A stretch of DNA of 64,000 nt, from the NCBI GenBank assembly GCA_964559215.1, contig CAZLFZ010000003.1, forward strand, positions 18,779 through 82,778, given 5' to 3'. This document shows, one piece after another, positions 1 to 64,000 of this stretch. This DNA comes from an uncultured archaeon. Its GTDB lineage: Archaea > Aenigmatarchaeota > Aenigmatarchaeia > QMZP01 > JAFGSV01. Within the stretch, counting starts at the first letter, position 1, and each line of letters starts with the position of its first letter. A program made the position numbers and the translations under genes. The notes under the pieces are model-generated. The model saw only the letters and a program-made list of their open reading frames with translations, made no database searches and was not told the origin of the DNA.

Positions 1-3000
1 TCTAAATCACCATTAACATAGTAGTTACCCTTCCCTGCCGATTTCTTGTACCAGATTCTGAAGTCAAAGTAAGTGTTGGGAGAATACGTTTTTGTAGTGT
101 CCTCAAAAGCGGTCTGGTTAAGATATTTTATTTTGCCGTCAGAACAGAACAAGATAGTCAATCTTCTGTTATTCTGCTCGCCGAAATAGTTTGAGAAAAC
201 ATTTTTATCCGTTTGACTCGCATCCCCTTTGAATTCCACGACATAATCCCCATCCGGTTCCAACATTGTGTGATGAACCTGCTTCCAGTATGCCCCGGTA
301 GATGACCCAGAACTTATTTTCAACTGGTTATTTTCAACACTTGAATATGCCTCATAACCACCATCTTCTATCCAGTCATTTCCAACTGTGGCATTGTCAG
401 GTCTTTTGAAATCGTCGCCGAAAACGAATGTCCCGCTTATGTTGCTCTCGCTGGCAGCATCTGGATTTCCATAGTACATGTAAATCGAAAGGTTCGAATT
501 TTCCTGCAGCAGGGGAATTTTAACCCACACGGTTGTGTTGCCTTGGTTGCAGTCGTCGCCAATCCAATGATAAAGTCTTGTGTTTCCTCCCTTGCTTACC
601 GAATCATTGAAAAATACGAACCTGACATCACTACAGTCATTATTCATCCTGTTTCTTTGTATAAAATCAGTGGTGTTCAGGGTTATGTTCACCTGATAGT
701 CCGTCAGATTGCTTCCAGACTCTTCGGTTATGTTGATTTTTATCCTCCACTCCCAAGATTTGTTCCACCAATTTTGGGTATCGATGGAAACATACTGATT
801 CGGGCCATAGATTGTTTCTTCGGTCTGCAAGTCGATACTCGCATTCACCCTCAGATAAAACTCCTCAGGCGAACCCGAAGTCTCGTTAGCGAAATCCATC
901 GTATTGTTCGCCCAAATCCAGTACGAATAATCACCCCAGTCCCATATGCTCTCAAACACACCTGAATAGATATTCCCTGATCCGGAATAATCCAAGTCCA
1001 GCCATGTCCAGGTGCCGTTGGGGTATGTGACGTTCGCCCTGACCGTGTCTATCTCGACCCTTGACCAGACATCCGCAGATATTGTTACGTTCTGAGCATA
1101 ACCTTGAATTTGTGGTATCGCAACAACATTATCTATGGTAATCTCGTCTTGGACACTTACACTTACAGAATCATTCTGTTTCGAATTGGTATATACCAAA
1201 TCAGAGCCAGCATAACTAGCATTAACCGTGTTGGAGCCAATGTTAGCATCGTAAGGAATCATAGTGTGCAGAGCAGCATAACCACTACTATTCGTATCGT
1301 CAGAACCCAACACATTCCCATTTAACTTAAACGTTATCGATTCGCCTGTCACGGGGGAGGAATTGTCGTACAAAAGCCTTGCCTGGATTAGGATAGATCC
1401 GTTCCTGTACGGGTTCGTATCGTTGACCAGAACAATAGGTATCGATGTGTTTGCATAAACCGTTACACTTTTTGTGTCCCAGTCAGCTTCTTCTTCCTCG
1501 GACTCCGATCTCAGCTCTATTTCCTTTTGTCCAAGTCCCGCATCGTAAGACAGGTTCGCAGTTATGTTATTCCACAACAGACAGCCTGCACATAAAGTCT
1601 CATTGGAAATATTCATATCTCCCGTTATGTTCGTCCATTCAGGCGGAAGGGTCCAGTTAAGGGTTACGTTGTTCGTAATCTCCTCTCCTGTGTTGTTAAC
1701 ATAACCCTTTAACACATAACTCTGACCTCTCGTAACCTTTACAGAATACGCACTTATGTTAACGCTTAGCTTGGTCGGTCCCCTCACGCTTAGTATCTGG
1801 TTTTGCTGTTCGGCTAAAGACCTTTCCTCAAGACCGGGATTTGTATAGTTGACTGTGGCGGTGATGTCATACTCACCGGGCACGGTCGAGGAATTCGTTG
1901 TAATGTTGAAGGACGCTGTTTTATTCTCGGTGCTTGAGACATTGCCCAAATAACAATAACCTATCTGGTTTAGTTGCCCTGCCAAGGAGCAGTTACAGGT
2001 CATATTCACATCACAGCCAATCGTAACATTCACAGAAGTCATGTTGAGCGACCAGGGATTGACTATCGTTATATTGTAAACGGCTGACTGGTTCTGCTGT
2101 ACTTTACTTGGAGATATAACCGAGGACAGATTATCAGGTACATGGTGAATGATGAACGTGCTCGTTGCATTGTAATTGGGCGGAGAGCCGCCGCCGGACC
2201 AGTTAATCGTCACATTCCAGGTATATGTCCCTGGGTCAGCACCTGTCTGTATGGTGTCCTGAGCAAACTGGACTTCACAAGTCTCCCCCACAGACAGCGA
2301 ACCGCATAAGATTGACTGCTCATCAAACCATGCCGCCAGATCATTCTGCGGATCCAGCAAATTCAAGGTCACGTTCACATCATAAGCCGTGGATCCACCA
2401 GTGTTGTTGACCGTAACGTTGGCCCAGTCAATCGTATCCCCAGTCTCGTACTCATTGACAGAATTATCATACTCGTTCTCATGCTCCAGCTCAGTCACGT
2501 TCAAATCAGGGACGAGTATGGTCAAGGTAGTATACGCATTGTCAACCGAGCTCGCGCTGTAATACAAACTCGAATTGTCACCTATGGTGCAGTTGACCGT
2601 GTGCATCCCACCATCGACATCGCTCGTGTTCCACTCATAAACGGCATAACCGCTCTGGTTCGTGTAATTCGCACCGAGCTGCCCACCCTCGTGCCAGAAC
2701 ATGACAGAATAATCCTCAATTCCCGTCGAATAATTCGCATCACCGACCAGACATGTCAGGTTGATGACAGAACCCCTGGGACAGCTCCCGTCGTCAGGAT
2801 CAATCCAGGTCACGTTAGACCATCCGTAAACATCCCATGTAACCACAGAACCGTTATCCACATTAGCAGAAGAATCGTTCGCATAAACCGTTACGTTGTA
2901 GGTGCCCCTCTCCGTCGATTTATAGGTCAAATTATACGTATCACCAGACAGTAAAGTCAATGACCTGTTATCATCAAAACCACCACTTGGCATACCAATA

Positions 3001-6000
3001 TAAGCCCAGCTGGCATTCACACCGCCAGAATTGTCCGTTATATCAGCCGTTATGTTAACAGTCTGGTTTATGTTAATCAAGTCAGGGGTCACATCCTCGT
3101 TGGAGATCACAGGTGGGGTCACGTCCTGAATGTTTACGTATTTCATATCCGTCGTGTTGGAGTTCCCTTTCGTGTCATTCGCCACGAATCTGTATGCTAT
3201 GGTTTTCAGTTCAGCAGAACTTGGAATCTGCCTCGTTATGTTGCTCCAGTCAGGATTTCCAATGAACGAGCCAGAACCGTTCTGTTCCATAGACCCGGAA
3301 ACATTCCACTCAAAAACCCACGAATCCAGCTCACCGTTATCCGACCAGTTGCAGTAAAACTTGATCCATTCCAAAGGCTTAGGATTCGTGTTGTTTGCCC
3401 CCAGATTGTTCCATTCAGGTTCATCCCGGTCAATATAGAACGTATAATAACCCGAAATGTTATCTCCCGTATCATTTGTCAAAACATTTCCGTAAGGGTC
3501 TGTCAAAGTCACTAAAACGTTGTAATAGCCAGTCCCGTTTTTTGTTGTGTTCCACGGATTGGCATTCCAGACGCTTGCTATATCCAAAGTCTTACCGGCA
3601 CTCACATTCCTCTTCGTCTCTGTCTGAGCATCATCCACCTGCGTCGCGATAATCTCCCCAGTATCATTGACCTGTACCTGCATCAGGAAGTAAAGAGAAA
3701 TGTTCGTAGTCCCTGTATTTTTCACAGACGCCGCCGATAAGTTGACTAACCCGTCATCACCATAAACCGAATATTCAGTAGTGAGGTTCACCGTGACGTT
3801 GGCCCTCACAGAAAACTGATAGTTCGACGAAGTTTCATTTGCATCCCCGAAATTGTCCTGAGCCCATATGGAATAGTTGTAATCCCCCCACTGCCATGTA
3901 TAGCTGAAATTACAAGCCCAGGTATCACCTTGTGTGTTCACCATATCCACTGAGGTAGTAGAACTGTTGGGGTAAATTATATTGATTTTGGCCTGAGCTA
4001 CACCTGCACTGTCCGTGATTGTTGCCGATATCGTCAAATTCTGGTCATAACCAATTATTTGCGGCGTTGCCGTCACATCTGCAATATCAGGTCCTTCCAC
4101 CTCAATTCTGAATACATCACTTCCGTTAATAAAACCACCACTGTCGTTTTTCAGAACAGCTCCATCCAACCCTCTGAAGGCGGTGTAAACCCTGTAATAT
4201 CCGGTTGTGTTTCCGGTGGTATTCCAAGGGTCAGAATTCCAGATGTTGACAAGATTCAAACTATCACCTGCATTTATAGTTCTGGTAAATGTTTCATCCG
4301 CAACTACGCCTATGACCTCCCAATACCCACTTCCATTGCCCTCCACCTGCATCAACAAATACCCGGAGATGTTTAACGACCCCGTGTTTCTTATGCTGTT
4401 CCCAGCAATCTCCTCGCTCATGTTCGAAACCGTAGGATATGTGCTTAAAAACTGCCGACCGTATATCTCTACAGGTCCGGCAAATACCATCCAGCCGACG
4501 GTTTCATCTGCACCACCCTTTTCAGTACCAGAGCATGGATCTTCCTCCACTCCGAAATCTACAGAGCTTGTGGTCGGGTTGTTATATCTAATATAAGCAT
4601 TATCCCCACCTCCTACGGTTTGCATATTGGCTATGAGAACAGGTGGGTTGGTTACGGGGATCGAGAATGTCTGGGTTGCCCAGGGGCATTCATAAGGCGA
4701 TGCACAGTAATCAATATATCTGTCAGCTACTGTTGTTCCAAAATTGTAATCAACACCATTAACAGAACCGTTTCCAGGCTCGACTGCGATCCACCCAACC
4801 ATTTCGGGGCCATGGATATCTGACTGGCCCTCGTCCTCGTTGTGGGAAATCCGGAAGCTGCTTGAAGTTACGTCCATCATCCTTGTTTTATCATAGTCTG
4901 AATCGTCATAGCCCATTGTCTGTGAGACGACGACAGGCGCAGAAGAAAAGCTCATTCTGTACGATATAAGGTCATAAGCAGCGGGGTCAGCAGTATTATC
5001 ACCACCTATAGCCCTCCCGGTGGTTGTAGAGGTGGAATAATTACCCGCCTCTAATTTACGTCCGTCCGACAACACCCATGAGCCGTTCTCGACGACTATG
5101 TAGCTTATATTCTCGTCTGGGTGCACGTCGTCTCTGCAACCTCCCTCATTTGGCTCCTGCAACTTGAATTCAAACCCGTCCGAAGACACATTTGTTACCC
5201 TGCCAACAACTTCCTCATCCTGATTGGCATCGAAGTCGGCCGGACCGTGAACCACAACCGGTGTGGTATAGCTGTGTTTCAGACTAATTGTATGCCACGT
5301 CGTGTTGACCTTTGTTACGTTGGCCTCGCCAATGACTTTCCATGCGGCTGTGAAGTTGCTTTTGTTCTCAGCGTCAAGATTGCCGTAATACATGTAAATC
5401 GTCTGATTTGACAAAGCATCGAGTGATGGTATTTTTACCCATATTGAGGTATTGGTGTCATTGCAATCCGATTCGAGCCAGAATGGCAGCTCATCTCCGG
5501 TTGAGTTTGTAAATCTGATGTCGCTACATGAACCGTTCATCTTGCCCTGTGAAATCAGGTCTTTTGTATTGACGGAAATGTTCAATGCATACTCGACCAA
5601 GTCTGCACCCGAATTTTCGCTTATGTTAAACGGCATCCTGTAAGGCCAGTCTAAATCCAACCAAGTTTGATTGTCGAGCAAAACATTTTGGTTTGAACCA
5701 TAAAGATATTTTTCTGTCTGGACACCAACGCTCGCATTAGCCCTGAGATAAAAGGTCTCAGGCGAACTTGACGTATCGTTCCCAAAATCCACCGTGTTGT
5801 TTGCCCAGATCCAGTACGAGTAATCCCCCCAGTCCCAGATCCCAGCAAAAACACCGGAGTAGGAATTCCCGGACCCCGAGTAACCCATATCAACCCAGGT
5901 CCAGGAACCATTGGGATATGTCACGTTCGCCCTCACGATACCTATCTCAATCCTTGACCACACATCCGCAGATATGGTCACGTTCTGGCCATAACCCTGA

Positions 6001-9000
6001 ATCTGAGGCGTCGCAGCGACGTTGCCTATGCTGATATCATCCTGTACGCTGGCAACGAGAGAATCGTTGTATCTGGGATTCGTATAGATCGAACCAGAGC
6101 CTGCATAGGTTGCATTTACCTTTTTTGAGCCAAGGCCCGCATCGTACGGAACAGTAGCATAAAGAACAGCATAACCGGTGCTGTTCGTGGAGTTGGAGCC
6201 GAGCACGGTATCATTCAGCTTGAACATTATAGACTCCCCTGTGACGGGACTCGAGTTGTCATACAAAAGCCTTGCCATAATCTTGACAGAACTATTCCTG
6301 TAAGGATTGGTGTCATTCACCCAAACCTCGGGTATCGACGTGTTCGCATAAACGGTCACGGTTTCCGTTTTCCAGTCAGGCTCCTCTTCCTCAGACCCCG
6401 CTCTCAGTTCTATTTTCTGCTCACCAAGTTCAGCATCATAAGAAAGATTGGCGGTTATGTTGTTCCACAGCAAACAATCAGCACACAACGTTTCGTTCGA
6501 AACGTTCATATCCCCTGTTATATTCGTCCACTCAGGGGGCAGGGTCCAGTTAAGAGTCACCTGATTCGTGACCTGCGTCCCCGTGTTGTTCACATAACCC
6601 CTCAGACCCGTCGCAGAACCCCTCGTCACCTTTACCGAAAAGACCGTTACATTGACCCTCAATTTCGTCGGCCCTCTGACACTCAGTATCTGATTTTCCT
6701 GCTCAGTCCACGACCTCAACTCAAGTCCGGGATTCGTATAATTAACATTTGCATTGATGTCGTACTCCCCAGGCACGGTTGACGAATTCGTCGTGACATT
6801 GAACGATACCGTTTCATTTCCGCCATCAGAAACATTCCCCAGATAACAATAATTCAACTGATCCGTCTGTCCCGCCAACGAACAGTTGCAGGTCATATTC
6901 GAATGACAGCCAATCGTAACATTCACAGAGGTCACGTTCAGCGACCAGGGATTGACTATCGTTATATTGTAAATCACCGACTGCTTCTGCAGAATCTTGG
7001 TCGGAGATAATGATGAAGACAGATTATCAGGCACGTGATGTACAAAGAATGTGCTTGACGTGTTGTAATTTGGGGGACTGCCACCGCCAGACCAGTTAAT
7101 CGTAACGTTCCATGTATAAGTCCCGGGATCAGCACTTTCGAGTATCGTGTCACCCGAAAACTGAACCTCGCACACCTCCGAAACAGACAGCGAACCGCAC
7201 TCCTCAACCTGCTCGTCAAACCAGGTTGCCAAATCCCCAGCCGGATCCAGCAAATTCAAGGTCACGTTAACCTCGTAAGCGGTCGATCCTCCCGTATTGT
7301 TTACCGTAACGTTCACCCAGTCGATAGTATCCCCTGTCTCGTACTCATTCACAGAATGGTCATGCTCGTTCTCATGTTCGAGTACCGTCACGTTCAAATC
7401 AGGCACAAGCACCGTCACACTAGTGTACGCATTGTCAACCGCCGAAGCGTTGTAATACAAACTCGAATTGTCACCTATGGTGCAGTTGACCGTATGCAAC
7501 CCACCATCGACATTACTCGTGTTCCACTCGTACAAGGCATAACCGCTCTGGTTCGTGTAATTCGCTCCAAGTTGGCCGCCCTCATGCCAGAATGTGACAT
7601 AATAATCCGAAATCGCACCTGAGTAATTCGCATCCTCAACCAGGCAAATCAGGTTTATGACGCTCCCCCTTGGATAGCTTCCATCATCGGGATCAATCCA
7701 GCTCACGTTTGACCATCCATAGACATCCCAAAACACAACGGAACCATTATCAGCATTCCCTGACGAATCATTCGCATAAACCGTAGCGTTATACGTTCCC
7801 CTCTCCGTCGACTTATAGCTCAAGTTATACGTGTTCCCCGACAATAGGGTCATGGTCTCATTCTCATAACCGTCTCCAGGCACCCCTATGTACATCCAGC
7901 TCGTATTCACCGCCCCCGAATTATCCGTCACATCGGCCGTTATGTCAACACTCTGATTTATGTTGATCATACCAGGACTGACATACTCGTTCGATATCAC
8001 CGGGGGCGTCACGTCCTGCACATCGATATACTTCGTATCGGTCGTGTTATCATTGCCCTCGGTATCATTGGCGACGAACCTGTAAGCAATCGTGCGTATC
8101 TCCATCGAGCTCGGGATCTGCCTCGTTATGTTGCTCCAGTCAGGATTTCCAATGAACGAGCCAGAACCGTTCTGTTCCATAGACCCGGAAACATTCCACT
8201 CAAAAACCCACGAATCCAGCTCACCGTTATCCGACCAGTTGCAGTAAAATTCGACAAATTCCAAGGGCTTCGGATTGGTGTTGTTCGCTCCCAGATTATT
8301 CCATTCAGGCTCAGCCCTGTCGATGTATAAAGTATAATAACCCGTTATGTTATCTCCCGTATCATTTACCAGAACATTCCCGTCCAGATCAGTCAGGACA
8401 ACCAAAACGTTGTAATAACCCGTGCCATAATCATCGGTGTTCCAAGGATTCGCATTCCAGATGGGGCCCAACTCCAAATAACCCCCGGTGCTCACGTTCC
8501 TCATCGTCTGGGTTTGACTGTCATTCACTTGGGTCGCAATTACTTCCCCAGTATCGTTATCCGTAACCTGCATCAGCAGGTATCCAGAGGTATCAGTCGT
8601 ACCTTCATTATCAACAAGATTTGTAAGTTCTTCTTCACCTAGATTCATAACGGATGGAGCCTGTTCCACATATTTTCTCCCGTAGATTGTTGAAGTGTTA
8701 TCTATAGCAAACCAGCCAACGGGCTCTATTCCGTGACCTCCCGTGAAATCTGGGGTTTCCTCTATGGTTATATCGAATTGTGCAGTGCCAACATCCTTCA
8801 TTCTTGTGTTCGAATTATCTGTATAACCGTTTTCGTTCATCATCGCCCCTATCATACCGGGAGTATCACCAAAATTATTTGTGAACGACAGGGTCAGCCA
8901 TGCAGGCGAACTTCCAAGATCCGGCCCACAATCGTCCCAGCCGGTTTCAAAGTAAACACCATTTGTATAGGTTGTATTGGCAACGCCTTCTTCAATCGCC

Positions 9001-12000
9001 AAATAACCGATAGTTTCATAAGTATGGGAGCCGCTATCATTTGCTTCCTCAACCCTTATCTCCATGCTTGAAGATGTGGGGTTGTTTTGCCTGGTGTGGG
9101 CTCCTGCTTCAGCAGTCCCTGAATCACCCCCCTCGTTGTAGGATTGTATATCCGATATAACAGCTGGCGTGGAGCCGAAATCAAATCCAAAGTTTACCGT
9201 TTTATAGTTACTGTCTATTGAATCGGTTCCAACATCAGCCCTTAAATTTCCTATTATCCAACTCCCATTTTTTAAGGCAACCCACCCAAAGATCTCTGTT
9301 CCATGCGGACCATCCAAATTGTGGTATTCTTCCACCCTGACATCAAAACCACCTTTTCTGGTTGCGTTTATCCTTGCAGACATTTTCGCGTTGTCATTAT
9401 AAGTCATGGCATCAGCAAAAACCACAGGCGCTTCGGAATACATATAATTGAAATTAACAGTTTTCCAGTTATGATCGGTATCAATCGTTCCGGCCTCACC
9501 AACGATTTCGTATGTTGAACTGATGTTGCTTTTACTTCCCGCCTGCTTGTAACCATAATACATGTAAATAGTCTGTTTTGCTGAACCCTGCAGTAATGGT
9601 AGTTTGACCCACACCTTCGTATCGGTTGTGTTGCAACCCGATTCCAGCCAGAATGATAACTCGTCATTACTTGAATTTACAAATCTTATGTCGTTACAAG
9701 AGCCGTTCATTTTCCCCTGAGAAATCAAAGACTTTGTGTCGACAGAGATGTTTACCTGATAATTTGTAAGGTTGACTCCGAGATTTTCGGAAATGTTTAT
9801 CGGCATCCTGTAAGGCCAAGATTTGTTCATCCAGCCTGCCCATTCCGTGAGATATACATTTTTATTCGCACTATAAGTTTCTTTTTCTGTGTTTACCAGC
9901 ACAGTTGCGTTCACCCTTATTGAGAAATTTTCTGGATTATCAGAACTTGAGACTGGGAGTGCCGATGTGTCTTCTGCCTGCACAAAATACGAATACTTTC
10001 CCCATTGCCATGTATCGTTGAAATCCAGCTCCCAGATGTCACCCGACTTGTAGCCCATATTAAGAAGGACCGAGGAATTGTTTGGAAAAGTTACATTTGT
10101 TTTGACACTGCCCGAATCCACACCTACATTATCAGTAATATTCGTGGCTATGGTCACGGTTTGTCCATAACCAGTTATATTGGGTGTCGCGTTGAACCAA
10201 TTTATTTGGGGCGGTTCGGCATCAATTTTCGACTGTACCGATATAGTTTTTATATCGGTTGCGTTTAGATTCCCCCGGGTGTCATTTGCGTAAAATCTGT
10301 ATCCAATGATTTTTCCAGCAGAGTACGCTGGAATTTGCAGCGTTTTGTTTGACCATTTTCCTGTACCAGAAAAGCTCTCTGCTGACTTGTTCTCCCAAGA
10401 ATCATCTACCGTAGCATTCCAGGAAAATATCCATGATGAGAGATTGTAATCATCCTCCCAGTAAGCGTAGAATTTAACATAATCGTCAATCGATGGGTTC
10501 GTTTCGTTGGCACCGACATTTGACCAGGCAGGTGCTGCCGGATCATAAACCGTGAGCAATCTCGGGGTCGAATTTGATTCGCCTGCGTTTGATGCATTGC
10601 ACTGAACCCTGAAGTAATAGTTGCCTGTTACCGGAGCGGTTATGTTGAAATAATTCTCTGATGTCGTACTTGCTGTTATATTTCCTACAAAATAATAAGT
10701 AGCGTTCGAATAGATATCCTGTCCGCTTGTGGGCGTGTCGTTCCAAACTTCGGTGCGGTTGTCCTGCAGAATTATATAGACGTCCGTTGCGTTGGTGTCT
10801 CCGTCCACTTCTGAACAGTTTCCCTGAAAAAAGACGCTCTGGTTGAAAGCGATTGAAGGAAGACCGATGAAATCCCCTTCCGCAGTAAGGTTTGTCGGGT
10901 ATTCGATAGTCTCGTTCGAATAGATGAAACCGCTGCTTGAGTTGAAGAAAATCGCGAGCCACGGCTCGGCAATATGGCCCTGCTCAGCATCCCCGTTCTG
11001 ATCCTCTTCTGCGAGGAAATAACACATGTTGCTGCCGGCGTCATAATCCCCTGCTGGATACAGGCCGTTCCCCCCGTCTATCTCTGTGCTTGAACCGAAG
11101 CACGCCCCGTCAGCATAACTGGCAGAAAGGGTGACGTAATAGCTTCCGATATCGTACGGGTCGTTCTGGGAACCCAGGACACTGTCCGACTCCCAGCAGA
11201 GTTCGTATGTGTACGTGTCCGTCCCGTTACCCGTCTCATAAGTGTTGCACGCCTCGCTGTTGTAGTCGTCGTTTATTTCCCATGCAATGTAACCGCCTTC
11301 CTCATCCAGGGTATGCAATGCGCAGGGGTTGTAGCTCCCCTGGCACTCGAGGCCGTTAAGTCCTATCTCGACGCAGGAATTGTCCCATACGTTGGCCTGG
11401 GTGCCGCACTGGTGTATGTACCAGATTATGGTGTCGTCGTCGTCGGCTGTCTGGACCGAGGCCAGGACCGCCGGCCTGTAAGTCCACGAATACTGGAAAC
11501 TCCTTTCGTTCTGTACGTAATTCCAGCCGGAGGGGGTTCCCGCCCCGCTGCCGCAGTAGTCCTTGTCAAGCGTGAAATTCTGAACCTCGACCATCCTGGA
11601 ATTCCCTCCGTCATTGTCCGTTACATTGTGGATGCCCTTCTTCATTGCCATCCAGTACATGCCGACTCCCGTCGAGGGACAGTCATCGTCCTCGGTACCG
11701 GAGTCCCACGACTCCGCCCTGGCATAAAACCCTTCCTTGGTGACGTTCTTTATCCTCGTGGCGCACGGGTTGTCGTCATAGTTATAATCATATTCCACGT
11801 AGTGGACTACAACGGGAATACCATCAAACTCATTTTTGAATTTCACTTCAGTCCATGAACCTTGCTGCAAATCCGTTTCATGACCCCACTCACCAACAAT
11901 CTTCCTTTCTGTTGCCTTGTTGCGTGCATACGCGACATACTCGCCGAACCTGAATTCAAGGGTATGCACCCCAGGCGTCAGGACCTTGCTGATCTCATAG

Positions 12001-13736
12001 CCTGTTTCATTGCATGAGTAGTTTTCTATAAATACCGATGAATTACCAGGGCCGTTGTCGATCCATTGGTATTCCAGCACAGCGTAACCGCATTTTATTC
12101 CCAAAAATTTCAAATCATAATCTTCATTGACGTTGCTCCAAGTAGTTCCGTTTACCGCTGTAATCGTGAGATTCGCGGTTCCATTCGTCTCGAAAATCAC
12201 GGTCCATTTCCCACCTACTGTCGGATAGGATTGGACGTTTATTATGTTTATGTCCGCTCCTGCGTATCCACTGAATTCCGTAACTGTAAAAGTCACATGA
12301 GTCCCGTTCTCTGTGAAAGGCATGCCCGTTTCAGTCCATTCCCCTTCACATTCAAAATTGTCAAAGTCCCAGTCGTCGCATCTCAATATCATGCTGACAG
12401 GACCGTGCTTAGGCAGGGTGATTTCAGCATCCGAGAAATTTATGGGATTGACGGCAATCACTTCCGTGTTTATCACTTTCTCTTCCACTTTCTCTCTCAC
12501 AAGTCCGGTCTGGATGTTCTTTAACTCGGAAATGTTCCTCAGGCCGAATAATCTTATCAAACCACCCCTCCCTCCAACACTTCCGTCAAACTGGACATCG
12601 AGATTGAATCTCTCACCAATCTTCTTTAGTTCACCAAACTCTATTTTTTTAGAGTGTTTTCCTAATCTGAGTGTGCTGAGACTGTTCTTGAGCCGAGCCA
12701 TTTCCATTTCTGCAGCCGTGATGTTTTCGGCAGATGGAACGACAATCTCTTCCAGCATGGAATAAACTATCTCATAAATTTCCAACCTTGTTCCAGGCTC
12801 GACTTCGAAAACTAGTATGTAAGAGCTTTCCTTGAATCCAAACAGCGAGCATGTCTCAATGCACTCCTCATCAAATGTTATGACAAATTCTTCGGTTATG
12901 TTCGGCATTTCTGTTACATTCTCTGTTATGTTTTCCAGAAGGGTAACATTTTCAATGACAGTCGGAACCGTTAAATTCTTGGCGACGGTCACATTTTTGG
13001 ATGATGTAAGATTGGTCTCATTTTGATTCGTTACATTTTCGATTAAAGGCACCGTGACATTCGTTACATTTTCTATTGTCACGTTTTCGATTATCGGGGC
13101 GGTAAAATTCGTCACATTCCCCCCCGTTTCATTCAACGTTTCATCAATTTCTTCTTCGTCTTCTCCATTCCCGGTATTATCTGTTTCATTCGTCAACGTT
13201 TCATTTATTGTAACATTAGTCAAATTTGATTCATTAGAACTGATTATAAAACCTGTTACAGAGATGGTGTTTCCAGCCAGTCTGTATTTGTTACCCATTC
13301 CGGAACTGTCAAGAACCAAGTATCTTTCACCGTCTTTTTCAAGATAAACCCTGACGGTTCCGTTCCCTTCAATTTTCCCATTCAACTTTAAAGATACAAG
13401 TTCTCCTGCATTCTCCGGCTTCCATAAGTATTCTCTAGGCTCTTCATATGAAAGCCCCAGTTTATCAACATGAATTGTTTCCCTTTCTTGAATAAAAAGC
13501 CCGGTAAAGTTGATGCTAAAGATTCCAAAGAAAGTTGTGGAAATGGAGATAACCAAAATTAATAATAAAACCCTTTTGTTCCACTGACCCGCAAAATTTC
13601 TAATTCTCAAAGTAGTGGGAGAAGGGGGTTTTGTACCAAGATATTTTGTTTTAACTTTATCTCCCACCCTATAATTTTCATAGTAATAAGGACCGAAAAC
13701 CTTGTTGCCACGCTTTATGTATTTCTTGTGGACCAA
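1..13736 (-). CDS. giant N-glycosylated cell-surface protein, 5' portion of gene (TTG start at 13736 preceded by in-frame TGA; reading frame open to position 1, >4570 codons; 3' end outside window)
   Basis: Hand translation of large parts of one minus frame gave no stop; the ORF track shows only short out-of-frame ORFs on either strand here. N-terminus (L)VHKKYIKRGNKVFGPYYYENYR followed by a hydrophobic signal-anchor is paralogous to the N-terminus of the 19813-25857 product. There are hundreds of NxS/T sequons. The segment ..NVQSYPTVGGKWTVIFETNGTANLTITAVNG..ENYSCNETGYEISKVL..HTLEFRFGEYVAYA is about 60% identical to the protein encoded at about 62790-63090 on the plus strand. Confidence 0.75.
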   Translation of the reverse strand, partial: MVHKKYIKRGNKVFGPYYYENYRVGDKVKTKYLGTKPPSPTTLRIRNFAGQWNKRVLLLILVISISTTFFGIFSINFTGLFIQERETIHVDKLGLSYEEPREYLWKPENAGELVSLKLNGKIEGNGTVRVYLEKDGERYLVLDSSGMGNKYRLAGNTISVTGFIISSNESNLTNVTINETLTNETDNTGNGEDEEEIDETLNETGGNVTNFTAPIIENVTIENVTNVTVPLIENVTNQNETNLTSSKNVTVAKNLTVPTVIENVTLLENITENVTEMPNITEEFVITFDEECIETCSLFGFKESSYILVFEVEPGTRLEIYEIVYSMLEEIVVPSAENITAAEMEMARLKNSLSTLRLGKHSKKIEFGELKKIGERFNLDVQFDGSVGGRGGLIRLFGLRNISELKNIQTGLVREKVEEKVINTEVIAVNPINFSDAEITLPKHGPVSMILRCDDWDFDNFECEGEWTETGMPFTENGTHVTFTVTEFSGYAGADINIINVQSYPTVGGKWTVIFETNGTANLTITAVNGTTWSNVNEDYDLKFLGIKCGYAVLEYQWIDNGPGNSSVFIENYSCNETGYEISKVLTPGVHTLEFRFGEYVAYARNKATERKIVGEWGHETDLQQGSWTEVKFKNEFDGIPVVVHYVEYDYNYDDNPCATRIKNVTKEGFYARAESWDSGTEDDDCPSTGVGMYWMAMKKGIHNVTDNDGGNSRMVEVQNFTLDKDYCGSGAGTPSGWNYVQNERSFQYSWTYRPAVLASVQTADDDDTIIWYIHQCGTQANVWDNSCVEIGLNGLECQGSYNPCALHTLDEEGGYIAWEINDDYNSEACNTYETGNGTDTYTYELCWESDSVLGSQNDPYDIGSYYVTLSASYADGACFGSSTEIDGGNGLYPAGDYDAGSNMCYFLAEEDQNGDAEQGHIAEPWLAIFFNSSSGFIYSNETIEYPTNLTAEGDFIGLPSIAFNQSVFFQGNCSEVDGDTNATDVYIILQDNRTEVWNDTPTSGQDIYSNATYYFVGNITASTTSENYFNITAPVTGNYYFRVQCNASNAGESNSTPRLLTVYDPAAPAWSNVGANETNPSIDDYVKFYAYWEDDYNLSSWIFSWNATVDDSWENKSAESFSGTGKWSNKTLQIPAYSAGKIIGYRFYANDTRGNLNATDIKTISVQSKIDAEPPQINWFNATPNITGYGQTVTIATNITDNVGVDSGSVKTNVTFPNNSSVLLNMGYKSGDIWELDFNDTWQWGKYSYFVQAEDTSALPVSSSDNPENFSIRVNATVLVNTEKETYSANKNVYLTEWAGWMNKSWPYRMPINISENLGVNLTNYQVNISVDTKSLISQGKMNGSCNDIRFVNSSNDELSFWLESGCNTTDTKVWVKLPLLQGSAKQTIYMYYGYKQAGSKSNISSTYEIVGEAGTIDTDHNWKTVNFNYMYSEAPVVFADAMTYNDNAKMSARINATRKGGFDVRVEEYHNLDGPHGTEIFGWVALKNGSWIIGNLRADVGTDSIDSNYKTVNFGFDFGSTPAVISDIQSYNEGGDSGTAEAGAHTRQNNPTSSSMEIRVEEANDSGSHTYETIGYLAIEEGVANTTYTNGVYFETGWDDCGPDLGSSPAWLTLSFTNNFGDTPGMIGAMMNENGYTDNSNTRMKDVGTAQFDITIEETPDFTGGHGIEPVGWFAIDNTSTIYGRKYVEQAPSVMNLGEEELTNLVDNEGTTDTSGYLLMQVTDNDTGEVIATQVNDSQTQTMRNVSTGGYLELGPIWNANPWNTDDYGTGYYNVLVVLTDLDGNVLVNDTGDNITGYYTLYIDRAEPEWNNLGANNTNPKPLEFVEFYCNWSDNGELDSWVFEWNVSGSMEQNGSGSFIGNPDWSNITRQIPSSMEIRTIAYRFVANDTEGNDNTTDTKYIDVQDVTPPVISNEYVSPGMININQSVDITADVTDNSGAVNTSWMYIGVPGDGYENETMTLLSGNTYNLSYKSTERGTYNATVYANDSSGNADNGSVVFWDVYGWSNVSWIDPDDGSYPRGSVINLICLVEDANYSGAISDYYVTFWHEGGQLGANYTNQSGYALYEWNTSNVDGGLHTVNCTIGDNSSLYYNASAVDNAYTSVTVLVPDLNVTVLEHENEHDHSVNEYETGDTIDWVNVTVNNTGGSTAYEVNVTLNLLDPAGDLATWFDEQVEECGSLSVSEVCEVQFSGDTILESADPGTYTWNVTINWSGGGSPPNYNTSSTFFVHHVPDNLSSSLSPTKILQKQSVIYNITIVNPWSLNVTSVNVTIGCHSNMTCNCSLAGQTDQLNYCYLGNVSDGGNETVSFNVTTNSSTVPGEYDINANVNYTNPGLELRSWTEQENQILSVRGPTKLRVNVTVFSVKVTRGSATGLRGYVNNTGTQVTNQVTLNWTLPPEWTNITGDMNVSNETLCADCLLWNNITANLSYDAELGEQKIELRAGSEEEEPDWKTETVTVYANTSIPEVWVNDTNPYRNSSVKIMARLLYDNSSPVTGESIMFKLNDTVLGSNSTNSTGYAVLYATVPYDAGLGSKKVNATYAGSGSIYTNPRYNDSLVASVQDDISIGNVAATPQIQGYGQNVTISADVWSRIEIGIVRANVTYPNGSWTWVDMGYSGSGNSYSGVFAGIWDWGDYSYWIWANNTVDFGNDTSSSPETFYLRANASVGVQTEKYLYGSNQNVLLDNQTWLDLDWPYRMPFNISENSGADLVEYALNISVNTKDLISQGKMNGSCSDIRFTNSTGDELPFWLESDCNDTNTSIWVKIPSLDALSNQTIYMYYGNLDAENKSNFTAAWKVIGEANVTKVNTTWHTISLKHSYTTPVVVHGPADFDANQDEEVVGRVTNVSSDGFEFKLQEPNEGGCRDDVHPDENISYIVVENGSWVLSDGRKLEAGNYSTSTTTGRAIGGDNTADPAAYDLISYRMSFSSAPVVVSQTMGYDDSDYDKTRMMDVTSSSFRISHNEDEGQSDIHGPEMVGWIAVEPGNGSVNGVDYNFGTTVADRYIDYCASPYECPWATQTFSIPVTNPPVLIANMQTVGGGDNAYIRYNNPTTSSVDFGVEEDPCSGTEKGGADETVGWMVFAGPVEIYGRQFLSTYPTVSNMSEEIAGNSIRNTGSLNISGYLLMQVEGNGSGYWEVIGVVADETFTRTINAGDSLNLVNIWNSDPWNTTGNTTGYYRVYTAFRGLDGAVLKNDSGGFINGSDVFRIEVEGPDIADVTATPQIIGYDQNLTISATITDSAGVAQAKINIIYPNSSTTSVDMVNTQGDTWACNFSYTWQWGDYNYSIWAQDNFGDANETSSNYQFSVRANVTVNLTTEYSVYGDDGLVNLSAASVKNTGTTNISLYFLMQVQVNDTGEIIATQVDDAQTETKRNVSAGKTLDIASVWNANPWNTTKNGTGYYNVLVTLTDPYGNVLTNDTGDNISGYYTFYIDRDEPEWNNLGANNTNPKPLEWIKFYCNWSDNGELDSWVFEWNVSGSMEQNGSGSFIGNPDWSNITRQIPSSAELKTIAYRFVANDTKGNSNTTDMKYVNIQDVTPPVISNEDVTPDLININQTVNITADITDNSGGVNASWAYIGMPSGGFDDNRSLTLLSGDTYNLTYKSTERGTYNVTVYANDSSANVDNGSVVTWDVYGWSNVTWIDPDDGSCPRGSVINLTCLVGDANYSTGIEDYSVMFWHEGGQLGANYTNQSGYAVYEWNTSDVDGGMHTVNCTIGDNSSLYYSASSVDNAYTTLTILVPDLNVTELEHENEYDNSVNEYETGDTIDWANVTVNNTGGSTAYDVNVTLNLLDPQNDLAAWFDEQSILCGSLSVGETCEVQFAQDTIQTGADPGTYTWNVTINWSGGGSPPNYNATSTFIIHHVPDNLSSVISPSKVQQNQSAVYNITIVNPWSLNMTSVNVTIGCDVNMTCNCSLAGQLNQIGYCYLGNVSSTENKTASFNITTNSSTVPGEYDITATVNYTNPGLEERSLAEQQNQILSVRGPTKLSVNISAYSVKVTRGQSYVLKGYVNNTGEEITNNVTLNWTLPPEWTNITGDMNISNETLCAGCLLWNNITANLSYDAGLGQKEIELRSESEEEEADWDTKSVTVYANTSIPIVLVNDTNPYRNGSILIQARLLYDNSSPVTGESITFKLNGNVLGSDDTNSSGYAALHTMIPYDANIGSNTVNASYAGSDLVYTNSKQNDSVSVSVQDEITIDNVVAIPQIQGYAQNVTISADVWSRVEIDTVRANVTYPNGTWTWLDLDYSGSGNIYSGVFESIWDWGDYSYWIWANNTMDFANETSGSPEEFYLRVNASIDLQTEETIYGPNQYVSIDTQNWWNKSWEWRIKINITEESGSNLTDYQVNITLNTTDFIQRNRMNNDCSDVRFVFFNDSVSKGGNTRLYHWIGDDCNQGNTTVWVKIPLLQENSNLSIYMYYGNPDAASESNISGTFVFGDDFKRPDNATVGNDWIEDGGYEAYSSVENNQLKISSGSSTGAYWKQVHHTMLEPDGDYVVEFKGDASQTDKNVFSNYFGEQNNRRLTILFCSDGKIKYLNQTAFEDTTKTYSPNTYFDFRIWYKKSAGKGNYYVNGDL
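240..10300. repeat. intragenic tandem super-repeats (at least 3 units of about 4.2-4.9 kb) within the giant gene; unit junction landmarks '..a(t/a)tacatgtaaat(c/a)g' near 475, 5388 and 9557
   Basis: DNA self-similarity at offset of about 4.9 kb, e.g. 990-1170 vs 5880-6070 (about 80% identical) and 700-900 vs 5600-5800. A block of about 130 bp at 3228-3360 is essentially identical to 8119-8250. Antisense artefact ORFs 2481-2954 and 7356-7622 in the track encode near-identical peptides, which confirms the duplication. Confidence 0.7.
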
Positions 13737-14200
13737 TCACTTCACCAGTTAACCTATAGGTGGCATGCTACCGATTTATAATTGGAATAAATCAGTTAAC
13801 CTACACTATATTATTCGGGAAGGTTGCTTAATAATATAGCTTAAGAAAAAACCAGAAACATGACGAAATGTTCGGAAAAGATCTGATCAAAACGGAAATT
13901 TGTTTTACCCAGCAGGATGGTTCGAATGAAATTTAAGTTCGGAAAGCCTTATAGAATACTTGGCAGGGGAGTAGAAGTTATTTCGGGACAACGCACGTGA
14001 AAAGGCGGACAGTTAACTTTTTAAAGCTTTGCTTACATCCATATAGATTAGAACTGGAAAATACTGCTCCTTCTAGGCAGGTTAACCAGAGCATAAAGAA
14101 TATGCGAAAACAATAAGAACAATGAGAAAATAAAACATATTGAGAACAAGATTAAGATTAAATATAAAATCATGATTATCGATTAAGGAGATGATAAAGT

Positions 14201-16003
14201 ATGATAAATGCAAAGAAGATAGTCCCGGACACCAGCGTCCTAATTCCTGGGACAGTATCGGGACTCATAAAAGCTGGTAAAATCAAGCGCGCCAGGGTGA
14301 TAATACCAATGGCCGTTGTCGACGAACTGCAGGCGCAGGCCTCGAGGCACAGGGACATCGGCTTTTCCGGCCTTGCTGAGATAAAGAAAATCAGGGAAGT
14401 TGGAGAAAAGCAAGGCGTGCGTATAGAATTCGTGGGTGAGCGGCCCACCATGGAAGAGATACAGCTTGCCAAGAAGGGCAGGATAGACGCGCTAATCAGG
14501 GACGTCGCCAAGCACGAGCATGCGATGCTGCTAACGTCTGACTATGTGCAGGCATTGGTGGCCGAGGCAGAGAACATCGAGGTAAAGTACCTACCAAAGG
14601 AACCATTGAGAAGAATCAGACTCGAATCCTTTTTCACCCCGGACACACAATCGGTTCACCTGAAGGTCGGGGTTAATCCTATGGCCAAAAAAGGCAGGCC
14701 CGGCAACGTGAACCTCGTGAACATCCGGAACAAGAAATGCACAGAGGAGGAAATAAAGGGCATAATAAACCAGGTCATGTCCAAGGCCAGGACAGATCAG
14801 GAGTCATTCATAGAAATAAGCAAACAGGGAGCCTTGGTTGTGCAGCTCGGAGATTACCGAATAGCCATAACCAGGCCTCCGTTTTCGGATGCGCTCGAGT
14901 TGACAGCCGTCAGGCCTATTGCGAAAGTCCGGCTAGCCGACTACAAGATGCACAAGCAATTGGAAAAGGACATAGTCGAAAAGTCTAGCGGCGTGCTCAT
15001 AGCAGGCCCTCCCGGTTCAGGGAAGTCGACTTTTGCCGCGAGCCTGGCCGATTACCTTGTTTTCCACAACAAGATAGTCAAGACATTCGAGCAGCCCAGG
15101 GATTTGCAGGTAGGGCCAGAGGTGACGGAGTATGCTCCCCTGGAGGGAGACTGGGAGAAGACGGCAGAGCTGCTGCTGCTTGTCAGGCCCGACTATACGA
15201 TATTCGACGAGATCAGAAAAACAAAGGACTTCAGGGTTTTCGGGGACATGCGCCTTGCCGGCGTTGGCATGATAGGCGTGGTTCATTCCACCGGCCCTGT
15301 CTCGGCGATACAAAGATTCATAGGCAGGCTTGAGCTGGGCATAATACCCCATGTCATAGATACCGTCATCTACATAAAGGACGGGCATATAGAAGAGGTT
15401 TACGCCCTTTCGCTCACGGTTAAGATACCGACGGGCATGCAGGACGAGGACCTCACCAGGCCAGTTGTGGAGATCAGGGATTTCGAAACCAAGGAGCTCA
15501 AGTATGAGATATACACATACGGTGAGGAGAACGTAATAGTTCCTGTCCAGGCAGATGAAAAGGAATCGTCCCTCAAGAAACTCGCGAAGGAATCCATATA
15601 TTCCAAGCTCAGGCACTGGGACCCGGCCATGCAAGTAGAATTCCTGAGTGAAAACCGGATAGCTATAAGGGTAAGAAACGACGTTATAGCCAAACTGATA
15701 GGCAAAAAAGGCAAGAACATAGAGCAGATAGAGAAACAGCTGGGCGTGCGTATATCTGTGGAGCCCAAGCAGGCAACGCTGAAGGGTGAGATAGACTTCG
15801 ACTGGGAAGAGACGGGCGCCAATTTCTACCTGCTGGTGGACCCGAAACTCACGGGCAAGAACTTGGACATATACGACGGCGAAGACTTTCTATTCTCTGC
15901 GATAGCTGGCAGAAACGGCAGGATAAAAATCAGGAAAAGGACCGAGCTGGGAAGAAAGGCCCTGCAGGCGTATCTGAGCAAGAACCTGAGGGTACTAGTC
16001 TGA
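14201..16003 (+). CDS. PIN-domain / PhoH-PilT-like P-loop ATPase / KH-domain protein (COG1855-type)
   Basis: N-terminal PIN-like acidic residues (IVPDTSVLIPG.. AVVDELQ). Walker A GPPGSGKSTF. C-terminal KH motif IGKKGKNIEQIEKQLGV. GGAG upstream of the ATG. Confidence 0.88.
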   Translation: MINAKKIVPDTSVLIPGTVSGLIKAGKIKRARVIIPMAVVDELQAQASRHRDIGFSGLAEIKKIREVGEKQGVRIEFVGERPTMEEIQLAKKGRIDALIRDVAKHEHAMLLTSDYVQALVAEAENIEVKYLPKEPLRRIRLESFFTPDTQSVHLKVGVNPMAKKGRPGNVNLVNIRNKKCTEEEIKGIINQVMSKARTDQESFIEISKQGALVVQLGDYRIAITRPPFSDALELTAVRPIAKVRLADYKMHKQLEKDIVEKSSGVLIAGPPGSGKSTFAASLADYLVFHNKIVKTFEQPRDLQVGPEVTEYAPLEGDWEKTAELLLLVRPDYTIFDEIRKTKDFRVFGDMRLAGVGMIGVVHSTGPVSAIQRFIGRLELGIIPHVIDTVIYIKDGHIEEVYALSLTVKIPTGMQDEDLTRPVVEIRDFETKELKYEIYTYGEENVIVPVQADEKESSLKKLAKESIYSKLRHWDPAMQVEFLSENRIAIRVRNDVIAKLIGKKGKNIEQIEKQLGVRISVEPKQATLKGEIDFDWEETGANFYLLVDPKLTGKNLDIYDGEDFLFSAIAGRNGRIKIRKRTELGRKALQAYLSKNLRVLV

Positions 16004-16004
16004 T

Positions 16005-16268
16005 TCACCCCCTTTTTGAATAGTGATATTTCATCAAAATCAGCGTCACGTTTAGAACAACACCTACAATATTGGCCACCACGACGGCGAAGCTGCCTAT
16101 ACCAAGGCCATAGACGAGCCACATCAGCATGCCGAAACCCAACAATATGTTAAGCCAATATGACAGATCGTGAAGACTCTTCGTTTTGTATCCCCTTACG
16201 ATTTGGGGCAGGAAGCCCGATGTTGTTATGGCGGCAGCAAACAGACCGAACAGTTCCCAGTTAATCAT
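16005..16268 (-). CDS. SemiSWEET (PQ-loop/MtN3 half-transporter), 87 aa, 3 TM
   Basis: FLPQIVRGYKTKS PQ-loop motif; ..WLVYG.. and ANIVGVVLNVTLILMKY align closely with bacterial SemiSWEETs (e.g. FLPQVLRV..TK..D.S..W..YG..ANV..LYYKL). Confidence 0.8.
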   Translation of the reverse strand: MINWELFGLFAAAITTSGFLPQIVRGYKTKSLHDLSYWLNILLGFGMLMWLVYGLGIGSFAVVVANIVGVVLNVTLILMKYHYSKRG

Positions 16269-16382
16269 ATTAAAAATATGATTCGCACTTATATTATTTC
16301 ACCACAGTTTAACACGCATGTTGCCAATCGTTAACATCGATCGGATCTTAAGCTTAAAAAACCACCCAACAATAATAAAACC

Positions 16383-17282
16383 ATGAGAAAATCACCTAAG
16401 CTTGTTGCTTGGACATTGGCGATTTTTTTATTCTTCGTTCCCCTTTCCAGCGCTAGCTCATACACATTTTACTTGGAACCGACGGATGGGATGGTCGAGC
16501 TGGAAATAAGACAGCCGGGGGTTTCCCTGAAAAGGATGTATTTCAACATTCCAGGGCAGAACAAGAGATTCGTGGTGAGGGTTGACAGGATAGACGCCGA
16601 TGTAGACTGGGTTTACGATTATTTCATGATCTCCAGCACGGGTATGCAGGGCGAACCGGAGTCTGTTGCTTTTGACATCAGGGTGAACAAATCATGGGTC
16701 AGCGATAACAACATAGACCTGAAAACGATCGCCCTTGGCATCTACGACGAAGATTGGACCAGGCTGTCTGTTATACCGGTCTCGGAAGATGCCGATTTCT
16801 TGCACTACAGAGCGGATCCGCCAAAACTGGAGGGTTTGTTTGCCCTGTCGGGAGAGCCGGTGCTTGTAGACATACGAGTCACAAGCCCCTGCAACGAGAA
16901 CGATGTTTGCGAGCCGGAACGCGGGGAAGACAGGGAAAACTGCCCTGACTGCATCAGGATCGTCCCAGGCAGATGCGTCCCCTCGGAAAAATACTGCATT
17001 GATGACTACCTTTTCAGGTGCAGCGCCGACGGCTCGGAATACAGCCTCGAGAGGTGCGAATTTGGGTGCGCTGGCGATACGTGCCTGTTAGCGGCAGGCG
17101 GAACGTCGGCCGGTATGGCCATTGCGCTGAATCCTGTATTCGTTTCTGTGCTGGCTGTCTTGCTGACTGTTGTAATTTACCTGGCATTGCTGGTAAAAAG
17201 GATGAGGAATGAATTGCTGAACGTAGAGGAAGTAAAAATCTCGCACGAAGACGTCAAGAAAATCGTAAAAAGAAAAGCGTGA
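16383..17282 (+). CDS. secreted Cys-rich protein with N-terminal signal peptide and C-terminal TM anchor plus basic tail
   Basis: Signal peptide MRKSPKLVAWTLAIFLFFVPLSSASS; Cys-rich block CNENDVCEPERGEDRENCPDCIRIVPGRCVPSEKYCIDDYLFRCSADGSEYSLERCEFGCAGDTC; C-terminal hydrophobic helix followed by KRMRNE. Confidence 0.6.
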   Translation: MRKSPKLVAWTLAIFLFFVPLSSASSYTFYLEPTDGMVELEIRQPGVSLKRMYFNIPGQNKRFVVRVDRIDADVDWVYDYFMISSTGMQGEPESVAFDIRVNKSWVSDNNIDLKTIALGIYDEDWTRLSVIPVSEDADFLHYRADPPKLEGLFALSGEPVLVDIRVTSPCNENDVCEPERGEDRENCPDCIRIVPGRCVPSEKYCIDDYLFRCSADGSEYSLERCEFGCAGDTCLLAAGGTSAGMAIALNPVFVSVLAVLLTVVIYLALLVKRMRNELLNVEEVKISHEDVKKIVKRKA

Positions 17283-17312
17283 ATCCCTTTTTGGCAGAAA
17301 ACAAAGCCAAGT

Positions 17313-18317
17313 TCAGATAATTTCCCTTCTTTTCTCGATGTCCGCACTGTAATCTGCCAACATGTTAAGGTTCTTCATCAGAGAAGTTTTCATATCTTCC
17401 TTTGTGCAAAAGAAAATGCCCTTGACATCGCTTTTTCTCAGCTTGTTGATAAGCGAGTGGGCAAATCTTATTACCATCTCCTCGTCCTGATACGCCAGCA
17501 AAGTTGAAATCGAATCGAAGATCAACCCGTCAAACCTTTTGCTTTGCAGGCATTTTTCTACCGACAGCAAAATTTCGGTCATGTCAGATGGACCCGTGAG
17601 TTTTTCATAGTTTTTGCCCTTGGAAACGGTTTCACCCTCAGAAGAAGCATCTATGAAATAGAAACAGTCGGTCTTTATCCCGTTGTTTTTCAGGATTTCT
17701 ATTATCGAAAAATACGGCTTGTTAACCGTAACGAATATGATTCTTGGAATGGCCTTGGTGACAGCCTTTATTATCGACAGGGAATCCACCGGATATAGCG
17801 CGTTTGATATCAAGAAAGTCAGTACCTGGTTTTTTTCGGTTTCCCTTTTAAGGTCTATCGAGTGCCTTCTGACCAAGACCTTGAGATCCCTGTAGGAGCT
17901 TAAACTAACACTCTCTTCTTTGAATTCCTCGTCCATGGCAGTGATGATGTCGGTGGTGGTTATTATGCCAGACAGTTTCCCCTTCTTCATCACAGGCAGT
18001 TTTTTTATGTCATTCGCTTTCATCAGCTTTACGGCCTCTTGCAAGGTCCTGCCTTCGTCAATGGTTATGACGTTTTTAGACATAACCTCCCTTATTTTTA
18101 TATTGTCCGGATTTTTTGCAGACATCACTACCTTGCTGAGTATGTCTCTTTCAGTGATGATGCCAACGACATCAACCCCCTCGACTATCACTATCGAGCC
18201 CATCCAGTATTTGGACATCTTCTCTGCGGCCCGCTTTATCGTATCATCAGGGCCCAGGGTCCTTACATTCTTGTTCATTTCCTGCTTTACAAGGGCAACC
18301 ATAACAAATAATATCAA
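17313..18317 (-). CDS. CBS-pair fused to Walker-less KaiC/RecA-fold (MEDS-like) domain protein
   Basis: Two CBS motifs (..GIITERDIL.., ..GIITTTDII..). The C-terminal 180 aa are paralogous to the small proteins at 26862-27410, 27541-28089 and 34872-35444 (FIDA/FIDC ... (I/L)FDSIS(T/A)LL ...). The probable true start is an internal Met (MNKNVRTLGPDD, about 18278). Confidence 0.75.
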   Translation of the reverse strand: MILFVMVALVKQEMNKNVRTLGPDDTIKRAAEKMSKYWMGSIVIVEGVDVVGIITERDILSKVVMSAKNPDNIKIREVMSKNVITIDEGRTLQEAVKLMKANDIKKLPVMKKGKLSGIITTTDIITAMDEEFKEESVSLSSYRDLKVLVRRHSIDLKRETEKNQVLTFLISNALYPVDSLSIIKAVTKAIPRIIFVTVNKPYFSIIEILKNNGIKTDCFYFIDASSEGETVSKGKNYEKLTGPSDMTEILLSVEKCLQSKRFDGLIFDSISTLLAYQDEEMVIRFAHSLINKLRKSDVKGIFFCTKEDMKTSLMKNLNMLADYSADIEKRREII

Positions 18318-18527
18318 TTCCTTCTTAAAAAGCTGACTATTTCAACTTCAAAATTTGTAGAATTCCCGAAAATTTCAAATCATAAAAATTTGTCAAAGAA
18401 CTATTTTAATAGATGGCGGATTTCTCATGATACTTTATATCAAGGTATCAAGGTTTCGGATAGGAAAACAAAATAAATCTTCTGTCACTAGCGAAAATTC
18501 GACGGAAACACAGCTTTTCAGAACAAG

Positions 18528-19028
18528 CTACTGTCGAATTTTGTACAATTTTCTTTGACACTTCAGTTCTGATACCAAAACCCCCCTTAGTTCTATCTCA
18601 CGCAGATATTCGCTGCACCCAGTCCTCGATAATTTCAGCAATTCGCTCAGTTGGGGGGCACCCAAGCTTCCATGCTGCTGAATTAACATGATTATCATTT
18701 CTTTTACCCTCATTTTTCTGACGCTCGGGCTGGTTTTCCCTTGACTGTTCGACTGGTACAAAAACATCAATTCGTCCATTTTCTCGGCAACTTCCTCGAG
18801 TCTGGTGTTCATCTCGTTAGTTCTGTCTTCAAGGCCGTGCTCCCTCACGTTGCCACTCCTGATGTTGTAGAGAACAATGACACCATCAGCCAGGAACTCC
18901 TCCACTCCTGTTGGACTGTATATCTTCGGGTCCTGGTTGGTCTCTGATATGAGGAACGTGTTGACATTCATCTCCTCGAAGAATCTGAAAAGCCGGTTTA
19001 TGTACAGCCTGTAGGTCTCGCCCTTCAT
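18528..19028 (-). CDS. chimeric ORF: C-terminal about 65 aa of a KaiC-like ATPase fused to the wHTH C-terminal domain of the 55679-56140 family (probable recombination remnant)
   Basis: Residues 1-66 (ETYRLYINRLFRFFEEMNVNTFLISETNQDPKIYSPTGVEEFLADGVIVLYNIRSGNVREHGLE) match the C-terminal third of the KaiC at 41728-42585. Residues 67-166 are about 88% identical to the C-terminal 100 aa of 55679-56140. The ATGA overlap with the KaiC stop at 19025-19028 indicates translational coupling. Confidence 0.6.
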   Translation of the reverse strand: MKGETYRLYINRLFRFFEEMNVNTFLISETNQDPKIYSPTGVEEFLADGVIVLYNIRSGNVREHGLEDRTNEMNTRLEEVAEKMDELMFLYQSNSQGKTSPSVRKMRVKEMIIMLIQQHGSLGAPQLSELLKLSRTGCSEYLREIELRGVLVSELKCQRKLYKIRQ

Positions 19029-19780
19029 GTCTTACGCATCGTTGCTATAGTCGGCGTCTTTATCTTAAGCAACTCCAGTCCCTTTTTGGTTATGGCAAAG
19101 GGGTGGATAAATGTTGAATGATCTGTTCTTCTCATCTTACTGATTAGCATAGTTCTGTTGTAGCGCTCTGCAACAGGAACGAACTCGAGGCCGATGACAG
19201 CATCCACAACGAATTCGGTCAATGCCTCCTCACCAAGAATTACCCCTTGTTCTGCTATCCCTTCTGTGAACATGGTCGTTACTCCAAGTTTCTTTAACAA
19301 TTTAGTAAGACTCATCAACGTAACTCTTGACGTGTATCGGTTCTGTATAAACATTTGCAGAATCGACACAGAATCGATAACCACCCGCTGCGCTTTCATC
19401 GATTTAACATCTTCAGCTATTTTATTGGTGAATTCAGATATGTACGCTTTTATGAGGCGGTCAGTCTTTTCCTCTTTGCCAGCAGCTAGGGGCATTACTG
19501 ATACGAACTTCAACAGCCCCTTTTTCTCCAAGGATTTCAGGTCCCAGCCAAACATCTTTTTAATATCCATCCGAATGTCATCCTCTTCTTGCTCGGTGGT
19601 GACATACAATCCCGGTTCTTTATTCAAAGCACCAGCATACAAGAAGGAAGAGCAGAAAGCGGTCTTCCCCGTCCCTGCTTTGCCCCTAATCAAAACAACA
19701 CTGTTATTTACAAATCCGCCTTCTATCTTTTCGTCGAAACCGATTACCCCGCTCTTCAGTCTTTCCTCACCCTCAGCCAT
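19025..19780 (-). CDS. single-domain KaiC-like RecA-superfamily ATPase
   Basis: Walker A GKAGTGKTAF, Walker B-like VVIDSVS, and an overall KaiC/RadA (COG0467) pattern; 251 aa. Confidence 0.9.
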   Translation of the reverse strand: MAEGEERLKSGVIGFDEKIEGGFVNNSVVLIRGKAGTGKTAFCSSFLYAGALNKEPGLYVTTEQEEDDIRMDIKKMFGWDLKSLEKKGLLKFVSVMPLAAGKEEKTDRLIKAYISEFTNKIAEDVKSMKAQRVVIDSVSILQMFIQNRYTSRVTLMSLTKLLKKLGVTTMFTEGIAEQGVILGEEALTEFVVDAVIGLEFVPVAERYNRTMLISKMRRTDHSTFIHPFAITKKGLELLKIKTPTIATMRKT

Positions 19781-19812
19781 AATATTTTTTACTCTAGATG
19801 ATTAAAATAGTT

Positions 19813-20540
19813 TTATTTCTTACCCTTGTTTTTCCCCACATCTTTCGCTTTTTTCTTTTTCTCTTTCCGCTGCTTGCCATAGTCCTTTTGCACGCGCTTT
19901 GTGTCCTCAGCGGTTTCCAGCAGTTTAGCCATACTCTTTTCTGCCTGTTCTTCTTTCTCAGCTTCTTCCTTGATGTGTTTCTCAATCGCCCTTACATCCT
20001 CCAGCTCCTCGAGCAATTCCAATCCCTTTTTTTGTTCTTCAGCATCTTTTTTGGTAAGCTTTGGGAGCTTTTTCAACTCCCCCTTTTTCTTCTCGTAGTC
20101 CTTTTGCACGCGTTTTATGTCCTCTAACTTTTCCATTAGTTCGTTTTCCCTCTTCCATATTTTTTCCTGCTTCTCGGCCTTCTGTTCGGACTCTTTTTCC
20201 AGGGCCTTGGTATTCTCCAGCTCCTCGAGCAGCTTCAGCTCTTTGTCCCTCTTCTCGATTTCTGATTTCTTCAGTTTCTTTACCTTTATCCTTGTTCCGG
20301 TCTTTTTCAACCATTTATCGTATTGTTTCTGTACCCCCTTCATATCCTCAGCTTTTTCGAGCACAGCAAACCATCTTTTCTCTTTCCTTCTCTTAACTTT
20401 CCTGTCAGTTTCTTTCTGAACGGCTTTTACATCTTCAAGCTCTTCAAGCATCTGCTCTGTTGCTATTTGCTTTGCCTTCTCCTTCTTTCTCGGCTCCCTT
20501 GTTTTTTTCGGCAAGCCGGAGGGGAGTCTCGCCCCTGACA
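19813..20540. repeat. tandem coding repeats of about 215-220 bp (6 copies of the LEELEDxKxVQKDY motif) in the cytoplasmic tail
   Basis: Recurring DNA strings ctccagctcctcgagca (about 19995, 20215), gtccttttgcacgcg (about 19883, 20098) and tcttcaagctcttcaagca (about 20437). These generate the low-complexity artefact ORFs seen on the plus strand. Confidence 0.6.
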
Positions 20541-23500
20541 GTTTCCAGGCCCACAATATCCAGAAAATGAATGCAAGTGCTATGAGTATGAACTGCCACA
20601 GTTCGTCAGGGATGTGTGTCACTATTTCCCATGTGTAGGTTTTCTCGATCCAGACGATACCGGCGATCATTGCCAGATTGCTGAGATGCATGAGCGGCAG
20701 GCCAATGACCAATCCCAGCGCCCTCTTTCTGCCCGTGACACCCACCGTAGCTAATACAAGCGCTGCGTAGATGAGTAGGGACTCCAATCCCGTCACCTGC
20801 ACAGCTCTGGTGACGGCATCAGCAAGTGGGATGAAACCCAGCACATTCGTGATGAAAAGTACTTCTTCCCTGACGACTGCCTGCACAATGCTCATGTCGG
20901 GACGCAGCCAGCGTATAAGATACACCGGGATGCAGAACACGAGAAGCCGGAGCGCAAAGTACAAGAGGTATACCCCCTTCCGCTGCATCGCACTCGATTT
21001 CGTTGAGGCGATGGCCCACCTGAGCGAACGTAAAATCAGTACGGGGAACTTAAAGAGCTGCGAAAGAATGTACCGGGGCCGCACGATTTCGTGTAGCTTC
21101 TTTCCATTTTCCTCTATTAGACTGCTTATCTCAAGCAGCCTGTCATGCTCTTTGGTGATTATCTTCAGGTACGTGGCTTTATCGATTTGCCTGGTGAAAT
21201 ACTGAGCCTCTGTTGATTCTTCTGTTTTGGCAGTTATTTTTGCCTCTTCTCCCAACTTCCTGGTCTCTTTTTTCAGCCTGTAGAGGGGGATGAAGAGCTG
21301 GGTTGTAAAGAAGCTTGCGAAGAAGATGGCAAGTGCTATTCCTGTGATGTACCATTTGTTCTCAAACAGGAACTTTTGAATCCCCACCCTGGCTAATCCA
21401 AGTCCAATTTCATTAATCCCCATTTCTATCCTGGAAATTGAAATCCTTAATTCTTCCAGATCGTCCATTTTTATAGCATCCATTGACTCCGAAATCGTTT
21501 TTTCGATGTTCTTTACCTTTCCATGCAAGGCGCCAACATCAACGCCTGCCTTGGCATACTCATTGACCCTTAAAACCAAGTCTGGTACCTGTTTTTCCAG
21601 CCCATTTAAAGAAGTAATCAAGGGGTTTTCAAGCACAACGATATTTACACTTTTACTTTTCTCCAAATCAGCAGTGCCTATTCTAACAGTTAGCAAATAC
21701 TCTCTCAACTCTGTGTTAAGGGGCACGTGGATAATTACCGAAAAATCTATTTCGCCCTTAACGGGCAAATAAAATTCTTTGTCTATGAAGACAGCACAAC
21801 ACTCCTTTGTTATGTTAGAGCTCAGGTTGAGATCAAGGTTTCCCATGTTAGCAATGGAGCCGATAACCGTCCCGTTCTCACCCCCAACTATTTCAATAAC
21901 CCTGGTGTCAACTGTCACGTTAAAATTCTCAGTCCAAATTATGCATGCCGGGTCTCTGGCACAGTCTGTGTCACCGCAATCCACAAATCCGTCACAATCG
22001 TTGTCAAGCCCATCAGAGCAATTCTTTGGAGTTGGGACACATGTAACATTGCTTATGTTGCCGACAATGCTGGGTCCTCTTCCCCTACTTGGCGGGGGCT
22101 CTGCGGCTTCCTCGGCTTTCGTTTTAAGTGATAAAGAGCCAGGTCCTGTGTTGTTATACTCGTCTGTTGCATTAGCCGTCAAGTAAAATTCGATTCCTGG
22201 TGTTGAGGATGACCTGCAGTCAGCGGAAATGTTGTAATACAAATCACCGGTTCTTTCCAGTGAAAAATTGCCGTTGGGGCAAAACAGGGCCACGTTCACG
22301 GTGTAACCCAATAGTTCATTTCTTGAGTTATACACCTCTATCTGGGGTATGGGGGATATCCCGGAATTGGCAGAATACTCGGTCCCGGCAGGGGGCTGGG
22401 TGAATACGGGAAGCAGGCTGGAGCTTACGTTGAAATACCATGTACCGTTTCCCCTATTCTCCTGTTTTGACACATTTGCAAACATGGTGCAGTTTCCAGC
22501 TGGGTCGCTTTCATTTATCTGATAAGTATAGGTTGTGTTGGTTTCGTTGAATATCATTGCTTCGCTCTGGTTATATCTCGTCAGATTAACGGTCCAATTA
22601 ACCGAACTTACCAAATTGTCATTAACATCATAAACCTTGAGTGTCAGGGTTTCCCCTCTGCTATAAACAGATTCGTTCGTGGTCAGATTTAACGTGTACG
22701 AATCACTGACGTAGAAGGTGAGATTTTCCGGACAGCCCACATCCTCCCCGCTCTTTTTTTCATTATTGCCAATATCTACCGCTGTTATTCTTATCGTACA
22801 ATTCCCTGTTCGGTTTAATTCAAGGTTTTCTACATTATTTCCAGCACCGAATTTAAATTGCCAGATATCACTCGAAATCTTTTCCAAAGTCCCATTAACG
22901 CTGATGTTATCAGGATAGGTGATGTTGGCTCTTACAGATACGAGACTCACGTCATCTGTGGCATTCACAAAAATTGAAAGGGAAGTGAAAAGATTTGTTT
23001 TGTTCACCCCTATCCCACTGTAGTTGAACCAGAAATCGGTCACATTTGGTGGTATGGGGTCTTCCAGTATAACATCTATTGACAGTGAAGAATAGTTAAA
23101 CCCTCCCTCTCTGGTGCTGGAATTCACATAAGTCGTTGTGTTTGTCACGCCAACAGCACTTGCGTTTATGCTCCAATTAACAGAAGAAGAGGAGCCACTC
23201 GGGATAAAAGATATGTTTTTCGTCCAATTTTCACCAGCGCTTATGTTCAAGATAGTCTGATTCTCGATACTAAGGTTTATGGTTAAATTCCTGAGATCGC
23301 CATTGTCCGCGGAAACCAGGGTTTTGTACGTCTTTGTTTCGCCCTTAATTATGACTTCCGGCGCATCTATCGACACCAGGGACTCTCCAAAATTGACCAC
23401 AAAGCTTGCATTATTCCTGACAGAACTATCCTGGGTGTAAACGGTGGCGTTAACGATGTGAGCACCGGACAGTGTTATGTTCGTGTAATTAAACTCATAG

Positions 23501-25857
23501 ACATAGCACATGGAAACTCTTTCCTCTGCTGTAAATAATCTGAACTCATAGATTATCAGGACAGCTGACGAGGAGTGATTTACCCTTATTTGGTTTGTTC
23601 TGAAGGGCGAGAATCCGGAAAATTCAGTCAAATTCTTGTCGTCGGGCGGGTTCACATCGGTGAAAAGAGGCATCCATGCACCGCTTTTTTTGTATAAAAT
23701 AGAAACATTTGCCTGACCGGCGCCATCCTCCCATAAGGCCTCGATTCTATCAAAGGTATAGCTGTCATTCAGCGTTATCTCAAGCCATGATGGGGTTTCA
23801 TCGCCAATCCAGGCAGTGTCAGTATTGTTGTCTATAGACAAGTTGCAGGACCCGACGTTGCAATTACCGCTTGTCCCTAAGTCAAGTAGCGCAACATTTT
23901 GACCTGTTCCTGTCCCAGCTTCTACACATTCGCTTTCATTTAGAATAGCAACCAATGCAGAGCTTGTGAAATCAACCCCAGCTAAATAGGGCTTTTCTAT
24001 GCTGAAGTTCAGCATATTTATGGGTGTCACATTTCCCACCACCTCTGTCCTTAGGGTTGTGTCGCCTGTGATGTTTATTGTGCTTGGAAATACAGTAATG
24101 TCTGGTAAAATAACTTCGTGTGAAATAGAATCCTCAGCACCAGTGCCATTGGCAGGGGTTGCATGCAAAGAGACACGTGTAAATCCTTCCTGTTTTGACT
24201 CTGCTTCCCATTTCACCGTTATTGTTGTCCCGTTTGTAATATTATACAGCTCCGGTTTGGACCACGTTCCCCCGGGGGTGAGGTTCAGAACACTTCGGTC
24301 CGTGATATTTAAAGTCAAATTCACCTGCATCAAATCCCCGTTTATAGCGGTAACGTTTACAGTGATGTTGCACGTTTGATTAGCAAGAATTCTGAAATTT
24401 GGAAAGATGAACTGGAGCTCAGTTGAGCCAAAACCCACCTCAAAGGAAAGATTGGTATAATCTTCAAAGTTTATATTCCCCAGGGTATCGTTTGCCCAGA
24501 CTTGCATTACATTATATGTTCCTAGCTGAGAAGTATCGTTCCACTCATAGATCCAGAAATCAGTGCCACTAGAATTAGAAAGAGTTACATTAACCTCTGT
24601 CCCATTTGGATACATAAAAGTCGCATTAACCGCGCTAACACCACTCGTGTCGTTTACTGTTACATTGAACAACACTCCATGACCAGGCTGGATTTTCGTC
24701 TCGTTCAACTGCGGGTTTGAAATTGTTGGACCTGTTGTATCATAGCTTAGTGTCTTCCATGCAGTACAATTATAGGTACCAGAGCAGTAGAATTCCATCT
24801 TTACTGGTATACCACCAACCCATTCAAGACACTCCCATTGTTGACAGACCTTCTTTGTTTCATCCCAAAAACTACAGTTCCATCTGTCACAGTAGTAGTC
24901 TGTTTCTGAGAATGCTCCATCGATTGAGCCTAAACACTCCCATTGATCGCAATAATTTCCATTCCAAGCAGAGCAATTCCATCCATTTGAACAATACCTG
25001 TCATACTCCTCTGAACTTTCAGCCCATGCTGTGCAGTTCCAAGCCTCGCAAACATCTCCATTCCAAACTATACAATCCCATACACCAGAACAATAAGAGT
25101 CTGCCTTTTGAGTTGATCCCTGAGCCCATTCGGTGCAATTCCAAATGTCACAATTAGTTCCGTTCCAGTTTGTACAGTTCCAGATGCCAGTAGAATAGTA
25201 ATCAGAGTCGTCATTTTCACTAAGAGACCAAGCTGTACAGTTCCAGTATCCACAATACCCCCCATTCCACTCTAGGCAATCCCAGTCACCAGAACAATAC
25301 ATAAGTCGTCTATCTTTTCCGCTGTTTGTCCACCCCTCGCACTTGTATTCTGCACAAGTAACCCCATTCCAACGTGTGCAGTTCCAGTTGCCTATACAGT
25401 ATTTTGACTGCTTGTCATCATCATATGTCCATGCCGTGCAGTTCCATAATTCACACTTCTCTGTAGTCTGTCCATAATCATTTAACTGGATTGGGGATTC
25501 ATCAAAATTATTGCCATCTGCCGGTCCCTTATCACTTACCCAAAAACCTTCAGACGACATAAAGAATGCGAGTGTCGCTTTTGGAGTAGCTGATACTAAA
25601 GGAATAAAGAAAAAAATGGTAAATAAAGAAATTAAGAAAACACCGAAAAACATACCTCCTTTTTTTCTACGCAGGATGTTTCTAAAAGGTCTCCGCCTGG
25701 GCTTGTGTTTCTTTCTAATTTCTTTCAACTTTTTTGTTGCCCCAGAGAAATCCTGACCAAGATAAACGTTGATGACCCGGCCATCCTTGTCCCTGAAGCT
25801 TTCATAATAATAAGGCCCGTGAATTTTTTTGCCTCTTTTTATATACTTCTTGTACAC
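19813..25857 (-). CDS. giant cell-surface glycoprotein (2014 aa): cytoplasmic N-terminal motif, signal-anchor, Cys/Trp repeat array, sequon-rich Ig/CARDB-like region, multi-TM segment and Lys/Glu-rich cytoplasmic repeat tail
   Basis: Complete ORF in the track. N-terminus MYKKYIKRGKKIHGPYYYESFRDKDG followed by TM FFGVFLISLFTIFFFIPLV. About 7 copies of WNCTAW..YCSG.W(N/D)C..WNG..C. More than 100 NxS/T sequons. About 7 predicted TM helices near the C-terminus, then LEELEDVKAVQK(D/E)Y repeats. Confidence 0.85.
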   Translation of the reverse strand: MYKKYIKRGKKIHGPYYYESFRDKDGRVINVYLGQDFSGATKKLKEIRKKHKPRRRPFRNILRRKKGGMFFGVFLISLFTIFFFIPLVSATPKATLAFFMSSEGFWVSDKGPADGNNFDESPIQLNDYGQTTEKCELWNCTAWTYDDDKQSKYCIGNWNCTRWNGVTCAEYKCEGWTNSGKDRRLMYCSGDWDCLEWNGGYCGYWNCTAWSLSENDDSDYYSTGIWNCTNWNGTNCDIWNCTEWAQGSTQKADSYCSGVWDCIVWNGDVCEAWNCTAWAESSEEYDRYCSNGWNCSAWNGNYCDQWECLGSIDGAFSETDYYCDRWNCSFWDETKKVCQQWECLEWVGGIPVKMEFYCSGTYNCTAWKTLSYDTTGPTISNPQLNETKIQPGHGVLFNVTVNDTSGVSAVNATFMYPNGTEVNVTLSNSSGTDFWIYEWNDTSQLGTYNVMQVWANDTLGNINFEDYTNLSFEVGFGSTELQFIFPNFRILANQTCNITVNVTAINGDLMQVNLTLNITDRSVLNLTPGGTWSKPELYNITNGTTITVKWEAESKQEGFTRVSLHATPANGTGAEDSISHEVILPDITVFPSTINITGDTTLRTEVVGNVTPINMLNFSIEKPYLAGVDFTSSALVAILNESECVEAGTGTGQNVALLDLGTSGNCNVGSCNLSIDNNTDTAWIGDETPSWLEITLNDSYTFDRIEALWEDGAGQANVSILYKKSGAWMPLFTDVNPPDDKNLTEFSGFSPFRTNQIRVNHSSSAVLIIYEFRLFTAEERVSMCYVYEFNYTNITLSGAHIVNATVYTQDSSVRNNASFVVNFGESLVSIDAPEVIIKGETKTYKTLVSADNGDLRNLTINLSIENQTILNISAGENWTKNISFIPSGSSSSVNWSINASAVGVTNTTTYVNSSTREGGFNYSSLSIDVILEDPIPPNVTDFWFNYSGIGVNKTNLFTSLSIFVNATDDVSLVSVRANITYPDNISVNGTLEKISSDIWQFKFGAGNNVENLELNRTGNCTIRITAVDIGNNEKKSGEDVGCPENLTFYVSDSYTLNLTTNESVYSRGETLTLKVYDVNDNLVSSVNWTVNLTRYNQSEAMIFNETNTTYTYQINESDPAGNCTMFANVSKQENRGNGTWYFNVSSSLLPVFTQPPAGTEYSANSGISPIPQIEVYNSRNELLGYTVNVALFCPNGNFSLERTGDLYYNISADCRSSSTPGIEFYLTANATDEYNNTGPGSLSLKTKAEEAAEPPPSRGRGPSIVGNISNVTCVPTPKNCSDGLDNDCDGFVDCGDTDCARDPACIIWTENFNVTVDTRVIEIVGGENGTVIGSIANMGNLDLNLSSNITKECCAVFIDKEFYLPVKGEIDFSVIIHVPLNTELREYLLTVRIGTADLEKSKSVNIVVLENPLITSLNGLEKQVPDLVLRVNEYAKAGVDVGALHGKVKNIEKTISESMDAIKMDDLEELRISISRIEMGINEIGLGLARVGIQKFLFENKWYITGIALAIFFASFFTTQLFIPLYRLKKETRKLGEEAKITAKTEESTEAQYFTRQIDKATYLKIITKEHDRLLEISSLIEENGKKLHEIVRPRYILSQLFKFPVLILRSLRWAIASTKSSAMQRKGVYLLYFALRLLVFCIPVYLIRWLRPDMSIVQAVVREEVLFITNVLGFIPLADAVTRAVQVTGLESLLIYAALVLATVGVTGRKRALGLVIGLPLMHLSNLAMIAGIVWIEKTYTWEIVTHIPDELWQFILIALAFIFWILWAWKLSGARLPSGLPKKTREPRKKEKAKQIATEQMLEELEDVKAVQKETDRKVKRRKEKRWFAVLEKAEDMKGVQKQYDKWLKKTGTRIKVKKLKKSEIEKRDKELKLLEELENTKALEKESEQKAEKQEKIWKRENELMEKLEDIKRVQKDYEKKKGELKKLPKLTKKDAEEQKKGLELLEELEDVRAIEKHIKEEAEKEEQAEKSMAKLLETAEDTKRVQKDYGKQRKEKKKKAKDVGKNKGKK
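24750..25440. repeat. array of about 34-residue Cys/Trp-rich repeats (WNCTAW..(x11)..YCSGxW(N/D)CxxWNGxxC) within the giant protein
   Basis: Visible in the translation: WNCTAWTYDDD.., WNCTRWNGVTC, WDCLEWNGGYCGYWNCTAWSL.., WNCTNWNGTNCDIWNCTEWAQ.., WDCIVWNGDVCEAWNCTAWAE.., WNCSAWNGNYCDQWECLG.., WNCSFWDE... Each unit carries an N-C-T sequon. Confidence 0.65.
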
Positions 25858-26083
25858 CAGCTCACCAACTACTTGCCTTATTTTCGCATCCAGGAATAGC
25901 TAATTGATAGCTAATTATTACTAATTATTATATTGTAAGTAACCTTTAATAAAGAGCTGGTTAAACCCACATGTTTGGTGAGCTTTCATTACCTCATAAT
26001 CGGGCGCATTCACCTGTTACTTACATTAATGGAATGGGTAAGAAACTGAAATGTTCGACGACTGAAACGTTATCAATTGGATG

Positions 26084-26854
26084 CTATTGTTTGTCAAAAA
26101 GGCTCTGCGCCTGGACATCTATCCCTTTGTTGGTAATCGTGAAATTGTAATACCCTTCGGTGAACGCAGAGCCACGTATCTTTTGTATGCTCAATCCCCT
26201 ATATGCTTTCCCCTCGCTATGCACATAGTCTAATTGTATGACCCCGTCAGCAATGAATTTCAACTGTTGCCAGTAGCCTGTTTCCGCCTCAACGGTAACC
26301 AGGGCGGTGACACCCAATTTTGCTATGTGTTTAAAGAAGGTCATGGCTCCCATCCTCGCCAGCGACTCAGAATCTGCCATCAAACTGATCGCGGTCAGGG
26401 GGTCTATGACCAAGCGTCGTGCACCAATTTCATTGACCGCCTCCTTGATAAGTTCAATGAGCGTATTGGTCGAAAGAAAATGGACACTTTTTTGGGCTTG
26501 TGACGTTGAACTAGTATATGCCGATAAAGCATTCTCAATATCACTAGAGACCGCCCTTATGTAAGGGATCACGCGGACCAAGTTTTCCCTTTCCAGTTTC
26601 TCTAGATCCCAGCCAAAGGATTTGATATTGCTTAACATCTTTGGCTTATCTTCTTCCAGATTGACGAGGACGCCCGGCTCCTTGAACTTGGCTGCACCAT
26701 TATAGATGAACTCCAACCCAAATATAGTCTTCCCTGTTCCGCAACCGCCAGTAATCACATAGATTTTCTTTTCTGGCAACCCTCCGTTTAAGAGTTCATC
26801 TAACCCTGCTATCCCGGTTTTGACCCGTTTCGGACCTGGTCTTTTTTCGCCCAT
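26084..26854 (-). CDS. single-domain KaiC-like ATPase
   Basis: GIAGLDELLNGGLP, Walker A GGCGTGKTIF, ..LVIDPLTA..; 256 aa. Confidence 0.9.
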   Translation of the reverse strand: MGEKRPGPKRVKTGIAGLDELLNGGLPEKKIYVITGGCGTGKTIFGLEFIYNGAAKFKEPGVLVNLEEDKPKMLSNIKSFGWDLEKLERENLVRVIPYIRAVSSDIENALSAYTSSTSQAQKSVHFLSTNTLIELIKEAVNEIGARRLVIDPLTAISLMADSESLARMGAMTFFKHIAKLGVTALVTVEAETGYWQQLKFIADGVIQLDYVHSEGKAYRGLSIQKIRGSAFTEGYYNFTITNKGIDVQAQSLFDKQ

Positions 26855-26861
26855 TTTCCCT

Positions 26862-27410
26862 TCACCTACCCTTTTCCTTACCCGTAAATATAATTTTATC
26901 AGAAAACATGCCCAAGTTTTTTATGAAATCTTCGTGCGCATCTTCTTCGAGACAGATAAAAATGCACCCCTTCTCAGATATTCTAAGCTTCGATACCAGC
27001 AAGTGCGTGAACTTGATGGCACTTGCCTGACTCCCATAGACCAAAAGGGTGGACAAGGAATCAAACAAGATGCAATCCACGTGCATGAGCAATGCCTTGG
27101 TAACCGTTATGCTCAATTCGGTGAGCGCATCAGGAGAAGATACAAATAACACCTGCCCTTCTTTCTGTTTTTCATCTACCCCCTTTACACAATCTATAAA
27201 AAGTATCTTCTTCGTATCGATTCCTCCCCCTTTAAATTCCTTTGTCAAGGTCGTGTACGGCTTGTTAAGAGACAAGTAACATATCATATTATGAATCTTT
27301 GTAGCAGCGCCAACAATCTCCTCTAGGGCGGTTCTATAGTTTTTGCTGGGAACAACAAAAACAACGACTTGATTTTCCTTCATCTCCATCTCTAGGTTTA
27401 TTTTCAGCAT
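26862..27410 (-). CDS. Walker-A-less KaiC/RecA-fold small protein (MEDS-like), 182 aa; operon partner of the KaiC at 26084-26854 (7-nt gap)
   Basis: Aligns along the KaiC core, but the P-loop is replaced (VVVFVVPSKNYRTALEEI). Conserved FIDCV ... ILFDSLSTLLVY ... FICLEED shared with three paralogs in the window. Confidence 0.75.
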   Translation of the reverse strand: MLKINLEMEMKENQVVVFVVPSKNYRTALEEIVGAATKIHNMICYLSLNKPYTTLTKEFKGGGIDTKKILFIDCVKGVDEKQKEGQVLFVSSPDALTELSITVTKALLMHVDCILFDSLSTLLVYGSQASAIKFTHLLVSKLRISEKGCIFICLEEDAHEDFIKNLGMFSDKIIFTGKEKGR

Positions 27411-27540
27411 CGTTACCTCGCGCTTCTACAGATCACGATTCGTGTTATGTTTTTCGTATTTTATTTTTATATGCTCTGCTTAATTAAGTTTTGGTAAGAA
27501 GCCTCATATTTATTAACGAAGAGAATACTTAAGATTTAAT

Positions 27541-28089
27541 ATGAAAAGTTTGGAAAGTTTAAACAAAATCCTTGAAAATGTGCTGAAAAAGAGGGCAATA
27601 ATTCTGCTCTCGTTTCTAAGCAAGGAATACAGAACTGGGATGACGAATCTAATAGCCTTTGCGACACACACGTTCAATAAGACCTGCTACGTCACGCTTA
27701 ATGATCCCTACGAAAGTATAGCCAGCAGGCTGGATGAGGAGCAGAAGTCCAAGCTGTTCTTCATAGACTGCATGACGGCTACGATCAAAACACCGGAGAC
27801 AAAAGAAAATGTGGTTTTCGTGTCGTCACCCCACGCTTTGACGGAGATGAGCATAGCATTAAAAAAAGTCATGGAAAAGGAAAAAATTGATTTTGTCATA
27901 TTTGATTCAATTTCAGCTTTGCTGGTTTATGAACAACCCTTATCGGTCCTGAAATTCGTTCATAGCCTAATCCTGATGTCCAGGGAAGCGAATCTGGGTA
28001 ACTCTTTTGTAATCCTGAAGGAGGATGTCAGCGAGCAATTGATGAAAGACCTGGCCATGTTTGTTGACAAAATTGTGGAGGTGGTATGA
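27541..28089 (+). CDS. Walker-A-less KaiC/RecA-fold small protein (MEDS-like), 182 aa
   Basis: Paralog of 26862-27410 (FFIDCMTA .. VIFDSISALLVYEQ .. VILKEDV). The stop TGA at 28087-89 is immediately followed by the GTG start of the PAS protein. Confidence 0.75.
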   Translation: MKSLESLNKILENVLKKRAIILLSFLSKEYRTGMTNLIAFATHTFNKTCYVTLNDPYESIASRLDEEQKSKLFFIDCMTATIKTPETKENVVFVSSPHALTEMSIALKKVMEKEKIDFVIFDSISALLVYEQPLSVLKFVHSLILMSREANLGNSFVILKEDVSEQLMKDLAMFVDKIVEVV

Positions 28090-28998
28090 GTGGTCGAAGG
28101 GATTGAAGATTTGATGAAAACCAGGGAAATCTACAGGGAACTCGCCGATACAGAGGGTGACGCAATTATAATTTTGGATTCAAAGGGCAAATTTGTGTTT
28201 TTGAACAAAGAGGTTGAGATAAAGACTGGTTATACGGAAAGCGAATTGATAGGAAAAGTGTTTACGAAGCTGTTGACGAAGCCCAGTGTATTAAAAGCTC
28301 TCTCCACTTCCCGAAAGGCTTTGTCAGGTGCACGGGTTAACCCGTATGAAATCGAAATCAAAAAAAAGGACGGAAGCATTATACCTGTGGAGGTTCAGGC
28401 AACGCCGATAAAGAGGAAAGGCAAAGTAATCGGGTTTCTGGTGATTGCAAGGGATCTCACCGAACGGAAGAAAGTAGAGGAGGAACTGAGGATTAAGGAA
28501 AGCGCCATAAAATCGTCCATCGATGCCATTGCAATGTCAGACCTTAATGGCAATCTGACATACGTGAATCCATCCTTTCTCAAGATGTGGGGATATGATA
28601 ACGAAAAGGAGGTTCTGGGGAAGCCAGCTGTAGGGTTTTGGCAGACGGAAGAGAAGGCTTCAGAGGTAGTAGTGGCCTTGCGTGACACGGGAAGCTGGAA
28701 GGGTGAACTGGTCGCCAAAAAAAAGGACGGCTCAATGTTATATGTCCAGCTTTTGGCAAGCATGACTAAAGACGAGAATGGCAAACCCATCTCCATGATG
28801 TCTTCATTTATAGACACCACTGCTCGCAAGAGGGCTGAGGAGGAGCTAAAGAAAAAGACAGAAGAACTGGAGAAATCGAAGAAAGAACTGGAAGCAAAGA
28901 TTCATGACCTCGAAAGGTTCAGCAAGATGTCTGTCGGCAGGGAACTGAAGATGGTTGAATTGAAGAAGAGGATAAAGGAATTGAAAAACGGGGGATAA
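28090..28998 (+). CDS. double PAS (S-box) domain protein with C-terminal coiled-coil module and no recognisable output domain
   Basis: Two PAS-like blocks (..ADTEGDAIIILDSKGKFVFLNKEVEIKTGYTESELIGK.., ..IDAIAMSDLNGNLTYVNPSFLKMWGYDNEKEVLGK..); C-terminal ELEKSKKELEAKIHDLERFSKMSVGRELKMVELKKRIKEL. Confidence 0.85.
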   Translation: MVEGIEDLMKTREIYRELADTEGDAIIILDSKGKFVFLNKEVEIKTGYTESELIGKVFTKLLTKPSVLKALSTSRKALSGARVNPYEIEIKKKDGSIIPVEVQATPIKRKGKVIGFLVIARDLTERKKVEEELRIKESAIKSSIDAIAMSDLNGNLTYVNPSFLKMWGYDNEKEVLGKPAVGFWQTEEKASEVVVALRDTGSWKGELVAKKKDGSMLYVQLLASMTKDENGKPISMMSSFIDTTARKRAEEELKKKTEELEKSKKELEAKIHDLERFSKMSVGRELKMVELKKRIKELKNGG

Positions 28999-29064
28999 TA
29001 ATAAGTAAATAATATTAATTAATATTATATTAATAATTATTTAAACAAAGTATAACAAAGTATA

Positions 29065-30462
29065 ATGAGGGGCGTCAATATGAGCAGGGAGGTAAAAACA
29101 ATTGCCTTTTTCGCATTGCTTTTTTTAACAATATTCATATCGGGATGTGTAACTCAGGAAGATGTTTCCCTTGGGGCTGGAGAAACGCAACAGCCAGAGG
29201 TTCAGGAAAAAACAAAACTTGTCTATGCAGTCCACTGGATGGATGAAACCCAGATAAACGGAACTTATGAGAATGGTGAACTGAAATCAAAGGGTTTAGT
29301 ACATTATCTGAACGAATATGAGGAATTGCACCCCGAAATAGAATTCGAGATAATGCAAATTACATACTCAGAATATGAAAGCAAACTCAGAATCCTGCAT
29401 GAACTTGATGAGGTTCCCGACATTTATCAGGTTTATTCTACATGGGGGGTTTCTCACCAAAACTTAGGCATATTGGACGAACCGCCTCAGGAGATAAAGG
29501 ATGATGTTGCCCAAAATTACACATCAACCGCGGGTGTTACAATAAATGGTGATACATGGGGTATTCCCACGGAAATCAACGTCTTCGCCCTCCTTTATAA
29601 CAAGGCGCTTTTCAAGGAAGCAGGAGTTATTGATGAGCAAGGGGAGCCAAAGATCCCCGTGACCTGGAATGAACTGATTGATGCGGCATCGAAAATAACA
29701 AAAAAAGACAGCGAGGGCAATATTATACAATATGGTTTTGCTTTCTCAAAAGGAATGGACTGGGGTGTGGTAGATCCTTTCCTATGCCTGTTAGTCAGTA
29801 ACGGCGGAAAATATCTATCGGATGATAACAGCCAGTGTCTTGTCAATAGTTCAGAGGGTGTCGAGGCACTGGAAAAGATATTGGAATTGTTTAGCAAAGG
29901 TGGAACTGATGCGTACGGTGATGTTATCAGTGGTTTCGGAGAAGGCAAGACAGCGATGATTTTAATGCCTCCTTGGGTGGAAGGAATGTTTAGGGACGCC
30001 CTTGGTGATAAATTTGATACGGATGTGGGCGTTGCCCCTGTTCCCTATCTGAAAAAACCCGGTACTTTGCAGTATAGCTGGTTCATGGGCGTATTGAGTA
30101 AAAGTAAACATAAAAAGGAGGCGTGGGAGTTCCTTAGGTGGTTCACTTCAGAGATTCAGCCAAAGACAGGTACGACAAGGTATGGTGATCTGTTAACAGA
30201 TCCTATTGGCGCTATCCCAAGCAGGAGGTCAGATATTGAGGGTAATAAGGATAAACTAAATACACCATTCAAGAGGGTATTTGTTGAAGAACTAGAAAAT
30301 TCTGTCCCAGAGCCAAACATAATGCAGGCTTCCCAAGTAAAGAATATATTGATGGGCGAGATTGAGTCGGCATGGGCTGGTGAAAAAACTGCTAAAGAAT
30401 CTTTGGACTCAGCGTGTGCTAAAATAAATGAAATTCTGGCGAAGTATTATCCGCAAAAGTGA
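29065..30462 (+). CDS. extracellular solute-binding protein (ABC-type, family 1/MalE-like), lipoprotein-like signal (…ISGC)
   Basis: Signal peptide plus Cys; 465 aa with the typical SBP_bac_1 architecture (..WGIPTEINVFALLYNK.. ..MPPWVEG..). An alternative start is at 29080. Confidence 0.8.
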   Translation: MRGVNMSREVKTIAFFALLFLTIFISGCVTQEDVSLGAGETQQPEVQEKTKLVYAVHWMDETQINGTYENGELKSKGLVHYLNEYEELHPEIEFEIMQITYSEYESKLRILHELDEVPDIYQVYSTWGVSHQNLGILDEPPQEIKDDVAQNYTSTAGVTINGDTWGIPTEINVFALLYNKALFKEAGVIDEQGEPKIPVTWNELIDAASKITKKDSEGNIIQYGFAFSKGMDWGVVDPFLCLLVSNGGKYLSDDNSQCLVNSSEGVEALEKILELFSKGGTDAYGDVISGFGEGKTAMILMPPWVEGMFRDALGDKFDTDVGVAPVPYLKKPGTLQYSWFMGVLSKSKHKKEAWEFLRWFTSEIQPKTGTTRYGDLLTDPIGAIPSRRSDIEGNKDKLNTPFKRVFVEELENSVPEPNIMQASQVKNILMGEIESAWAGEKTAKESLDSACAKINEILAKYYPQK

Positions 30463-31451
30463 GAAATTTGAAATTCAAAATAGGCAGGTTAACGATTAAA
30501 ATAACTCTTTTCATAATCTCTTTGATATTCCTGTCTTTATTTGTTTTTTCCTTTGTTTTTTTACTGTCTGAGCAGAACAAAATGTCCGAGGAAATACTGG
30601 AAGATGGGCTGATTTTCGCAGAGTTCATTACGCGTTCTATATATGATGACTATGTGAGGGAGTATACCCATATTCATTCGCAGGAAGGTTTCGATGGATT
30701 TAAGGAGGGTGTAGAGCAAAAACTGGACAAAAACAAGGATGTAACCAAAGTCTCTTTAGTTGGTATAAACGGAAAAGTTATTTTCGATTCTGATGAATTC
30801 AAAGAAGGCAAAAAATATAACGGGTCGGGGAGATTTATTGAGGATTCTGTTACTTTGGGGCTTCTTAAAAACGAAGATGTGTCTTACTTGAAAAGGCAAT
30901 TAAATGGCGAAGATATCATTGAAATAGTCATGCCGATAGAGGAAACGTCAGGAGGCCATCTCATGTCAATGAGATATATCGTTTCTTATAATTCTCTTAT
31001 AGAAAGAATGGCTGAAGTATACCAGCAAATTCTTTTGATAATTGTGCCCATATTCATAATTACTTTTGTTTTGACAATCACCTTTTCGATAAGTTTAACC
31101 AAACCAATTATTATGTTAAGGGGGTTGACCGAAAAGGTAAGAAAAGGTAATCTGAGTGTGAAAATTAATCTAAAAACCCGTGACGAGATAGGAGAGCTCG
31201 CATCCTCATTCAACCAGATGACAAAGGACCTGAAGGAGTCTAGGAAAGGGCTGGAAGAATACAGCAAGGACCTGGAAAAAGAAGTAAAAGAGAGGACTGT
31301 TGAACTTGAGAAATCCAAAAAAGAGCTGGAAGCAAGAAACGAGGAGCTCGAACGGTTCAACAAGATGGCGGTGGGCAGGGAACTGAAGATGGTTGAATTG
31401 AAGAAGAGGATAAAGGAATTGGAAAACGAACTTAAAAAGAAGCAGAAATAG
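30459..31451 (+). CDS. membrane sensor: TM - extracytoplasmic domain - TM - HAMP - coiled coil, no kinase domain
   Basis: GTGA overlap with the upstream stop. HAMP: IIMLRGLTEKVRKGNLSVKINLKTRDEIGELASSFNQMTKDL. The C-terminal ELEKSKKELEARNEELERFNKMAVGRELKMVELKKRIKELE is almost identical to the C-terminus of 28090-28998. Confidence 0.8.
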   Translation: MRNLKFKIGRLTIKITLFIISLIFLSLFVFSFVFLLSEQNKMSEEILEDGLIFAEFITRSIYDDYVREYTHIHSQEGFDGFKEGVEQKLDKNKDVTKVSLVGINGKVIFDSDEFKEGKKYNGSGRFIEDSVTLGLLKNEDVSYLKRQLNGEDIIEIVMPIEETSGGHLMSMRYIVSYNSLIERMAEVYQQILLIIVPIFIITFVLTITFSISLTKPIIMLRGLTEKVRKGNLSVKINLKTRDEIGELASSFNQMTKDLKESRKGLEEYSKDLEKEVKERTVELEKSKKELEARNEELERFNKMAVGRELKMVELKKRIKELENELKKKQK

Positions 31452-31525
31452 TATCAAGCTGCGTTTAAACAAATTCTATTCGTGTTTATTTAAATATCAT
31501 ATAAAACAAAAATATTATAGGTAAC

Positions 31526-32623
31526 ATGGTAGCAGAAAAATTGGCTAGTGGTTATGGAAAAGTCATAATACCTGTCATATTGATATTGATTATCGTTGCT
31601 GCAGTTTCGTCTTTTTATCTGTTACCTTTCGGTGAGGAAGGACCGCAATCAGCGAGTGGAACTTCGGGGGTGCCTGCACAAAAATTCAAAATTCTTCATA
31701 TCATGAGTTACCACTCTCCTTGGAAATGGACCGACGATCAGCTTGATGGATTCAAGGATGCCATGGCTGGCATAGATGCGGAATATCGGGTATTCCAGAT
31801 GGACACCAAGCGGAAAAGTAGTGAGGAATGGATGCAAGAAGCCGCCCGGCAGGCGCGAGAATTAATCGATACGTGGCAGCCTGATTTGGTATACACAAAC
31901 GATGATAATGTCCAGGAGTATGTTGTCAAACATTATGTAAATTCTGATACACCGTTCGTATTCAGTGCGGTCAACGCGGATCCGTCTGTTTACGGGTTTA
32001 CAGGAAGCAGCAATGTTGCCGGGATACTTGAGGAGGAGCATTTCGTGCAGACTGTGAATTTGCTGAGACAAATTGTGCCAAATGTCAAGAAGATAGCGGT
32101 TATTTTTGACGAGGGCTTGACATGGATAGGGGTACGTCAAAGGATGGAAGAAAAGGCGCCAAAACAGCTTCAAGATATAGAGTTCGTAAGCTGGGACACG
32201 ATTCACACCTTTGAAGAGTACAAGCAGAGAATAGGGGAGCTCCAAAACGAGGCGGATGCGATCGCACTTCTGGGTATATTCACGTTCAAGGACGAGAACG
32301 GCACCAATGTCCCCTATCAGGACGTGCTGGAATGGACGGCTGAGAACAGCAACCTGCCCGACTTCAGCTTCTGGGAAGACCGCATATCTTATGGTACACT
32401 ATGTGCCGTAACTGTTTCGGGGTATGAGCAGGGCCTGGCGGCAGGTGAGATCGCAAGGGGCATTCTGGTTGATGGCAAAAGCCCGCCAAGCTTCCCATTC
32501 GAGCCAACAGTCAAGGGAGAGCCGGTCATAAGCCTTGCAAGGGCGAATAAATTGGGACTCCAAATAAGCAGCGAACTGCTTTTGTCTGCGGATATCATCG
32601 AAACGTTTGAATGGGAGAAGTAA
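31526..32623 (+). CDS. ABC-type substrate-binding-like protein (COG2984/PF04392-type), the kind commonly paired with sensor kinases
   Basis: N-terminal TM; periplasmic-binding-protein-like fold signature; the stop TAA abuts the ATG of the histidine kinase at 32624. Confidence 0.7.
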   Translation: MVAEKLASGYGKVIIPVILILIIVAAVSSFYLLPFGEEGPQSASGTSGVPAQKFKILHIMSYHSPWKWTDDQLDGFKDAMAGIDAEYRVFQMDTKRKSSEEWMQEAARQARELIDTWQPDLVYTNDDNVQEYVVKHYVNSDTPFVFSAVNADPSVYGFTGSSNVAGILEEEHFVQTVNLLRQIVPNVKKIAVIFDEGLTWIGVRQRMEEKAPKQLQDIEFVSWDTIHTFEEYKQRIGELQNEADAIALLGIFTFKDENGTNVPYQDVLEWTAENSNLPDFSFWEDRISYGTLCAVTVSGYEQGLAAGEIARGILVDGKSPPSFPFEPTVKGEPVISLARANKLGLQISSELLLSADIIETFEWEK

Positions 32624-34351
32624 ATGAAGAACCTTAGCGTTCGCGCTAAGATAATTTCGATTTCAACACTAATAATGCTTTTTGCACTTAGCTTAAACAG
32701 TTTTTATAGCGGTAATTTCTTCGCGGCTGAATATTCCAAAGCCCTCCATTCAAAGTCATTAAACGTAGGGCAGGTTTTAACGCAACGCTTAGGCGTCTTG
32801 CTTGAATTGGGAATAGACATAAATGGAATTGTGGGTTTCGAAAAACAATGCAAAGATGTAGTCGAGAACTACGAGGAAATCTCGTATGCCATGGTCGTGG
32901 ATTTAGACGGCAAGATAATTTTTCACAACGACCCTTCCCAACACGGCAAAACATTGACTAATCATGAAGTTCTAATGGTGATAAAAACCGAGAATAGTAC
33001 CACTAGACAGCACTCCATTGAAGGGGAGAAATTCTATGGCAGCTTTGTCCCTGTCTTTGGCAAAGATAAAAACCACATCGCAGCAATTATGGTAGGGGTT
33101 CCTGTGAGTTTTATTGAAGAAAAGATGCGAAACATGTTCATGAACTCTCTCATGGTTACGATTTTATTTCTGGTTATTGGCATATTGTTGTTGATTACTA
33201 CGCTTTCCATGTGGGTAACAAAACCGCTTGGAAAATTGGTCGATGTGATTCGGGAAATAGGGGAGAAGGGCAAACTTAGCAAAAAGGTTAGAATCAATTC
33301 CGATGACGAGATAGGACAGCTCGCCTCCGCATTCAACCAGATGATAGATGATTTAAAGGGGTCGAGGATTAAGCTAGAGGAATACAGCAGGTCTCTGGAA
33401 AAAAGGGTCACCGAGAGGACAAATGAACTGAATAAAAAAGTCGAGGAAGTGACAAAGACGAAAACGGCCATAATGAACATGATGGAAGATACGGACGAGG
33501 CGAACAAACAGCTTATAAAAACCCAGAAGGAACTGAAGGAAAGCTTGAGGGAACTGAGAGAAATGGACATAAAGAAGGATCAGTTCATATCAATCGCAGC
33601 GCATGAACTCAAGACTCCACTGACATCCATTCACGGATTCTCGCAGTTGCTTCAAGATAGGAAAATTGCAAATAAGTTCACGAGGAGGAACAGATACCTT
33701 AAGATAATGGAACATGAAAGCAAAAGGCTTGCCGGGCTTGTGAGCAATATTCTTGACCTATCCAGGCTAGACCTCGGGACGGTGAAGCTCAGTCTTGAAC
33801 CAGTTGATATGAACGAACTAATGGAGGATTTAAAAAAGGAAATGAGTATACCGGTAGAGGAGAAGGGGCTGGAATCGAAATATGAAATAGAAAAAGAGTT
33901 GCCAAAAATTTTAACAGACAGGGAGAGGGTGACCGAGATATTGATAAACTTCATAAACAACGCTTTGAAGTACACGTCGAAAGGTAAAATAACGGTAAAG
34001 GTTTCCAGGGAAAAGAAAAATCTGCATTTCATGGTCAAGGACACGGGAATAGGCATATCAAAAGAGAACCACGAAAAGATATTCCAGAGGTTCTATCAGG
34101 TGGATTCATCCTATACAAGAAAGGCAGGGGGGACAGGTCTTGGCCTGTCCTTGTGCAGGGAATTCCTAAAAATACTCGGCGGGGAGATATGGGTAAAGAG
34201 CGAACTGGAAAAGGGGAGTGAATTCCACTTTACACTGCCCATCAGAGGCGTTTCAAAAGAGCATCTCTGGGAGGAGGAAGCAAAGGCTAAAGAGAGTCTC
34301 AAAAAAGCAGAGGAAGTGATAAAAAGTGTGGAAATACTGAGCGGAAAATAA
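32624..34351 (+). CDS. sensor histidine kinase (TM-sensor-TM-HAMP-coiled coil-HisKA-HATPase_c)
   Basis: HAMP KPLGKLVDVIREIGEKGKLSKKVRINSDDEIGQLASAFNQMIDDL; H-box ISIAAHELKTPLTSIHGF; N/G-boxes ..INNALKYT.. DTGIGIS..GGTGLGLSLC. Confidence 0.9.
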   Translation: MKNLSVRAKIISISTLIMLFALSLNSFYSGNFFAAEYSKALHSKSLNVGQVLTQRLGVLLELGIDINGIVGFEKQCKDVVENYEEISYAMVVDLDGKIIFHNDPSQHGKTLTNHEVLMVIKTENSTTRQHSIEGEKFYGSFVPVFGKDKNHIAAIMVGVPVSFIEEKMRNMFMNSLMVTILFLVIGILLLITTLSMWVTKPLGKLVDVIREIGEKGKLSKKVRINSDDEIGQLASAFNQMIDDLKGSRIKLEEYSRSLEKRVTERTNELNKKVEEVTKTKTAIMNMMEDTDEANKQLIKTQKELKESLRELREMDIKKDQFISIAAHELKTPLTSIHGFSQLLQDRKIANKFTRRNRYLKIMEHESKRLAGLVSNILDLSRLDLGTVKLSLEPVDMNELMEDLKKEMSIPVEEKGLESKYEIEKELPKILTDRERVTEILINFINNALKYTSKGKITVKVSREKKNLHFMVKDTGIGISKENHEKIFQRFYQVDSSYTRKAGGTGLGLSLCREFLKILGGEIWVKSELEKGSEFHFTLPIRGVSKEHLWEEEAKAKESLKKAEEVIKSVEILSGK

Positions 34352-34363
34352 AATCAGCCTGAT

Positions 34364-34732
34364 TTACTCCAGCGCTTTCTTTACCCTTTTGACGAGGTCC
34401 TGGTTGTCAAAAGGTTTCGTGATGTAATCCAGAACATCCATCTTTTCCAGAACATCCTTCCCCGCCTCTGAGAATTTTGCCACAGTGAGGAATGCGATTT
34501 TCAAGTCCTTTGTTTCAGGGTCCTTCCTTATACTTTCACAGACTTCCCTTCCACTCATCCCTGGCATCATCATATCAAGCAAGATGAGATCGGGTTTCAC
34601 CGTTTTCAGTTTTTCCAGGCATTCCTTTCCGCTCATGGCCGGGATTACTTCGTAGTTCTCTTGTTCCATAAGCGCCTTAACAAGCTCGACCAAACTTTCC
34701 TCATCATCCACGATCATTATTTTTTTTGCCAT
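34364..34732 (-). CDS. single-domain response regulator (CheY-like receiver)
   Basis: IMIVDDEE ... DLILLDMMMPGMSG ... KIAFLTVAK; 122 aa. Confidence 0.9.
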   Translation of the reverse strand: MAKKIMIVDDEESLVELVKALMEQENYEVIPAMSGKECLEKLKTVKPDLILLDMMMPGMSGREVCESIRKDPETKDLKIAFLTVAKFSEAGKDVLEKMDVLDYITKPFDNQDLVKRVKKALE

Positions 34733-34774
34733 GTTATCATTTAGTTATTGAATTAAAGTATATAAATTCTTTAT

Positions 34775-34870
34775 GCTCGGGTACCTGATGTGTCCCAATA
34801 CCGCTCGGGTGTCCATTACACGCATCAGGTCTTCAGTTCCCTGGATCCTAGCCTGATGTGTCCCAATGCC
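34775..34870. promoter_or_regulatory. upstream element of the response-regulator gene: 16-bp direct repeat cctgatgtgtcccaat (about 34784 and 34852) plus an 8-bp-arm inverted repeat acctgatg..(26 nt)..catcaggt; TATA-like tatataaa at about 34759-34768
   Basis: Read directly from the intergenic sequence between the MEDS-like gene stop (34872) and the RR start (34732). Confidence 0.3.
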
Positions 34871-34871
34871 C

Positions 34872-35444
34872 CTAATCCGGCTTCTCTGTCATGTCAACAG
34901 TAGTGTCAGCAAACATACACAAGTCTTTTATCATACCCTGATTTTCTCCACCTGGCAAACCACTTCCTTTAAGGACGATGTAGATTTTCTTGGTTTTTTC
35001 CTGCATCTTGTCAGTCATTATTTCGTGCGTGAACCTAACGATGGAATAGCTCTCCTGGTATATCAGCAGGGACGAGATGGTATCAAATATTATCACGCTG
35101 CATTTTTTCTCCATGATGACCTTTTCTATCGCCAGTCTTATCGAAACCAGTTCTGGTGGTGCTTCCAAAAAGATGCAGTTTTTAACGGGTTTTGGCTTAA
35201 AGTAATGCGAGCTAAGGATATCTATGAAGAAGAAGTTTTTGTCATTGACGCCTATTCTCTTTAAATCCTCAATAACATCCTTGTAGGGTTTTGACAGGCA
35301 GACATAGCATATTTTTGTTTTGGTTTCCCCTATGTTTTTTACTATATCTTTCAATTTCATTTCATACTGCTTCTCTTCAAGCAGCAGCATCAGAAACCTT
35401 GACTTGGTTATTTCTTGCAGCAAATTCATACCATCCTGCTCCAT
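34872..35444 (-). CDS. Walker-A-less KaiC/RecA-fold small protein (MEDS-like), 190 aa
   Basis: Paralog of 26862-27410 and 27541-28089 (FFFIDILS .. IIFDTISSLLIYQE .. IYIVLKGS). Confidence 0.75.
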   Translation of the reverse strand: MEQDGMNLLQEITKSRFLMLLLEEKQYEMKLKDIVKNIGETKTKICYVCLSKPYKDVIEDLKRIGVNDKNFFFIDILSSHYFKPKPVKNCIFLEAPPELVSIRLAIEKVIMEKKCSVIIFDTISSLLIYQESYSIVRFTHEIMTDKMQEKTKKIYIVLKGSGLPGGENQGMIKDLCMFADTTVDMTEKPD

Positions 35445-35543
35445 CTTTATTATGTGATATATTTTTATTTAAAAGAGCTTCTATTTAAAATAAGTTTAAA
35501 CATATAATAAAAATATTTAACTAATTATAACAATTATTAAAAC

Positions 35544-36665
35544 ATGACTCGATTCTCTGATATCAAGATTCACGATACCACCCTCAGAGACGGCGAACAG
35601 ATGCCTGGTGTTGTCTTTGATTTTAACGAAAAAATCAAGCTTGCTGAAAAAATAATGCAATTTGACGCGGATTTGATTGACATAATGCCCGTGGTTTCCG
35701 ATTCAGAGTTCAGGGTCACAAAAGAACTCACGGATATGTTTGGTGATAAGGTTTCTGCTACATGCAGAATCAAAAAATCGGATGTAGATATAGCCATGGA
35801 TGCGGGTGCCGAAAGGGTCACACTGTTCACACCGCTTTCTGATTTGCACATAACCCACAAACTGCGGATAAGCAGAGAGGAAAATCTCAAAAAGACGTCT
35901 GAAATGGTTGATTATGCAAGAGCCCACGGACTGATCGTGGATTTCGCAGGGGAAGACACGAGCAGGGCCGACTTCAATTATTTTAAGCGATTTTTAAAAG
36001 AAATCCACAACAGGATATCCGTATTCTTCATAGCCGATACTGTCGGCTGTCTTACCCCCAAATCTACAAGAAACTTGGTCTCTTACCTTAAAAAGAATCT
36101 CAACTGTCAGGTCGGAATCCACACGCACAACGATTTCGGCATGGCAACCGCAAACGCCGTGGAGGGCGTGCTTGCGGGGGCTGATTATTTTTCAGGAACC
36201 TTTACGGGGATTGGAGAAAGGGCTGGAAACGCAGCAATCGAAGAGGTCTGCATCGCATTGAAGCACTTGCATGGAAGGGACCTTAAAGTGAAGTCCGAAA
36301 TGCTGCTGGAAATATGTGACATGGTCCAGGAATTCTCAGGTGTGAAGATTCAGCGACACAAACCTGTTATAGGGGAAAATGCCTTTGCCCACGAATCAGG
36401 GATTCACGTAGATGGGGTTCTTAAAGATCCGAGAACTTATGAGTTTTTTGAACCGGAATCGGTAGGGCAGAAAAGAAAGATTTGCATGGGCAAGCATAGC
36501 GGGAGGAGTATTCTGAAGCACATGTTCGGTGGGGGAATCCTTCAGGATTCCAGCGTTGCCATCAAGGAGATAAAAGCCATCTATGAGGCCAAGGATGTTC
36601 CTTTCTCACGCAAAGATGCTGCTATCAAGTTGTCATGGGTGAAGAAGCGTCTGGTGACTGTATGA
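35544..36665 (+). CDS. HMGL-like DRE-TIM metallolyase: short-form 2-isopropylmalate/homocitrate/citramalate synthase family
   Basis: IHDTTLRDGEQMPG, HTHNDFGMATANAVEGV, GIGERAGNAAIEEV. 373 aa, lacking the LeuA C-terminal regulatory domain. Confidence 0.85.
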   Translation: MTRFSDIKIHDTTLRDGEQMPGVVFDFNEKIKLAEKIMQFDADLIDIMPVVSDSEFRVTKELTDMFGDKVSATCRIKKSDVDIAMDAGAERVTLFTPLSDLHITHKLRISREENLKKTSEMVDYARAHGLIVDFAGEDTSRADFNYFKRFLKEIHNRISVFFIADTVGCLTPKSTRNLVSYLKKNLNCQVGIHTHNDFGMATANAVEGVLAGADYFSGTFTGIGERAGNAAIEEVCIALKHLHGRDLKVKSEMLLEICDMVQEFSGVKIQRHKPVIGENAFAHESGIHVDGVLKDPRTYEFFEPESVGQKRKICMGKHSGRSILKHMFGGGILQDSSVAIKEIKAIYEAKDVPFSRKDAAIKLSWVKKRLVTV

Positions 36666-37474
36666 AGGGTAAGGCTGTTTGGCTCGTCTACAGGAAGCTG
36701 AGGCCGGCATTCGGGATATCTTTCGCCTTCATACTCCTGTCGGGAGTGTTCTTGGGAGTCATGAATTTCAAGGTCATCATGGCTGCACTGGGGTTCCTTT
36801 TCATAGAGCTTTTCGCGGCTTTCTACAACGACTACTGGGATTTTTCCGATGACATAAAGAACGAGAGAAAGGACAAATTCACGACCCTTGGCCTCATGAG
36901 CACGAGGTCGTGCCTGTACCTGTCCCTCATCCTGGCATGCCTGTCCTTGATCTTCCTTATGTTCACAGACACATCTTTCCTGATGATTGGTATACCGTAC
37001 CTAGCGCTTGGGTTCCTCTATTCCCACAAGAGGGTCAGGCTGAAGGGGACGATCACCGGTTATGCTATCCTCTCATCCCCCTTCTTTATCCTCCCGCTAC
37101 TCATCGCGGGTGCAAATGGCATTCCGCTGACGAGAGCCATGCCCATATCCACCTTCCTCTTCTTCCAGTACATGTACATACTCTGCCAAAAGGATTCGAC
37201 AGACATGAGGGACAAGAAGAATGTCTTCATGGTCTATGGCTGGAAGAGAACGAGTATGTCTGTAACCCTTTTCAGTATCTCGGCTTCTATTTCGTTGTTC
37301 ATCATTTCTTTATCGTTTCCCCCATTGATGCTGATATGGTTATTCAATACGGCACTGAAGTCACTCAACATAAAAGACATAGCAAAGGGCACCGTAACGA
37401 GAGGAAGGCGGGGCAGAATCATTCTGCTCGACTATACCACAGAATACCTTTATATCTTAGGTGGATTACTGTGA
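36662..37474 (+). CDS. UbiA-family prenyltransferase (ATGA overlap with the upstream stop)
   Basis: NDYWDFSDDIKNERKD (NDxxDxxxD motif); about 8 TM helices. Start moved to the ATG at 36662 (MKGKAVWLVYRKL) overlapping the TGA at 36663-65. Confidence 0.8.
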   Translation: MKGKAVWLVYRKLRPAFGISFAFILLSGVFLGVMNFKVIMAALGFLFIELFAAFYNDYWDFSDDIKNERKDKFTTLGLMSTRSCLYLSLILACLSLIFLMFTDTSFLMIGIPYLALGFLYSHKRVRLKGTITGYAILSSPFFILPLLIAGANGIPLTRAMPISTFLFFQYMYILCQKDSTDMRDKKNVFMVYGWKRTSMSVTLFSISASISLFIISLSFPPLMLIWLFNTALKSLNIKDIAKGTVTRGRRGRIILLDYTTEYLYILGGLL

Positions 37475-38235
37475 TTAACGAAATGCTGGATTTCATCAGA
37501 TTCAGGATATGCCTCACTATCTTTTTCACCTCCGCATCCGGATACCTTTTGTTCAATCCGGTGGGCTTGAATTTGCTCATTGCTGCCTTGAGCTCTTTTT
37601 TTGTTTTCTCGGGAGGATATGCATACAATAACATATTTGACAGGAAGGAGGACATCATAAACAGAGGGAGAATAAACCCTTTCGTCAAAAGCGGGAAGAG
37701 CTACCCCATAGTGTTTCTTTGCTTCGCCGCTGGGTTCCTGCTTTCCCTGCTTTTGCCCCCACATTCCATTCCTTTCTTCATTCTGATGTTAGGAGCAAAC
37801 ATTTTCTATTCGTTACTCAGAATCAAAAGATACACCCTTTTGAAAAATTTGTACACAGGTTTCGGCATATCACTAGCCTTCCTCTTCGGTGCCATAACGG
37901 GTTTTGAGCTCAACGTTGAGGTCATGGCATATTATTTTCTGATGTCGCTCCTGATTTTCATTGGAAGTGTGATCTCGGACCTGAGGGACTACGATGGCGA
38001 TGAAAAGGCAGGCATAAATACGATTCCCGTGACCTTTGGTTTCCACAAGACAAAAAATATGGTATACATACTCCTTGCACTGCTTTCCTTCCTGGTCGTA
38101 TTCTTCCACAGGGTTATTGTCCTGCTTCCATTCGTGTTCGCAACATTCATTTATCTATATAAAAACAAGATCTCATTTGCACACTCGTTCGGAGGGCTCT
38201 CCTTGATAGCTTTGAGCATATGGTTATTGCTGTAA
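37471..38235 (+). CDS. second UbiA-family prenyltransferase (GTGA overlap; alternative ATG at 37483)
   Basis: YNNIFDRKEDIINRGRINP and DLRDYDGDEKAGINTIP Asp-rich motifs; polytopic membrane protein. The track ORF 36910-38235 has an unrealistically early start in this frame. Confidence 0.8.
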   Translation: MINEMLDFIRFRICLTIFFTSASGYLLFNPVGLNLLIAALSSFFVFSGGYAYNNIFDRKEDIINRGRINPFVKSGKSYPIVFLCFAAGFLLSLLLPPHSIPFFILMLGANIFYSLLRIKRYTLLKNLYTGFGISLAFLFGAITGFELNVEVMAYYFLMSLLIFIGSVISDLRDYDGDEKAGINTIPVTFGFHKTKNMVYILLALLSFLVVFFHRVIVLLPFVFATFIYLYKNKISFAHSFGGLSLIALSIWLLL

Positions 38236-38278
38236 AGCTGAATTCATATTTTGTTGATGGTTCGTCATCGGAGAATCT

Positions 38279-39289
38279 CTACCGTGAGAAGACTATCTCG
38301 AGGTTCCTGTACGACTCCTTTACGTTCGATATTTTCAGTTTGTTGTCTATTAACCACAGATACCCCAAGATAACATTTATCAGGAAAGTCCAATCATCCT
38401 TTTCCCTTTGCAATCCGTAAGGTGGGTTGTAAATACTGAATGTTATCTTGCTGCTCAGCTTTATTTTTATGGTCCCCCAACCAGTAGAGTGTAGAACGTT
38501 TTTCAGCAAATTCAGCTTTTTGTCATCTGTCGTATCCTTATCTACTATCTCTCTGAAAAATTCATGTGAAAGGAAAGGGACACTATCCAACAGGACACTC
38601 TCGGCTGAAAAGAGATGAAAAAGAGTGTTTTCTATAGGAATGAGGGATTTCCCTCGGAAATACATCCTGTTGTTTTGTTTCAACTGAATGATTCCGGCCT
38701 TAAGAGCCTTTTTGAGGGTAACCCCACCCCCACTCTTAAATTGGTTCAATCTTATGTAAAGGTCCTTGTCTTTGGATTCCATGTCTTCGAAAGGACTTTC
38801 CCCCAACGAAAATACATAAGTGCATTTCTCCTTTTTTTGAGCGGCTTCAATACGCTTGAATTCCAAGTTGAAATAAAGCCTCAGAAAAGCGCCCCACCCA
38901 CCTACTGAGAACCTGTTTTTACCTATAACCCTCGTGATGTACTCATTTCTCGTTTCTATTTTGATGTTATTCTCTTTCTTTTCCACTTTGAGATTATCCA
39001 TCAGCCCTATGTTCGTCCAGATCTTTTTCCCGATCTGATTAAATAAGAAACCCAAGGGCAATTTATTGAAAGTATGAGGAAGGAAGCACTTCGCTGTCAG
39101 ATACATCCATTTGTTACCGACCCTTTCAGTCATCTCTTCTTGACCAGCCTTTTCACATTCCAATATGTATTTGGCTAAGATGTCCTCGAAGAACAGAATA
39201 TCTCTCCTGCTTTTCACCTTGAACTTGTTTATAATACCCCCGACTACGGTCTCCATAATACCCCTTCTCAAAGATTCCGACAGCCTCAT
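38279..39289 (-). CDS. hypothetical protein, possibly V4R (4-vinyl-reductase-like) domain containing
   Basis: C-terminal ..STGWGTIKIKLSSKITFSIYNPPYG...FLINVILGYL resembles the V4R pattern G.G.l.......i.f.v.n......C.f..G.l.G; weak. Confidence 0.55.
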   Translation of the reverse strand: MRLSESLRRGIMETVVGGIINKFKVKSRRDILFFEDILAKYILECEKAGQEEMTERVGNKWMYLTAKCFLPHTFNKLPLGFLFNQIGKKIWTNIGLMDNLKVEKKENNIKIETRNEYITRVIGKNRFSVGGWGAFLRLYFNLEFKRIEAAQKKEKCTYVFSLGESPFEDMESKDKDLYIRLNQFKSGGGVTLKKALKAGIIQLKQNNRMYFRGKSLIPIENTLFHLFSAESVLLDSVPFLSHEFFREIVDKDTTDDKKLNLLKNVLHSTGWGTIKIKLSSKITFSIYNPPYGLQREKDDWTFLINVILGYLWLIDNKLKISNVKESYRNLEIVFSR

Positions 39290-39325
39290 GTTTAACTTTT
39301 TTATCCAGATGTTTAAATTTTATAT

Positions 39326-40453
39326 GTGAATAGGTACTTTTTCAGCAAGGCTGTAGAAAAAATCCAGTTCTCCAAGGCGACTGGTTATTTTGGAAAGGTT
39401 CACAGAGATATTGTGGATTTTTCCTTAGGAGAACCAAAAGACAGGCCTCCAGATTCAGTGATAAGAACATACGTGGAATCCTTGCAAGACGGGAGTAACA
39501 GATACGCCCCTGTTCAGGGATTAACAGAACTGAGGGAAAAGGTTGCGGAAAAGCTCAAAGAGCAAAATAAAATCGATGCAAATCCCGAAGAGATTTTTAT
39601 AAGTGTTGGGGCCACCGAGGGTATAGCTTTCTCAATCATGTCTTTGATAAACAAATCTGATGAAGTGATAATAATGGAACCGAGCTATCCCATAATAGCC
39701 CCTATGGTAAGTTTCTGTGGAGGAAAACCCATCAGCCTTTTCCTAAAAGATGAAAACAGCTTTTGCCCGGACCTTGAAAAACTAAAGGAAATGGTCAACA
39801 ATCGCACGAAAATGGTGGTGCTAAACACACCTCATAACCCGACAGGTTATGTGTTTGATAAAAAATATCTAAAAGCGATATCCGAGATATTCGGGGGGCT
39901 GATACTTATGGACGAGGTTTACGAGAATTTCGTTTATGGAGCGGAACACCGTTCGCTAGCTTCCCTTGCGGATATACCTGAAAACATCATTACAGCCAAC
40001 TCGTTCTCAAAGACCTATTGCATGTGTGGCTACAGGGTTGGCTATCTGCACGCAAGAAAGGATATAATAAAGCAGTTACTAAAGCTTAAACTTTGCATAT
40101 CGACCTGTACCAGCAACCCTGCCCAGCGGGCTGCCATAGCCGCACTGGAAGATAAGGATTTCCCTAAAATGATAAGGAAAAAGTTCGAGCTAAGGAGAAA
40201 CCTGATGGTGAGGGGACTCAAAGCACTCAAGATGCCGCTAGTTGAGCCAAAGGGCGCATTTTACGTCTTCCCTGATATAACAGAATTCGGCAGCGATGAG
40301 GAGGCTTTCGATCTTTTCCTAAAAGCAGGTGTTCTAACAATGCCAGGAAGCGTGTTCCACAGCAACTGTAACAAATATGTGAGATTCAGCTTTGTCAGCG
40401 ACGTGAACGAAATCATGAATGGGATCGAAAGGCTTGAAGGTGTTTTGGCATAG
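39326..40453 (+). CDS. class I/II pyridoxal-phosphate aminotransferase (aspartate-aminotransferase family)
   Basis: NTPHNPTG, SFSKTYCMCGYRVGY (PLP-Lys), ..GAFYVFPD..; 375 aa. Confidence 0.85.
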   Translation: MNRYFFSKAVEKIQFSKATGYFGKVHRDIVDFSLGEPKDRPPDSVIRTYVESLQDGSNRYAPVQGLTELREKVAEKLKEQNKIDANPEEIFISVGATEGIAFSIMSLINKSDEVIIMEPSYPIIAPMVSFCGGKPISLFLKDENSFCPDLEKLKEMVNNRTKMVVLNTPHNPTGYVFDKKYLKAISEIFGGLILMDEVYENFVYGAEHRSLASLADIPENIITANSFSKTYCMCGYRVGYLHARKDIIKQLLKLKLCISTCTSNPAQRAAIAALEDKDFPKMIRKKFELRRNLMVRGLKALKMPLVEPKGAFYVFPDITEFGSDEEAFDLFLKAGVLTMPGSVFHSNCNKYVRFSFVSDVNEIMNGIERLEGVLA

Positions 40454-40622
40454 GAAAGAAAATTTGTAAGATAGATAGACTTAAAAAATTCAGTCCCTTT
40501 TTACTAAAGTGTTATGAAATCGGACACTTTGCTGATGAAGAAAATGATAGCTAAATTGAGCAGTATAGAGAAGGAAATAATAACAAACAAAAAAATCGAC
40601 GGTCTGCAGAAGATGTTGAAGC

Positions 40623-41297
40623 CTAGATGACCTTGGTTTCTGTAAGTCTTATGTATTTGTTATCTATTAAAAGCTCGTGGGGCAGCTTGGCATCGAAATT
40701 TGTGTATCTCATCTTATGCACTACCAAGGCCCGCATGGGCTTCTCCTCGAGCTCCAGGAATATCAACTGCATCACGCCATCACATTCAAATGATTCATGA
40801 CCGCTTGAATCCAACTTTTCATCAGAGTCTGTTTCGCACAAAAGCAGCGAGGATTTTGCGTTTTTCAGGCTGTTGATAAGCTCTATGAAGTAGGCCCTGT
40901 AAGATTTCTTGCTCTCAGAGAACATCAGCAGCTTGTTGACATTATCTATCACTATTCTGTCTATTTTTGGGTAGCTCGAGATAATGTCTATAAACCTCTT
41001 CATGGACAAATTGCTCTGAGCCATTGGTATGTATTCTATGGCCAGGTTTTTCCCCATGTATTTTTTCACACTGTTCAGGGATTTTACGGACTCGCATGCC
41101 TTGATTAACTCCTCTTTGTTTTCATTTAGCGTTATGTAACAACATTTCTCACCTTTTTTGGAACCCTCTAGCATAAATTTTAGACCCAGCAGCGTTTTTC
41201 CAGTTCCCGGACCTCCGGAAAGCAAAATGACCGACTTTTCTGGGAACCCTCCGGCTAGCATGCTGTCCAGTTTTTTCAGGCCTGTTGTGACTCTCAT
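40623..41297 (-). CDS. single-domain KaiC-like ATPase (start at internal ATG with GAGGAGGA SD; track ORF extends to a TTG at 41327)
   Basis: GLKKLDSMLAGGFP, Walker A GGPGTGKTLL, ..IVIDNVNK.. Confidence 0.85.
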   Translation of the reverse strand: MRVTTGLKKLDSMLAGGFPEKSVILLSGGPGTGKTLLGLKFMLEGSKKGEKCCYITLNENKEELIKACESVKSLNSVKKYMGKNLAIEYIPMAQSNLSMKRFIDIISSYPKIDRIVIDNVNKLLMFSESKKSYRAYFIELINSLKNAKSSLLLCETDSDEKLDSSGHESFECDGVMQLIFLELEEKPMRALVVHKMRYTNFDAKLPHELLIDNKYIRLTETKVI

Positions 41298-41298
41298 A

Positions 41299-41628
41299 TC
41301 AATCCTCCTCAAATTTTGGTATACCAAGCCTGGAGCTTTTTATTTTTATCAGCAGGAATGCGTCACCGTCCAAGGCAAAGATGTTTGATGGCACTTTCTT
41401 TTCCATCATTTCAATGCCGAATTTTCCCAGTATCTTTTTTGGCAACATTATCCTGTTGCTGTTGCCTAATTTCCCTGTTGTGAGGCTGTAAGTGAGCGAG
41501 TCTTTCCCGCAAGGCAGGAGAAGAATGTCAGTCACGTGATCTTTCAGAATTTTATATTCAGCCATGTTGATGGAAAGCTTTATTTCAATCCCACCGTCAT
41601 GCATATTAATGCCTTTTATCTCGGCCAT
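41299..41628 (-). CDS. small protein with C-terminal AbrB/SpoVT/MazE-like swapped-hairpin motif, immediately upstream of the KaiC gene
   Basis: ..GNSNRIMLPKKILGKFGIEMMEKKVPSNIFALDGDAFLLIKI resembles the AbrB-N consensus (GRivIPkeiRkkLgi..gd.v.i...d..i.L.k). Its stop lies 1 nt before the KaiC ATG. Confidence 0.55.
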   Translation of the reverse strand: MAEIKGINMHDGGIEIKLSINMAEYKILKDHVTDILLLPCGKDSLTYSLTTGKLGNSNRIMLPKKILGKFGIEMMEKKVPSNIFALDGDAFLLIKIKSSRLGIPKFEED

Positions 41629-41727
41629 AGTAGATTAAAACACCCAAAAGATTTAAACTTTTCTGTTTTTTGTATATTTTTTCGATTTAAATAAAAATCT
41701 TTTTAATCCCAAAACGAATTATTATTC

Positions 41728-42585
41728 ATGCTAAAAACAATAAAGGGGGGGGAGGTGCAGGAATTAAAACCCGAAAACGAAAGGGCGCCAGCACAGAAAA
41801 AAAGGACCGCTAATAAAAAAAAGGTACCAGAAGCGAAACTTCAGCAAAAAACAGATCAGCACGAGTTCATAAAAACAGGCATACCGGGCCTCGACGCCCT
41901 CTTTGAACACGGGATACCAAAAAAATCTAGCGTGCTTATTGCTGGCGGTGCCGGTTCCGGCAAGACCCTGCTCTGCTTGCAGATTATGGTCAATGCTGCC
42001 AAGGCCGGCAAGAAATGCATGTACATGTCCTTTGAGGAGTCCGCCGCCAGGCTGAAAAACCACATGGAAGAATTTGGCTGGATTTTAGGGAAATATGAAA
42101 AGAACGTTGTTATAGAGAGGTTCAACCTGTTCGACATTACCAGAGTCATAGATGCGCTGCTTGCGAAGCAATCAGGGGATTTGCTTATAGATGTTAAGCC
42201 TGTCCTATTCCCGGAAAATTTCAAGCCGGATATTATAGTTATTGATTCTCTGACAGCCATAGCTTCCGCTTTTAGCAAAAGAGAAGAAACCTACCGGATA
42301 TATATAGAACAGCTTTTCAATTATTTCGAAGAGTTGGGGGTTAGTACATTCCTTATATCAGAGACTGAGCAGGAGCCTAGAATATTCAGTCCAACGGGGG
42401 TAGAAGAGTTCCTCGCTGATGGGGTCATTATTCTTTACAGCATAAGAAAAGCAAATGTCAGGGAAAATGGACTTGAAGTACTCAAGATGCGGGGCGCGAA
42501 GCACAAGAAAAAAATCGTGGCCATGCAGATACTTGATAAGATAGGCATAGAGGTTTATCCGGAGCAGGAAGTTTTCGGCGTGTGA
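41728..42585 (+). CDS. single-domain KaiC-like ATPase with Lys-rich N-terminal extension
   Basis: GIPGLDALFEHGIP, Walker A GGAGSGKTLL, ..IVIDSLTA.., C-terminal ..LEVLKMRGAKHKK. Confidence 0.9.
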   Translation: MLKTIKGGEVQELKPENERAPAQKKRTANKKKVPEAKLQQKTDQHEFIKTGIPGLDALFEHGIPKKSSVLIAGGAGSGKTLLCLQIMVNAAKAGKKCMYMSFEESAARLKNHMEEFGWILGKYEKNVVIERFNLFDITRVIDALLAKQSGDLLIDVKPVLFPENFKPDIIVIDSLTAIASAFSKREETYRIYIEQLFNYFEELGVSTFLISETEQEPRIFSPTGVEEFLADGVIILYSIRKANVRENGLEVLKMRGAKHKKKIVAMQILDKIGIEVYPEQEVFGV

Positions 42586-42667
42586 GCTTTCTCTGTGTTA
42601 ACTGTGTTAAAACTGAATGCTAATTTTTATAAATAGCAAATTGTAGAATTTTTTCAGGCAAGAATTT

Positions 42668-42907
42668 TCATAAAACATTCTTTAATTTTATGTACCAACG
42701 TCCTGTCTCGCTTCTCTTGACTTTCCCTGTCAGGGTGTATTTGCCTTTACGTAACTCCTCCATGCTGCTTACCAATATCTGGCCTGTTTGATCTTTAAGC
42801 TTGTACCAGTAAACAACAGCTTCGCCTATTTTTATTTGCTTGAAAAGCTGCATGTTACCTTTTAACACGACCTCTTTTTCAACCATCGGGGTGGCCTTTG
42901 CAAGCAA
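42668..42907 (-). CDS. small hypothetical protein (OB-fold-like pattern), 79 aa
   Basis: ORF only; weak V.LkG.v......D.TGqI.V pattern; no strong signal. Confidence 0.35.
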   Translation of the reverse strand: MLAKATPMVEKEVVLKGNMQLFKQIKIGEAVVYWYKLKDQTGQILVSSMEELRKGKYTLTGKVKRSETGRWYIKLKNVL

Positions 42908-42998
42908 ATCGGAAATTTTTACGATTTTGGGTTTGGTAGGTAGGGTTTCGGCCCCTCTAACGAAACGGGGTGACGCACCTTATAGCCAGGCCCTGTCT

Positions 42999-45900
42999 TT
43001 ACTTTGGGGATCGGTTTGGCTTTATGCGTTTTAGTTGAGGTTTTTTAACTTTAGCCTTGCGTGGTTCACGCCTTTCCTTTTTCACTTTTTCAGGGACTGG
43101 TTTTTCAGCCCGGGGCAACCTGTATTCGCGGTGTTCTTTCTTGAGTATCTTGACTTTTTCAGCTTCCAGCCTCTCCATCGTCCTGCCAAGTTCTTTTTTG
43201 TATTTTTTCATCCGGGTTTCATAGTCTTTTTTGCCCAAGCTTTTCTTGTTGAAATAACCTTCCTGCAAGGTCTTCATCGAGTTTTTTATGTTGTCGACCT
43301 CATTCTCCAAGCTTTTCATCATGCGGGCTTTTTTCACTTTTTTCAGCTTTACGAAAGCAGGAACAGACGCTAAAACAAGCAAAACAACGCAGGCAGATAT
43401 AATCAGCCTGTGTGCATAAATCATTTTACCAAATACATCAACGAGATTCTCTCTTGCAGCCATGGAAAGTGCGGCCTCCCTTTCAATAGAGTCCAACCTG
43501 TCCATCGCCTGGGTCAGCAATGTCTCTGCCTTTTCATAATTTTCTTTAGCAAATTCGTCTACTCCATTGCGGAACAAATTCCTAGACTCAGAGACATCGT
43601 GACCCTCGGAAGAAAGCTCATGCATTCTCAGCTCCACATCGTCTATCATTTCGTCAACTACGATTGCTTTCTGTTTTATCACAAAAACGTACCTTGCTGT
43701 GGTCAAAGCAAGGTCGTACTTCCCGCGTAAAAGCAGCACCTTGGCTTCTCCCAGCGTGTGATTGGCATATTCTGTTCCAAAGCCAAGAGCTTTCATTTCG
43801 TCTATAACTGTTTCGGCCTGAGTCATGGCAGCCGTAGCATCCTCTTCCGTCACGTTTTCCAGGGCTTCCAAAACAGAGGGGAAGACCGCCACACAAGCCA
43901 ACAAAACCAAAAACCAAATCACACCCTTAGATCGTTTTGGTTTTTTAAGCTTGCTTAAATCTCTTTCTATTTCTGCAAGCTCCCCCTGCAGCTCTTTGAT
44001 GGTTTCTTTGTACTCGCTCTTGCTTATTTTTCCAAATTCGAAATAGTCACGTTGCAGGTCTTTCATCCTCTTTCCCACCTCATTCTTCTCCCTGTTAAGG
44101 CTTTCTCTCCTGTCTCTGCCTTTCATCATTGCGATTTTTGTGGCGAGTTTTAGCTCGAGTGAGCCTAGTTTGGCAAGCCTTTTTTCGTAATTCCGTTTCC
44201 TCATGTCATAATCAAGCATTGATATTTTTTTCCTGTTGAAATAATCATCCTGCAAGTCATGTATGAGCTTTTTCAGACTCCTTTTATCCCCCCTTATACT
44301 TTCCAGTTTCATTTCCATTGACCTTATTTTCAACCTTCCTCTGAGAAAAATGGATATTATCGCTGCCGATAAGAGCAAAGTAACAATTGCGTACCAGTAT
44401 TTGTAGAGGAACTTGATCAAGGGCAAGATATATTTGGTCTCAAGCTGGTATGCATTTATCGCTGCCTGGATCCTTTCCTCAGCCCTTTCATAGTCGCCCC
44501 TGTCGAAGGCGGATTTCGCCAAGTCCTGCATCTTTTTTGCTCCCTCAACTCTTACACCGTATCTGGCGGCATCTGCTATCATGTTTGCAGACTGTTTAAT
44601 GAGATCAAATACAATAAAGGCCTTTTCCTTGAGTTCGATTATTTCATTTGCTATTTCCTTGGCTTTGTCGAAATTCAAGCCAGAATAAGCCTTTCTAGCA
44701 TCTTGCAGCATTGAGGCCAGGACAGAAACGCTGAAGTTCATGCCTTTCATGTCTTCCAATGCGATTTCGGCACTCTTTATAGAGCTGAAGCTCACGTTTT
44801 CGACTACACCATGAACCGAAAATACAATCTTGCCAGAACTCAGTAAAGAGCTGTTACCGGCAGCGTAATAGCCAATCGCTGAAAGGGAGATGTCCACTAT
44901 ATAGTCCCTTCCTTCGATATAGGTTGGTGCACTGATTTCCAGGTAAAAGGTTTTGGTTTGATTAGGAGCAATGTACTTAATTGTGCTCGGTATTTTTTTA
45001 ATCAGGGTTTCAGGATAACCGCTTATTTCAAGATTGACTTGTGTGAGGTTTGTGTTTTCTACAGTATTCGTTACTTCTATGGTGAAGTTGTAGAAACCGC
45101 CTTTTAGGAGATCAATCCTATCAGGCATCGCGACATCCATTCTCGGTTCTTTTATGATAACCTCACCAATGCCTACGTATTCAGTCACCCCCCTCCCAAC
45201 GCTTGGTCCTTCGCAGTCAATGTCTGTGAAATAGTTGCAACCCGCTCCACAGACACCATCCGAATTCGAGCAACTAACCTGTACGATATCACAGTCAGAG
45301 CTGCTCAGGTTCCCTTTACCACTGGCATTCACGCATACACTTGATATCCCGCTTAAAGCTGATGAACTTACTGCCACAACCAGATCGCTTGTGTTTGTTG
45401 ACTTGGAAGTGATATTACCAATGTACAGGTTCACGTTTCCGCTGGTGTTTGTCCAACCAACTGGAAGCGTCCAGTTAAACCAGACATCTTCAGCAGTTTC
45501 ATTGCCAATGTTTTTAACAGTGGCACTCAAGTTTACACCTGTTGTGCTCTGCGTCACTGAAACAGGACACGTAACAATGTTTAGATGAGGATAAGGCCCG
45601 CCGCTATAGGAATTCATGGTCACGGTGGTATTCAATGCACTTGGTGTCGCGGTTTTTTCAGGGGCAGAGGGCTCAGCGGACATCGTTATTGTCATATTCT
45701 TTACGCTGTCAGAACTTGCATATTCGGCAGTGACGTTGATGCCTATTACGCTTTTCCCATCTATTGCGAATTGTTCCGTTGTGTTATAGTAAACATCTAG
45801 CAAAGGCCGCCAGTCGTCCGTTAGGGTGATTATGAGAGTGTCGTCTCCGGTATTGTTTACGGTTATAATCCCTACGTTGCTTATACTATTCACAAGCCCG

Positions 45901-47267
45901 TATGCATCAATAGAGGAAGGGTTTCTATTCCATGAGTAATCCCAGGTGACATTCACGCTGTCGTTTTGACAGGTGTTGGCGCGTCCTAGGGTGTCATTTG
46001 ACCATATCCTGTAATAATATAGCCTTTCAGAGGATATGGTGGTAAAAGACGCATTCCATAAATTGGTGCCTATTTTGCTCATAGTCAAGTTGATCCAGTC
46101 TACATCGTATTTGTATTGAAATATCGCACCGCTTACATTGCTGGGGTCTGTTATTTCGGCGGTGACATTTATCGTTACACTGGGGTCAATATCGGCAGCG
46201 GAACTTGGGGACATGTTGATGTAATTTACAACAGGACCGGAGAAGACATCTACACTGAAGGTATAGTTGTCGATGTACCATGATTTCTGGGACTCGTTGT
46301 CATAAACCAAACAATTCCAGGTATAAGTCCCGTCAGGGATGCCGGTCAAAGTCCAGTTTGCAGATTTATTTCTGTAATCACCAAAGGCTTTCATGTAAGA
46401 AGCGTTTATCTCGTCTGGGCTTTTTGGTATGTTGGATATTCTGAGTTCATCAAAAGTGGAATACGCTTGATAGTACTTGTTTGAATCACTTCCAAGATAC
46501 ATGTCATTTCCAAATGGAGCGTAAGAATAGAATCCACCAGAGTATATGACAGAATCATTGGAGCCGTCCAGGAAAAGATCCAGTATTCTCCCGCTGCCGA
46601 CCAAGTTATACACATCCCATATGCCTGCCACATGGTGCCATTCTCCAGGATTCCAGGTGCTTATATCCCTGTACGCGGTTGTTTGAGAAGCGTAGTCATC
46701 GTTATAGTAAAAATACAGTGTTCCATAATCAGCGTATAATTGAATTTCGTCCGTGCCTGTTTTACCCGTTGAGAAAAGCCAAGCCGTATCAGAATAAGGA
46801 TCGAAACCGACCTTTAACCAGAATTCGACAGTGCCCTGAGCGGAGTTTATGTTATTTGAAGTTTGATATTTCAAGGAATCCGATTCATCATTTATCATGA
46901 CCCCTTGCATGAACTTGCCGGTCACGAAGCCGGTGGAATCGTTCACACCCACCTCCCCGTCCTCACATGTATAGTCGCCATTAAAATGGCAAAGAAGCAT
47001 GGTGTCTGAATCGGGATCAAACTCCATTGTCCGCTTTGTGCCATGGAAATCAAAGGTGCCGTTTATATCATGGTAAAAAGAGAAACTGAGCACATTTTCG
47101 TCATCCGTTCCGTTGCAAATAAAGGTTAGGTTATTTGTAGAGGTAGAAACATTCCCATCAACCGGTGAAACCAGGGTAACATTGGGATAATTGGAAGCTG
47201 CAACGCTAGGTAAAAATGGGAATAGAAGTAGTATTAGAACTAAGATGGAGAGATATCCGTTAGCCAT
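42999..47267 (-). CDS. giant cell-surface glycoprotein (1422 aa): signal peptide, LamG/ConA-like domain, Ig/CARDB-like domains, then 3 TM helices alternating with helical ecto-domains and cytoplasmic (L/M)xxLQxDYF coiled-coil repeats
   Basis: Signal MANGYLSILVLILLLFPFLPSVAAS; LamG-like ..GTVEFWLKVGFDP..AWLFSTG..LDLFLDGSND..; many NxS/T; C-terminal motifs LQDDYFNRKKIS, LQRDYFEFGKIS, LQEGYFNKKSLG and a basic tail. Confidence 0.85.
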   Translation of the reverse strand: MANGYLSILVLILLLFPFLPSVAASNYPNVTLVSPVDGNVSTSTNNLTFICNGTDDENVLSFSFYHDINGTFDFHGTKRTMEFDPDSDTMLLCHFNGDYTCEDGEVGVNDSTGFVTGKFMQGVMINDESDSLKYQTSNNINSAQGTVEFWLKVGFDPYSDTAWLFSTGKTGTDEIQLYADYGTLYFYYNDDYASQTTAYRDISTWNPGEWHHVAGIWDVYNLVGSGRILDLFLDGSNDSVIYSGGFYSYAPFGNDMYLGSDSNKYYQAYSTFDELRISNIPKSPDEINASYMKAFGDYRNKSANWTLTGIPDGTYTWNCLVYDNESQKSWYIDNYTFSVDVFSGPVVNYINMSPSSAADIDPSVTINVTAEITDPSNVSGAIFQYKYDVDWINLTMSKIGTNLWNASFTTISSERLYYYRIWSNDTLGRANTCQNDSVNVTWDYSWNRNPSSIDAYGLVNSISNVGIITVNNTGDDTLIITLTDDWRPLLDVYYNTTEQFAIDGKSVIGINVTAEYASSDSVKNMTITMSAEPSAPEKTATPSALNTTVTMNSYSGGPYPHLNIVTCPVSVTQSTTGVNLSATVKNIGNETAEDVWFNWTLPVGWTNTSGNVNLYIGNITSKSTNTSDLVVAVSSSALSGISSVCVNASGKGNLSSSDCDIVQVSCSNSDGVCGAGCNYFTDIDCEGPSVGRGVTEYVGIGEVIIKEPRMDVAMPDRIDLLKGGFYNFTIEVTNTVENTNLTQVNLEISGYPETLIKKIPSTIKYIAPNQTKTFYLEISAPTYIEGRDYIVDISLSAIGYYAAGNSSLLSSGKIVFSVHGVVENVSFSSIKSAEIALEDMKGMNFSVSVLASMLQDARKAYSGLNFDKAKEIANEIIELKEKAFIVFDLIKQSANMIADAARYGVRVEGAKKMQDLAKSAFDRGDYERAEERIQAAINAYQLETKYILPLIKFLYKYWYAIVTLLLSAAIISIFLRGRLKIRSMEMKLESIRGDKRSLKKLIHDLQDDYFNRKKISMLDYDMRKRNYEKRLAKLGSLELKLATKIAMMKGRDRRESLNREKNEVGKRMKDLQRDYFEFGKISKSEYKETIKELQGELAEIERDLSKLKKPKRSKGVIWFLVLLACVAVFPSVLEALENVTEEDATAAMTQAETVIDEMKALGFGTEYANHTLGEAKVLLLRGKYDLALTTARYVFVIKQKAIVVDEMIDDVELRMHELSSEGHDVSESRNLFRNGVDEFAKENYEKAETLLTQAMDRLDSIEREAALSMAARENLVDVFGKMIYAHRLIISACVVLLVLASVPAFVKLKKVKKARMMKSLENEVDNIKNSMKTLQEGYFNKKSLGKKDYETRMKKYKKELGRTMERLEAEKVKILKKEHREYRLPRAEKPVPEKVKKERREPRKAKVKKPQLKRIKPNRSPK

Positions 47268-47429
47268 ATTTATTATGTTTTCTTTTACCTAATATAACTA
47301 GGTTTAAACTTTACCTCTCTGGACCTCCCTGATATAGTTTATAATCTGACACGAATACCCAATCTAAGTTTAAATAATGCTGCATTTATCTTCCAAGAAA
47401 AGTAAAAATTCATTTACCTGATACCTGAT

Positions 47430-48881
47430 TCACTCCACCAAGAATTCATACAAATTTATCATGCTGCGCTTTATATGAACCCTCGGGTCGCGCTTAAAGC
47501 TGGAAACCAGCTTAAGTTTCAGCCCTTCGCATTTTTCATCCCCTGCTACGGAGAGAACTGTTTTATTCACCGAGAGAAATTCTTTTATCACTTCACAACC
47601 AGTTGTTGTGCTGGACACTTTCGTCAGGTTTACCTGGTAATAGGTAAAGTACTTATAGGCAAAACCGCTTAAAACGATAATGCTGTCTGGGCCGTAATTA
47701 GAATTAACGTAAGAAATGAGCTGAACTGGGGGAGCTGGTTTGGTGCTAATCTCAAATGCCAGAAAGAGGGAGTGGGTCAAAACAAGCACGATGAGAAAGC
47801 CAAACAACGCATATCTTTGAGTTGCCCTTTTCAAACTCCAGATGGCTTTTGTGAAAATCAAGGAAAGCAGGGGAACGAGGATTATAAGATACCTGGGATT
47901 GAAAGGAGGAAGGAGCATGAAAATCAGGAGCAAGTAAATAAAAATCCCTGAGGCAAAAAAGAGCGCCCTCTTGCCCCTTAGATTAATGTTTTTAAGACAA
48001 AAAATTGCCAGGACGGCCATTAAAAACAAAAGGATGATGCTGAATATCCCAAGACCGGCCAAGTTGATTCCATAGCCGCCCAGCAAAAAATAATAAAAGA
48101 AACCGAACAATTTCAAGGCTAGGATGTTCGAACTGTAATCAGTGCCAAGGAGTGAAATATCAGGTTTGCCGACCCTGAAACCAAACTGGTTTGATGCAGA
48201 AGAGACATACTCAGAAATGCCTGTTATCAATAACAAGGGCAGCAACCACGCCAAAATAGCGAGAAAAAAGAGGAGAAAACCCTTAAACCTAATTCGGGCG
48301 TCTTTTTTGTGCGATAAAGACACGTAAACAAGGACAGGCAACAGTATAAAAAATGTGTGAATTCTCACCCCCGTTGAGATTCCTGCCAGGAAGGCCCCAA
48401 GGTAAAAATGGCCAGGTTTCTCATACTTGACGTACTTGTAAATTAAAAGCATCGAAGCGAGTGTAAAAAAGAGCCCGGTGATATCAGACATCGCCTTTAC
48501 GCTGTTAAGCCAAAAAAGAGGCGTAAAAGCCATCAAAACGGATGAGGCCAAGGCTATTTCCATGTTGAGCATATCCTTGACCAGTAAATAGAAGACAAAA
48601 ACGGACAATGTGCCGAACAAGGCGCTCATAAATGTGAGGCTTAGCACCTCGTTTTTGAAGAATGTGTTAAAGAACATGCCCAATGCCATGTATACAGGAA
48701 ATCCGGGAGGGTGAGGCTGATACTTTGTCACATTGAACTCTTTAAGTCCCAAGGCGAAATGGACAGCATCTTCTTCATCCAAGGATACGCTAAGAGTTGA
48801 AATATAAATCAAAAAAATCAGTATGGAAAAAAGAACCGCAATCCTATCCAAGTCATTTTTTTTCAACATGCTTCTCCTCAT
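47430..48881 (-). CDS. GT-C fold polyprenyl-phosphate-sugar-dependent glycosyltransferase (PMT/ArnT GT39/GT83-like; N-terminal loop motif resembles the DUF2723/TMEM260 type)
   Basis: About 12 TM helices; first extracytoplasmic loop DEEDAVHFALGL..YQPHPPGFPVY; large C-terminal soluble domain. Confidence 0.8.
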   Translation of the reverse strand: MRRSMLKKNDLDRIAVLFSILIFLIYISTLSVSLDEEDAVHFALGLKEFNVTKYQPHPPGFPVYMALGMFFNTFFKNEVLSLTFMSALFGTLSVFVFYLLVKDMLNMEIALASSVLMAFTPLFWLNSVKAMSDITGLFFTLASMLLIYKYVKYEKPGHFYLGAFLAGISTGVRIHTFFILLPVLVYVSLSHKKDARIRFKGFLLFFLAILAWLLPLLLITGISEYVSSASNQFGFRVGKPDISLLGTDYSSNILALKLFGFFYYFLLGGYGINLAGLGIFSIILLFLMAVLAIFCLKNINLRGKRALFFASGIFIYLLLIFMLLPPFNPRYLIILVPLLSLIFTKAIWSLKRATQRYALFGFLIVLVLTHSLFLAFEISTKPAPPVQLISYVNSNYGPDSIIVLSGFAYKYFTYYQVNLTKVSSTTTGCEVIKEFLSVNKTVLSVAGDEKCEGLKLKLVSSFKRDPRVHIKRSMINLYEFLVE

Positions 48882-49125
48882 GTATAAGAATCAGGTTTCT
48901 TGTGTATATCAGTATGCCGAGACTCTGGCCTATGATAAACACGGGGTCCATTATGTGTATGGAGTAAATCAACAGCCCCAAGCCGCCAAGTGTACTCAAA
49001 TACCAGAAGTGTGTGGGAATTACGCTTTTCTTTCTCCGTTCGGATGCGATCCACTGAACAAAAAACCTGAGGAAAAAACAACCTTGCGCCGCAAGCCCGA
49101 AGATCAGCCAGAAGCTCATTTGCAT
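48853..49125 (-). CDS. LAB_N (lipid-A-disaccharide-synthase N-terminal domain-like, PF07578-type) small membrane protein
   Basis: FLRFFVQWIASERRKKSVIPTHFWYLSTLGGLGLLIYSIHIMDPVFIIGQSLGILIYTRNLIL matches the LAB_N consensus (FLVQW.ASE..KkSV.P..FW..S..G...Ll.Yai.r.DpVFi.GQ..G..iY.RNL.L). Confidence 0.75.
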   Translation of the reverse strand: MQMSFWLIFGLAAQGCFFLRFFVQWIASERRKKSVIPTHFWYLSTLGGLGLLIYSIHIMDPVFIIGQSLGILIYTRNLILIHEEKHVEKK

Positions 49126-49126
49126 T

Positions 49127-49810
49127 TTAACAGCACCTTAACAGTTCCCTGTGTTTAAATTTAACCATAAACAGTGTTTTAAGATTTCCGAACAAACGGT
49201 TACCTATGCCATATTTGGAGGTTCCATGAATGCGAGGATAGTGATTTACCTTGTACTCATTTATTCTGAAACCCTGCAACTTTATCATTGCTGGGATGAA
49301 TCTGTGAAAGTTTTCAAAGTACTGGATTTTTGAGACACACACTCTTCTAAAGACCTTTACGGGGCAGGTGTTGTCGTGCAAATTTACACCCAGCAGTTTA
49401 TTGTTAAAAGAGTTTCCAATCTTTGACGAGATATTTTTTATAAGACCATCCCTCCTCTTATACCTCCACCCAAAGACGCAGTCGTATCGAGTGCCGAGTA
49501 TCTTGACCATTCTGGGTATGTCCCTGGGGTCGTTCTGCCCGTCTGCGTCAATCGTGGCTATAATAGTACCCTTCGCCTTTTTCAACCCTTCGTACAGAGC
49601 AAAGGATTTCCCCCGATTTTTATTCAGTCTTATTATCTTGAGTCTCTTGTCTCGTATCTTTCTGATCTCAACACAGGTTTTGTCGGTAGAGCCGTCATCA
49701 ACGGCTATAATCTCGTAGTCTTTTCCTAGCATAGCTTTTTTAACCCTTTCGTACACCTGAATTATGTTCTCCTCTTCATTATAAGCCGTGGTTATTACAG
49801 ATACTTTCAT
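49127..49810 (-). CDS. GT2 family glycosyltransferase, dolichyl/polyprenyl-phosphate hexose synthase (DPM1/ArnC-like)
   Basis: VITTAYNEEENI, EIIAVDDGSTD, IDADGQNDP, ..GFRI.E.PV.H..R..G.SKY. Confidence 0.9.
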   Translation of the reverse strand: MKVSVITTAYNEEENIIQVYERVKKAMLGKDYEIIAVDDGSTDKTCVEIRKIRDKRLKIIRLNKNRGKSFALYEGLKKAKGTIIATIDADGQNDPRDIPRMVKILGTRYDCVFGWRYKRRDGLIKNISSKIGNSFNNKLLGVNLHDNTCPVKVFRRVCVSKIQYFENFHRFIPAMIKLQGFRINEYKVNHYPRIHGTSKYGIGNRLFGNLKTLFMVKFKHRELLRCC

Positions 49811-49962
49811 AATTTTTCGGTATCCTCCAGCTATGCATCAAATTCTTTCCCAGTTCTTTCACTTCTTTCTTGATTATCTTTTCAAACCAGATAATTAAAT
49901 TAATAACAATAATAACGAAATATAAATACCGAAATTCAGAAATTTCAAAAAATAAGCAAGAG

Positions 49963-49982
49963 TTTAAACAAATGGCGAATTT
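49963..49982. promoter_or_regulatory. palindrome GCGAATTT-ttat-AAATTCGC overlapping the TATA-like box about 28-35 bp upstream of the sulfatase-like gene ATG (50010)
   Basis: 8-bp perfect arms around tttataaa; divergent intergenic region 49811-50009. Confidence 0.3.
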
Positions 49983-50009
49983 TTATAAATTCGCAAAAAA
50001 ATATATGAC

Positions 50010-51503
50010 ATGAATTCAAGATTCTTAATTCCGGTGTTTGTTTTAATATTCATAGTTTTAATACCCACCAGCCTCTTTGGAGGTCTTGAGACAGCGAGGG
50101 AGATAGCAAAATTCTTCGCACCCCAAAATCATCCGGGTGTAAGCTACGCATGTCCAGACTGCAATCTACTCATCTTCACAATTGACACCCTCAGAGCTGA
50201 CCACATTTCATCTTATGATTATTTCCAAAAAACAAGCCCTGTTATCGATTCTGTTGCAGAGAAGGGAATAACCTTTACTAACGCATTTTCCCAAATTCCT
50301 CACACCCCCCCATCCCATTGGTCCATATTCACATCTCTTTATTCGTACAAGCATGAAAAATTCTTGCCTGGAGAAAACGGAACAGGACTCACCACCCTGT
50401 CCGATATTCTCAAAGATAACGGCTATTTGACAAGCGGTTTTATAAGCAGCTGGATACTTATCGGATTCAACGATGAATTTGATTATTTTAACGGGTACGG
50501 ATACAAGGACAAAAGAAGAAACAAGAGATTCCTTTCAAAGAAAGCGGTTGAAACTACCGAAGCTGTTCTGCCCTGGCTGGAAAACCACTCCGGTGAAAGA
50601 TTTTTCTTGTGGGTTCATTATTTCGACCCGCACAGCCCTTACGACCCGCCCGAGGAATATGACATCTACAATTACACCGTCACCAGTGTTTATTCTGATG
50701 CAAAATACGAGCAGATCGGCCTTTCAAGGACAGGACCAATAAGAGGAGACATAGCAAAATATGACGGTGAAGTGAGATATTCAGATGAAAACATAGGTAT
50801 TGTTCTCAAAAAACTGGAAGAGCTTGGGCTTATAAACAACACGCTTGTAATAATTACCGCTGACCATGGAGAATGCTTTGGTGAACACAATTTTTCCAAC
50901 TTCGGATACGAGGAGGAAAAGCCGTGCATTTTCCATGGAAAAACATTGTACGATGAAGAGATACACGTACCCTTTGTAATATTCAATCCGCACTCCCCGT
51001 CGAAGAACGTGAAAATAAACGATTTGGTGGAAACCGTAGACATTATGCCAACGGTTCTGGATATTCTGGGCATAACCAATGAGCCTGAAATTGACGGCGA
51101 AACTCTTGTTCCCCTTATCCGCGGGGTTAGAAAGACGAAGAATTACAGCATATCACAGACAAGGCCGATAAAGAACAGAGCCTTTTCGATAGGTATCAGA
51201 ACAAATGAGTGGAAGTTCGTGATCATGGCACCTGGTGAACTAGAACTGGAGAAAGACATTGCAGAACAGGAGGGTAAAAGTGTAAACTTCACAGATTATG
51301 AGGGGGAGGCGGGGGCTCCAGTAAAAAAATTATTATTCAATGTGAATGAAGGGGAAAATAAGAATTATGTTGAAGTCGAAAGAGACGTGGCCGGGGCTCT
51401 TGAAAGTCAACTGAGAGATGCGATTTCCGTTAGGGGATTTCCCAAAACAGTTTCAATTGATGAAAAAACGGAGGATTTGTTGAAATCGCTTGGTTACATT
51501 TAA
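50010..51503 (+). CDS. sulfatase-family (alkaline-phosphatase superfamily) protein with non-canonical active-site motif
   Basis: FTIDTLRADH (metal-binding Asp motif), ITADHGECFGEH. The position of the C-x-P-x-R formylglycine motif reads HTPPS instead. Confidence 0.82.
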   Translation: MNSRFLIPVFVLIFIVLIPTSLFGGLETAREIAKFFAPQNHPGVSYACPDCNLLIFTIDTLRADHISSYDYFQKTSPVIDSVAEKGITFTNAFSQIPHTPPSHWSIFTSLYSYKHEKFLPGENGTGLTTLSDILKDNGYLTSGFISSWILIGFNDEFDYFNGYGYKDKRRNKRFLSKKAVETTEAVLPWLENHSGERFFLWVHYFDPHSPYDPPEEYDIYNYTVTSVYSDAKYEQIGLSRTGPIRGDIAKYDGEVRYSDENIGIVLKKLEELGLINNTLVIITADHGECFGEHNFSNFGYEEEKPCIFHGKTLYDEEIHVPFVIFNPHSPSKNVKINDLVETVDIMPTVLDILGITNEPEIDGETLVPLIRGVRKTKNYSISQTRPIKNRAFSIGIRTNEWKFVIMAPGELELEKDIAEQEGKSVNFTDYEGEAGAPVKKLLFNVNEGENKNYVEVERDVAGALESQLRDAISVRGFPKTVSIDEKTEDLLKSLGYI

Positions 51504-51660
51504 TTTAATTTCATATTAAATTGTCGACCGACATTTGACATTGAGATTTGGTTTTCATGGAACTGTTTTTGAACCCATGTGAATCCATGTTTAATGTGTA
51601 TTATCCCATAACATTTCGGGACACCCCACAGTTTTTAATGCAGGAATCATAATGCAGAAA

Positions 51661-52545
51661 TCACATATACCCAAGCGACCGCAGTCGCCTCATCGTGAAC
51701 TCCCGCTCTTTGTCCTGCGCCCTGCCGGCTCTTTCAGGGGTTTTGGTAATTTCCAGTTCCTGGATTATCTCATCGATACTAGACGATGCCGATTTTATGG
51801 GTGATGTGCAGCACCGGCATCCGAGTGACCTGTACCGCAGGCCATTCCTCGCGAAGTAAAGTGGATTTACAGGAAGATTCTCCCGCTTCGTGTATCTCCA
51901 TACATCCAATTCAGTCCAGTGCAGTATTGGATGCACCCTAACATGTGAGCATTCTTCACCAAAGTCGGTCTGGTACAAGTTCCACAGCTCTACAGACTGC
52001 AGAGACTCAAACGGGGCATCACCCATTTCTCCCCTGGTTTTTGGCCTTACAATGTGCCATTTGAACTCTTTGTCTCTTGGCGAGAAATATCTTTCTATGT
52101 TTCTCATATAATGCTCGTCCCTTCTTATGGACAATATCAAAGCGTCGAAACCATGCTTTCTGAGAACCTGCTTTAGCGCTTCTGTTTTCAAAGCCGTGCA
52201 ACAGAAAAAATGGCCGTCCCTTTCTGGAGAAACGCCTCTTTTCATTGCTTCCCCGTTTTTCCCTATTATAAGATTAAGGTTCCATTCATTCGCTAGCGTG
52301 TCCCTGAACTCGTAAATCTCCGGGAACTTGCGTCCTGTATCCAAGTGTATGACGGGAAAGGGGATCTCACCAAAAAACGTACTCCTAATCAGATGGAGCA
52401 TGCACGTAGAGTCCTTGCCGGTTGACCAGAGCACCGCGGGATTCTTGAACCTTGATCTGACCTCTTTCAGTATGTACTCTGTCTTGGATATCAAATCTTT
52501 CATAGGTCCATTAGACTTTGTCCAAGCACTCATATTAACACCCAC
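51661..52545 (-). CDS. PAPS-reductase/ATP-sulfurylase-small-subunit family (PF01507-like) protein
   Basis: ..AVLWSTGKDSTCMLHLI.. (SGGKDS-type PP-loop), ..YRSLGCRCCT... The probable true start is at the internal Met (52533 or 52503). Confidence 0.8.
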   Translation of the reverse strand: MGVNMSAWTKSNGPMKDLISKTEYILKEVRSRFKNPAVLWSTGKDSTCMLHLIRSTFFGEIPFPVIHLDTGRKFPEIYEFRDTLANEWNLNLIIGKNGEAMKRGVSPERDGHFFCCTALKTEALKQVLRKHGFDALILSIRRDEHYMRNIERYFSPRDKEFKWHIVRPKTRGEMGDAPFESLQSVELWNLYQTDFGEECSHVRVHPILHWTELDVWRYTKRENLPVNPLYFARNGLRYRSLGCRCCTSPIKSASSSIDEIIQELEITKTPERAGRAQDKEREFTMRRLRSLGYM

Positions 52546-52549
52546 ATTT

Positions 52550-53326
52550 TTATAAAGTCAAGTAAAGTTTCAAAATCATCAATGCCCCAAGTGACGTTAT
52601 GAAAGCGCCCAGTATAGGTTTGCTGCGCTTGGATTCCATCCGCTTTGTCAATAATGTGCCAAAAGGCGTAGCGGCAATTGCGCCTATACATAACACAAAC
52701 AGCAACCCCCATTCTGCTATTCCATTCAAAAACACATAGGAGAGAAAGCCTGCGAGACATATAGGCGATTCAGCCACAGTCGTACATCCTATGGAATCCC
52801 TTTGGCGGTTTCCTGATATAATCTGACCTCCAGTGACTACCGGGCCAAAACCCCCGCCCGACAGACCTTTGTTGAATGCTGCCAGAATTCCAACACCTAT
52901 CATTTTTTTCCATGAAAAACTGAATTTTTTATTTATCAACATTATTATTCCCACCAACGTTACCAAGAGACCTATGTACGCCATCAGGACCGCCTTTGGG
53001 ATACTTACTGCGACAAATACAGAAATGATAGTCGCTGTTACACCAAACAACGTAAATATGCATACTATATAAGTATCCCTGGAATGCTTGCTGAAGTATA
53101 TGTTTTTGCGCTTGTGATGCAAAATTCCTGCCGCAAGGCCGCTCAGTCCCTGAGACAGAAGTAAAGAAGGTATTACAAGCAGGGGGTCAAAACCGGCAAT
53201 TATCAGTATCGGTGACAGCATGGTCCCATATCCCATCCCGAGCGAACAGTCAATGAGTTCTCCTATGAATGCCAAGATTGCAATCGCTATTTGCTCCATT
53301 AACTCCACCATCTTCACGTGTGCCAA
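52550..53326 (-). CDS. TauE/SafE family (sulfite/organosulfonate exporter-like) membrane protein
   Basis: Gly-rich TM repeats ..FNKGLSGGGFGPVVTGGQI.. and ..LSQGLSGLAAGIL..; 7-8 TM helices. Confidence 0.85.
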   Translation of the reverse strand: MAHVKMVELMEQIAIAILAFIGELIDCSLGMGYGTMLSPILIIAGFDPLLVIPSLLLSQGLSGLAAGILHHKRKNIYFSKHSRDTYIVCIFTLFGVTATIISVFVAVSIPKAVLMAYIGLLVTLVGIIMLINKKFSFSWKKMIGVGILAAFNKGLSGGGFGPVVTGGQIISGNRQRDSIGCTTVAESPICLAGFLSYVFLNGIAEWGLLFVLCIGAIAATPFGTLLTKRMESKRSKPILGAFITSLGALMILKLYLTL

Positions 53327-53451
53327 TTTGCACCCGATTTTTGCCTCATAACATCATATTGCTTGCCCTTTGACCAGAGCACCGCGGGATTCTTGAATCT
53401 CGATTTGACCTCTCTCAGTATGTACTCGGTTTTGGCTTCCAAATCCTTCAT
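53314..53451 (-). pseudogene. truncated duplicate of the 5' end of the PAPS-reductase-like gene (45 codons, then frameshifted/terminated)
   Basis: Encodes MKDLEAKTEYILREVKSRFKNPAVLWSKGK.., versus the intact gene's MKDLISKTEYILKEVRSRFKNPAVLWSTGKD. DNA at 53340-53451 is about 85% identical to 52420-52503. Its ATG overlaps the TGA of the phosphodiesterase gene. Confidence 0.6.
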
Positions 53452-55586
53452 TTGACCACCAGACTTTTCCCGTCCATTTCCTCTGGTGTATCCAGACCCA
53501 ACAGAGAAAGCACGGTCGGCGCTATATCGATGAGGCTTGGATTTTCTTTTTCGATTAGAAAGTTGGTAAATATCACCCCCGGAACATAATTCCTGTCAAT
53601 CAGGTGATCACCGGTCCACACCTTCTCATTATCAGAAAAAATTTCAGGGCTTACCCCTCCAATCGCATTCTGCCAGGATATCCTGTAGCCCGGCTTAAAA
53701 CCAATGACAATATCCGGAGCATCTTTTGCATACTCCCCCCTGTAAATCTCCTCCTTCCTGTAAAGGTTCGCAATTGCCCTCATGCCCGTTTTTGGGTCGG
53801 TCAACCCCTTTAACCTTTCAATGATCTCGTTAATAAGCCGGTCCTTGTCCTGGTCTTCGACTATTCCTTTCCCTTCCCTATCTTTCAGGTTGATGTATAA
53901 GCTGGCGAATCCCAGCGAGTATGCCTTGGTTTTGCTCCAATCTACGTATTTAAACAGGTTGCCGGAGTCGTTTTCTTCGGGCTTTTTAGTTAATGTCATG
54001 TATCCATTCTTAACCAACCACGTGTTGATGCTAACAGCCCTTTCAAAGGAGCTGAATCCGTGGTCTGAGAAAACTAACAGATAAGTGTTATTGTCTATCC
54101 TGTCAAGCACTTTGCCTAGGAATGAATCTTTCTCTTTGTAATAGTCTTCTATAGCCTTTGATATTTTCAATTCACTTTTGTTCCCGGTCAGGTCCTTATT
54201 TTCCCAGCAAATGTGCTGCAGCCTGTCGCCAGCATCAAAGGCAAACGCATAAACCCCTCCGGTAAACCTGTCAAATTCGTACCAAAACATCTTTGTCCTC
54301 TCATCTTCGATATGTTTAACCTGATTCAGGAACACATCTTTACCGATTCTGCCTTCTTCCAAGGCTTTTGTGTCTTCAGGGATACCCATAGTATAGAACA
54401 GCCCTATTTCATTTGCAAGTTCTTTGCCGTATTCCCTTGGATAGGTGATGTCAACTACCGGATTCACCGGGTCTATCTGTACGGATGTTACATACATGTT
54501 AAACTCTGGCTCGATACCCAGCAGGTAGACTTTGAATATCCCGTAAACATCTGTCAGGAAATCGATTTTGAATTTAACCCTTATCCAGTCACTCCAGTTC
54601 TTGGCTCCAACTTTATACGCTGCCTCATCAATCTCTATTACTGCATAATCATCGTGCAATTTAATTTTAATCGGGACAGCGGATTCAACTATATCTTTCC
54701 CACTTTTAACGAGAGGTCCGAATATCTCGGTTTCAATCTCCCTATTATGTTCGCTTACCTTAATCACCTTCCCTACATCATCCCGATTTTTTTCATAATC
54801 CCCACTAGTGTAAAAAGAGTAGCTGTTCAAGAACCCTTTGATATCCACAACACCCAATCCGGAGAGCATTCTCCCCGTAACTTTTTCGGGTGGGAAGGTG
54901 GCGGGCCACCTTATCACAGTGGTTGGGATGCCCCCTTCACTTGTTATTCGCCAGAAGGGTATCCCCTTCATTGCGGATTTGTATGTCGTCCCAAGCAACC
55001 CTTTGCTTTGTTCGGCCAGGCTTAATTTCGGCAAATAAGTAGCAGTGTCCCTGCCAACATAATCAAATATGCCATACTTGCCTGGATTGGAACCTGTGGC
55101 AGCCGCGCTCCATGCAACGGGGGATTCAGGAGGGATGGTAGTTTCTAACCTAGAGTAATCTCCCCCTTCTTTCAGTTTTTTGAAATTCGGCAACTTGCCG
55201 TCTGCTACCATCTTTTCAACAACTTTTGGGTCCATTGCGTCAATTCCTATGACGAGCACCTTCTTTCCCGAAAAGGCCATTTCCTCCCCACCACCAAAAG
55301 TTCCTATAAAACTCTTTGTAATCCAGATATTATAGGCAGCAATTGTTATAATTATAATTATTATGATCAGAGTAAAGATAAACTTTCCCTTCTCCCCCCC
55401 TGACAATTTCCTGAGAAACCTGACAATTTTCGTTAACGCCTTTTTTAACGGTTTGAAAAAATAGGTCATTAAGAAAGCACCGACCAACGCCAAAATGCCG
55501 GCAACAAGACCCCACAAAGAACTAAACACAAGCCCCGCTGTTCCGGGGTCTATGTAAGCAAATGGGCAATGCGCTTTCGGAATCAT
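53448..55586 (-). CDS. type I phosphodiesterase/nucleotide pyrophosphatase (alkaline-phosphatase family, PF01663-like) with N-terminal membrane anchor
   Basis: ..KVLVIGIDAMDP.. ..PPESPVAWSAAATGSNPGKYG..; N-terminus MIPKAHCPFAYIDPGTAGLVF plus 2 TM helices. Start placed at the internal ATG (the track ORF reaches a TTG at 55667). Confidence 0.82.
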   Translation of the reverse strand: MIPKAHCPFAYIDPGTAGLVFSSLWGLVAGILALVGAFLMTYFFKPLKKALTKIVRFLRKLSGGEKGKFIFTLIIIIIIITIAAYNIWITKSFIGTFGGGEEMAFSGKKVLVIGIDAMDPKVVEKMVADGKLPNFKKLKEGGDYSRLETTIPPESPVAWSAAATGSNPGKYGIFDYVGRDTATYLPKLSLAEQSKGLLGTTYKSAMKGIPFWRITSEGGIPTTVIRWPATFPPEKVTGRMLSGLGVVDIKGFLNSYSFYTSGDYEKNRDDVGKVIKVSEHNREIETEIFGPLVKSGKDIVESAVPIKIKLHDDYAVIEIDEAAYKVGAKNWSDWIRVKFKIDFLTDVYGIFKVYLLGIEPEFNMYVTSVQIDPVNPVVDITYPREYGKELANEIGLFYTMGIPEDTKALEEGRIGKDVFLNQVKHIEDERTKMFWYEFDRFTGGVYAFAFDAGDRLQHICWENKDLTGNKSELKISKAIEDYYKEKDSFLGKVLDRIDNNTYLLVFSDHGFSSFERAVSINTWLVKNGYMTLTKKPEENDSGNLFKYVDWSKTKAYSLGFASLYINLKDREGKGIVEDQDKDRLINEIIERLKGLTDPKTGMRAIANLYRKEEIYRGEYAKDAPDIVIGFKPGYRISWQNAIGGVSPEIFSDNEKVWTGDHLIDRNYVPGVIFTNFLIEKENPSLIDIAPTVLSLLGLDTPEEMDGKSLVVK

Positions 55587-55678
55587 TAAGAAGTTTAAGT
55601 TTTTGTTTAATATTAATATAAAGGCAAAAGGCAATTTAGAGCTGGATATGGATAGGAAATAACACAAAATTCAAAATT

Positions 55679-56131
55679 CTACTGTCGAATTTTGTACAAT
55701 TTTCTTCGACACTTAAGTTCGGACTCTAAAACACCCTTCAATCCCATCTCCTTCAAATATTCGCTACACCTAGTCCTTGATAAATTCAGCAATTCGCTCA
55801 GTTGGGGGGCACTCAAGCTTCCATGCTGCTGAATTAACATGGTTATCATTTCTTTTACCCTCATTTTTCTGATGCTCGGGCTGGTTTTTCCTCGACTGTT
55901 AGATTGATATAAAAACATCAATTCATCCATTTTTTCTGCAACTTCCTCGAGTCTGGTGTTCATCTTGTTGATCCTGTCTTCAAGGCCTATCTCCTTGAAC
56001 TTTTTGAAAATTATGCTTTCTAGCCTCTGGTTTACGGATTTTTGCTTTTCCAGCTCCCGGATTTTTTCCAGCTCCGAAACAGAATCGAGCTTTTCCTTGT
56101 CCATTTTACGCAACTTAAGAAACTTCATCAT
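55679..56131 (-). CDS. coiled-coil plus winged-HTH putative transcriptional regulator
   Basis: C-terminal ..MITMLIQQHGSLSAPQLSELLNLSRTRCSEYLKEMGLKGVLESE..KLYKI (wHTH). Its C-terminal 100 aa are duplicated in 18528-19028. ATG at 56131 (the track ORF starts at a TTG at 56140). Confidence 0.75.
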   Translation of the reverse strand: MMKFLKLRKMDKEKLDSVSELEKIRELEKQKSVNQRLESIIFKKFKEIGLEDRINKMNTRLEEVAEKMDELMFLYQSNSRGKTSPSIRKMRVKEMITMLIQQHGSLSAPQLSELLNLSRTRCSEYLKEMGLKGVLESELKCRRKLYKIRQ

Positions 56132-56140
56132 ACTATCCAA

Positions 56141-56154
56141 TTGTCGGTCGACAA
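56141..56154. promoter_or_regulatory. palindrome TTGTCG-GT-CGACAA at the start of the wHTH gene in a divergent promoter region; a related palindrome TGTCG-AC-CGACA lies at about 51522-51533
   Basis: Perfect 6-bp arms; lies between the divergently transcribed regulators (55679-56131 - and 56213-57295 +); TATA-like aatataaaa at about 56178. Confidence 0.3.
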
Positions 56155-56212
56155 TTTAAACTTTTCCCTGTTAACAGAATATAAAAGGTTCGACAGTTAT
56201 TGACATTAATAG

Positions 56213-57295
56213 TTGTGTACATTAATGTATAAACTGTCAGACAGGTGCGCGCGTTTGACGAACAATCCAAATTCTACAGACCTCAGGAAGGCTATAATAG
56301 ATGCATTGCGCCAGCATCCCGAGGGCCTGACACTCAGGGACATAGCAGAAATCGTGGGCAGGCACAGGCACACGATAACGAAATACGTGTACGAGTTGAT
56401 TGGGGCGCGGGTTATCTACCAGAGGGACGTTGGTGCCGCCAAGCTATGCTACCTGAAGGAGAATTACAACGGCCCAGAGAAAGGGAAGGGCGTGAAAATT
56501 TTTAGCAACATGTCTAAGGGACAGGTCCAGCTGATGGCGCTTTTCATGCTGCTTTTGCTGGTGCCTGCAACGGTTATCGTTGCCCAAAATGTGACAAATT
56601 CTTCAAGTGGCCTTGAAGGGATGGCAACGGCTATGGACATAGAACTTAATGAAACGCTCGATGACGTTTTGAATGAGACGATCCTGGATGAAAATGTATC
56701 AGGGGATATACCTGAAGGGGAAGCCAATCACCAAGTCCCGGGCAACACGACCGAAGAAGAAACATCCGAAGAGGAAACAGCCCCCCAAGAGCCCGATAAC
56801 GTGACCGAAGAAAATATAACAGAACCAGGACTCAACATCACACAGCCTTCCGTCAATGTCACAATCAATGTCACAATAAACGAAACCCAAGAAAACGCAA
56901 CCACGAATATCACACAGCCCGAGGAAAACGTAACGATGCCGGAAGAAAACGTTACCATAGTCAATGAAACCAACGTAACCTACCCTGAAGAAAACATAAC
57001 AATACCCGGGCCACTCGAACCGGAACTCTTTGTGAACATCACATCGCCGGATAATATCACAAGAGGGGAATCGGCAAGGCTTGAGGCGGTCATTGAAAAC
57101 ACAGGCGGCGAAGCCGAGGATGTAATCCTAGAATGGATACTGCCCGATTTCTTCGTTGTTGTCGCCGGGTCTGAGCGTGAAGAAGTAGGGACTTTGGCTG
57201 CAAATTCGTCTTTTGCATCTGAAATAACGGTTTCCAGCACGATCAATGTGAGTTTGGGCATAAACGAAATCAAGGTGAGGGTGAGCTATGAATAA
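56213..57295 (+). CDS. membrane-tethered winged-HTH protein: cytoplasmic wHTH - single TM - sequon-dense acidic stalk - C-terminal CARDB/Ig-like ectodomain
   Basis: N-terminal ..AIIDALRQHPEGLTLRDIAEIVGRHRHTITKYVYELIGARVIYQR..; TM LMALFMLLLLVPATVIVA; about 30 NxS/T in 150 aa; ..ITRGESARLEAVIENTGGEAEDVILEWILPDFF... A likely start is an internal Met (about 56227). Confidence 0.7.
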   Translation: MCTLMYKLSDRCARLTNNPNSTDLRKAIIDALRQHPEGLTLRDIAEIVGRHRHTITKYVYELIGARVIYQRDVGAAKLCYLKENYNGPEKGKGVKIFSNMSKGQVQLMALFMLLLLVPATVIVAQNVTNSSSGLEGMATAMDIELNETLDDVLNETILDENVSGDIPEGEANHQVPGNTTEEETSEEETAPQEPDNVTEENITEPGLNITQPSVNVTINVTINETQENATTNITQPEENVTMPEENVTIVNETNVTYPEENITIPGPLEPELFVNITSPDNITRGESARLEAVIENTGGEAEDVILEWILPDFFVVVAGSEREEVGTLAANSSFASEITVSSTINVSLGINEIKVRVSYE

Positions 57296-57791
57296 AAGAG
57301 AAATGGAAAAATTAATCGGAAAGGGGGAAAATCGGAAGCTGGAGTTCAAGCCTTCATTGTCACAATCCAACGAGATTATTGAAACAATTTCCGCGTTTTC
57401 AAACACAAACGGTGGGAAGATTTTAATTGGAATCTCTGATTCCGCTAAAATAGTTGGGATAAAAATAGGGAAAGATACGATAGAAAAATTAACAAACAAA
57501 ATTCTCGGCAACAGCGAACCCAAAATTTATCCCAAAATTTCAGTTGAGAAAATCGATGATAAGACCGTGATTGTAATCGAAGTCGAAGAGAAAAAGTTAA
57601 CAGAACTTAACGCACGGCAGAAAGGGGCGATGGATTACGTAAAGGAATGTGGAAAAATCAGTAGAAGGGAATATTGCGACATAAACAAAGTTTCTGTGAG
57701 AACAGCATTTCTAGATCTGAAAGATATGGCCAAGAAAGGCTTTTTGCGTGAGACTGGGAAAGGAAGGTCAGTTGTTTATGTATTCAGGTAA
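57288..57791 (+). CDS. AlbA_2 (Schlafen-like, PF04326-type) putative DNA-binding domain protein with C-terminal HTH-like region
   Basis: GENRKLEFKPSLSQ...ETISAFSNTNGGKILIGISD is the AlbA_2 signature; the ATGAATAA overlap with the upstream gene suggests co-translation. Confidence 0.8.
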   Translation: MNKREMEKLIGKGENRKLEFKPSLSQSNEIIETISAFSNTNGGKILIGISDSAKIVGIKIGKDTIEKLTNKILGNSEPKIYPKISVEKIDDKTVIVIEVEEKKLTELNARQKGAMDYVKECGKISRREYCDINKVSVRTAFLDLKDMAKKGFLRETGKGRSVVYVFR

Positions 57792-60700
57792 ACGATTAGG
57801 TAAACGGTTGGGTAAACGATTGGCTCAGATCCGTTTCGGTTGTGCACCAAGGCTGAAAAGCCAGAGCTCTGTCTATATACTCAGTTTCATCCTGTCGTTA
57901 ATGGCTGTTGCGGTGTCGCTTGTTGTCACTTATGCAATTCCAATTTTGATACTCACGCTTTGCCTGGCTTCAGGCCTGGCTTCAGGTTTGCTTCTTTTCA
58001 AAAAGAAGGGATCAAGCGGCCAGACCGAGATTCTTGTTTCGATTATTCTGATGCTACTTGCTGCGGGGTCTGTTGTCGCATACAGTGCGTACAACTCGAC
58101 GATAAACTCGAGTTTCACAGGGAATTTCCTCGCTGTGGGTGTAAATGGTACGCAAAATGAAACCCCAACAATAAAAATAATAGAAAAGACGAAAACGATA
58201 GAAGTCTGGGCCAACACGTCCTTGGAATTGGGCTATTTCAACAATTCGGTAAATACAAGACTGCTGCTGGATAATGGCTCAGCCGTGCCAAATCAGACAA
58301 TAAATTTTTATTTGAATAATTCTCTAATCGAATCGGATTTAACGGATTCTGACGGATATGCAGAGATTGGATTAAATCTGGAAAACGGGACGCATTTTAT
58401 TAGAGCGGAATTTACTGGAAATCCTAAGGAATATCTCAATCGAGCCCAGGCAGAAATTCAAGTAACAATCGGGTTGCCAGAAGAGGAAAATGAAACATGG
58501 CCGGATGTTGATTTATCTATCCCTGAAGAAGTGACCAGGGGAGAAAATTTAAGTATTACTGCGACAGTAGCTGGATTCAATGTCACAAATATCACTTTAG
58601 ATTTGATTTTGCCTGAAGATTTTGAATTGCTTTCAGGGAGCAAAACAATAATTTGCGACGTTATCGATTCCTGCATTAACAATCTTTTGGTTTCAACAGT
58701 AAACGCAAGTCTTGGCGAGAAAGAAGTAACAGCAACAGCTTCCTCGGGTAATTTGAACATTTCAAAAACAAAAACAATCAACGTGACAGAAAACATAACG
58801 CAACCGGAAATAAAAATATTGAAAATAGAAGCCCCTGATATAGTGAACCAATCAGAAGAATTTGAAATAAAAGCCTTTATCACTTCTCTTTACGCAGATT
58901 CAACAAATGTAACAGTCCAAATAGGAACATCTCCTGAATTTGAAGTTGATGAATCTGGAAAATTAATACAAGAAATAAAGGAAAACGAATCTGTTACTTT
59001 AACCTGGGCATTGAAAGCAAATTCTTGCGGAAATTATACACTCACTGTAAATGCAGAGAACCAAGATGGAAACAAAGATTCTAAGAGTTTTGAATTAGAA
59101 GTGAAATGTCTACCGGCAGAATATGATTGGATATCTTATGACACGGAAACTGACACAATAAGAATTGTCGGTGACGAATTACACTGCACTGCTTCTAATC
59201 CTTGTACATTAACTGACATTTATAATGCAGACCAAGCAAATGGGTGGAATCAAACTGAAAAATTAAACAGCTTCTTCAAGATTAATGCAAAATTAACAAT
59301 TGGAGATGGCATAAACGAAACAAGTGTTTCATCACAAAATAAATATATCTTCTTAAATAAACCGATAGAAGTACTCGCAAAGGGTGACTTAAAATTTGGA
59401 AATCCTATTACGGGACAGGGGTGTTGGTTAGATGTAAATGTTTCAGAAAACGATCAATTAGAATATGACTCGGCTATAATAGTTCGTGACGGAGGTTCCT
59501 TATCTTTCTTTGATTCAAGTTACAGAGTTTTTCATCCAGTTGAATCAAGATGCGCACCAGGATATCCGAATTGTACTTATGAAAGAGATATTTGGATAAT
59601 TTTGAATCAAGCCTCGATGAGTAACATATATGCTGAGGAAGGTGTAAAAGTAAAACTCAATAGATTTGACATGCAAAGAAATGAATTTAATTTTCCAACT
59701 GTTTTCTTCTTACCTTCGGACGCCGAAATTAATGACACTTTGTTTACTCACGGAGGAATGTACATAGAGTTAAATGGCACGGTTGATATAAACGATGTGA
59801 TTAACGAGATTAAAAATAGTGCGGTGTTCCCGAATAAAAAAAATAAGTCAGAGGGAGGACGATTTACTCTTGCAATCACGCAAACTGAAAATGAGAATAT
59901 ATATCCCAGAGAAGAGCTGGTTAACCCATTCGATCCAATTACAAAGAACACTATAGCTTGTGGTCCACCGATTGTAGTTACTGCTGGTACTGAATCCAAT
60001 CCTGAAACAATAGAGAATATAGCTGCGGCATGCGCTTCAGTAACTAAAAGTGGAAATTATTTTGAATTTAGTGCAAACTTGGAAGTTGGTAATGCTGCTG
60101 ATACAGTAAGCTGGCTTCAGTCATTAAATGATTTTATAAGAATAAACAACAATTGGCGAGTACTGGAAAATGCACATTTAATGTTTGGTAGTTTATCTGC
60201 TAGTGGGCAACCACAGCAAGGTTCTTCAATGGAAACTGTTGTTGGGACTCAAACCTGTGACCAGGCAGCTGTTTGTGCTTATGACGATTACAATGATGCT
60301 GATTCAGGGGGTGAAATACGATTATATGATACTAACTACGATGTTGCTCATACTACCAACAGAAACAACTTAGATGTTGGTTCAACAGATTCTATGGACA
60401 ATGAACCTTATGGTGGAGTGAGTACAGCGCAACTGAGAATAAAAAGATTTACGATGGAAAGATACGAGAAACATTACAATTATATGATTCTTTACGTCCC
60501 TTCGAACACAACCATGGACGATTACTCATTTTATAGTGGAAGATATGGTATGGAGATGGCGGGTGAACCAGTACAAGAATTTACCACCGTTAACATTCAC
60601 GATGCATGTGCAGGAATAAGGATATGTTATTCCAACGGAACAGTCAGAGGTTATAAGGGTTATGACAACTATCTGGACGTAAGAATGGGATTCCACCAGT

Positions 60701-63700
60701 TGATACTAAAAGATTCTGAAATTAACGAAAGCGGTTTATATGGGTGGGCACAATGTCCAGATACTACTAATTACGGTGATGCTTGGGATACTTGTGGTAC
60801 TGGCGCTTCTGGTGGTACTCGTTATAAAAGGCTTTTGAAATTACAGAATTCGTTCAATGTTAAGGTTAAAGACCTGTCAGGTATAGGTATAGTCAACACG
60901 TCCATAAAGGCACTGGACGTGAGAGGTGACACAAGTTTTGGTAACTTGACTGACAGTGACGGGATACTAGAGGAGCAGATGCTAAGTTACAGAATGTACT
61001 GGAATGATACAGATGATAACCCTGGTGGTTCAGCTGATGGACCAGTTTTTTTGAAAAGAGCAACTTATACTCCACATACGATAACTTATAAGAAATACGG
61101 TAAGATGTTTATCGAGGGTGTTCTATCTTTTTCAGGTCCGATAGCTCTCGAACAACAGCTCTTGGATAATCCGTATACAACATTACTAAGTGAAAGTGAA
61201 GCAAATGCGCAAACAGGAATAAAATACGACCCGCCTGGCATGGTAACATATTCTGATAATGAGTATGGGACGGTAAATGCTAGCTATCAAATTAAACTTG
61301 AAAACACGCCCGTTACACAGTCAGAGTTTCTATCTCTGTTGGACGAAAGTTGGCCATTGGAAGACGGTTACACGTATCAACAATCAAAGCAGGTCCCTGC
61401 AGGGAACATAACAGAAATAGACTATGAAACAGGTGTTGTTACTTTTACACCTGGATATGAGGGGAGGAGCGTAAGGGCTGTTTACTCACATGGGGGGAGC
61501 ATCAATATCACAGGAACCAAAAACACAAGCAACATCTATGACTATATGCAGGCAAATCTTTCAGACGTTTTCAGTGCATCCACGAAAACTATCTATAATT
61601 CTTATGTTGATATAATCTTGGGTAACTCTACGAATTCCGGAGTGATAAACGAGACCGAAGACATTACTATAAACATAAAGGAAGGTTATGGATTTTCCGC
61701 AAGTTCCCAAAATGGGACAATCGTGAATGTTCTATCGGGTGACTGGAACTTCAGATGGTTCGCGGATAACGGGACGTTTAGCAGGAAGTACACGCTTGAT
61801 GTGACAGTTCAGAACCCCGATGGAGAGCCCATAGAAGAGGCAAATGTCACTTTAAAGGATGAAAATGGTAATACTGTGTTTTCTATAAACACATCATCTG
61901 ATGGAACAATATCCCAACAAGCGGTTACTTATGCTGAGTATAATTATACAGGCAATCAAACCTTTTTCCCCTTTACCCTGAGCGTCACCAAAAGTCCATA
62001 TAACCCGTACAGCGCTCCCCTCGATCTGGACAGGAAAACGTCCACGACTGTAACTATGTCATTGCCCTGCGACCCAGATTTTAGCTACGAATATGAAGTC
62101 TTAACAGGCCAAGATGAAAACACGAACAGGAGCGCGGGTGCCCCCAATCTAACCTTGTCAGTCATTGTATATTCTGGGATGAAATTTGATTCGGAGAACC
62201 TAGAGCCGAATGGATTTGAAATCAAGGCTCCTAAAGCATCATGGACGAGTCCGGACCAGGAGCCAGGGGAACAGGAAGCGAAGGTGGGGGATTGTCCTAT
62301 CTTTGATTCACTTTTTGGCAGTTCAAATTCCTATCAAACAATTCCCGAAATTGAAGACCCATATCCCAAGTCTGAATTCGGCCAGACCTCAGAAGAAAAT
62401 GAAAAATCAAGCCCATTAAATCAAATCTTAGAATCTGCTTTTAAGTATATTGAAAAAGATATAACTACTCTTTTCAATTTCAATGAAGAGCTTACTGTAG
62501 AAGAAAAGCCAGCTTATCAGAAAAATGAAATTCTAATGGAGCCATTCGTCCCTAGACAAAGATATAAGAAAAGTGTGATTGTAAACTCAGACGAACACCA
62601 TGAAAATGTCGAAACTTATAGCAATATACCAGAAGAGCTTTCACAAGAAGGGTATACGATTAGACTTTATCACGTTGGAAACGATTCTAGAGTTGACATA
62701 ACCGACGATGAGAAATATAAAGTTTCCTTTATCGATTCTGATAGTAACGGTTTGATTGATAGAGTAGATTGGGTTATACCTCATCTGTCCGAAGAAAAAT
62801 TCGAGGTGGAAGCATATATCACAATTATCAATGTACAATCCTATCCAGCTCTTTATGGAAATTGGACTGTCAGGTTTAACACCACCGGCACGGCCAATTT
62901 GACGATTACGGCCATTGATGGAACTGCGTTTGGAAGGGACATAGAATTTTTAGAGTTAAGATGCGGAGACAATATTTTAACAACCGGGCTTACTGATGGG
63001 GTTATTTTTGTCGAAAACTATAGTTGCGATGAAACTGGATACGAAATCAGCAAAGTTCTTATAGCAGGCAAGCACACCTTAGAGTTCAGGTTCGGGGATG
63101 ATGTTGAGTATGCGTATAACAGCCCAGATGAACAGGCCACATATAATTCAACTCTGGGTGCACCTGAATGTACGACTGGAGAATCAGCTTGTACTGCTGG
63201 TTCATTAGTAATATGTATGGATAATACTCTTACTACTCCAGAACCAAACCAGCCAAATACAATAGATACTTGTACAGATTCTGCTGAAACAACTGAGAAT
63301 TGTGGAGAAACTCAAGAAGTAGATAACATTACAATAACAAAAACTGGTGGAGGTAATTTCAATCCTGGAGATGAAGTTACCATAAGTGCCATGGTTCACT
63401 GTGATGTTGCTTCAGATTGGGTGAATTTTTTCTACACAAATGATACCGGAACCATAAATTGGCAAGAATTATCTGTTGATCAAGGTGAAGATGGTTGTCC
63501 AGGTGCAGGTGATATGGAATTTACCAGAACTTTCAATCTTAACGATACAATAGGCAAACATGCCGTTAGGGCAGTTATTGTCTATAATGCACAAATAACT
63601 ATACCATGTCCCACTGAGTCTGACAGGGACGTAGATGACCTTGCCTTTCAAGTTATAGCTGCAGGAGCCCCGACCCTTGATAACATAACCATGAATGCTC

Positions 63701-64000
63701 CAACAACAGACTTGGTTATTAATGAAAGTGACAGCTTTGCAATGAACTGCACCGCTTTGGTTGGTCAGGATACGGGAGTTAACATGTCCTTCCAGTACAA
63801 TTACACAGGACAATCTAATTTTGTCAACATACCGACTTCTGGAGATAATTACATAGACTCCCCGAACCCTGAAGTTGATGTCAGTAACAACACGATGTAT
63901 AATCATACAGTTAAGTTAGGAATAAATGGTACTTATTATGTCAGATGTCAGATTTACAACAGCACATCAACACTCAACTCAACAGTGCGAAAAGTGACAG
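57778..64000 (+). CDS. giant N-glycosylated cell-surface protein, N-terminal part (>2030 codons; runs off the window); start at ATG 57778 or ATG 57901
   Basis: Frame open from 57778 to 64000 (hand-translated). N-terminus ..MAVAVSLVVTYAIPILILTLCLASGLASGLLLFKKKG.. is a signal-anchor. Contains a CarboxypepD_reg-like block (..DENGNTVFSINTSSDGTISQQAV..), probable beta-helix/Ig-like domains, and a domain shared with the 1-13736 gene product. Confidence 0.8.
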   Translation, partial: MYSGKRLGKRLGKRLAQIRFGCAPRLKSQSSVYILSFILSLMAVAVSLVVTYAIPILILTLCLASGLASGLLLFKKKGSSGQTEILVSIILMLLAAGSVVAYSAYNSTINSSFTGNFLAVGVNGTQNETPTIKIIEKTKTIEVWANTSLELGYFNNSVNTRLLLDNGSAVPNQTINFYLNNSLIESDLTDSDGYAEIGLNLENGTHFIRAEFTGNPKEYLNRAQAEIQVTIGLPEEENETWPDVDLSIPEEVTRGENLSITATVAGFNVTNITLDLILPEDFELLSGSKTIICDVIDSCINNLLVSTVNASLGEKEVTATASSGNLNISKTKTINVTENITQPEIKILKIEAPDIVNQSEEFEIKAFITSLYADSTNVTVQIGTSPEFEVDESGKLIQEIKENESVTLTWALKANSCGNYTLTVNAENQDGNKDSKSFELEVKCLPAEYDWISYDTETDTIRIVGDELHCTASNPCTLTDIYNADQANGWNQTEKLNSFFKINAKLTIGDGINETSVSSQNKYIFLNKPIEVLAKGDLKFGNPITGQGCWLDVNVSENDQLEYDSAIIVRDGGSLSFFDSSYRVFHPVESRCAPGYPNCTYERDIWIILNQASMSNIYAEEGVKVKLNRFDMQRNEFNFPTVFFLPSDAEINDTLFTHGGMYIELNGTVDINDVINEIKNSAVFPNKKNKSEGGRFTLAITQTENENIYPREELVNPFDPITKNTIACGPPIVVTAGTESNPETIENIAAACASVTKSGNYFEFSANLEVGNAADTVSWLQSLNDFIRINNNWRVLENAHLMFGSLSASGQPQQGSSMETVVGTQTCDQAAVCAYDDYNDADSGGEIRLYDTNYDVAHTTNRNNLDVGSTDSMDNEPYGGVSTAQLRIKRFTMERYEKHYNYMILYVPSNTTMDDYSFYSGRYGMEMAGEPVQEFTTVNIHDACAGIRICYSNGTVRGYKGYDNYLDVRMGFHQLILKDSEINESGLYGWAQCPDTTNYGDAWDTCGTGASGGTRYKRLLKLQNSFNVKVKDLSGIGIVNTSIKALDVRGDTSFGNLTDSDGILEEQMLSYRMYWNDTDDNPGGSADGPVFLKRATYTPHTITYKKYGKMFIEGVLSFSGPIALEQQLLDNPYTTLLSESEANAQTGIKYDPPGMVTYSDNEYGTVNASYQIKLENTPVTQSEFLSLLDESWPLEDGYTYQQSKQVPAGNITEIDYETGVVTFTPGYEGRSVRAVYSHGGSINITGTKNTSNIYDYMQANLSDVFSASTKTIYNSYVDIILGNSTNSGVINETEDITINIKEGYGFSASSQNGTIVNVLSGDWNFRWFADNGTFSRKYTLDVTVQNPDGEPIEEANVTLKDENGNTVFSINTSSDGTISQQAVTYAEYNYTGNQTFFPFTLSVTKSPYNPYSAPLDLDRKTSTTVTMSLPCDPDFSYEYEVLTGQDENTNRSAGAPNLTLSVIVYSGMKFDSENLEPNGFEIKAPKASWTSPDQEPGEQEAKVGDCPIFDSLFGSSNSYQTIPEIEDPYPKSEFGQTSEENEKSSPLNQILESAFKYIEKDITTLFNFNEELTVEEKPAYQKNEILMEPFVPRQRYKKSVIVNSDEHHENVETYSNIPEELSQEGYTIRLYHVGNDSRVDITDDEKYKVSFIDSDSNGLIDRVDWVIPHLSEEKFEVEAYITIINVQSYPALYGNWTVRFNTTGTANLTITAIDGTAFGRDIEFLELRCGDNILTTGLTDGVIFVENYSCDETGYEISKVLIAGKHTLEFRFGDDVEYAYNSPDEQATYNSTLGAPECTTGESACTAGSLVICMDNTLTTPEPNQPNTIDTCTDSAETTENCGETQEVDNITITKTGGGNFNPGDEVTISAMVHCDVASDWVNFFYTNDTGTINWQELSVDQGEDGCPGAGDMEFTRTFNLNDTIGKHAVRAVIVYNAQITIPCPTESDRDVDDLAFQVIAAGAPTLDNITMNAPTTDLVINESDSFAMNCTALVGQDTGVNMSFQYNYTGQSNFVNIPTSGDNYIDSPNPEVDVSNNTMYNHTVKLGINGTYYVRCQIYNSTSTLNSTVRKVT

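Follow-up and report, generated by a model that had tools for sequence, protein, structure and literature searches.

A conserved operon of a DPANN archaeon couples a condensing synthase with a predicted HphA-like pocket to two UbiA-type prenyltransferases

In a 64,000-nucleotide stretch of DNA (henceforth termed the window), genes for an HMGL-type synthase and two UbiA prenyltransferases, UbiA1 and UbiA2, form one operon of an uncultured Aenigmatarchaeota-type (DPANN) archaeon, whose product is probably a prenylated organic acid or lipid. Our leading, still tentative reading is that this operon encodes a conserved isoprenoid-conjugation pathway without characterised precedent, in which the acid made by the synthase would be prenylated by the UbiA enzymes. 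We know of no characterised counterpart of such a synthase-UbiA operon. DPANN archaea are generally regarded as metabolically minimal and often reliant on the lipids of their hosts, and the retention of a coupled synthase-prenyltransferase operon over deep divergence within the phylum implies an important product. Should the product prove to be a prenylated acid or lipid of a new kind, the acceptor chemistry of UbiA enzymes would be widened and the compound could provide a biomarker for Aenigmatarchaeota.

Operon architecture and conservation

The three genes lie on the forward strand, with the synthase at 35544-36665 (373-aa ORF), UbiA1 at 36662-37474 (270 aa), and UbiA2 at 37471-38235 (254 aa). 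The tight coupling claimed by the original prediction is readable from the sequence: the ATG of UbiA1 (36662-64) overlaps the TGA of the synthase (36663-65) in an ATGA, and the GTG of UbiA2 (37471-73) overlaps the TGA of UbiA1 (37472-74) in a GTGA. This second overlap is likely but not certain. With other gene callers, UbiA1 begins at ATG 36635 (279 aa) and UbiA2 at ATG 37483 (250 aa); homologue alignments prefer 36662 for UbiA1, and a GGTGG box 7 nt upstream of GTG 37471 favours this start for UbiA2, for which the alternative start would leave a gap of just 8 nt to UbiA1. An AT-rich intergenic region (35445..35543) separates the synthase from the divergent, reverse-strand gene u190 and likely holds the operon promoter, while no Shine-Dalgarno box is apparent upstream of the synthase ATG at 35544.

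Of 20 distinct related loci (synthase identity 42-69%), 18 have a UbiA gene immediately after the synthase, and the two genes overlap by 4 or 8 nucleotides at 9 of the 17 junctions measured, which argues that the arrangement is more than chance. Many relatives carry one UbiA only; at five loci (L015, L016, L022, L023, L033) UbiA2 is absent and UbiA1 stands alone. The relatives found in GTDB genomes all stem from DPANN MAGs, of which five are labelled Aenigmatarchaeota, one Altiarchaeota, and three ‘uncultured archaeon’. Much of the surrounding synteny could be gene order passed down from a common ancestor and need not mean that the genes are functionally linked, a point that weighs against the pathway reading.

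Other isoprenoid genes replace or join the UbiA genes in relatives. A type 1 IPP isomerase (150 bits; cutoff 127) directly follows the synthase in L024, a cis-prenyltransferase occurs in L026, UbiE/MenG-like methyltransferases in L015, L016, L022 and L023, and a radical SAM protein in L025. A PF04240/CruF-like membrane protein is encoded after the UbiA gene in L005, L008 and L021, although the CruF model scores 41 bits, far under its cutoff of 155, and a GGR-like flavoprotein is also among the accessory genes. These genes strengthen the view that the operon specifies a prenylated small molecule or lipid, as originally proposed, which we consider the most reasonable reading. A counterexample is L031: the synthase, the flanking gene u336, a KaiC-like gene and a cis-prenyltransferase are all present, yet no UbiA gene occurs within 6 kb.

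The original prediction further offered, as a speculative association, the biosynthesis of methanophenazine-type or other isoprenoid cofactors in Methanosarcinales. In favour of a respiratory cofactor, pathways of the quinone type typically involve UbiA enzymes and UbiE-like methyltransferases, and the synthase pocket described below would permit an aromatic head group. However, the lineage is DPANN, the window contains no methanogenesis or respiratory genes, and we found no literature link between a synthase-UbiA-UbiA triad and methanophenazine. Taxonomy largely refutes this assignment, to which we attach next to no credence.

The synthase and its predicted acceptor

Enzymes of the IPMS/HCS/CMS family are recognised by an HMGL-like TIM barrel followed by an HCS_D2 domain, by the metal ligands D and HxH, and by catalytic R, E and H residues. 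The synthase belongs to this Claisen-condensing family (HMGL-like DRE-TIM plus subdomain II). Its Pfam domains are HMGL-like (1.3e-62) and HCS_D2 (1.1e-19), the LeuA_dimer regulatory domain is absent from its 373 residues, and the HTHNDFG motif is present, all in agreement with the short, regulation-free enzyme first described. Its best PDB match is 6KTQ, the homocitrate synthase (HCS) of Sulfolobus acidocaldarius (1.1e-62), and the catalytic residues R15, D16, E18, H193, H195, N196, E224, R225 and H283 are conserved in its clade, a DPANN group associated with UbiA genes. Judged by fold and catalytic residues, the protein should be an active, metal-dependent Claisen condensing enzyme.

It had also been suggested that this is not a standard enzyme of leucine or coenzyme-B biosynthesis, a claim that both model scores and pocket residues corroborate. 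The synthase scores below the cutoff of every NCBIfam LeuA, NifV, LysS and CimA model: LeuA models reach, for example, 267 of 599 bits, the homocitrate models NifV and LysS 332 of 463 and 279 of 414, and the CimA models 188 of 450 and 153 of 950. The highest-scoring models are TIGR02090 (368 bits against a cutoff of 484.75) and those of the NifV type, both under cutoff; the clade representative P0101 also falls under the TIGR02090 cutoff, whereas the non-clade neighbour P0271 passes it.

The residues that select the substrate side chain have been tabulated as H/R/T/S/H for HCS and L/E/S/N/E for IPMS (Table 1 of PMC12961565), and as A/D/A/M/S for HphA and A/N/A/F/S for hHphA, with Ala and Ser fixed and the three other positions variable among HphA homologues (PMC12961565). 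Our alignment returned HRTSH for 6KTQ and LESNE for E. coli LeuA, matching that table, and assigned T73, D133, A135, F162 and S217 (TDAFS) to the synthase. Where HCS has the His, Arg and His that hold the distal carboxylate of the substrate, the synthase has Thr, Asp and Ser, and the Leu, Glu and Glu of IPMS are missing. The signature of NifV is W.GRS. Across 120 clade members the consensus is [T/S/A][D/N]A[F/L/Y]S, with Ala at position 135 in 110 and Ser at position 217 in 119, while the closest non-clade relatives have different signatures.

The pocket, as deduced from the alignment, is HphA-like and the clade reproduces the Ala/Ser pattern, although the likeness amounts to five positions only, which counts against the pathway reading. 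An Asp or Asn at position 133, where HCS has Arg, argues against a dicarboxylate acceptor, and the HphA-like character of the five side-chain-selecting residues points to a 2-oxo acid with a bulky hydrophobic or aromatic side chain as the most likely acceptor, phenylpyruvate and 4-hydroxyphenylpyruvate being examples. Conversely, 2-oxoglutarate, oxaloacetate, pyruvate and 2-oxoisovalerate appear unlikely. The pocket residues thereby replace a vague ‘LeuA/NifV-like’ label with a testable substrate prediction.

Three familiar identities were considered for the synthase, and it does not match any of them. Its models under cutoff, the pocket TDAFS rather than LESNE and the missing regulatory domain speak against LeuA; the exchange of His, Arg and His for Thr, Asp and Ser, together with the model scores, speaks against a homocitrate synthase of the NifV or LysS type. 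CimA has a small pocket closed by bulky residues, whereas residues 73 and 135 of the synthase are small; the CimA models are likewise under cutoff.

Members of the clade nonetheless carry source annotations such as ‘methanogen homocitrate synthase’, ‘homoaconitate hydratase’ and ‘CimA’. Taken at face value, these would make the synthase an AksA/homocitrate, (R)-citramalate or Re-citrate synthase serving amino-acid or 2-oxoglutarate synthesis, in line with its best-scoring models, its best PDB match and the aminotransferase nearby. We regard such a housekeeping role as very improbable given that every curated cutoff is missed, that the residues diagnostic of HCS and IPMS are replaced or missing, and that aconitase-type or dehydrogenase partners occur in none of about 20 loci. 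The public names of the clade are probably wrong.

A related idea is that the enzyme acts on the isoprenoid precursor side, for instance in a non-canonical route to a branched C5/C6 acid, and feeds the supply of prenyl donors for the UbiA enzymes. The bona fide IPP isomerase directly after the synthase in L024 would suit such a role, as would the membership of HMG-CoA lyase in the HMGL fold family. However, the HCS_D2-bearing synthase clearly falls into the IPMS/HCS subtype and not among the HMG-CoA lyases, on whose model it scores 43 bits (cutoff 246), its roomy pocket is ill-suited to small substrates, and the mevalonate-pathway genes AACT, HMGS, HMGR, MVK and IPK have already been reported in Aenigmarchaeota (PMC6107057). 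We therefore hold out little hope for a precursor-supplying function.

Two divergent UbiA prenyltransferases

Both downstream proteins belong to the UbiA superfamily, with Pfam UbiA matches above the cutoff of 34.2 bits (UbiA1, 55 bits, 9.4e-15; UbiA2, 93.5 bits, 1.7e-26) and the two Asp-rich Mg/diphosphate motifs that, with a polytopic all-helical fold, characterise the superfamily. The motifs are those originally noted: UbiA1 carries NDYWDFSDD (NDxxDxxxD), along with YSHKRVRLK and a family-specific CQKDSTDxxD, and UbiA2 carries YNNIFDRKED (NNxxDxxxD; N53/D57xxxD61), Y113x5K119 and DLRDYDGD (D170xxD173xxxD177). That they are different paralogues is borne out by an identity of 18% (hhalign probability 92.8%). 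A search of 5.8 billion proteins for relatives of UbiA1 recovered only 40; its AF2 model is all-helical (pLDDT 95.4) and superimposes in Foldseek at a TM of ~0.7 on AfUbiA (4TQ3), DGGGPS (6M31) and ApUbiA (4OD5), which identifies it, on the strength of the model, as a divergent membrane prenyltransferase of the UbiA fold. Neither protein groups with 4-HB, DHNA or homogentisate prenyltransferases, which speaks against the pathway reading, as does the chemistry of DGGGPS, the nearest characterised relative of UbiA2, whose acceptor group is the hydroxyl of a lipid and not an aromatic ring.

This kinship raises the alternative that UbiA2, and perhaps UbiA1, is the fast-evolving DGGGP synthase of the lineage that makes archaeol, with the synthase co-transcribed but chemically unlinked. 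The best PDB family for the UbiA2 profile is MjDGGGPS (6M31; E 2.3e-21 over the full length), and UbiA2 has all three DGGGPS motifs as defined in PMC9385802 (N62/D66x3D70, Y125x5K, DxxDxxxD). Surveys have reported DGGGPS homologues from almost all archaea, including most DPANN bins (PMC6431249), and mevalonate-pathway genes are known from Aenigmarchaeota (PMC6107057). The CruF-like, GGR-like, radical SAM and cis-prenyltransferase genes of relatives would also suit lipid-tail tailoring. Yet UbiA2 widely misses the DGGGPS equivalog models (best 56 bits against a cutoff of 296), pairwise BLASTP to 6M31 aligns just 66 aa (35% identity), and UbiA2 is missing from the five loci named above. Pairwise comparison of UbiA1 with DGGGPS gives no significant match at all, and this alternative offers no reason why translational coupling to a synthase whose pocket is not of a housekeeping type should be conserved. 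We consider this alternative unlikely, if more deserving of attention than those above. The outcome named as adverse to the original prediction, a leucine-type LeuA next to core-lipid DGGGP synthases, is thus only half relevant, in that DGGGPS is the nearest solved relative of UbiA2 by profile; UbiA2 is a DGGGPS-like but distant UbiA prenyltransferase.

A bolder alternative retains the synthase as a participant and supposes a new lipid class lacking glycerol, in which a 2-substituted malate is the backbone or head group and each UbiA adds one chain. The linkages might be an ether to the hydroxyl and/or a ChlG-like ester to the carboxylate. Two different UbiA enzymes, one of them DGGGPS-like, accord with this scheme, and both weakly match chlorophyll synthase (ChlG), which esterifies a carboxylate. 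The family alignment of UbiA1 furthermore reveals invariant basic residues in excess of what diphosphate binding needs, relatives contain lipid-type accessory genes, and u336 resembles the lipid-binding Bet3. Against these points, many relatives have a single UbiA, the bulky side chain predicted from the pocket would be odd in a backbone, and the scheme is wholly conjectural; to our knowledge, no malate-backbone prenyl lipid chemistry has been described. We judge it improbable.

Flanking genes, proposed pathway, and likeness to known systems

Downstream of the operon, the reverse-strand gene u336 (38279..39289) encodes a tandem V4R/Bet3/H-NOX-like protein of the hydrophobic-ligand-binding kind, which has no Pfam match and was recognised by structural match to V4R or Bet3 domains. 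It adjoins the synthase in every related locus for which this flank is available and is a candidate for sensing or carrying the substrate or product, providing a handle on the identity of the ligand. Divergent from u336 across a 36-bp spacer lies a forward-strand class I/II PLP aminotransferase (39326..40453; Pfam Aminotran_1_2, 2.4e-62), found in the neighbourhood of ~10 of 16 relatives. It could possibly supply the 2-oxo acid to the synthase, but it is generic: its best NCBIfam model is the one for archaeal aspartate aminotransferase, whose cutoff of 550 bits it misses with 291, which weakens the pathway reading. Further along on the reverse strand are the KaiC-like ATPase Kai234 (40623..41327; Pfam KaiC, 4.2e-38) and its small conserved partner u109 (41299..41628). 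Kai234 is kept beside the operon together with u336 and u109, at 50-82% identity in relatives. u109 contains a faint AbrB/MazE-like motif, GNSNRIMLPKK; PF04014 matches just 4 of 14 family members (best E 0.0029), and a PDB search gave no match. u336, Kai234 and u109 always accompany the operon and may act as its sensor or carrier. On the upstream side, the reverse strand encodes u190 (34872..35444), a degenerate KaiC-like half-domain protein (weak Pfam KaiC, 0.0038) kept in most relatives, and a single-domain CheY-like response regulator (34364..34732; Pfam Response_reg, 4e-27) conserved at 45-84% identity.

In the pathway that we favour, the metal-dependent synthase would join acetyl-CoA to a 2-oxo acid, presumably a bulky or aromatic one that the neighbouring aminotransferase could provide, to give a 2-substituted malate. 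UbiA1 and UbiA2, in which the Mg2+/diphosphate motifs are kept, would then use prenyl diphosphates to attach one or two isoprenoid chains to this product or a derivative, yielding a membrane-resident amphiphile; relatives would vary this step by swapping in or adding the IPP isomerase, cis-prenyltransferase, UbiE-like methyltransferase, CruF-like hydratase, radical SAM protein or GGR-like flavoprotein. More speculatively, u336 would bind the hydrophobic substrate or product and, with the KaiC-like ATPase and u109, sense it, regulate its synthesis or hand it over. Taken to its full extent, this outline would have Aenigmatarchaeota and their relatives making a new class of compounds, 2-(aryl/alkyl)malates bearing one or two isoprenoid chains, by means of an HphA-like synthase, UbiA enzymes and a split V4R/KaiC-like/DNA-binding sensor, a proposition that we ourselves regard as doubtful. 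Such a compound can be pictured as a non-glycerol membrane lipid or as a lipidic signal or antioxidant.

Parts of this system recall known ones. LyeJ and CruF are a UbiA-type lycopene elongase and a hydratase, and this pair, used for bacterioruberin in haloarchaea, has the same UbiA and CruF-like pairing as L005, L008 and L021; however, the window lacks a CruF-like gene, and CrtB/CrtI carotenoid genes were seen in no locus. Regulators of the DmpR/XylR type also unite V4R sensor, ATPase and DNA-binding parts, but here these parts are separate polypeptides, the ATPase is KaiC/RecA-like instead of AAA+ sigma-54, the DNA-binding assignment of u109 is faint (best E 0.0029), and a regulatory role is purely conjectural. 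DGGGPS (MJ0279, 6M31) has fold, length and all three motifs in common with UbiA2. The two are nevertheless distant, falling short of both equivalog level and orthologue-level full-length similarity, and UbiA2 has a condensing synthase, not lipid genes, as its operon partner and is dispensable from the loci of several relatives.

For the synthase, the archaeal HCS/AksA/TIGR02090 group offers the best solved-structure match and has the same two-subdomain core, metal ligands and catalytic residues, but the 2-oxoglutarate-binding His/Arg/His is lost, the TIGR02090 score is under cutoff, and the aconitase or dehydrogenase neighbourhood is missing. HphA, the 2-benzylmalate synthase of cyanobacterial homophenylalanine and homotyrosine biosynthesis, is of the same fold family. 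HphA itself operates with hphB/hphCD partners in an NRPS context, neither of which is present around the synthase; the absence of HphB/HphCD-like (LeuB/LeuCD-like) genes from ~20 loci counts against the synthase belonging to an HphA pathway and against our leading reading. Nonetheless, both enzymes lack a LeuA-type regulatory domain, both have 6KTQ as closest solved homologue, HphA/hHphA and the synthase have the same or a conservatively exchanged residue at four of the five substrate-selecting positions, and in both groups Ala and Ser are fixed where the other three positions vary, the one in a cyanobacterial host and the other in a DPANN archaeon, where the gene is coupled to UbiA prenyltransferases.

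The synthase–UbiA operon and its relatives

The synthase ORF (35544–36665, + strand, 373 aa; Pfam HMGL-like 1.3e-62, HCS_D2 1.1e-19) is followed by two UbiA ORFs, UbiA1 (36662–37474, +, 270 aa; Pfam UbiA 9.4e-15) and UbiA2 (37471–38235, +, 254 aa; Pfam UbiA 1.7e-26). In the DNA, the synthase stop codon TGA (36663–36665) is overlapped by the UbiA1 ATG (36662–36664), and the UbiA1 stop codon TGA (37472–37474) by the UbiA2 GTG (37471–37473). Both internal starts are preceded by GGTGA or GGTGG boxes 4–7 nt upstream, and the 99-bp AT-rich spacer 5′ of the synthase gene contains no box of this type. Such a layout, with boxes at the internal starts only and an AT-rich spacer first, would be usual for an archaeal operon. 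Other gene callers begin UbiA1 at ATG 36635 and UbiA2 at ATG 37483. Homologue alignments support 36662 as the UbiA1 start. Of the two gene overlaps in the original prediction, ATGA at 36662–36665 is borne out, and GTGA at 37471–37474, which depends on the UbiA2 start, is likely real. The motifs it quoted for the synthase and both UbiA proteins were all found in the sequences and alignments.

Window proteins were mapped onto all fetched loci, together with called genes, to give 20 distinct genotypes with synthase identities of 42–69%. A UbiA gene lies immediately 3′ of the synthase in 18 of the 20, and the junction is a −4 or −8 overlap in 9/17 measured cases, with start sites picked heuristically. 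At locus L024 the UbiA gene is on the opposite strand, two genes upstream of the synthase, and at L031 none was found within 6 kb of it. L031 also has two class I methyltransferases and an alpha/beta hydrolase (3467–5929) preceding the synthase in the same orientation, and a cis-prenyltransferase 2 kb downstream.

The second slot after the synthase is modular among relatives. Homologues of both UbiA1 and UbiA2 occur in the window, L011, L013, L017–L021 and L026, accompanied by a CruF-like gene in L021 and an extra cis-prenyltransferase in L026. UbiA2 is combined with a PF04240/CruF-like protein in L005 and L008 and with a radical SAM/SPASM protein in L025, and UbiA1 with a class I methyltransferase of weak UbiE/MenG/UbiG similarity in L015, L016, L022 and L023. 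In L024, a type 1 IPP isomerase directly follows the synthase (150 against a cutoff of 127 bits, curated cutoffs passed), and a GGR/lycopene-cyclase-like flavoprotein is additionally encoded. The original prediction had treated the three genes as a unit; the adjacency of synthase and UbiA stood in most relatives, and the two-UbiA set did not in L005, L008, L015, L016, L022, L023 and L025. Every variable partner is an enzyme of isoprenoid supply or tailoring, a pattern that links the function of the synthase to prenyl chemistry, and we consider it probable that the synthase and the UbiA enzymes are linked in an isoprenoid pathway.

Family and substrate pocket of the synthase

The synthase scores below the cutoffs of all NCBIfam models, the best being the broad archaeal TIGR02090 (368 against 484.75 bits), followed by those for NifV (332 against 463 bits), LysS (279 against 414 bits), bacterial LeuA (267 against 599 bits) and CimA (188 against 450 bits). 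By these scores it is a member of no named family. Its closest solved structure is the Sulfolobus homocitrate synthase (HCS) 6KTQ (1.1e-62), and a tblastn search against plasmids supplied NifV, LeuA and haloarchaeal reference sequences. Since catalytic and metal residues are kept throughout its UbiA-associated, 120-member clade, the synthase is very likely active. An exhaustive family search of 1.84 billion representatives returned 12,161 members, among which the clade is represented by only a few sequences (392 bits, then 313–328 bits), followed by a background at 40% identity. A neighbour outside the clade passes TIGR02090, and the clade representative P0101 scores below the cutoff.

Five positions touching the 2-oxo-acid side chain have been tabulated for this enzyme family (PMC12961565, Table 1): H/R/T/S/H in HCS, L/E/S/N/E in LeuA-type isopropylmalate synthase (IPMS), A/D/A/M/S in the cyanobacterial benzylmalate synthase HphA and A/N/A/F/S in hHphA; HphA homologues keep Ala and Ser constant and vary at the remaining three positions. 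Our alignment mapping is validated by its recovery of HRTSH for 6KTQ and LESNE for Escherichia coli LeuA, as in that table, and it places T73/D133/A135/F162/S217 in the pocket of the window synthase. In the clade (n=120), position 73 is T46/S46/A16, position 133 D91/N12/S8, position 135 A110/G10, position 162 F76/L21/Y9/I8/M5 and position 217 S119. The clade pocket thereby follows the HphA pattern, including the fixed Ala and Ser with three variable positions. In the family search, this xxA[hydrophobic]S pattern was kept only in the nearest representatives, others being LESNE-type, HRTSH-type, W.GRS (NifV-type) or of other signatures. The reading of the synthase as not a standard leucine enzyme therefore holds, given its LeuA score and a pocket of TDAFS rather than LESNE.

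These residues suggest that the 2-oxo acid accepted is either bulky and hydrophobic or aromatic. 2-Oxoglutarate and oxaloacetate are disfavoured because Asp or Asn replaces the carboxylate-binding Arg of HCS, and pyruvate because residues 73 and 135 are small. A Re-citrate synthase is unlikely, since it would be expected to bind the carboxylate through Arg or His at a pocket position that is Asp here. Clade members (P0007, P0013, P0026, P0047 and others) carry the source names ‘(R)-citramalate synthase CimA’, ‘homoaconitate hydratase’ and ‘methanogen homocitrate synthase’; pocket residues and model scores suggest that all three are wrong.

The two prenyltransferases and their lineage

UbiA1 and UbiA2 are distant paralogues with 18% identity, in agreement with the two different UbiA paralogues originally proposed, and both look catalytically competent. 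The family alignment shows N56, D57, D60 and D64 of UbiA1 to be invariant, along with several basic residues, and its second motif, QKDSTDxxD, is family-specific. A structural model of UbiA1 (pLDDT 95.4) has the UbiA fold and resembles AfUbiA, digeranylgeranylglyceryl phosphate synthase (DGGGPS), ApUbiA, UBIAD1 and the mycobacterial PRTase to much the same degree, a comparison that does not discriminate between subfamilies; against DGGGPS, the UbiA1 profile gives no better than 1e-6.

The strongest rival to a dedicated pathway is that UbiA2 is simply the divergent DGGGPS of this lineage. Each of the three DGGGPS motifs described in PMC9385802 is present in UbiA2, whose profile matches MjDGGGPS (6M31) over the full length (2.3e-21). 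Pairwise BLASTP against the same protein aligns only 66 residues, and UbiA2 scores 56 against 296 bits with the DGGGPS equivalog models. UbiA2 is DGGGPS-like by motifs and profile but distant. A tblastn search with UbiA2 against plasmids gave one marginal match only.

Only 40 proteins of the UbiA1 family occur in a database of 5.8 billion, the named ones being ‘Candidatus Aenigmarchaeota’. When the UbiA1 alignment was searched against GTDB genomes, one for each species, nine loci were recovered, of which five are labelled Aenigmatarchaeota, one Altiarchaeota and three ‘uncultured archaeon’. The 120 best synthase relatives (49–77% identity) are labelled, where labels are given, Aenigmarchaeota, Nanoarchaeota, Woesearchaeota or Altiarchaeales. 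Because relatives of UbiA1 and of the synthase carry such Aenigmatarchaeota-type and other DPANN labels, the original assumption of a Methanosarcinales setting was wrong. With no methanogenesis genes among the proteins encoded in the window, this also excludes a methanophenazine context; a literature tie between the triad and methanophenazine was not found. Literature on Aenigmarchaeota lipid genes offered general statements only.

Gene neighbourhood and proposed pathway

The 64-kb window gave no Rfam matches, rRNA and tRNA included. Four giant ORFs encode surface-type proteins: 3–13736 (−, at least 4578 aa, running off the window start), 19813–25857 (−, 2014 aa), 42999–47267 (−, 1422 aa) and 57721–63999 (+, at least 2093 aa, running off the window end). 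The first two share a near-identical N-terminal motif, [LV]x[HK]KKYIKRGxKxxGPYYYE(N/S)(Y/F)R, and synteny with the operon extends to the 1422-aa protein in L016, L017, L022 and L023 (38–61% identity). KaiC-like ATPases or degenerate half-domains (DUF7504/DUF7090) are unusually dense, the 64 kb containing at least seven (genes at 17313–18317, 18528–19780, 26084–28089, 34872–35444, 40623–41327 and 41728–42585), and several have response regulators, PAS or HAMP kinases, or CBS domains as partners. Histidine kinases, PAS proteins and glycosyltransferases are also encoded, as is a 600-aa protein (14201–16003, +) in which PIN and KH domains are combined with a secretion-type/STAND-like P-loop ATPase. 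A sulfur-related group at 50010–53326 (sulfatase, 497 aa; PAPS-reductase-domain protein, 294 aa; TauE/SafE sulfite exporter, 258 aa) adjoins a dolichyl-phosphate-mannose-type glycosyltransferase (47430–48881) and a GT2 (49127–49810), and may, with these, be related to sulfated surface glycans.

Next to the operon, u336, a 336-aa protein (38279–39289, −), has no Pfam match and adjoins the synthase in every locus with flank available, including L024 (22% identity) and the UbiA-less L031. Its AF2 model (pLDDT 91.9) shows tandem V4R/Bet3-type domains, with palmitoylated Bet3 as best Foldseek match. Phenols, tetrapyrroles and acyl chains are examples of the small hydrophobic ligands that folds of this type bind, and u336 is therefore predicted to be a binder rather than an enzyme. 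A KaiC-like ATPase (40623–41327, −) and the 109-aa protein u109 (41299–41628, −) co-occur with u336 in relatives, and among the neighbours of the synthase this trio shows stricter conservation than the UbiA genes. Together the three recall a DmpR/XylR-type regulator divided into separate sensor, ATPase and DNA-binding parts. The likeness of u109 to AbrB/MazE is faint, and we do not adopt an AbrB-like DNA-binding role for it.

A class I aminotransferase (39326–40453), generic by model scores, is divergent from u336 and adjacent in about ten relatives. It may convert an amino acid into a 2-oxo acid, which the synthase, judged by its family and pocket, would condense with acetyl-CoA to a 2-substituted malate. 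None of the loci examined contains LeuCD/LeuB-type genes, and this malate is therefore probably used as such. UbiA1 and/or UbiA2 would prenylate it to a membrane amphiphile, which relatives might modify by methylation, hydration or radical chemistry; more speculatively, u336 could serve the pathway as ligand sensor or carrier. The full sequence from 2-oxo acid through 2-substituted malate to prenylated amphiphile is put forward tentatively, and it is unlikely that the product represents a new compound class. A literature search for benzylmalate together with a prenyltransferase returned nothing relevant. We found no characterised precedent in the literature for coupling an IPMS/HCS-type synthase to UbiA enzymes, a combination built here from parts that all belong to known superfamilies.

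Follow-up and report, generated by a model that had tools for sequence, protein, structure and literature searches.

A GT2, LAB_N and GT-C gene cassette beside a LamG-domain surface protein gene in a DPANN archaeon: a possible accessory system for surface glycosylation

Introduction

In Haloferax volcanii, the final mannose of the N-glycan is added outside the cell from Dol-P-Man by AglD, AglR and AglS. This is, to our knowledge, the one archaeal system characterised so far that combines a Dol-P-sugar synthase and a flippase-associated protein with a transferase that depends on Dol-P-Man and acts outside the cell. The sugar is attached to an N-linked glycan, LAB_N is not involved, and the genes lie in an agl cluster and not beside the gene for a target protein. 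O-glycosylation is also known from archaeal proteins; as described in 2021, its pathway was 'still elusive', with no assigned enzyme (PMC8241124).

In Gtr-type systems, such as GtrB/GtrA/GtrC of Shigella and Salmonella and the pentofuranose system of Citrobacter, genes for a GT2 synthase, a GT-C transferase and a small membrane protein that fills the flippase position form a compact accessory cassette that is present or absent between close relatives; flippase candidates described there are GtrA, SMR (ArnE/F, Rv3789) or MATE proteins, and the acceptors are O-antigen or cell-wall glycans (PMC11127046). The ArnC/ArnE-F/ArnT pathway for lipid A aminoarabinose similarly combines a synthase, a small-protein flippase and a GT-C enzyme. 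In streptococci, GtrB/PgtC2 and Pgf (PgfS/PgfM1/PgfM2) utilise a GT2 and one or more GT-C enzymes to O-glycosylate surface or membrane proteins with single sugars, and the parts of the two reports considered here give Ser/Thr-rich disordered regions as targets and report no LAB_N partner (PMC12041528, PMC5856776). In eukaryotes, TMEM260 O-mannosylates IPT domains, with a Rossmann-like luminal domain that carries the catalytic base (D441 in human) and a TPR domain that is sufficient for binding the acceptor peptide and whose asparagine ladder, when mutated, leaves activity at ~10% (PMC10214176; bioRxiv 10.64898/2026.03.17.711096).

Here we describe a cassette in a DPANN archaeon that is a variant of the known three-component scheme. 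As in Gtr-type systems, a lipid-sugar synthase and a GT-C are encoded together, with a small membrane protein at the flippase position. The cassette differs from those systems in being archaeal, in presumably utilising a dolichol carrier, in having a GT2 without TM helices and in its third gene, which encodes a LAB_N protein by Pfam, with no GtrA, SMR or MATE candidate in the cassette. The differences from the Arn pathway are also clear, as archaea have no lipid A and no formyltransferase or deformylase gene is present here, and no part of the cassette has an NCBIfam match to the AglD/AglR/AglS system. In our best reading, to which we give a probability of roughly 45%, these genes form a three-component accessory cassette for glycosylation outside the membrane, with the adjacent LamG protein as its likely target.

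Results and discussion

Organisation of the locus

The locus lies in a window of 64,000 nucleotides (the whole stretch of DNA analysed). A preliminary description had recognised four minus-strand ORFs as GT2, LAB_N, GT-C and surface protein genes; these were recovered at exactly the same coordinates, and their family assignments hold at Pfam curated cut-offs:

49811..50009, minus strand: presumed promoter region of the cassette, AT-rich and intergenic, upstream of the GT2 gene and common to a divergent sulfatase gene
49127..49810, minus strand: GT2 glycosyltransferase, 227 aa (PF00535)
48853..49125, minus strand: LAB_N small membrane protein, 90 aa, three helices (PF07578)
47430..48881, minus strand: GT-C glycosyltransferase, 483 aa, with a TMEM260-like/PMT_2 N-terminal module; alternative start at 48869
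47268..47429, minus strand: gap of 162 nt between the GT-C and LamG genes; a T-run follows the GT-C stop, and there are TATA-like, AT-rich stretches
42999..47267, minus strand: surface protein, 1422 aa, with signal peptide, ectodomain and C-terminal membrane/coiled-coil module

The tight packing described earlier was also borne out, with 1 base between the GT2 and LAB_N genes and an overlap of 29 nt between the LAB_N and GT-C genes (17 nt if GT-C begins at its second ATG). Several TATA-like stretches can be read by eye in the presumed promoter region, and the LamG gene may have a promoter of its own in the 162-nt gap, which in relatives measures 1-127 nt. The surface protein had been called giant, which is true in a relative sense only, as further ORFs in the window encode at least 4578, 2014 and at least 2093 aa.

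The GT2 protein is a predicted lipid-sugar synthase

The GT2 protein matches PF00535 (E 8.6e-34), contains a GT-A catalytic domain with the DXD motif D88-A-D90 and, as previously proposed in calling it DPM1/ArnC-like, groups with the polyprenyl-phosphate sugar synthases, its best PDB matches being ArnC (E 4e-29), Pyrococcus DPMS (2e-21) and GtrB (6e-21). Residues 2-203 align with ArnC 9-215, and thus through the juxtamembrane/interface helices of the solved members; the GtrB homology likewise spans these helices, and the best stretch against Pyrococcus DPMS is limited to residues 1-125. No hydrophobic segment was found in the 227 residues, so that the usual C-terminal TM anchor helices, of which ArnC has two, are missing. 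Human DPM1 likewise has no C-terminal TM helices and depends on partner subunits. The best NCBIfam models were ArnC (121 bits versus a cut-off of 529) and then PgfS (106 bits versus an equivalog cut-off of 500), and every equivalog score was far under its cut-off. From this homology the protein is predicted to be a dolichyl/polyprenyl-phosphate sugar synthase. Mannose had been hinted at as the sugar, and nothing in the sequence points to it.

LAB_N is a candidate translocator

The small membrane protein is a clear LAB_N member (PF07578, E 1.3e-29; 102.5 bits versus a cut-off of 26.7), in agreement with its first assignment, and has a weak match to MtN3_slv (E 0.023). The Lab-N family has been placed in the MtN3-like (SWEET) clan (PMC4499210). 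Its AF2 model consists of three helices (pLDDT 95.6), and the top Foldseek matches were the SemiSWEET 4x5n and SWEETs, although these were non-significant (E ~1, TM ~0.5). Across 35 homologues, 24 residues are invariant, many of them polar. We found no described function for this Pfam family in the literature.

Triads of GT2, LAB_N and GT-C (PMT_2) genes also occur in bacteria (Rhizobiales, Omnitrophica and Alphaproteobacteria; loci L089-L095), of which we found no published description. These have identical gene order and overlapping genes, and their LAB_N and GT2 proteins are 61-65% and 32-40% identical to those of the archaeal cassette, whereas their GT-C, an ArnT-like PMT_2 protein, is unlike the archaeal one (BLASTP E 0.03-0.25) and no surface protein gene adjoins them; one set lies by a PhoQ-like two-component system. 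The recurrence of this order with an unrelated GT-C suggests that LAB_N is tied to the donor side. As it fills the sugar-lipid flippase slot of both the archaeal and the bacterial triads, LAB_N is a candidate translocator of the lipid-linked sugar, membrane partner of the GT2, or both, on the basis of gene position and fold class.

The GT-C enzyme is related to TMEM260 and PMT proteins

Three Pfam models matched the GT-C protein above their gathering scores, namely PMT_2 (50.5 bits), TMEM260-like (PF11028, formerly seen as the DUF2723 resemblance; 44.5 bits versus 24.2) and PMT (PF02366, 30.7 bits versus 22.7), which agrees with the preliminary comparison to PMT and TMEM260-DUF2723 enzymes. 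The PF11028 match is limited to residues 56-193, a generic N-terminal GT-C module, and that of PF02366 to residues 73-187. Within the family, PF11028 matches 29 of 30 members, PMT_2 28 and an ALG9-like Pfam model seven. The loop motif that had been picked out is real (LDEEDAVHF...QPHPPGFP): the first outer loop reads L34-D35-E-E-D38...Q55-P-H57-P-P-G60. The residues D38, P56, H57, P59 and G60 are the same in all 30 homologues compared, nearly all of which carry Asp or Glu at position 35.

The structure model is confident and contains a multi-pass GT-C fold. The number of TM helices, first given as 12, was an approximation and is probably 11, as in TMEM260, because the N-terminus is cytoplasmic and the C-terminal domain lies outside, which calls for an odd number. 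That domain is a small alpha/beta unit (~residues 385-483; strands at 401-404, 420-423, 442-444, 454-463 and 474-482) with two conserved Cys. ArnT is a top structural neighbour, and the fold searches did not tell protein, glycan and lipid acceptors apart.

Whether the protein might instead classify as an AglB/STT3 oligosaccharyltransferase had been raised at the outset. This assignment is ruled out, as the WWDxG and DK/MI motifs are absent from the protein and from its 30 relatives; against the TM region of A. fulgidus AglB there was a weak profile match only (E 5e-4). The domain layout also departs from that of PMT/GT39 enzymes, with no MIR domain match and no space for one between the helices.

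With TMEM260 the protein shares PF11028/DUF2723, the GT-C fold, the probable 11 TM helices, a first luminal loop with conserved Asp and His, and an alpha/beta domain that follows the final helix. In contrast, the archaeal protein is much shorter (483 aa; the resolved TMEM260 structure extends to residue 706), its C-terminal domain comprises ~100 residues versus ~150, and no TPR domain was matched, the chain ending at residue 483 directly after the C-terminal domain.

The LamG surface protein

The surface protein belongs to a conserved family and contains the following parts:

46404..46883, minus strand: Laminin_G_3 (concanavalin-like) domain, residues 129-288 (PF13385, E 5.4e-14)
45327..45536, minus strand: NPCBM_assoc (CARDB-like beta-sandwich) domain, residues 578-647 (PF10633, E 1.2e-7)
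42999..44399, minus strand: C-terminal module, residues ~957-1422, with three hydrophobic helices and charged helical (coiled-coil-like) stretches between them

Of its earlier portrayal as rich in Ig, CARDB and LamG domains, the LamG and NPCBM_assoc parts stand, while Big_7 has a weak match only (E 0.23) and Pfam detects no IPT/TIG domain. An invariant KNIGNE motif (K585-E590) marks the NPCBM_assoc domain. The C-terminal module has hydropathy peaks at 957-975, 1115-1133 and 1288-1306 and, by translation and alignment, three copies of an LQxxYF...SKxxY motif; in two relatives (L002 and L004) the protein is shorter, ending with the second repeat, and the ORF that follows (~260 aa) is similar to the C-terminal part that it lacks.

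The ectodomain (~residues 25-950) is rich in N-X-S/T sequons, with 39 in residues 1-950 versus 13.9 +/- 3.2 expected (z ~8) and three in the remainder of the protein. Sequons are enriched 2.5-3 fold (z 8-24) in the ectodomains of the giant proteins of the window, this one included, which suggests that all of them are N-glycosylated. A regular-expression search of the 1422 aa for the TMEM260 sequon, P-x5-P-x3-G-P-x2-[GA]-G-G-x2-[TS], returned zero matches, and no Ser/Thr-rich linkers were found, in contrast to the disordered targets given in the streptococcal reports cited above.

A possible site for a direct O-linkage lies in the V-G-S225-G loop within the Laminin_G_3 domain. Ser or Thr occupies this column in 7/8 cassette-linked orthologues versus 0/12 cassette-less ones, a count that does not correct for phylogeny and reflects about two independent events, with one exception (L006). 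Ser225 is therefore a weak lead as a candidate O-glycosylation site.

Conserved linkage of the cassette and the LamG gene

In one GT-C clade, the LamG gene lies directly downstream of the GT-C gene on the same strand in 8/8 lineages, at a distance of 1-163 nt, even though GT-C identity to that of the window falls to 40% and the outer flanks vary. The synteny that had been proposed is thus real within this clade, and is not general: the two GT-C lineages just outside it (P0028 and P0020) have no LamG neighbour, and one lineage outside the clade adjoins a CDP-alcohol phosphatidyltransferase gene. More distant GT-C relatives adjoin UbiA or SDR genes, and 0/65 of their loci have a large same-strand gene downstream. 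Within the triad, LAB_N is missing from 4/8 of the LamG-linked lineages.

Counted from the LamG side, among strong homologues whose upstream sequence extends for 2.5 kb or more (n = 17), the cassette is present in 3 and absent from 14, which fits an accessory and not an obligatory modifier. Two close LamG relatives (L098 and L119) retain the same flanking genes with the cassette cleanly absent, and such patchiness among close orthologues is as expected for an accessory modifier. The wider gene order (HTH_24, KaiC-like and UbiA genes) is also conserved among the LamG-linked genomes, and the synteny may therefore be in part simple inheritance.

Proposed mechanism and alternative readings

We propose that the TM-less GT2 would act on the cytoplasmic face, charging dolichyl (polyprenyl) phosphate with one sugar taken from a nucleotide sugar, as its homology suggests. 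LAB_N, probably as a SemiSWEET-like dimer, may then help the lipid-linked sugar outward, tether the GT2, or both. The TMEM260-like GT-C would hold the lipid-linked sugar through its first outer loop (D38 and H57) and hand the single sugar to a cell-surface acceptor, for which the conserved gene order points to the LamG/CARDB protein encoded just downstream as the most likely candidate, the leading option being a direct O-linkage to Ser/Thr, perhaps at Ser225. Precedents are the Gtr-type systems and the O-glycosylation of streptococcal surface proteins by a GT2 and a GT-C. The O-glycosylation scheme first put forward is partly supported: the lipid-sugar cassette and the LamG protein as likely acceptor are retained, the analogy with TMEM260 does not extend to the acceptor, and nothing points to mannose as the sugar.

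The sequon enrichment makes decoration of N-glycans a serious alternative, though we regard it as rather unlikely. With the same cassette and donor chemistry, the GT-C would cap or branch N-glycans on surface proteins, including the LamG protein, or a lipid-linked oligosaccharide, in the manner of Haloferax AglD/AglR/AglS or eukaryotic ALG3/9/12. The giant proteins of the window probably all carry many N-glycans, and the ALG9-like model matches some of the GT-C family. However, a general N-glycan decorator would have no obvious reason to stay by one protein gene down to 40% identity, the window holds no aglB or other agl genes nearby, Pfam favours TMEM260-like and PMT_2 models more consistently than ALG families, and NCBIfam gave no AglS-type match (Agl23 scored 23 bits versus a cut-off of 126). 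The argument from linkage bears also on an ArnT-like action upon a non-protein part of the envelope (such as the head group of a membrane lipid or of a glycolipid, or a surface polymer), with the LamG adjacency as an inherited order that has no substrate relation. That the bacterial triads adjoin PhoQ-like two-component systems, as do lipid A-modifying loci, speaks for such an acceptor, as do the UbiA/SDR genes beside distant GT-C relatives, which suggest other donors and glycan or lipid acceptors, the contexts of GT-C lineages outside the clade and the conserved wider neighbourhood. Nevertheless, the bacterial GT-C is not detectably similar, the same-strand LamG linkage persists in all eight lineages while the flanks change, and clean absence between the same flanking genes fits a modifier of the neighbour's product; we consider this reading improbable.

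It is more improbable still that the enzyme is of TMEM260 type in the specific sense of the preliminary description, recognising and O-mannosylating Ig/IPT-like domains of the giant protein; that description was correct in naming TMEM260 as an O-mannosyltransferase of IPT domains. Near-universal PF11028 matches, an invariant loop Asp and His spaced much like D52 and H67 of TMEM260, and an alpha/beta domain where TMEM260 has its Rossmann-like domain are in its favour, but the analogy fails on the acceptor side: the acceptor-binding TPR domain is missing from the GT-C and the neighbour has neither IPT/TIG domain nor TMEM260 sequon. In addition, the PF11028 match covers the generic module only, and mannose is not indicated. 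As four very large genes fill ~47% of the window, a giant neighbour is unsurprising in itself, and adjacency could in principle be due to chance with no functional link; the same neighbour family at the same position and strand in eight independent lineages, versus no large same-strand downstream gene at the 65 distant-homologue loci, already disfavours this and leaves it a very small probability.

If the preferred reading of a cassette that modifies the LamG protein is right, the locus would provide a specific enzyme together with its substrate and a candidate site, a pair amenable to heterologous expression despite the uncultured host, and a TPR-less prokaryotic reference for how human TMEM260, which is linked to disease, gained its acceptor specificity. 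A bolder form, in which the GT-C is an archaeal protein O-glycosyltransferase and minimal relative of TMEM260 with its substrate encoded next door and LAB_N founds a new SemiSWEET-like family of polyprenyl-phosphate-sugar translocators, is unlikely as a whole; it would make the GT-C the first enzyme of archaeal O-glycosylation to be assigned and LAB_N a translocator family common to the widespread bacterial triad. If the rivals are right, this would be an ordinary three-component locus, with glycans or lipids as its acceptors. Whatever the acceptor, LAB_N in the flippase slot is a lead on the movement of polyprenyl-phosphate sugars across membranes, a poorly understood step.

Flanking genes

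Two plus-strand genes border the cassette and the LamG gene:

50010..51503, plus strand: divergent sulfatase-family gene flanking the cassette (PF00884, E 1.6e-42)
41728..42585, plus strand: KaiC-like ATPase gene at the 3' end of the LamG gene (PF06745, E 2.2e-51)

A sulfatase gene also adjoins in L005 and in L098, which has no cassette. No neighbour of the LamG family is as constant as the KaiC-like ATPases, and KaiC-like or DUF7504 genes adjoin the LamG homologues in L001, L005, L006 and eight metagenome loci.

A candidate glycosylation cassette beside a LamG surface protein

Three closely packed minus-strand genes (the cassette) precede the gene for a large surface protein (the LamG protein), and all four open reading frames lie exactly where the preliminary description of this DNA had placed them:

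49127-49810, minus strand, GT2: 227 aa, Glycos_transf_2 (E 8.6e-34)
48853-49125, minus strand, LAB_N: 90 aa, LAB_N (E 1.3e-29)
47430-48881, minus strand, GT-C: 483 aa, PMT_2 (50.5 bits), TMEM260-like (44.5) and PMT (30.7)
42999-47267, minus strand, LamG protein: 1422 aa, Laminin_G_3 and NPCBM_assoc (CARDB-like) domains

A single base lies between GT2 and LAB_N, the 17-29 nt at the LAB_N/GT-C junction are shared by both genes, and GT-C is separated from the LamG gene by 162 nt of AT-rich sequence that includes a T-run. Scans of the window for tRNAs and Rfam families returned nothing relevant.

These genes may constitute an accessory three-component cassette, with the neighbouring LamG protein as its most likely acceptor and direct O-linkage as the leading option, a tentative reading to which we assign a probability of roughly 0.45. 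GT2 would make a dolichyl-phosphate monosaccharide, for which homology is a strong basis. LAB_N may assist translocation of the lipid-linked sugar and/or tether GT2, for which gene position and fold class are a moderate to weak one. The TMEM260-like GT-C, whose fold and motifs are observed and whose chemistry is inferred, would pass the sugar on at the outer face. Bacteria have well-known three-component systems for extracytoplasmic glycosylation, and the last mannose of the Haloferax N-glycan is added by the same logic. What is new is that the setting is archaeal (DPANN), that LAB_N occupies the slot of the flippase, and that a minimal TMEM260-like GT-C comes with a target nominated by genome context. 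O-glycosylation of surface proteins by a GT2 and a GT-C is established in streptococci (PMC12041528, PMC5856776). The archaeal O-glycosylation pathway was called ‘still elusive’ in 2021 (PMC8241124), and a literature search found no later enzyme assignment.

Identity of the glycosyltransferases

The top NCBIfam matches of GT2 are ArnC and PgfS, each far under its equivalog cut-off. Its nearest solved structures are ArnC (4e-29, aligned through the interface helices), the Pyrococcus dolichyl-phosphate mannose synthase (2e-21) and GtrB (6e-21), all of them polyprenyl-phosphate sugar synthases. GT2 carries a DXD motif (D88-A-D90) but lacks the C-terminal membrane helices found in these three enzymes.

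The assignment of the third cassette protein to the GT-C class is borne out by its three overlapping family models, all of which score above their curated cut-offs. The loop motif quoted in the preliminary description is likewise present and conserved, with D38, P56, H57, P59 and G60 invariant across 30 homologues. The nearest relative from a named organism is encoded in a Candidatus Aenigmatarchaeota genome (73% identity), which places the window in a DPANN archaeon. Against PDB chains, a single-sequence search gave chance matches only, and a profile search matched nothing but the TM region of A. fulgidus AglB, and that weakly. Identity with AglB was rejected, as the WWDxG and DK/MI motifs are both missing and the protein is too short.

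As the preliminary description had it, TMEM260 O-mannosylates IPT domains (PMC10214176). A structure preprint from 2026 describes 11 TM helices, a first-loop motif with D52 and H67, a catalytic base (D441) carried by a Rossmann-like luminal domain, and a TPR domain that is sufficient for acceptor-peptide binding and whose asparagine-ladder mutation reduces activity to ~10% (10.64898/2026.03.17.711096). The archaeal GT-C matches the TMEM260 family model and likewise has an invariant Asp and His in its first loop. Its last helix is followed, where TMEM260 has the Rossmann-like domain, by a small alpha/beta domain, and a TPR domain is absent.

Synteny of the cassette and the LamG gene

From inspection of gene neighbourhoods and a scan of 185,579 species genomes, eight distinct lineages proved to have the order GT2-(LAB_N)-GT-C-LamG on a single strand (gaps 1-163 nt): the window and loci L001, L002, L004, L005, L006, L008 and L011. 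Their GT-Cs form one clade in a neighbour-joining tree, and those of the seven loci share 40-73% identity with that of the window. Two GT-C lineages fall just outside this clade and have no LamG neighbour: P0028 (41% identical), which keeps LAB_N upstream, and P0020 (49% identical), which is flanked by CDP-alcohol phosphatidyltransferase and pilin-like genes. The proposed synteny of the cassette with the LamG gene therefore stands in eight lineages of one GT-C clade and fails in these two, so that the rule that the cassette always adjoins LamG was rejected and holds inside the clade only. Distant GT-C homologues (<=33% identity) occur in Methanothrix, Bathyarchaeia and many bacteria, and a large same-strand downstream gene was found at 0 of the 65 such loci with a called downstream gene.

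Seen from the target side, the linkage is looser. In a metagenome scan with the LamG alignment, the cassette was present at 3 of 17 strong homologues having at least 2.5 kb of upstream sequence, and the rule that LamG always has the cassette was rejected. The upstream genes checked against Pfam (n = 10) were a KaiC-like ATPase (8), an HTH_24 regulator (1) and a sulfatase (1). In the LamG protein tree, cassette-less members are interspersed among linked ones. The LamG protein of the cassette-less L098 is sister to those of the window and L001, and the gene immediately upstream is the same divergent sulfatase; locus L119 has the HTH_24-LamG neighbourhood of L001 minus the three cassette genes. 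The cassette is therefore an accessory insert directly upstream of the LamG gene that has been repeatedly gained or lost. Such asymmetry, in which the enzyme stays by the target and the target is often without the enzyme, would be expected of a modifier that is dedicated yet dispensable.

Some distant GT-C relatives adjoin UbiA or short-chain dehydrogenase genes. In Verrucomicrobia (L038, L078, L025) a short-chain dehydrogenase gene follows with a 4-nt overlap, and in Methanothrix (L013) a UbiA-family gene is next; these neighbours hint at other donors and acceptors, and recall the decaprenyl-phosphoribose/arabinose type of donor pathway. The P0028 cassette faces, convergently, a 554-aa protein (L143 1657-3321, minus strand) with a very high content of Cys, Asp and Asn and zero N-X-S/T sequons, whose C-terminus, ...GAPGFEFGLLSLLIAVVISSAFFFVRA, resembles a PGF-CTERM archaeosortase signal.

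The LAB_N protein

Stand-alone LAB_N is unusually conserved: the archaeal protein shares 60-68% identity with its bacterial counterparts, and many of the 24 invariant positions are polar. In all three bacterial contexts examined (loci L089-L095, from Rhizobiales, Omnitrophica and Alphaproteobacteria) it occupies the same overlapping order, with a short TM-less GT2 followed by LAB_N and a GT-C. The GT-C of the bacteria is a distinct PMT_2 protein in which BLASTP detects no similarity to the archaeal enzyme. The GT2s are 32-40% identical, and archaeal and bacterial LAB_N of this widespread triad, at 61-65%, far exceed their partner enzymes in identity. The same GT2-LAB_N order beside a different GT-C argues that LAB_N goes with the donor-making step and not with the acceptor-specific enzyme. 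The alphaproteobacterial triad adjoins a cytochrome b-like gene and a PhoQ-like two-component system.

Lab-N is listed under Pfam's MtN3-like (SWEET) clan (PMC4499210), and its slot in known three-component systems is taken by GtrA, SMR or MATE proteins (PMC11127046); a literature search found no functional study of LAB_N (PF07578). The predicted model is a three-helix bundle (pLDDT 95.6), for which SemiSWEET and SWEET rank first in Foldseek, at statistically non-significant scores. LAB_N is missing in four of the eight LamG-linked lineages, and its presence upstream of P0028, outside the clade, suggests that it was ancestral in the cassette and later lost; the protein is thus useful but not essential, or replaceable in trans.

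The candidate acceptor

The LamG ectodomain holds 39 N-X-S/T sequons versus 13.9 +/- 3.2 expected from shuffles, and sequons are almost missing from the C-terminal membrane/coiled-coil part, a pattern that is the same in all LamG orthologues. Other proteins show such enrichment too: z scores are 8 to 24 in the other three giant open reading frames of the window, and N-glycosylation is probably general in this organism; no aglB lies within the window. Decoration of N-glycans in the manner of AglS/ALG therefore stays a rival, and a glycan acceptor (N-glycans or a lipid-linked oligosaccharide) is a somewhat unlikely but substantial alternative to the LamG protein itself. Ser/Thr-rich linkers, the targets of PMTs and of the streptococcal systems, are absent from the LamG protein, where a scan of 50-residue blocks for a mucin-like linker reached a maximum of 0.32. 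A Ser/Thr at alignment column 225 (Ser225 in the window's protein), in a V-G-S-G loop of the LamG domain, occurs in seven of eight cassette-linked proteins and 0 of 12 cassette-less ones, including four close relatives. With roughly two independent events behind it and one exception, this correlation is a lead rather than evidence.

The neighbour had been described as Ig/CARDB/LamG-rich; its LamG and CARDB-like domains were recovered, and the Big_7 match is weak. Pfam gave no IPT/TIG match. The acceptor sequon of TMEM260 is P-x5-P-x3-G-P-x2-[GA]-G-G-x2-[TS] (10.64898/2026.03.17.711096), and a regular-expression search of the LamG protein found neither this nor the looser GG-x2-[TS]. Homology to TMEM260 without the TPR domain, an IPT domain or the sequon supports a GT-C using a polyprenyl-phosphate monosaccharide, and leaves the proposed O-mannosylation of Ig-like domains unsupported; the narrow version of the preferred reading in which mannose is placed on Ig/IPT domains in the manner of TMEM260 is decidedly improbable. 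The wider neighbourhood (HTH_24, KaiC-like, response regulator, HMGL and UbiA genes) is also conserved among these genomes, and part of the synteny may therefore be inherited gene order. An acceptor that is a lipid or other envelope component, with inherited synteny, is unlikely, and chance adjacency of cassette and LamG gene, set beside the eight lineages that share it, is very improbable.

The C-terminal module of the LamG protein (42999-44399, minus strand; residues ~957-1422) has three TM helices and a motif that occurs three times (LQDDYFNRKKISMLDY, LQRDYFEFGKISKSEY and LQEGYFNKKSLGKKDY), which we take to resemble SHOCT-type motifs. In L002 and L004 the LamG protein stops after the second repeat, and the next open reading frame (~260 aa; 14811-15593 and 14810-15598, respectively) resembles the missing C-terminal part.

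Other genes in the window

Nearly half of the window codes for very large surface proteins, probably N-glycosylated judging from their sequons. Besides the LamG protein these are:

3-13736, minus strand: at least 4578 aa; three DUF2341, H_lectin, NPCBM_assoc; sequon z 24
19813-25857, minus strand: 2014 aa; F5/8 type C; sequon z 14
57721-63999, plus strand: at least 2093 aa; sequon z 8

Seven KaiC-like/DUF7504 ATPase genes are also present (17313-18317, 18528-19028, 19025-19780, 26084-26854, 27541-28089, 40623-41327 and 41728-42585), and KaiC-like or CBS-KaiC genes are the commonest direct LamG neighbour in the metagenome loci (L097, L100, L101, L102, L107, L108, L111 and L122). Together with the cytoplasmic coiled-coil segments of the LamG protein, these neighbours suggest a signalling or assembly partnership between KaiC-like ATPases and LamG proteins.

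Four more genes lie beside the cassette:

50010-51503, plus strand: sulfatase
51661-52545, minus strand: PAPS reductase
52550-53326, minus strand: TauE sulfite exporter
53448-55667, minus strand: phosphodiesterase-family protein

A sulfatase is a direct neighbour also in L005 and in the cassette-less L098, and a link to sulfated glycans is possible. A 360-aa open reading frame (56213-57295, plus strand) shows an odd mix of DNA-binding and secreted-protein signals: its N-terminus has an HTH-like match, yet it carries 25 N-X-S/T sequons (z 10.9) and is faintly similar to the LamG protein (E 3e-4); relatives have proteins of 378-424 aa at its position, adjoining HTH_24. A PIN domain and KH domains occur together with a secretion-type/STAND-like ATPase in a 600-aa protein (14201-16003, plus strand).

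Follow-up and report, generated by a model that had tools for sequence, protein, structure and literature searches.

The window analysed here, a stretch of 64,000 nucleotides from an uncultured archaeon, carries a transporter gene between two copies of the 5' end of the gene that follows it, which raises the question of how this arrangement came about. The genes concerned lie on the minus strand. The first gene of the unit (PDE, 53448-55586, ATG at 55586) encodes a 712-residue alkaline-phosphatase-superfamily type I phosphodiesterase (Pfam PF01663 Phosphodiest, E = 1e-32); its homologues are annotated as AlkP-superfamily phosphohydrolases and an AT-rich TATA-like stretch lies 5' of its ATG. 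The second (TauE, 52550-53299, ATG at 53299) encodes a TauE/SafE-family membrane transporter of 249 residues, whose match to PF01925 is full-length and above the gathering score (E = 4e-25; 89.4 bits for a cut-off of 32.6; profile positions 2-237 of 237). The open frame reaches back to a TTG at 53326 and gene callers choose the 249-residue start; the nearest non-identical homologues are 55-57% identical. The third is an intact cysD-like gene (51661-52533), which encodes 280 residues from its ancestral ATG at 52503 or 290 from an ATG at 52533. A convergent sulfatase-family gene on the plus strand (50010-51503; Pfam PF00884, E = 2e-42), part of the conserved context only, is also found downstream of cysD in L012/L090, L091, L092 and L172.

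The third gene had been described as PAPS-reductase-like, in line with its Pfam match (PAPS_reduct, PF01507, E = 2e-43). Judged by its profile scores it is more precisely CysD-like: it exceeds the cut-off of the NCBIfam subfamily NF003587 (282 bits, cut-off 195) while scoring under those of TIGR02039 (subfamily; 225 against 397) and NF009214 (equivalog; 220 against 413), and its homologues are annotated as sulfate adenylyltransferase subunit 2. No GTP_EFTU-type gene for the partner GTPase subunit CysN was found among the neighbours or the scanned open reading frames of the window.

A direct repeat on either side of TauE

A repeat search of the window placed 52414-52519 and 53362-53467 in one direct-repeat family, 106 nt long, ungapped, 84% identical and spaced by 948 nt. 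Base-by-base comparison set the limits of the copies at about 52410-52526 and 53358-53474, each within about 5 nt. Compared without gaps to the rest of the window, the 106-mer matched at best 48 of 106 positions on the plus strand and 47 of 106 on the minus strand, against 89 of 106 in its repeat partner, so that chance is excluded. The preliminary description, which had suggested this pairwise alignment as a check, was thus right to propose a direct duplication of about 110 bp of the cysD 5' end flanking TauE, far above chance similarity. It had placed the start of the second copy at 53340, whereas this copy actually begins at about 53358-53362, and its definition of the duplicated unit was incomplete: each copy comprises not only codons 1-27/30 of cysD but also the last 20-24 nt or so of the PDE gene. 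The PDE 3' end that precedes the cysD ATG in the downstream copy matches at 14 of 24 bases at fixed register (binomial P ~0.001); read in the PDE frame, it gives GQSLMDL* for the GKSLVVK* of the real gene.

The two copies are 87% identical over 90 coding nucleotides, compared to 68-78% between either of them and six outgroup orthologues, and by this comparison they are each other's closest relatives. Their differences are unevenly distributed, with 10 in the 24 nt of the PDE remnant, 10 in cysD nucleotides 1-54 and none in a 28-nt core (53370-53397 in the upstream copy, 52422-52449 in the downstream copy; Fisher P = 0.048 and 0.013). Over codons 1-27, four of the differences are non-synonymous and five synonymous.

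The upstream copy (53358-53474, minus strand) is fused to the PDE gene, from which it opens the 45-codon stub (53314-53451, minus strand) that had been noted before: the ATG of the stub overlaps the PDE stop (TGA, 53448-53450) in an ATGA, read as TCAT at 53448-53451 on the other strand, and a Shine-Dalgarno-like GGTGG lies inside the copy at 53456-53460. After cysD codons 1-27/30 the stub continues for 15-18 codons into the sequence preceding TauE and ends, as reported, just before that gene, 14 nt separating its TGA (53314-53316) from the TauE ATG downstream; the chance of a stop within this flank is about 50%. The stub, the sole second cysD-like piece that tblastn detected in the window, is called as a 45-residue gene in three independent assemblies and is on record for five contigs. 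It has the make-up of a gene remnant, with homology to its parent limited to codons 1-27/30 of 280, no Pfam match and no catalytic motif, the PP-loop STGKDS being broken to SKGKQY. Its translation could possibly serve to hand ribosomes on to TauE.

The downstream copy (52410-52526, minus strand) contains a decayed PDE 3' remnant and heads the intact cysD. The upstream copy and all six close relatives keep a CTGGTG in the PDE 3' end that the downstream copy has lost, and in the latter the Shine-Dalgarno motif GGTGG has become AATGG. Between TauE and this copy, the 3' flank (52523-52549) holds a Shine-Dalgarno-like GGGTG (52539-52543), at -9 from a new in-frame ATG (52531-52533) at which gene callers start cysD (290 residues). 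The cysD start has probably moved 30 nt upstream, to ATG 52533, with GGGTG supplied by this flank.

Together with this 3' flank and a 5' flank (53300-53357) that bears a Shine-Dalgarno-like GGTGGAG at 53303-53309, TauE forms an 835-nt cassette (52523-53357, minus strand). A single-gene insert between direct repeats of target sequence might be read as TauE carried by a transposable element or by a cassette of integron type, with the repeats as its target-site duplication, but we regard this as next to impossible. The insert encodes only TauE, no inverted repeats were found at its ends, and neither transposase nor integrase domains occur in the neighbours within about 6 kb. The duplication, of about 113 nt, has roughly ten times the length of known target-site duplications. 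For an integron cassette, the 23-27 nt of 3' flank leave no room for an attC site and contain no palindrome, and the Pfam tables of the neighbours list no integron integrase domain.

The PDE-cysD junction in related genomes

In eight distinct related lineages PDE is followed directly by cysD, with no TauE between them. The two genes overlap by 4 nt in L002, L003, L091 and L172 (ATGA in the three, L002, L003 and L091, for which the sequence was read) and by 1 nt, as TGATG, in L013, L012/L090 and L011/L104, and they abut in L173. Of the distinct loci whose CysD reaches 70% identity or more and whose upstream sequence spans 900 nt or more, 6 of 6 have PDE abutting cysD, and none of the 6 has TauE within 500 nt. 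The cassette is absent from L002, L003, L013, L012, L011, L091, L171-L173 and L175-L177, so that the insertion relative to all relatives, like the repeat, is observed directly. A translationally coupled PDE-cysD pair, later split, had been put forward as the ancestral state, with orthologous loci as the proposed test; the eight lineages, and contigs 96-99% identical to the window that are described below, agree with that prediction.

The reverse history, in which TauE-cysD is ancestral at this position and PDE entered upstream of TauE together with a fragment of the cysD 5' end, would find an argument in more distant loci, where TauE precedes cysD by at most 500 nt in ten (L021, L025, L028, L029, L067, L095, L144, L149, L151 and L160) and follows it by at most 500 nt in six. 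However, CysD in those loci is only 49-67% and TauE only 22-48% identical to the proteins of the window, whereas all lineages with a CysD 74-77% identical have PDE-cysD without TauE and the strains about 96-99% identical keep an undivided junction. Moreover, a native TauE-cysD spacer would contain none of the PDE 3' remnant found before the ATG of the downstream copy. This history is close to refuted. The TauE/SafE-cysD pairs of other archaea and bacteria (L021, L025, L028-L030, L095, L149, L151, L160 and others) resemble the window in having TauE immediately upstream on the same strand, an arrangement which suggests that TauE and cysD work together, but they have neither a PDE abutting cysD nor a duplicated stub. 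The arrangement in the window arose independently of them. At least 16 more distant loci have TauE beside cysD independently, so that with the insertion a recurrent pairing of genes came about anew.

We consider it highly probable that a TauE cassette was inserted in the PDE-cysD junction with a direct duplication of about 113 nt, and that the repeats still recombine. On this model, a single-gene cassette of 835 nt would have entered the overlapping, translationally coupled junction, and the junction segment (PDE 3' end and cysD codons 1-27/30) would have been duplicated to both sides of it. The upstream copy would have stayed fused to the PDE gene, the 45-codon stub deriving from the old ATGA overlap, while the downstream copy would have come to head the intact cysD, its old Shine-Dalgarno motif decaying. 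A crossover in the 28-nt core would then join the 5' part of the upstream copy to the 3' part of the downstream copy, remove TauE and regenerate an intact, overlapping PDE-cysD pair.

Alleles with and without TauE

Both states of the locus are observed in closely related strains of one population, obtained from one set of samples. The TauE-bearing allele was assembled independently in L004, L005 and L006, with a cassette 100% identical, while L001 shows only its edge, the contig ending 12 nt into TauE. TauE is missing from five contigs from five samples (L171, L174, L175, L176 and L177), whose identity to the window is about 96-99% and whose PDE-cysD junction is undivided. The structure of these contigs is plainly hybrid: 5' of the core, all 10 diagnostic sites have the bases of the upstream copy in each of the five, and beyond the core both diagnostic sites (cysD nucleotides 83-84) and every site further 3' have those of the downstream copy. 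This is exactly the hybrid that a crossover within the 28-nt core would produce. An assembly that jumped from one repeat copy to the other through this common core would also switch exactly within the 28-nt block, and the L001 contig does break off 12 nt into TauE. Yet the longest word common to both copies is 28 nt and assembly k-mers in such pipelines are typically longer; the same junction, moreover, occurs in all five contigs, obtained from five samples with two pipelines (JGI and Logan). Four of the five carry haplotype-B SNPs in the body of cysD and so belong to a different strain from the TauE-bearing assemblies; their PDE segments are 2-4% diverged from the window upstream of the junction, and all four have in common two variants that lie within or beside the upstream copy of the repeat. 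We therefore hold an artefact to be very improbable.

These alleles also change the view of the stub as decayed. This holds for its broken PP-loop, but not for codons 1-27, which are equal to the TauE-less sequence at all 10 repeat-diagnostic sites: one further difference (GAT/GAC at codon 3) separates the stub from L171 and L175-L177 and a second is found a little further upstream, within the PDE 3' end, 2 in all over about 105 nt. The stub sequence is not dead, since codons 1-27 form the working N-terminus of CysD in the TauE-less strains.

Which of the two alleles came first is a question of direction. A recent in-situ duplication of the TauE-less allele is disfavoured because, at four sites that are derived in the upstream copy, the downstream copy still shows the state of the outgroup, and because the repeats differ by 13-18% whereas the two population haplotypes (A and B) differ by 2.5%. 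All TauE-linked sequence seen is identical, and a 148-nt overlap on the haplotype-B background of L001 shows no difference from the window; this single cassette haplotype points to a recent spread and not to a long residence in the two backgrounds. The occurrence of TauE-bearing and TauE-less alleles on both backgrounds is no proof of recurrent excision, because the SNP patterns are mosaics, which allow inter-strain recombination.

We somewhat favour scarless pop-out deletion from a TauE-bearing ancestor as the origin of the TauE-less alleles. It receives mild support from the upstream copy: the L[VI]SK motif that the six nearest lineages have in common is altered in it (V/I to E, S to A), and its PP-loop has a T to K change, which would be expected of a copy that was at one time released from constraint. 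In addition, the ACC at codon 28 of the TauE-less alleles follows directly from the crossover, with no extra substitutions.

A recent gain, which we find less probable but still a serious contender, would make the TauE-less (L171-type) allele native and derive TauE, with the 5' part of the downstream copy, from a relative about 13-18% diverged. The cassette would have entered either by a Campbell-type single crossover of a circle of about 948 nt at the 28-nt identical core, or by homology-facilitated illegitimate recombination, documented in bacteria (PMC3240628; PMC5361080), with cysD as the anchor and the illegitimate joint at cysD codon 27-30. The divergence of the repeats would then be that of donor and recipient and not decay in place. 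This is in keeping with the match of stub codons 1-27 to the working TauE-less N-terminus at all ten diagnostic sites, and with the cassette and downstream copy being identical on haplotype backgrounds A and B. The ratio of four non-synonymous to five synonymous differences, and the 42% divergence of the non-coding PDE remnant against 13% in the coding part, would be expected had both cysD 5' ends been functional and under selection in separate lineages; this ratio and the uneven spread of differences fit gain at least as well as excision. However, the donor must already have carried TauE, then a PDE remnant, then cysD, which adds an event, as an earlier insertion into a PDE-cysD junction is still required. 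Such a donor lineage has not been sampled, since 5.8 billion clustered proteins contain no cysD product at 77-97% identity and no TauE at 57-100%. At codon 28 the stub has AAG and the native allele ACC, so that gain needs either a joint exactly after codon 27 and a coincidental GGCAAG or two adjacent substitutions. Finally, the L[VI]SK motif is retained in the downstream copy, which on this view is the foreign one, and altered in the upstream copy.

Relation to known recombination systems

The locus has the features of a direct-repeat-flanked indel, namely direct copies, an empty orthologous site, copies that are mutually closest and an empty-site allele that is a hybrid of them. Pop-out between direct repeats corresponds in nature to Campbell-type integration and excision, and to the allelic exchange by pop-in/pop-out that serves as a tool in archaeal genetics. 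As in these, two direct target copies flank the insert, and the insert-less allele is an exact hybrid that switches in the longest identical stretch (28 nt). Here, in contrast, the repeats have a short length, about 113 nt, and a divergence of 16%, and the event, whether loss or gain, is deduced from metagenome contigs.

Homology-facilitated illegitimate recombination was proposed to underlie the cassette displacement that gives rise to orphan immunity genes and to orphaned 3' regions of genes, as in the T6SS effector-immunity arrays of Vibrio and in Rhs loci (PMC3240628; PMC5361080). In those systems, too, the homology anchor is a conserved gene end, next to which a cassette comes in, and a fragment of the resident gene is left behind, but there the end of the resident gene is displaced and replaced, whereas here the gene is intact and a segment of it is duplicated. 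In the present host, an uncultured archaeon, such a process would be putative, as is one-sided homology; GGCAAG at the stub-cassette junction is a possible microhomology, but these bases may just as well belong to the repeat. The stub also resembles the remnants of operon insertions, decayed 5' stubs coupled to the upstream gene, in retaining residues 1-27/30 of 280 and the ancestral ATGA without the PP-loop. Unlike dead remnants of this type, its sequence provides, in strains of this population that lack TauE, the N-terminus of a functional CysD. The event is thus of a known kind, a clean and mechanistically ordinary scar of gene gain or loss, in which both states, with and without the insert, leave intact genes.

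The repeat around TauE and its reading frames

PDE, a stub, TauE and cysD follow one another in that order, all on the minus strand. PDE (53448-55586, PF01663) encodes a 712-aa phosphodiesterase of the alkaline-phosphatase superfamily, TauE (52550-53299, PF01925) a TauE/SafE transporter and cysD (51661-52503 or 51661-52533, PF01507) a CysD-like PAPS_reduct protein; a convergent sulfatase gene (50010-51503) comes after cysD. No second TauE, cysD or PDE was found elsewhere in the window. A repeat search returned a single strong direct repeat, 52414-52519 and 53362-53467, whose ungapped 106-nt copies lie 948 nt apart and are 84% identical. They match at 89/106 positions, far above the 48/106 of the best match of the 106-mer elsewhere in the 64-kb window, which confirms the duplication of the cysD 5' end around TauE noted in the preliminary description. 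The limits of the duplicated unit had to be revised: it does contain the cysD 5' end, but the upstream copy (H1, on the stub side) starts at about 53358-53362 and not at 53340, and the unit does not stop at the cysD ATG but extends about 20-24 nt into the 3' end of PDE. In this PDE-tail part, 14/24 bases match at fixed register (P ~0.001), and the downstream copy (H2, at the head of the intact cysD) reads GQSLMDL-stop in the PDE frame, versus GKSLVVK-stop in the real PDE. Since H2 carries a PDE remnant together with cysD 5' codons, the duplicated unit is the PDE/cysD junction, that is, the PDE tail and cysD codons 1-27/30.

The 835-nt insert (about 52523-53357) consists of TauE with short flanks and nothing else. 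Terminal inverted repeats are absent from its ends, and it contains neither transposase nor integrase. GC content is 0.43-0.46 across PDE, TauE and cysD, leaving no foreign compositional signature in the cassette. Its flanks outside the TauE coding region showed no similarity to any fetched locus, and the nearest TauE homologues are 55-57% identical and occur in unrelated contexts.

The 45-codon stub with an ATG overlapping the PDE stop was recovered as an ORF at 53314-53451. It retains the ATGA overlap with PDE and is made of 27-30 cysD codons followed by 15-18 flank codons, its PP-loop motif being broken (STGKDS to SKGKQY). Its TGA (53314-53316) lies 14 nt upstream of the start codon of TauE, in front of which stands GGTGGAG; translation of the stub may pass ribosomes on to TauE by a putative coupling. 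We rejected the position of this stop just before TauE as a sign of selection, because a stop within 15-18 flank codons is met about half of the time by chance. An SD-like CTGGTG is present in the last PDE codons of all six close relatives and of H1, and GGTG or GGAG at -7 to -13 is common before internal genes of the window. H2 no longer has this SD motif (GGTGG to AATGG); the 3' flank of the cassette contains an in-frame ATG (52533) that has GGGTG at -9. Three gene-calling pipelines start cysD at 52533, which gives a protein of 290 aa; we infer from these sequence features that initiation of cysD moved to this putative new site. The 45-aa ORF and the 290-aa start are by-products of the insertion and call for caution in annotation. 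An exact look-up of the 280-aa CysD gave no match because gene callers take the 290-aa start, and the locus was recovered via homologues.

Other features of the window were recorded along the way. The HTH_24 regulator gene that adjoins PDE (55679-56140) has its C-terminal two thirds duplicated in a 166-aa ORF (18528-19028), over a 309-nt stretch that is 88% identical (55679-55987 vs 18528-18836, both on the minus strand). Three KaiC-like ATPase genes, two DUF7504 genes and genes for a PAS protein, two solute-binding proteins and HAMP/HisKA sensor kinases form a signalling island (26084-34351 and 40623-42585) unrelated to the TauE/cysD finding. UbiA prenyltransferase is matched twice at 36635-38235 on the plus strand, by a pair of ORFs that overlap in different frames. 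A tandem pair of UbiA genes is the probable explanation, the start of the second ORF being set too far upstream, and a frameshift is a possible alternative.

The PDE-cysD pair in related archaea

About 160 related loci were fetched and their synteny was scored by tblastn. A single PDE protein used as query against genome contigs returned no relatives; a second scan, with CysD, did find them. Homologues of the CysD-like protein number in the thousands and are called sulfate adenylyltransferase subunit 2 or CysD in their sources; the protein itself scores above the cut-off of the NCBIfam CysD subfamily model and does not pass the equivalog models. The nearest named relatives of PDE, TauE and cysD are all Aenigmatarchaeota metagenome-assembled genomes. 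We selected distinct loci whose CysD reaches 70% identity or more and which extend 900 nt or more upstream: a long PDE abuts cysD in 6/6 of them, and TauE lies within 500 nt of cysD in none of these six. Among the fetched loci, PDE stop and cysD start overlap by 4 nt in L002, L003, L091 and L172 (ATGA was read in the first three), the overlap is TGATG in L013, L012/L090 and L011/L104, and the two genes abut in L173. The pair is also found in Woesearchaeota and Nanoarchaeota metagenome-assembled genomes (L145, L146). The single PDE-cysD junction of the relatives aligns twice in the window, once with PDE and the stub and again with the head of cysD, and H1 and H2 are 87% identical to each other, versus at most 78% between either copy and any orthologue. 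On sequence grounds, these comparisons support a placement of TauE into a translationally coupled PDE-cysD pair, with the junction duplicated in the process. The relatives thus have PDE directly followed by cysD, as predicted, and the proposal of an ancestral coupled pair later split by TauE is upheld by the six close loci and by the two copies being mutually nearest.

The long AlkP-family PDE overlapping or abutting a CysD-like gene forms a conserved two-gene module across DPANN-type archaea (L002, L003, L013, L091, L145, L146, L172, L173), often accompanied by a convergent sulfatase; its neighbourhood showed no CysN partner. The two closest PDE homologues outside the population (66-68%; L172 4309-7190 and L173 8001-10859) are paired with a much more distant CysD-like gene (49-50%, 261-268 aa), and lineages with CysD 75-77% identical have a PDE only 55-57% identical: PDE and CysD appear to have changed partners from lineage to lineage. 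LAGLIDADG_3-domain genes surround PDE-cysD in the 76-77% relatives (four or five in L002, three in L003), and none is present at the PDE-cysD locus of the window.

Presence and absence of TauE in the population

The 90%-identity cluster of this CysD comprises six variants, some of which begin MSAWTKSNGPMKDLISK (H2 type) and others MKDLEAK (H1 type). TauE is present in the arrangement of the window in three contigs (L004, L005, L006; 99.99-100% identical), and a fourth (L001, 97.8% identical) contains H2 plus 12 nt of the TauE 3' end. It is absent from five contigs, about 96-99% identical to the window, which represent five samples and two assembly pipelines: in L171, L175, L176 and L177 PDE overlaps a 280-aa cysD by 4 nt, and L174 begins inside the same TauE-less junction. 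A 28-nt core (52422-52449 and 53370-53397) is identical in both repeats. All five TauE-less contigs have H1 bases at 10/10 diagnostic sites 5' of this core, and H2 and cysD-body bases 3' of it. Judged by these bases, the TauE-less junction is precisely what a crossover within the longest stretch shared without mismatch by the two repeats would yield. We consider it unlikely that the junction was created by assembly, since the longest shared word is 28 nt and the junction occurs in five assemblies; moreover, four of the contigs have a distinct cysD SNP haplotype and PDE segments 2-4% diverged from the window. The contigs mark TauE as an accessory partner, varying from strain to strain, of a conserved PDE-cysD(-sulfatase) module. 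A fragment annotated as a 45-aa hypothetical protein can be a recombination half-site, its sequence back in service once the cassette is gone.

The cysD body exists as two haplotypes, A (that of the window) and B (L171, L175-L177), which differ at 31/1246 sites, and SNP patterns against window positions 50200-52420 identify L001 and L174 as fine-scale A/B mosaics. TauE-bearing and TauE-less junctions occur on both backgrounds; as proof of recurrent events this is undermined by the mosaic recombination in L001 and L174. A search for independent excisions from differing breakpoints was uninformative, all five TauE-less contigs switching in the same core. Mosaics of haplotypes 2.5% apart also indicate that co-occurring strains of this archaeon often exchange DNA by homologous recombination. 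Beyond the HTH gene the strains diverge far more strongly, as seen between 56637-58883 and L171 1-2735 (86% and 74% identity, with gene-length changes, versus 96% elsewhere); the more diverged region includes a 360-aa ORF (56213-57295) rich in N-x-T/S motifs, apparently a fast-evolving surface protein.

Direction of change and comparison with known systems

The repeats differ by 13-18% and the haplotypes by 2.5%, and at four sites H1 is derived where H2 agrees with the outgroups; this excludes that an L171-like allele was recently duplicated in place. Polarisation with six outgroups placed 4 differences as derived in the cysD copy and 6 in the stub, with 2 ambiguous, too few to give a direction. 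We lean towards an old insertion and duplication, vertically inherited, the TauE-less alleles being recent pop-out deletions. This history needs only a common, expected deletion between direct repeats and accounts for ACC at codon 28 of the TauE-less alleles with no additional step; H2 and the six nearest lineages keep the L[VI]SK motif, from which H1 departs, and the donor lineage that a recent gain calls for is absent from databases. Such a gain, in which the TauE-less allele is native and a relative 13-18% diverged supplied TauE and the 5' part of H2, is conceivable but rather doubtful. The route could have been integration of a circle through a single crossover, or else homology-facilitated illegitimate recombination (PMC3240628; PMC5361080). 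In its favour, the share of differing sites varies along the repeat (10/24 in the PDE remnant, 10/54 in nt 1-54, 0/28 in the core), those in codons 1-27 are 4 non-synonymous and 5 synonymous, and all TauE-linked sequence seen is one haplotype. The original insertion into the PDE-cysD junction is required under old insertion and recent gain alike.

We consider it improbable that the 948-nt unit (TauE and one hybrid repeat) is a mobile cassette which, having no recombinase of its own, toggles by host recombination at the cysD 5' end. Such a unit would exit as a circle and re-enter via host homologous recombination at the 28-nt core, so that the operon would toggle between functional PDE-cysD and PDE-stub-TauE-cysD and the cassette could spread between strains. 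If so, the stub and the PDE remnant would be the two half-sites of a natural pop-in/pop-out switch, not debris.

In no fewer than 16 more distant loci TauE has independently come to adjoin cysD (upstream in 10, downstream in 6), which supports a functional TauE-cysD link; given this recurrent pairing, the insertion is plausibly adaptive, and the TauE polymorphism may reflect niche variation. Hydrothermal DPANN genomes are reported to carry sulfate adenylyltransferase and arylsulfatase genes widely (PMC8091004).

A transposon or an integron cassette was rejected, for lack of inverted repeats, transposase, integrase or attC-like sequence. The locus is an unusually clear natural record of operon remodelling, of value as a documented example and not as a new type of system: pre-insertion order, insertion scar, start re-wiring and a segregating insert-free allele are visible together in one uncultured archaeal population. 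The event is of a known kind, insertion with target duplication and direct-repeat-mediated indel polymorphism, and requires no new mechanism. It parallels pop-out deletion, or Campbell-type recombination, between direct repeats, and it resembles T6SS and Rhs arrays, in which gene remnants have been proposed to arise from cassette displacement at conserved gene ends.
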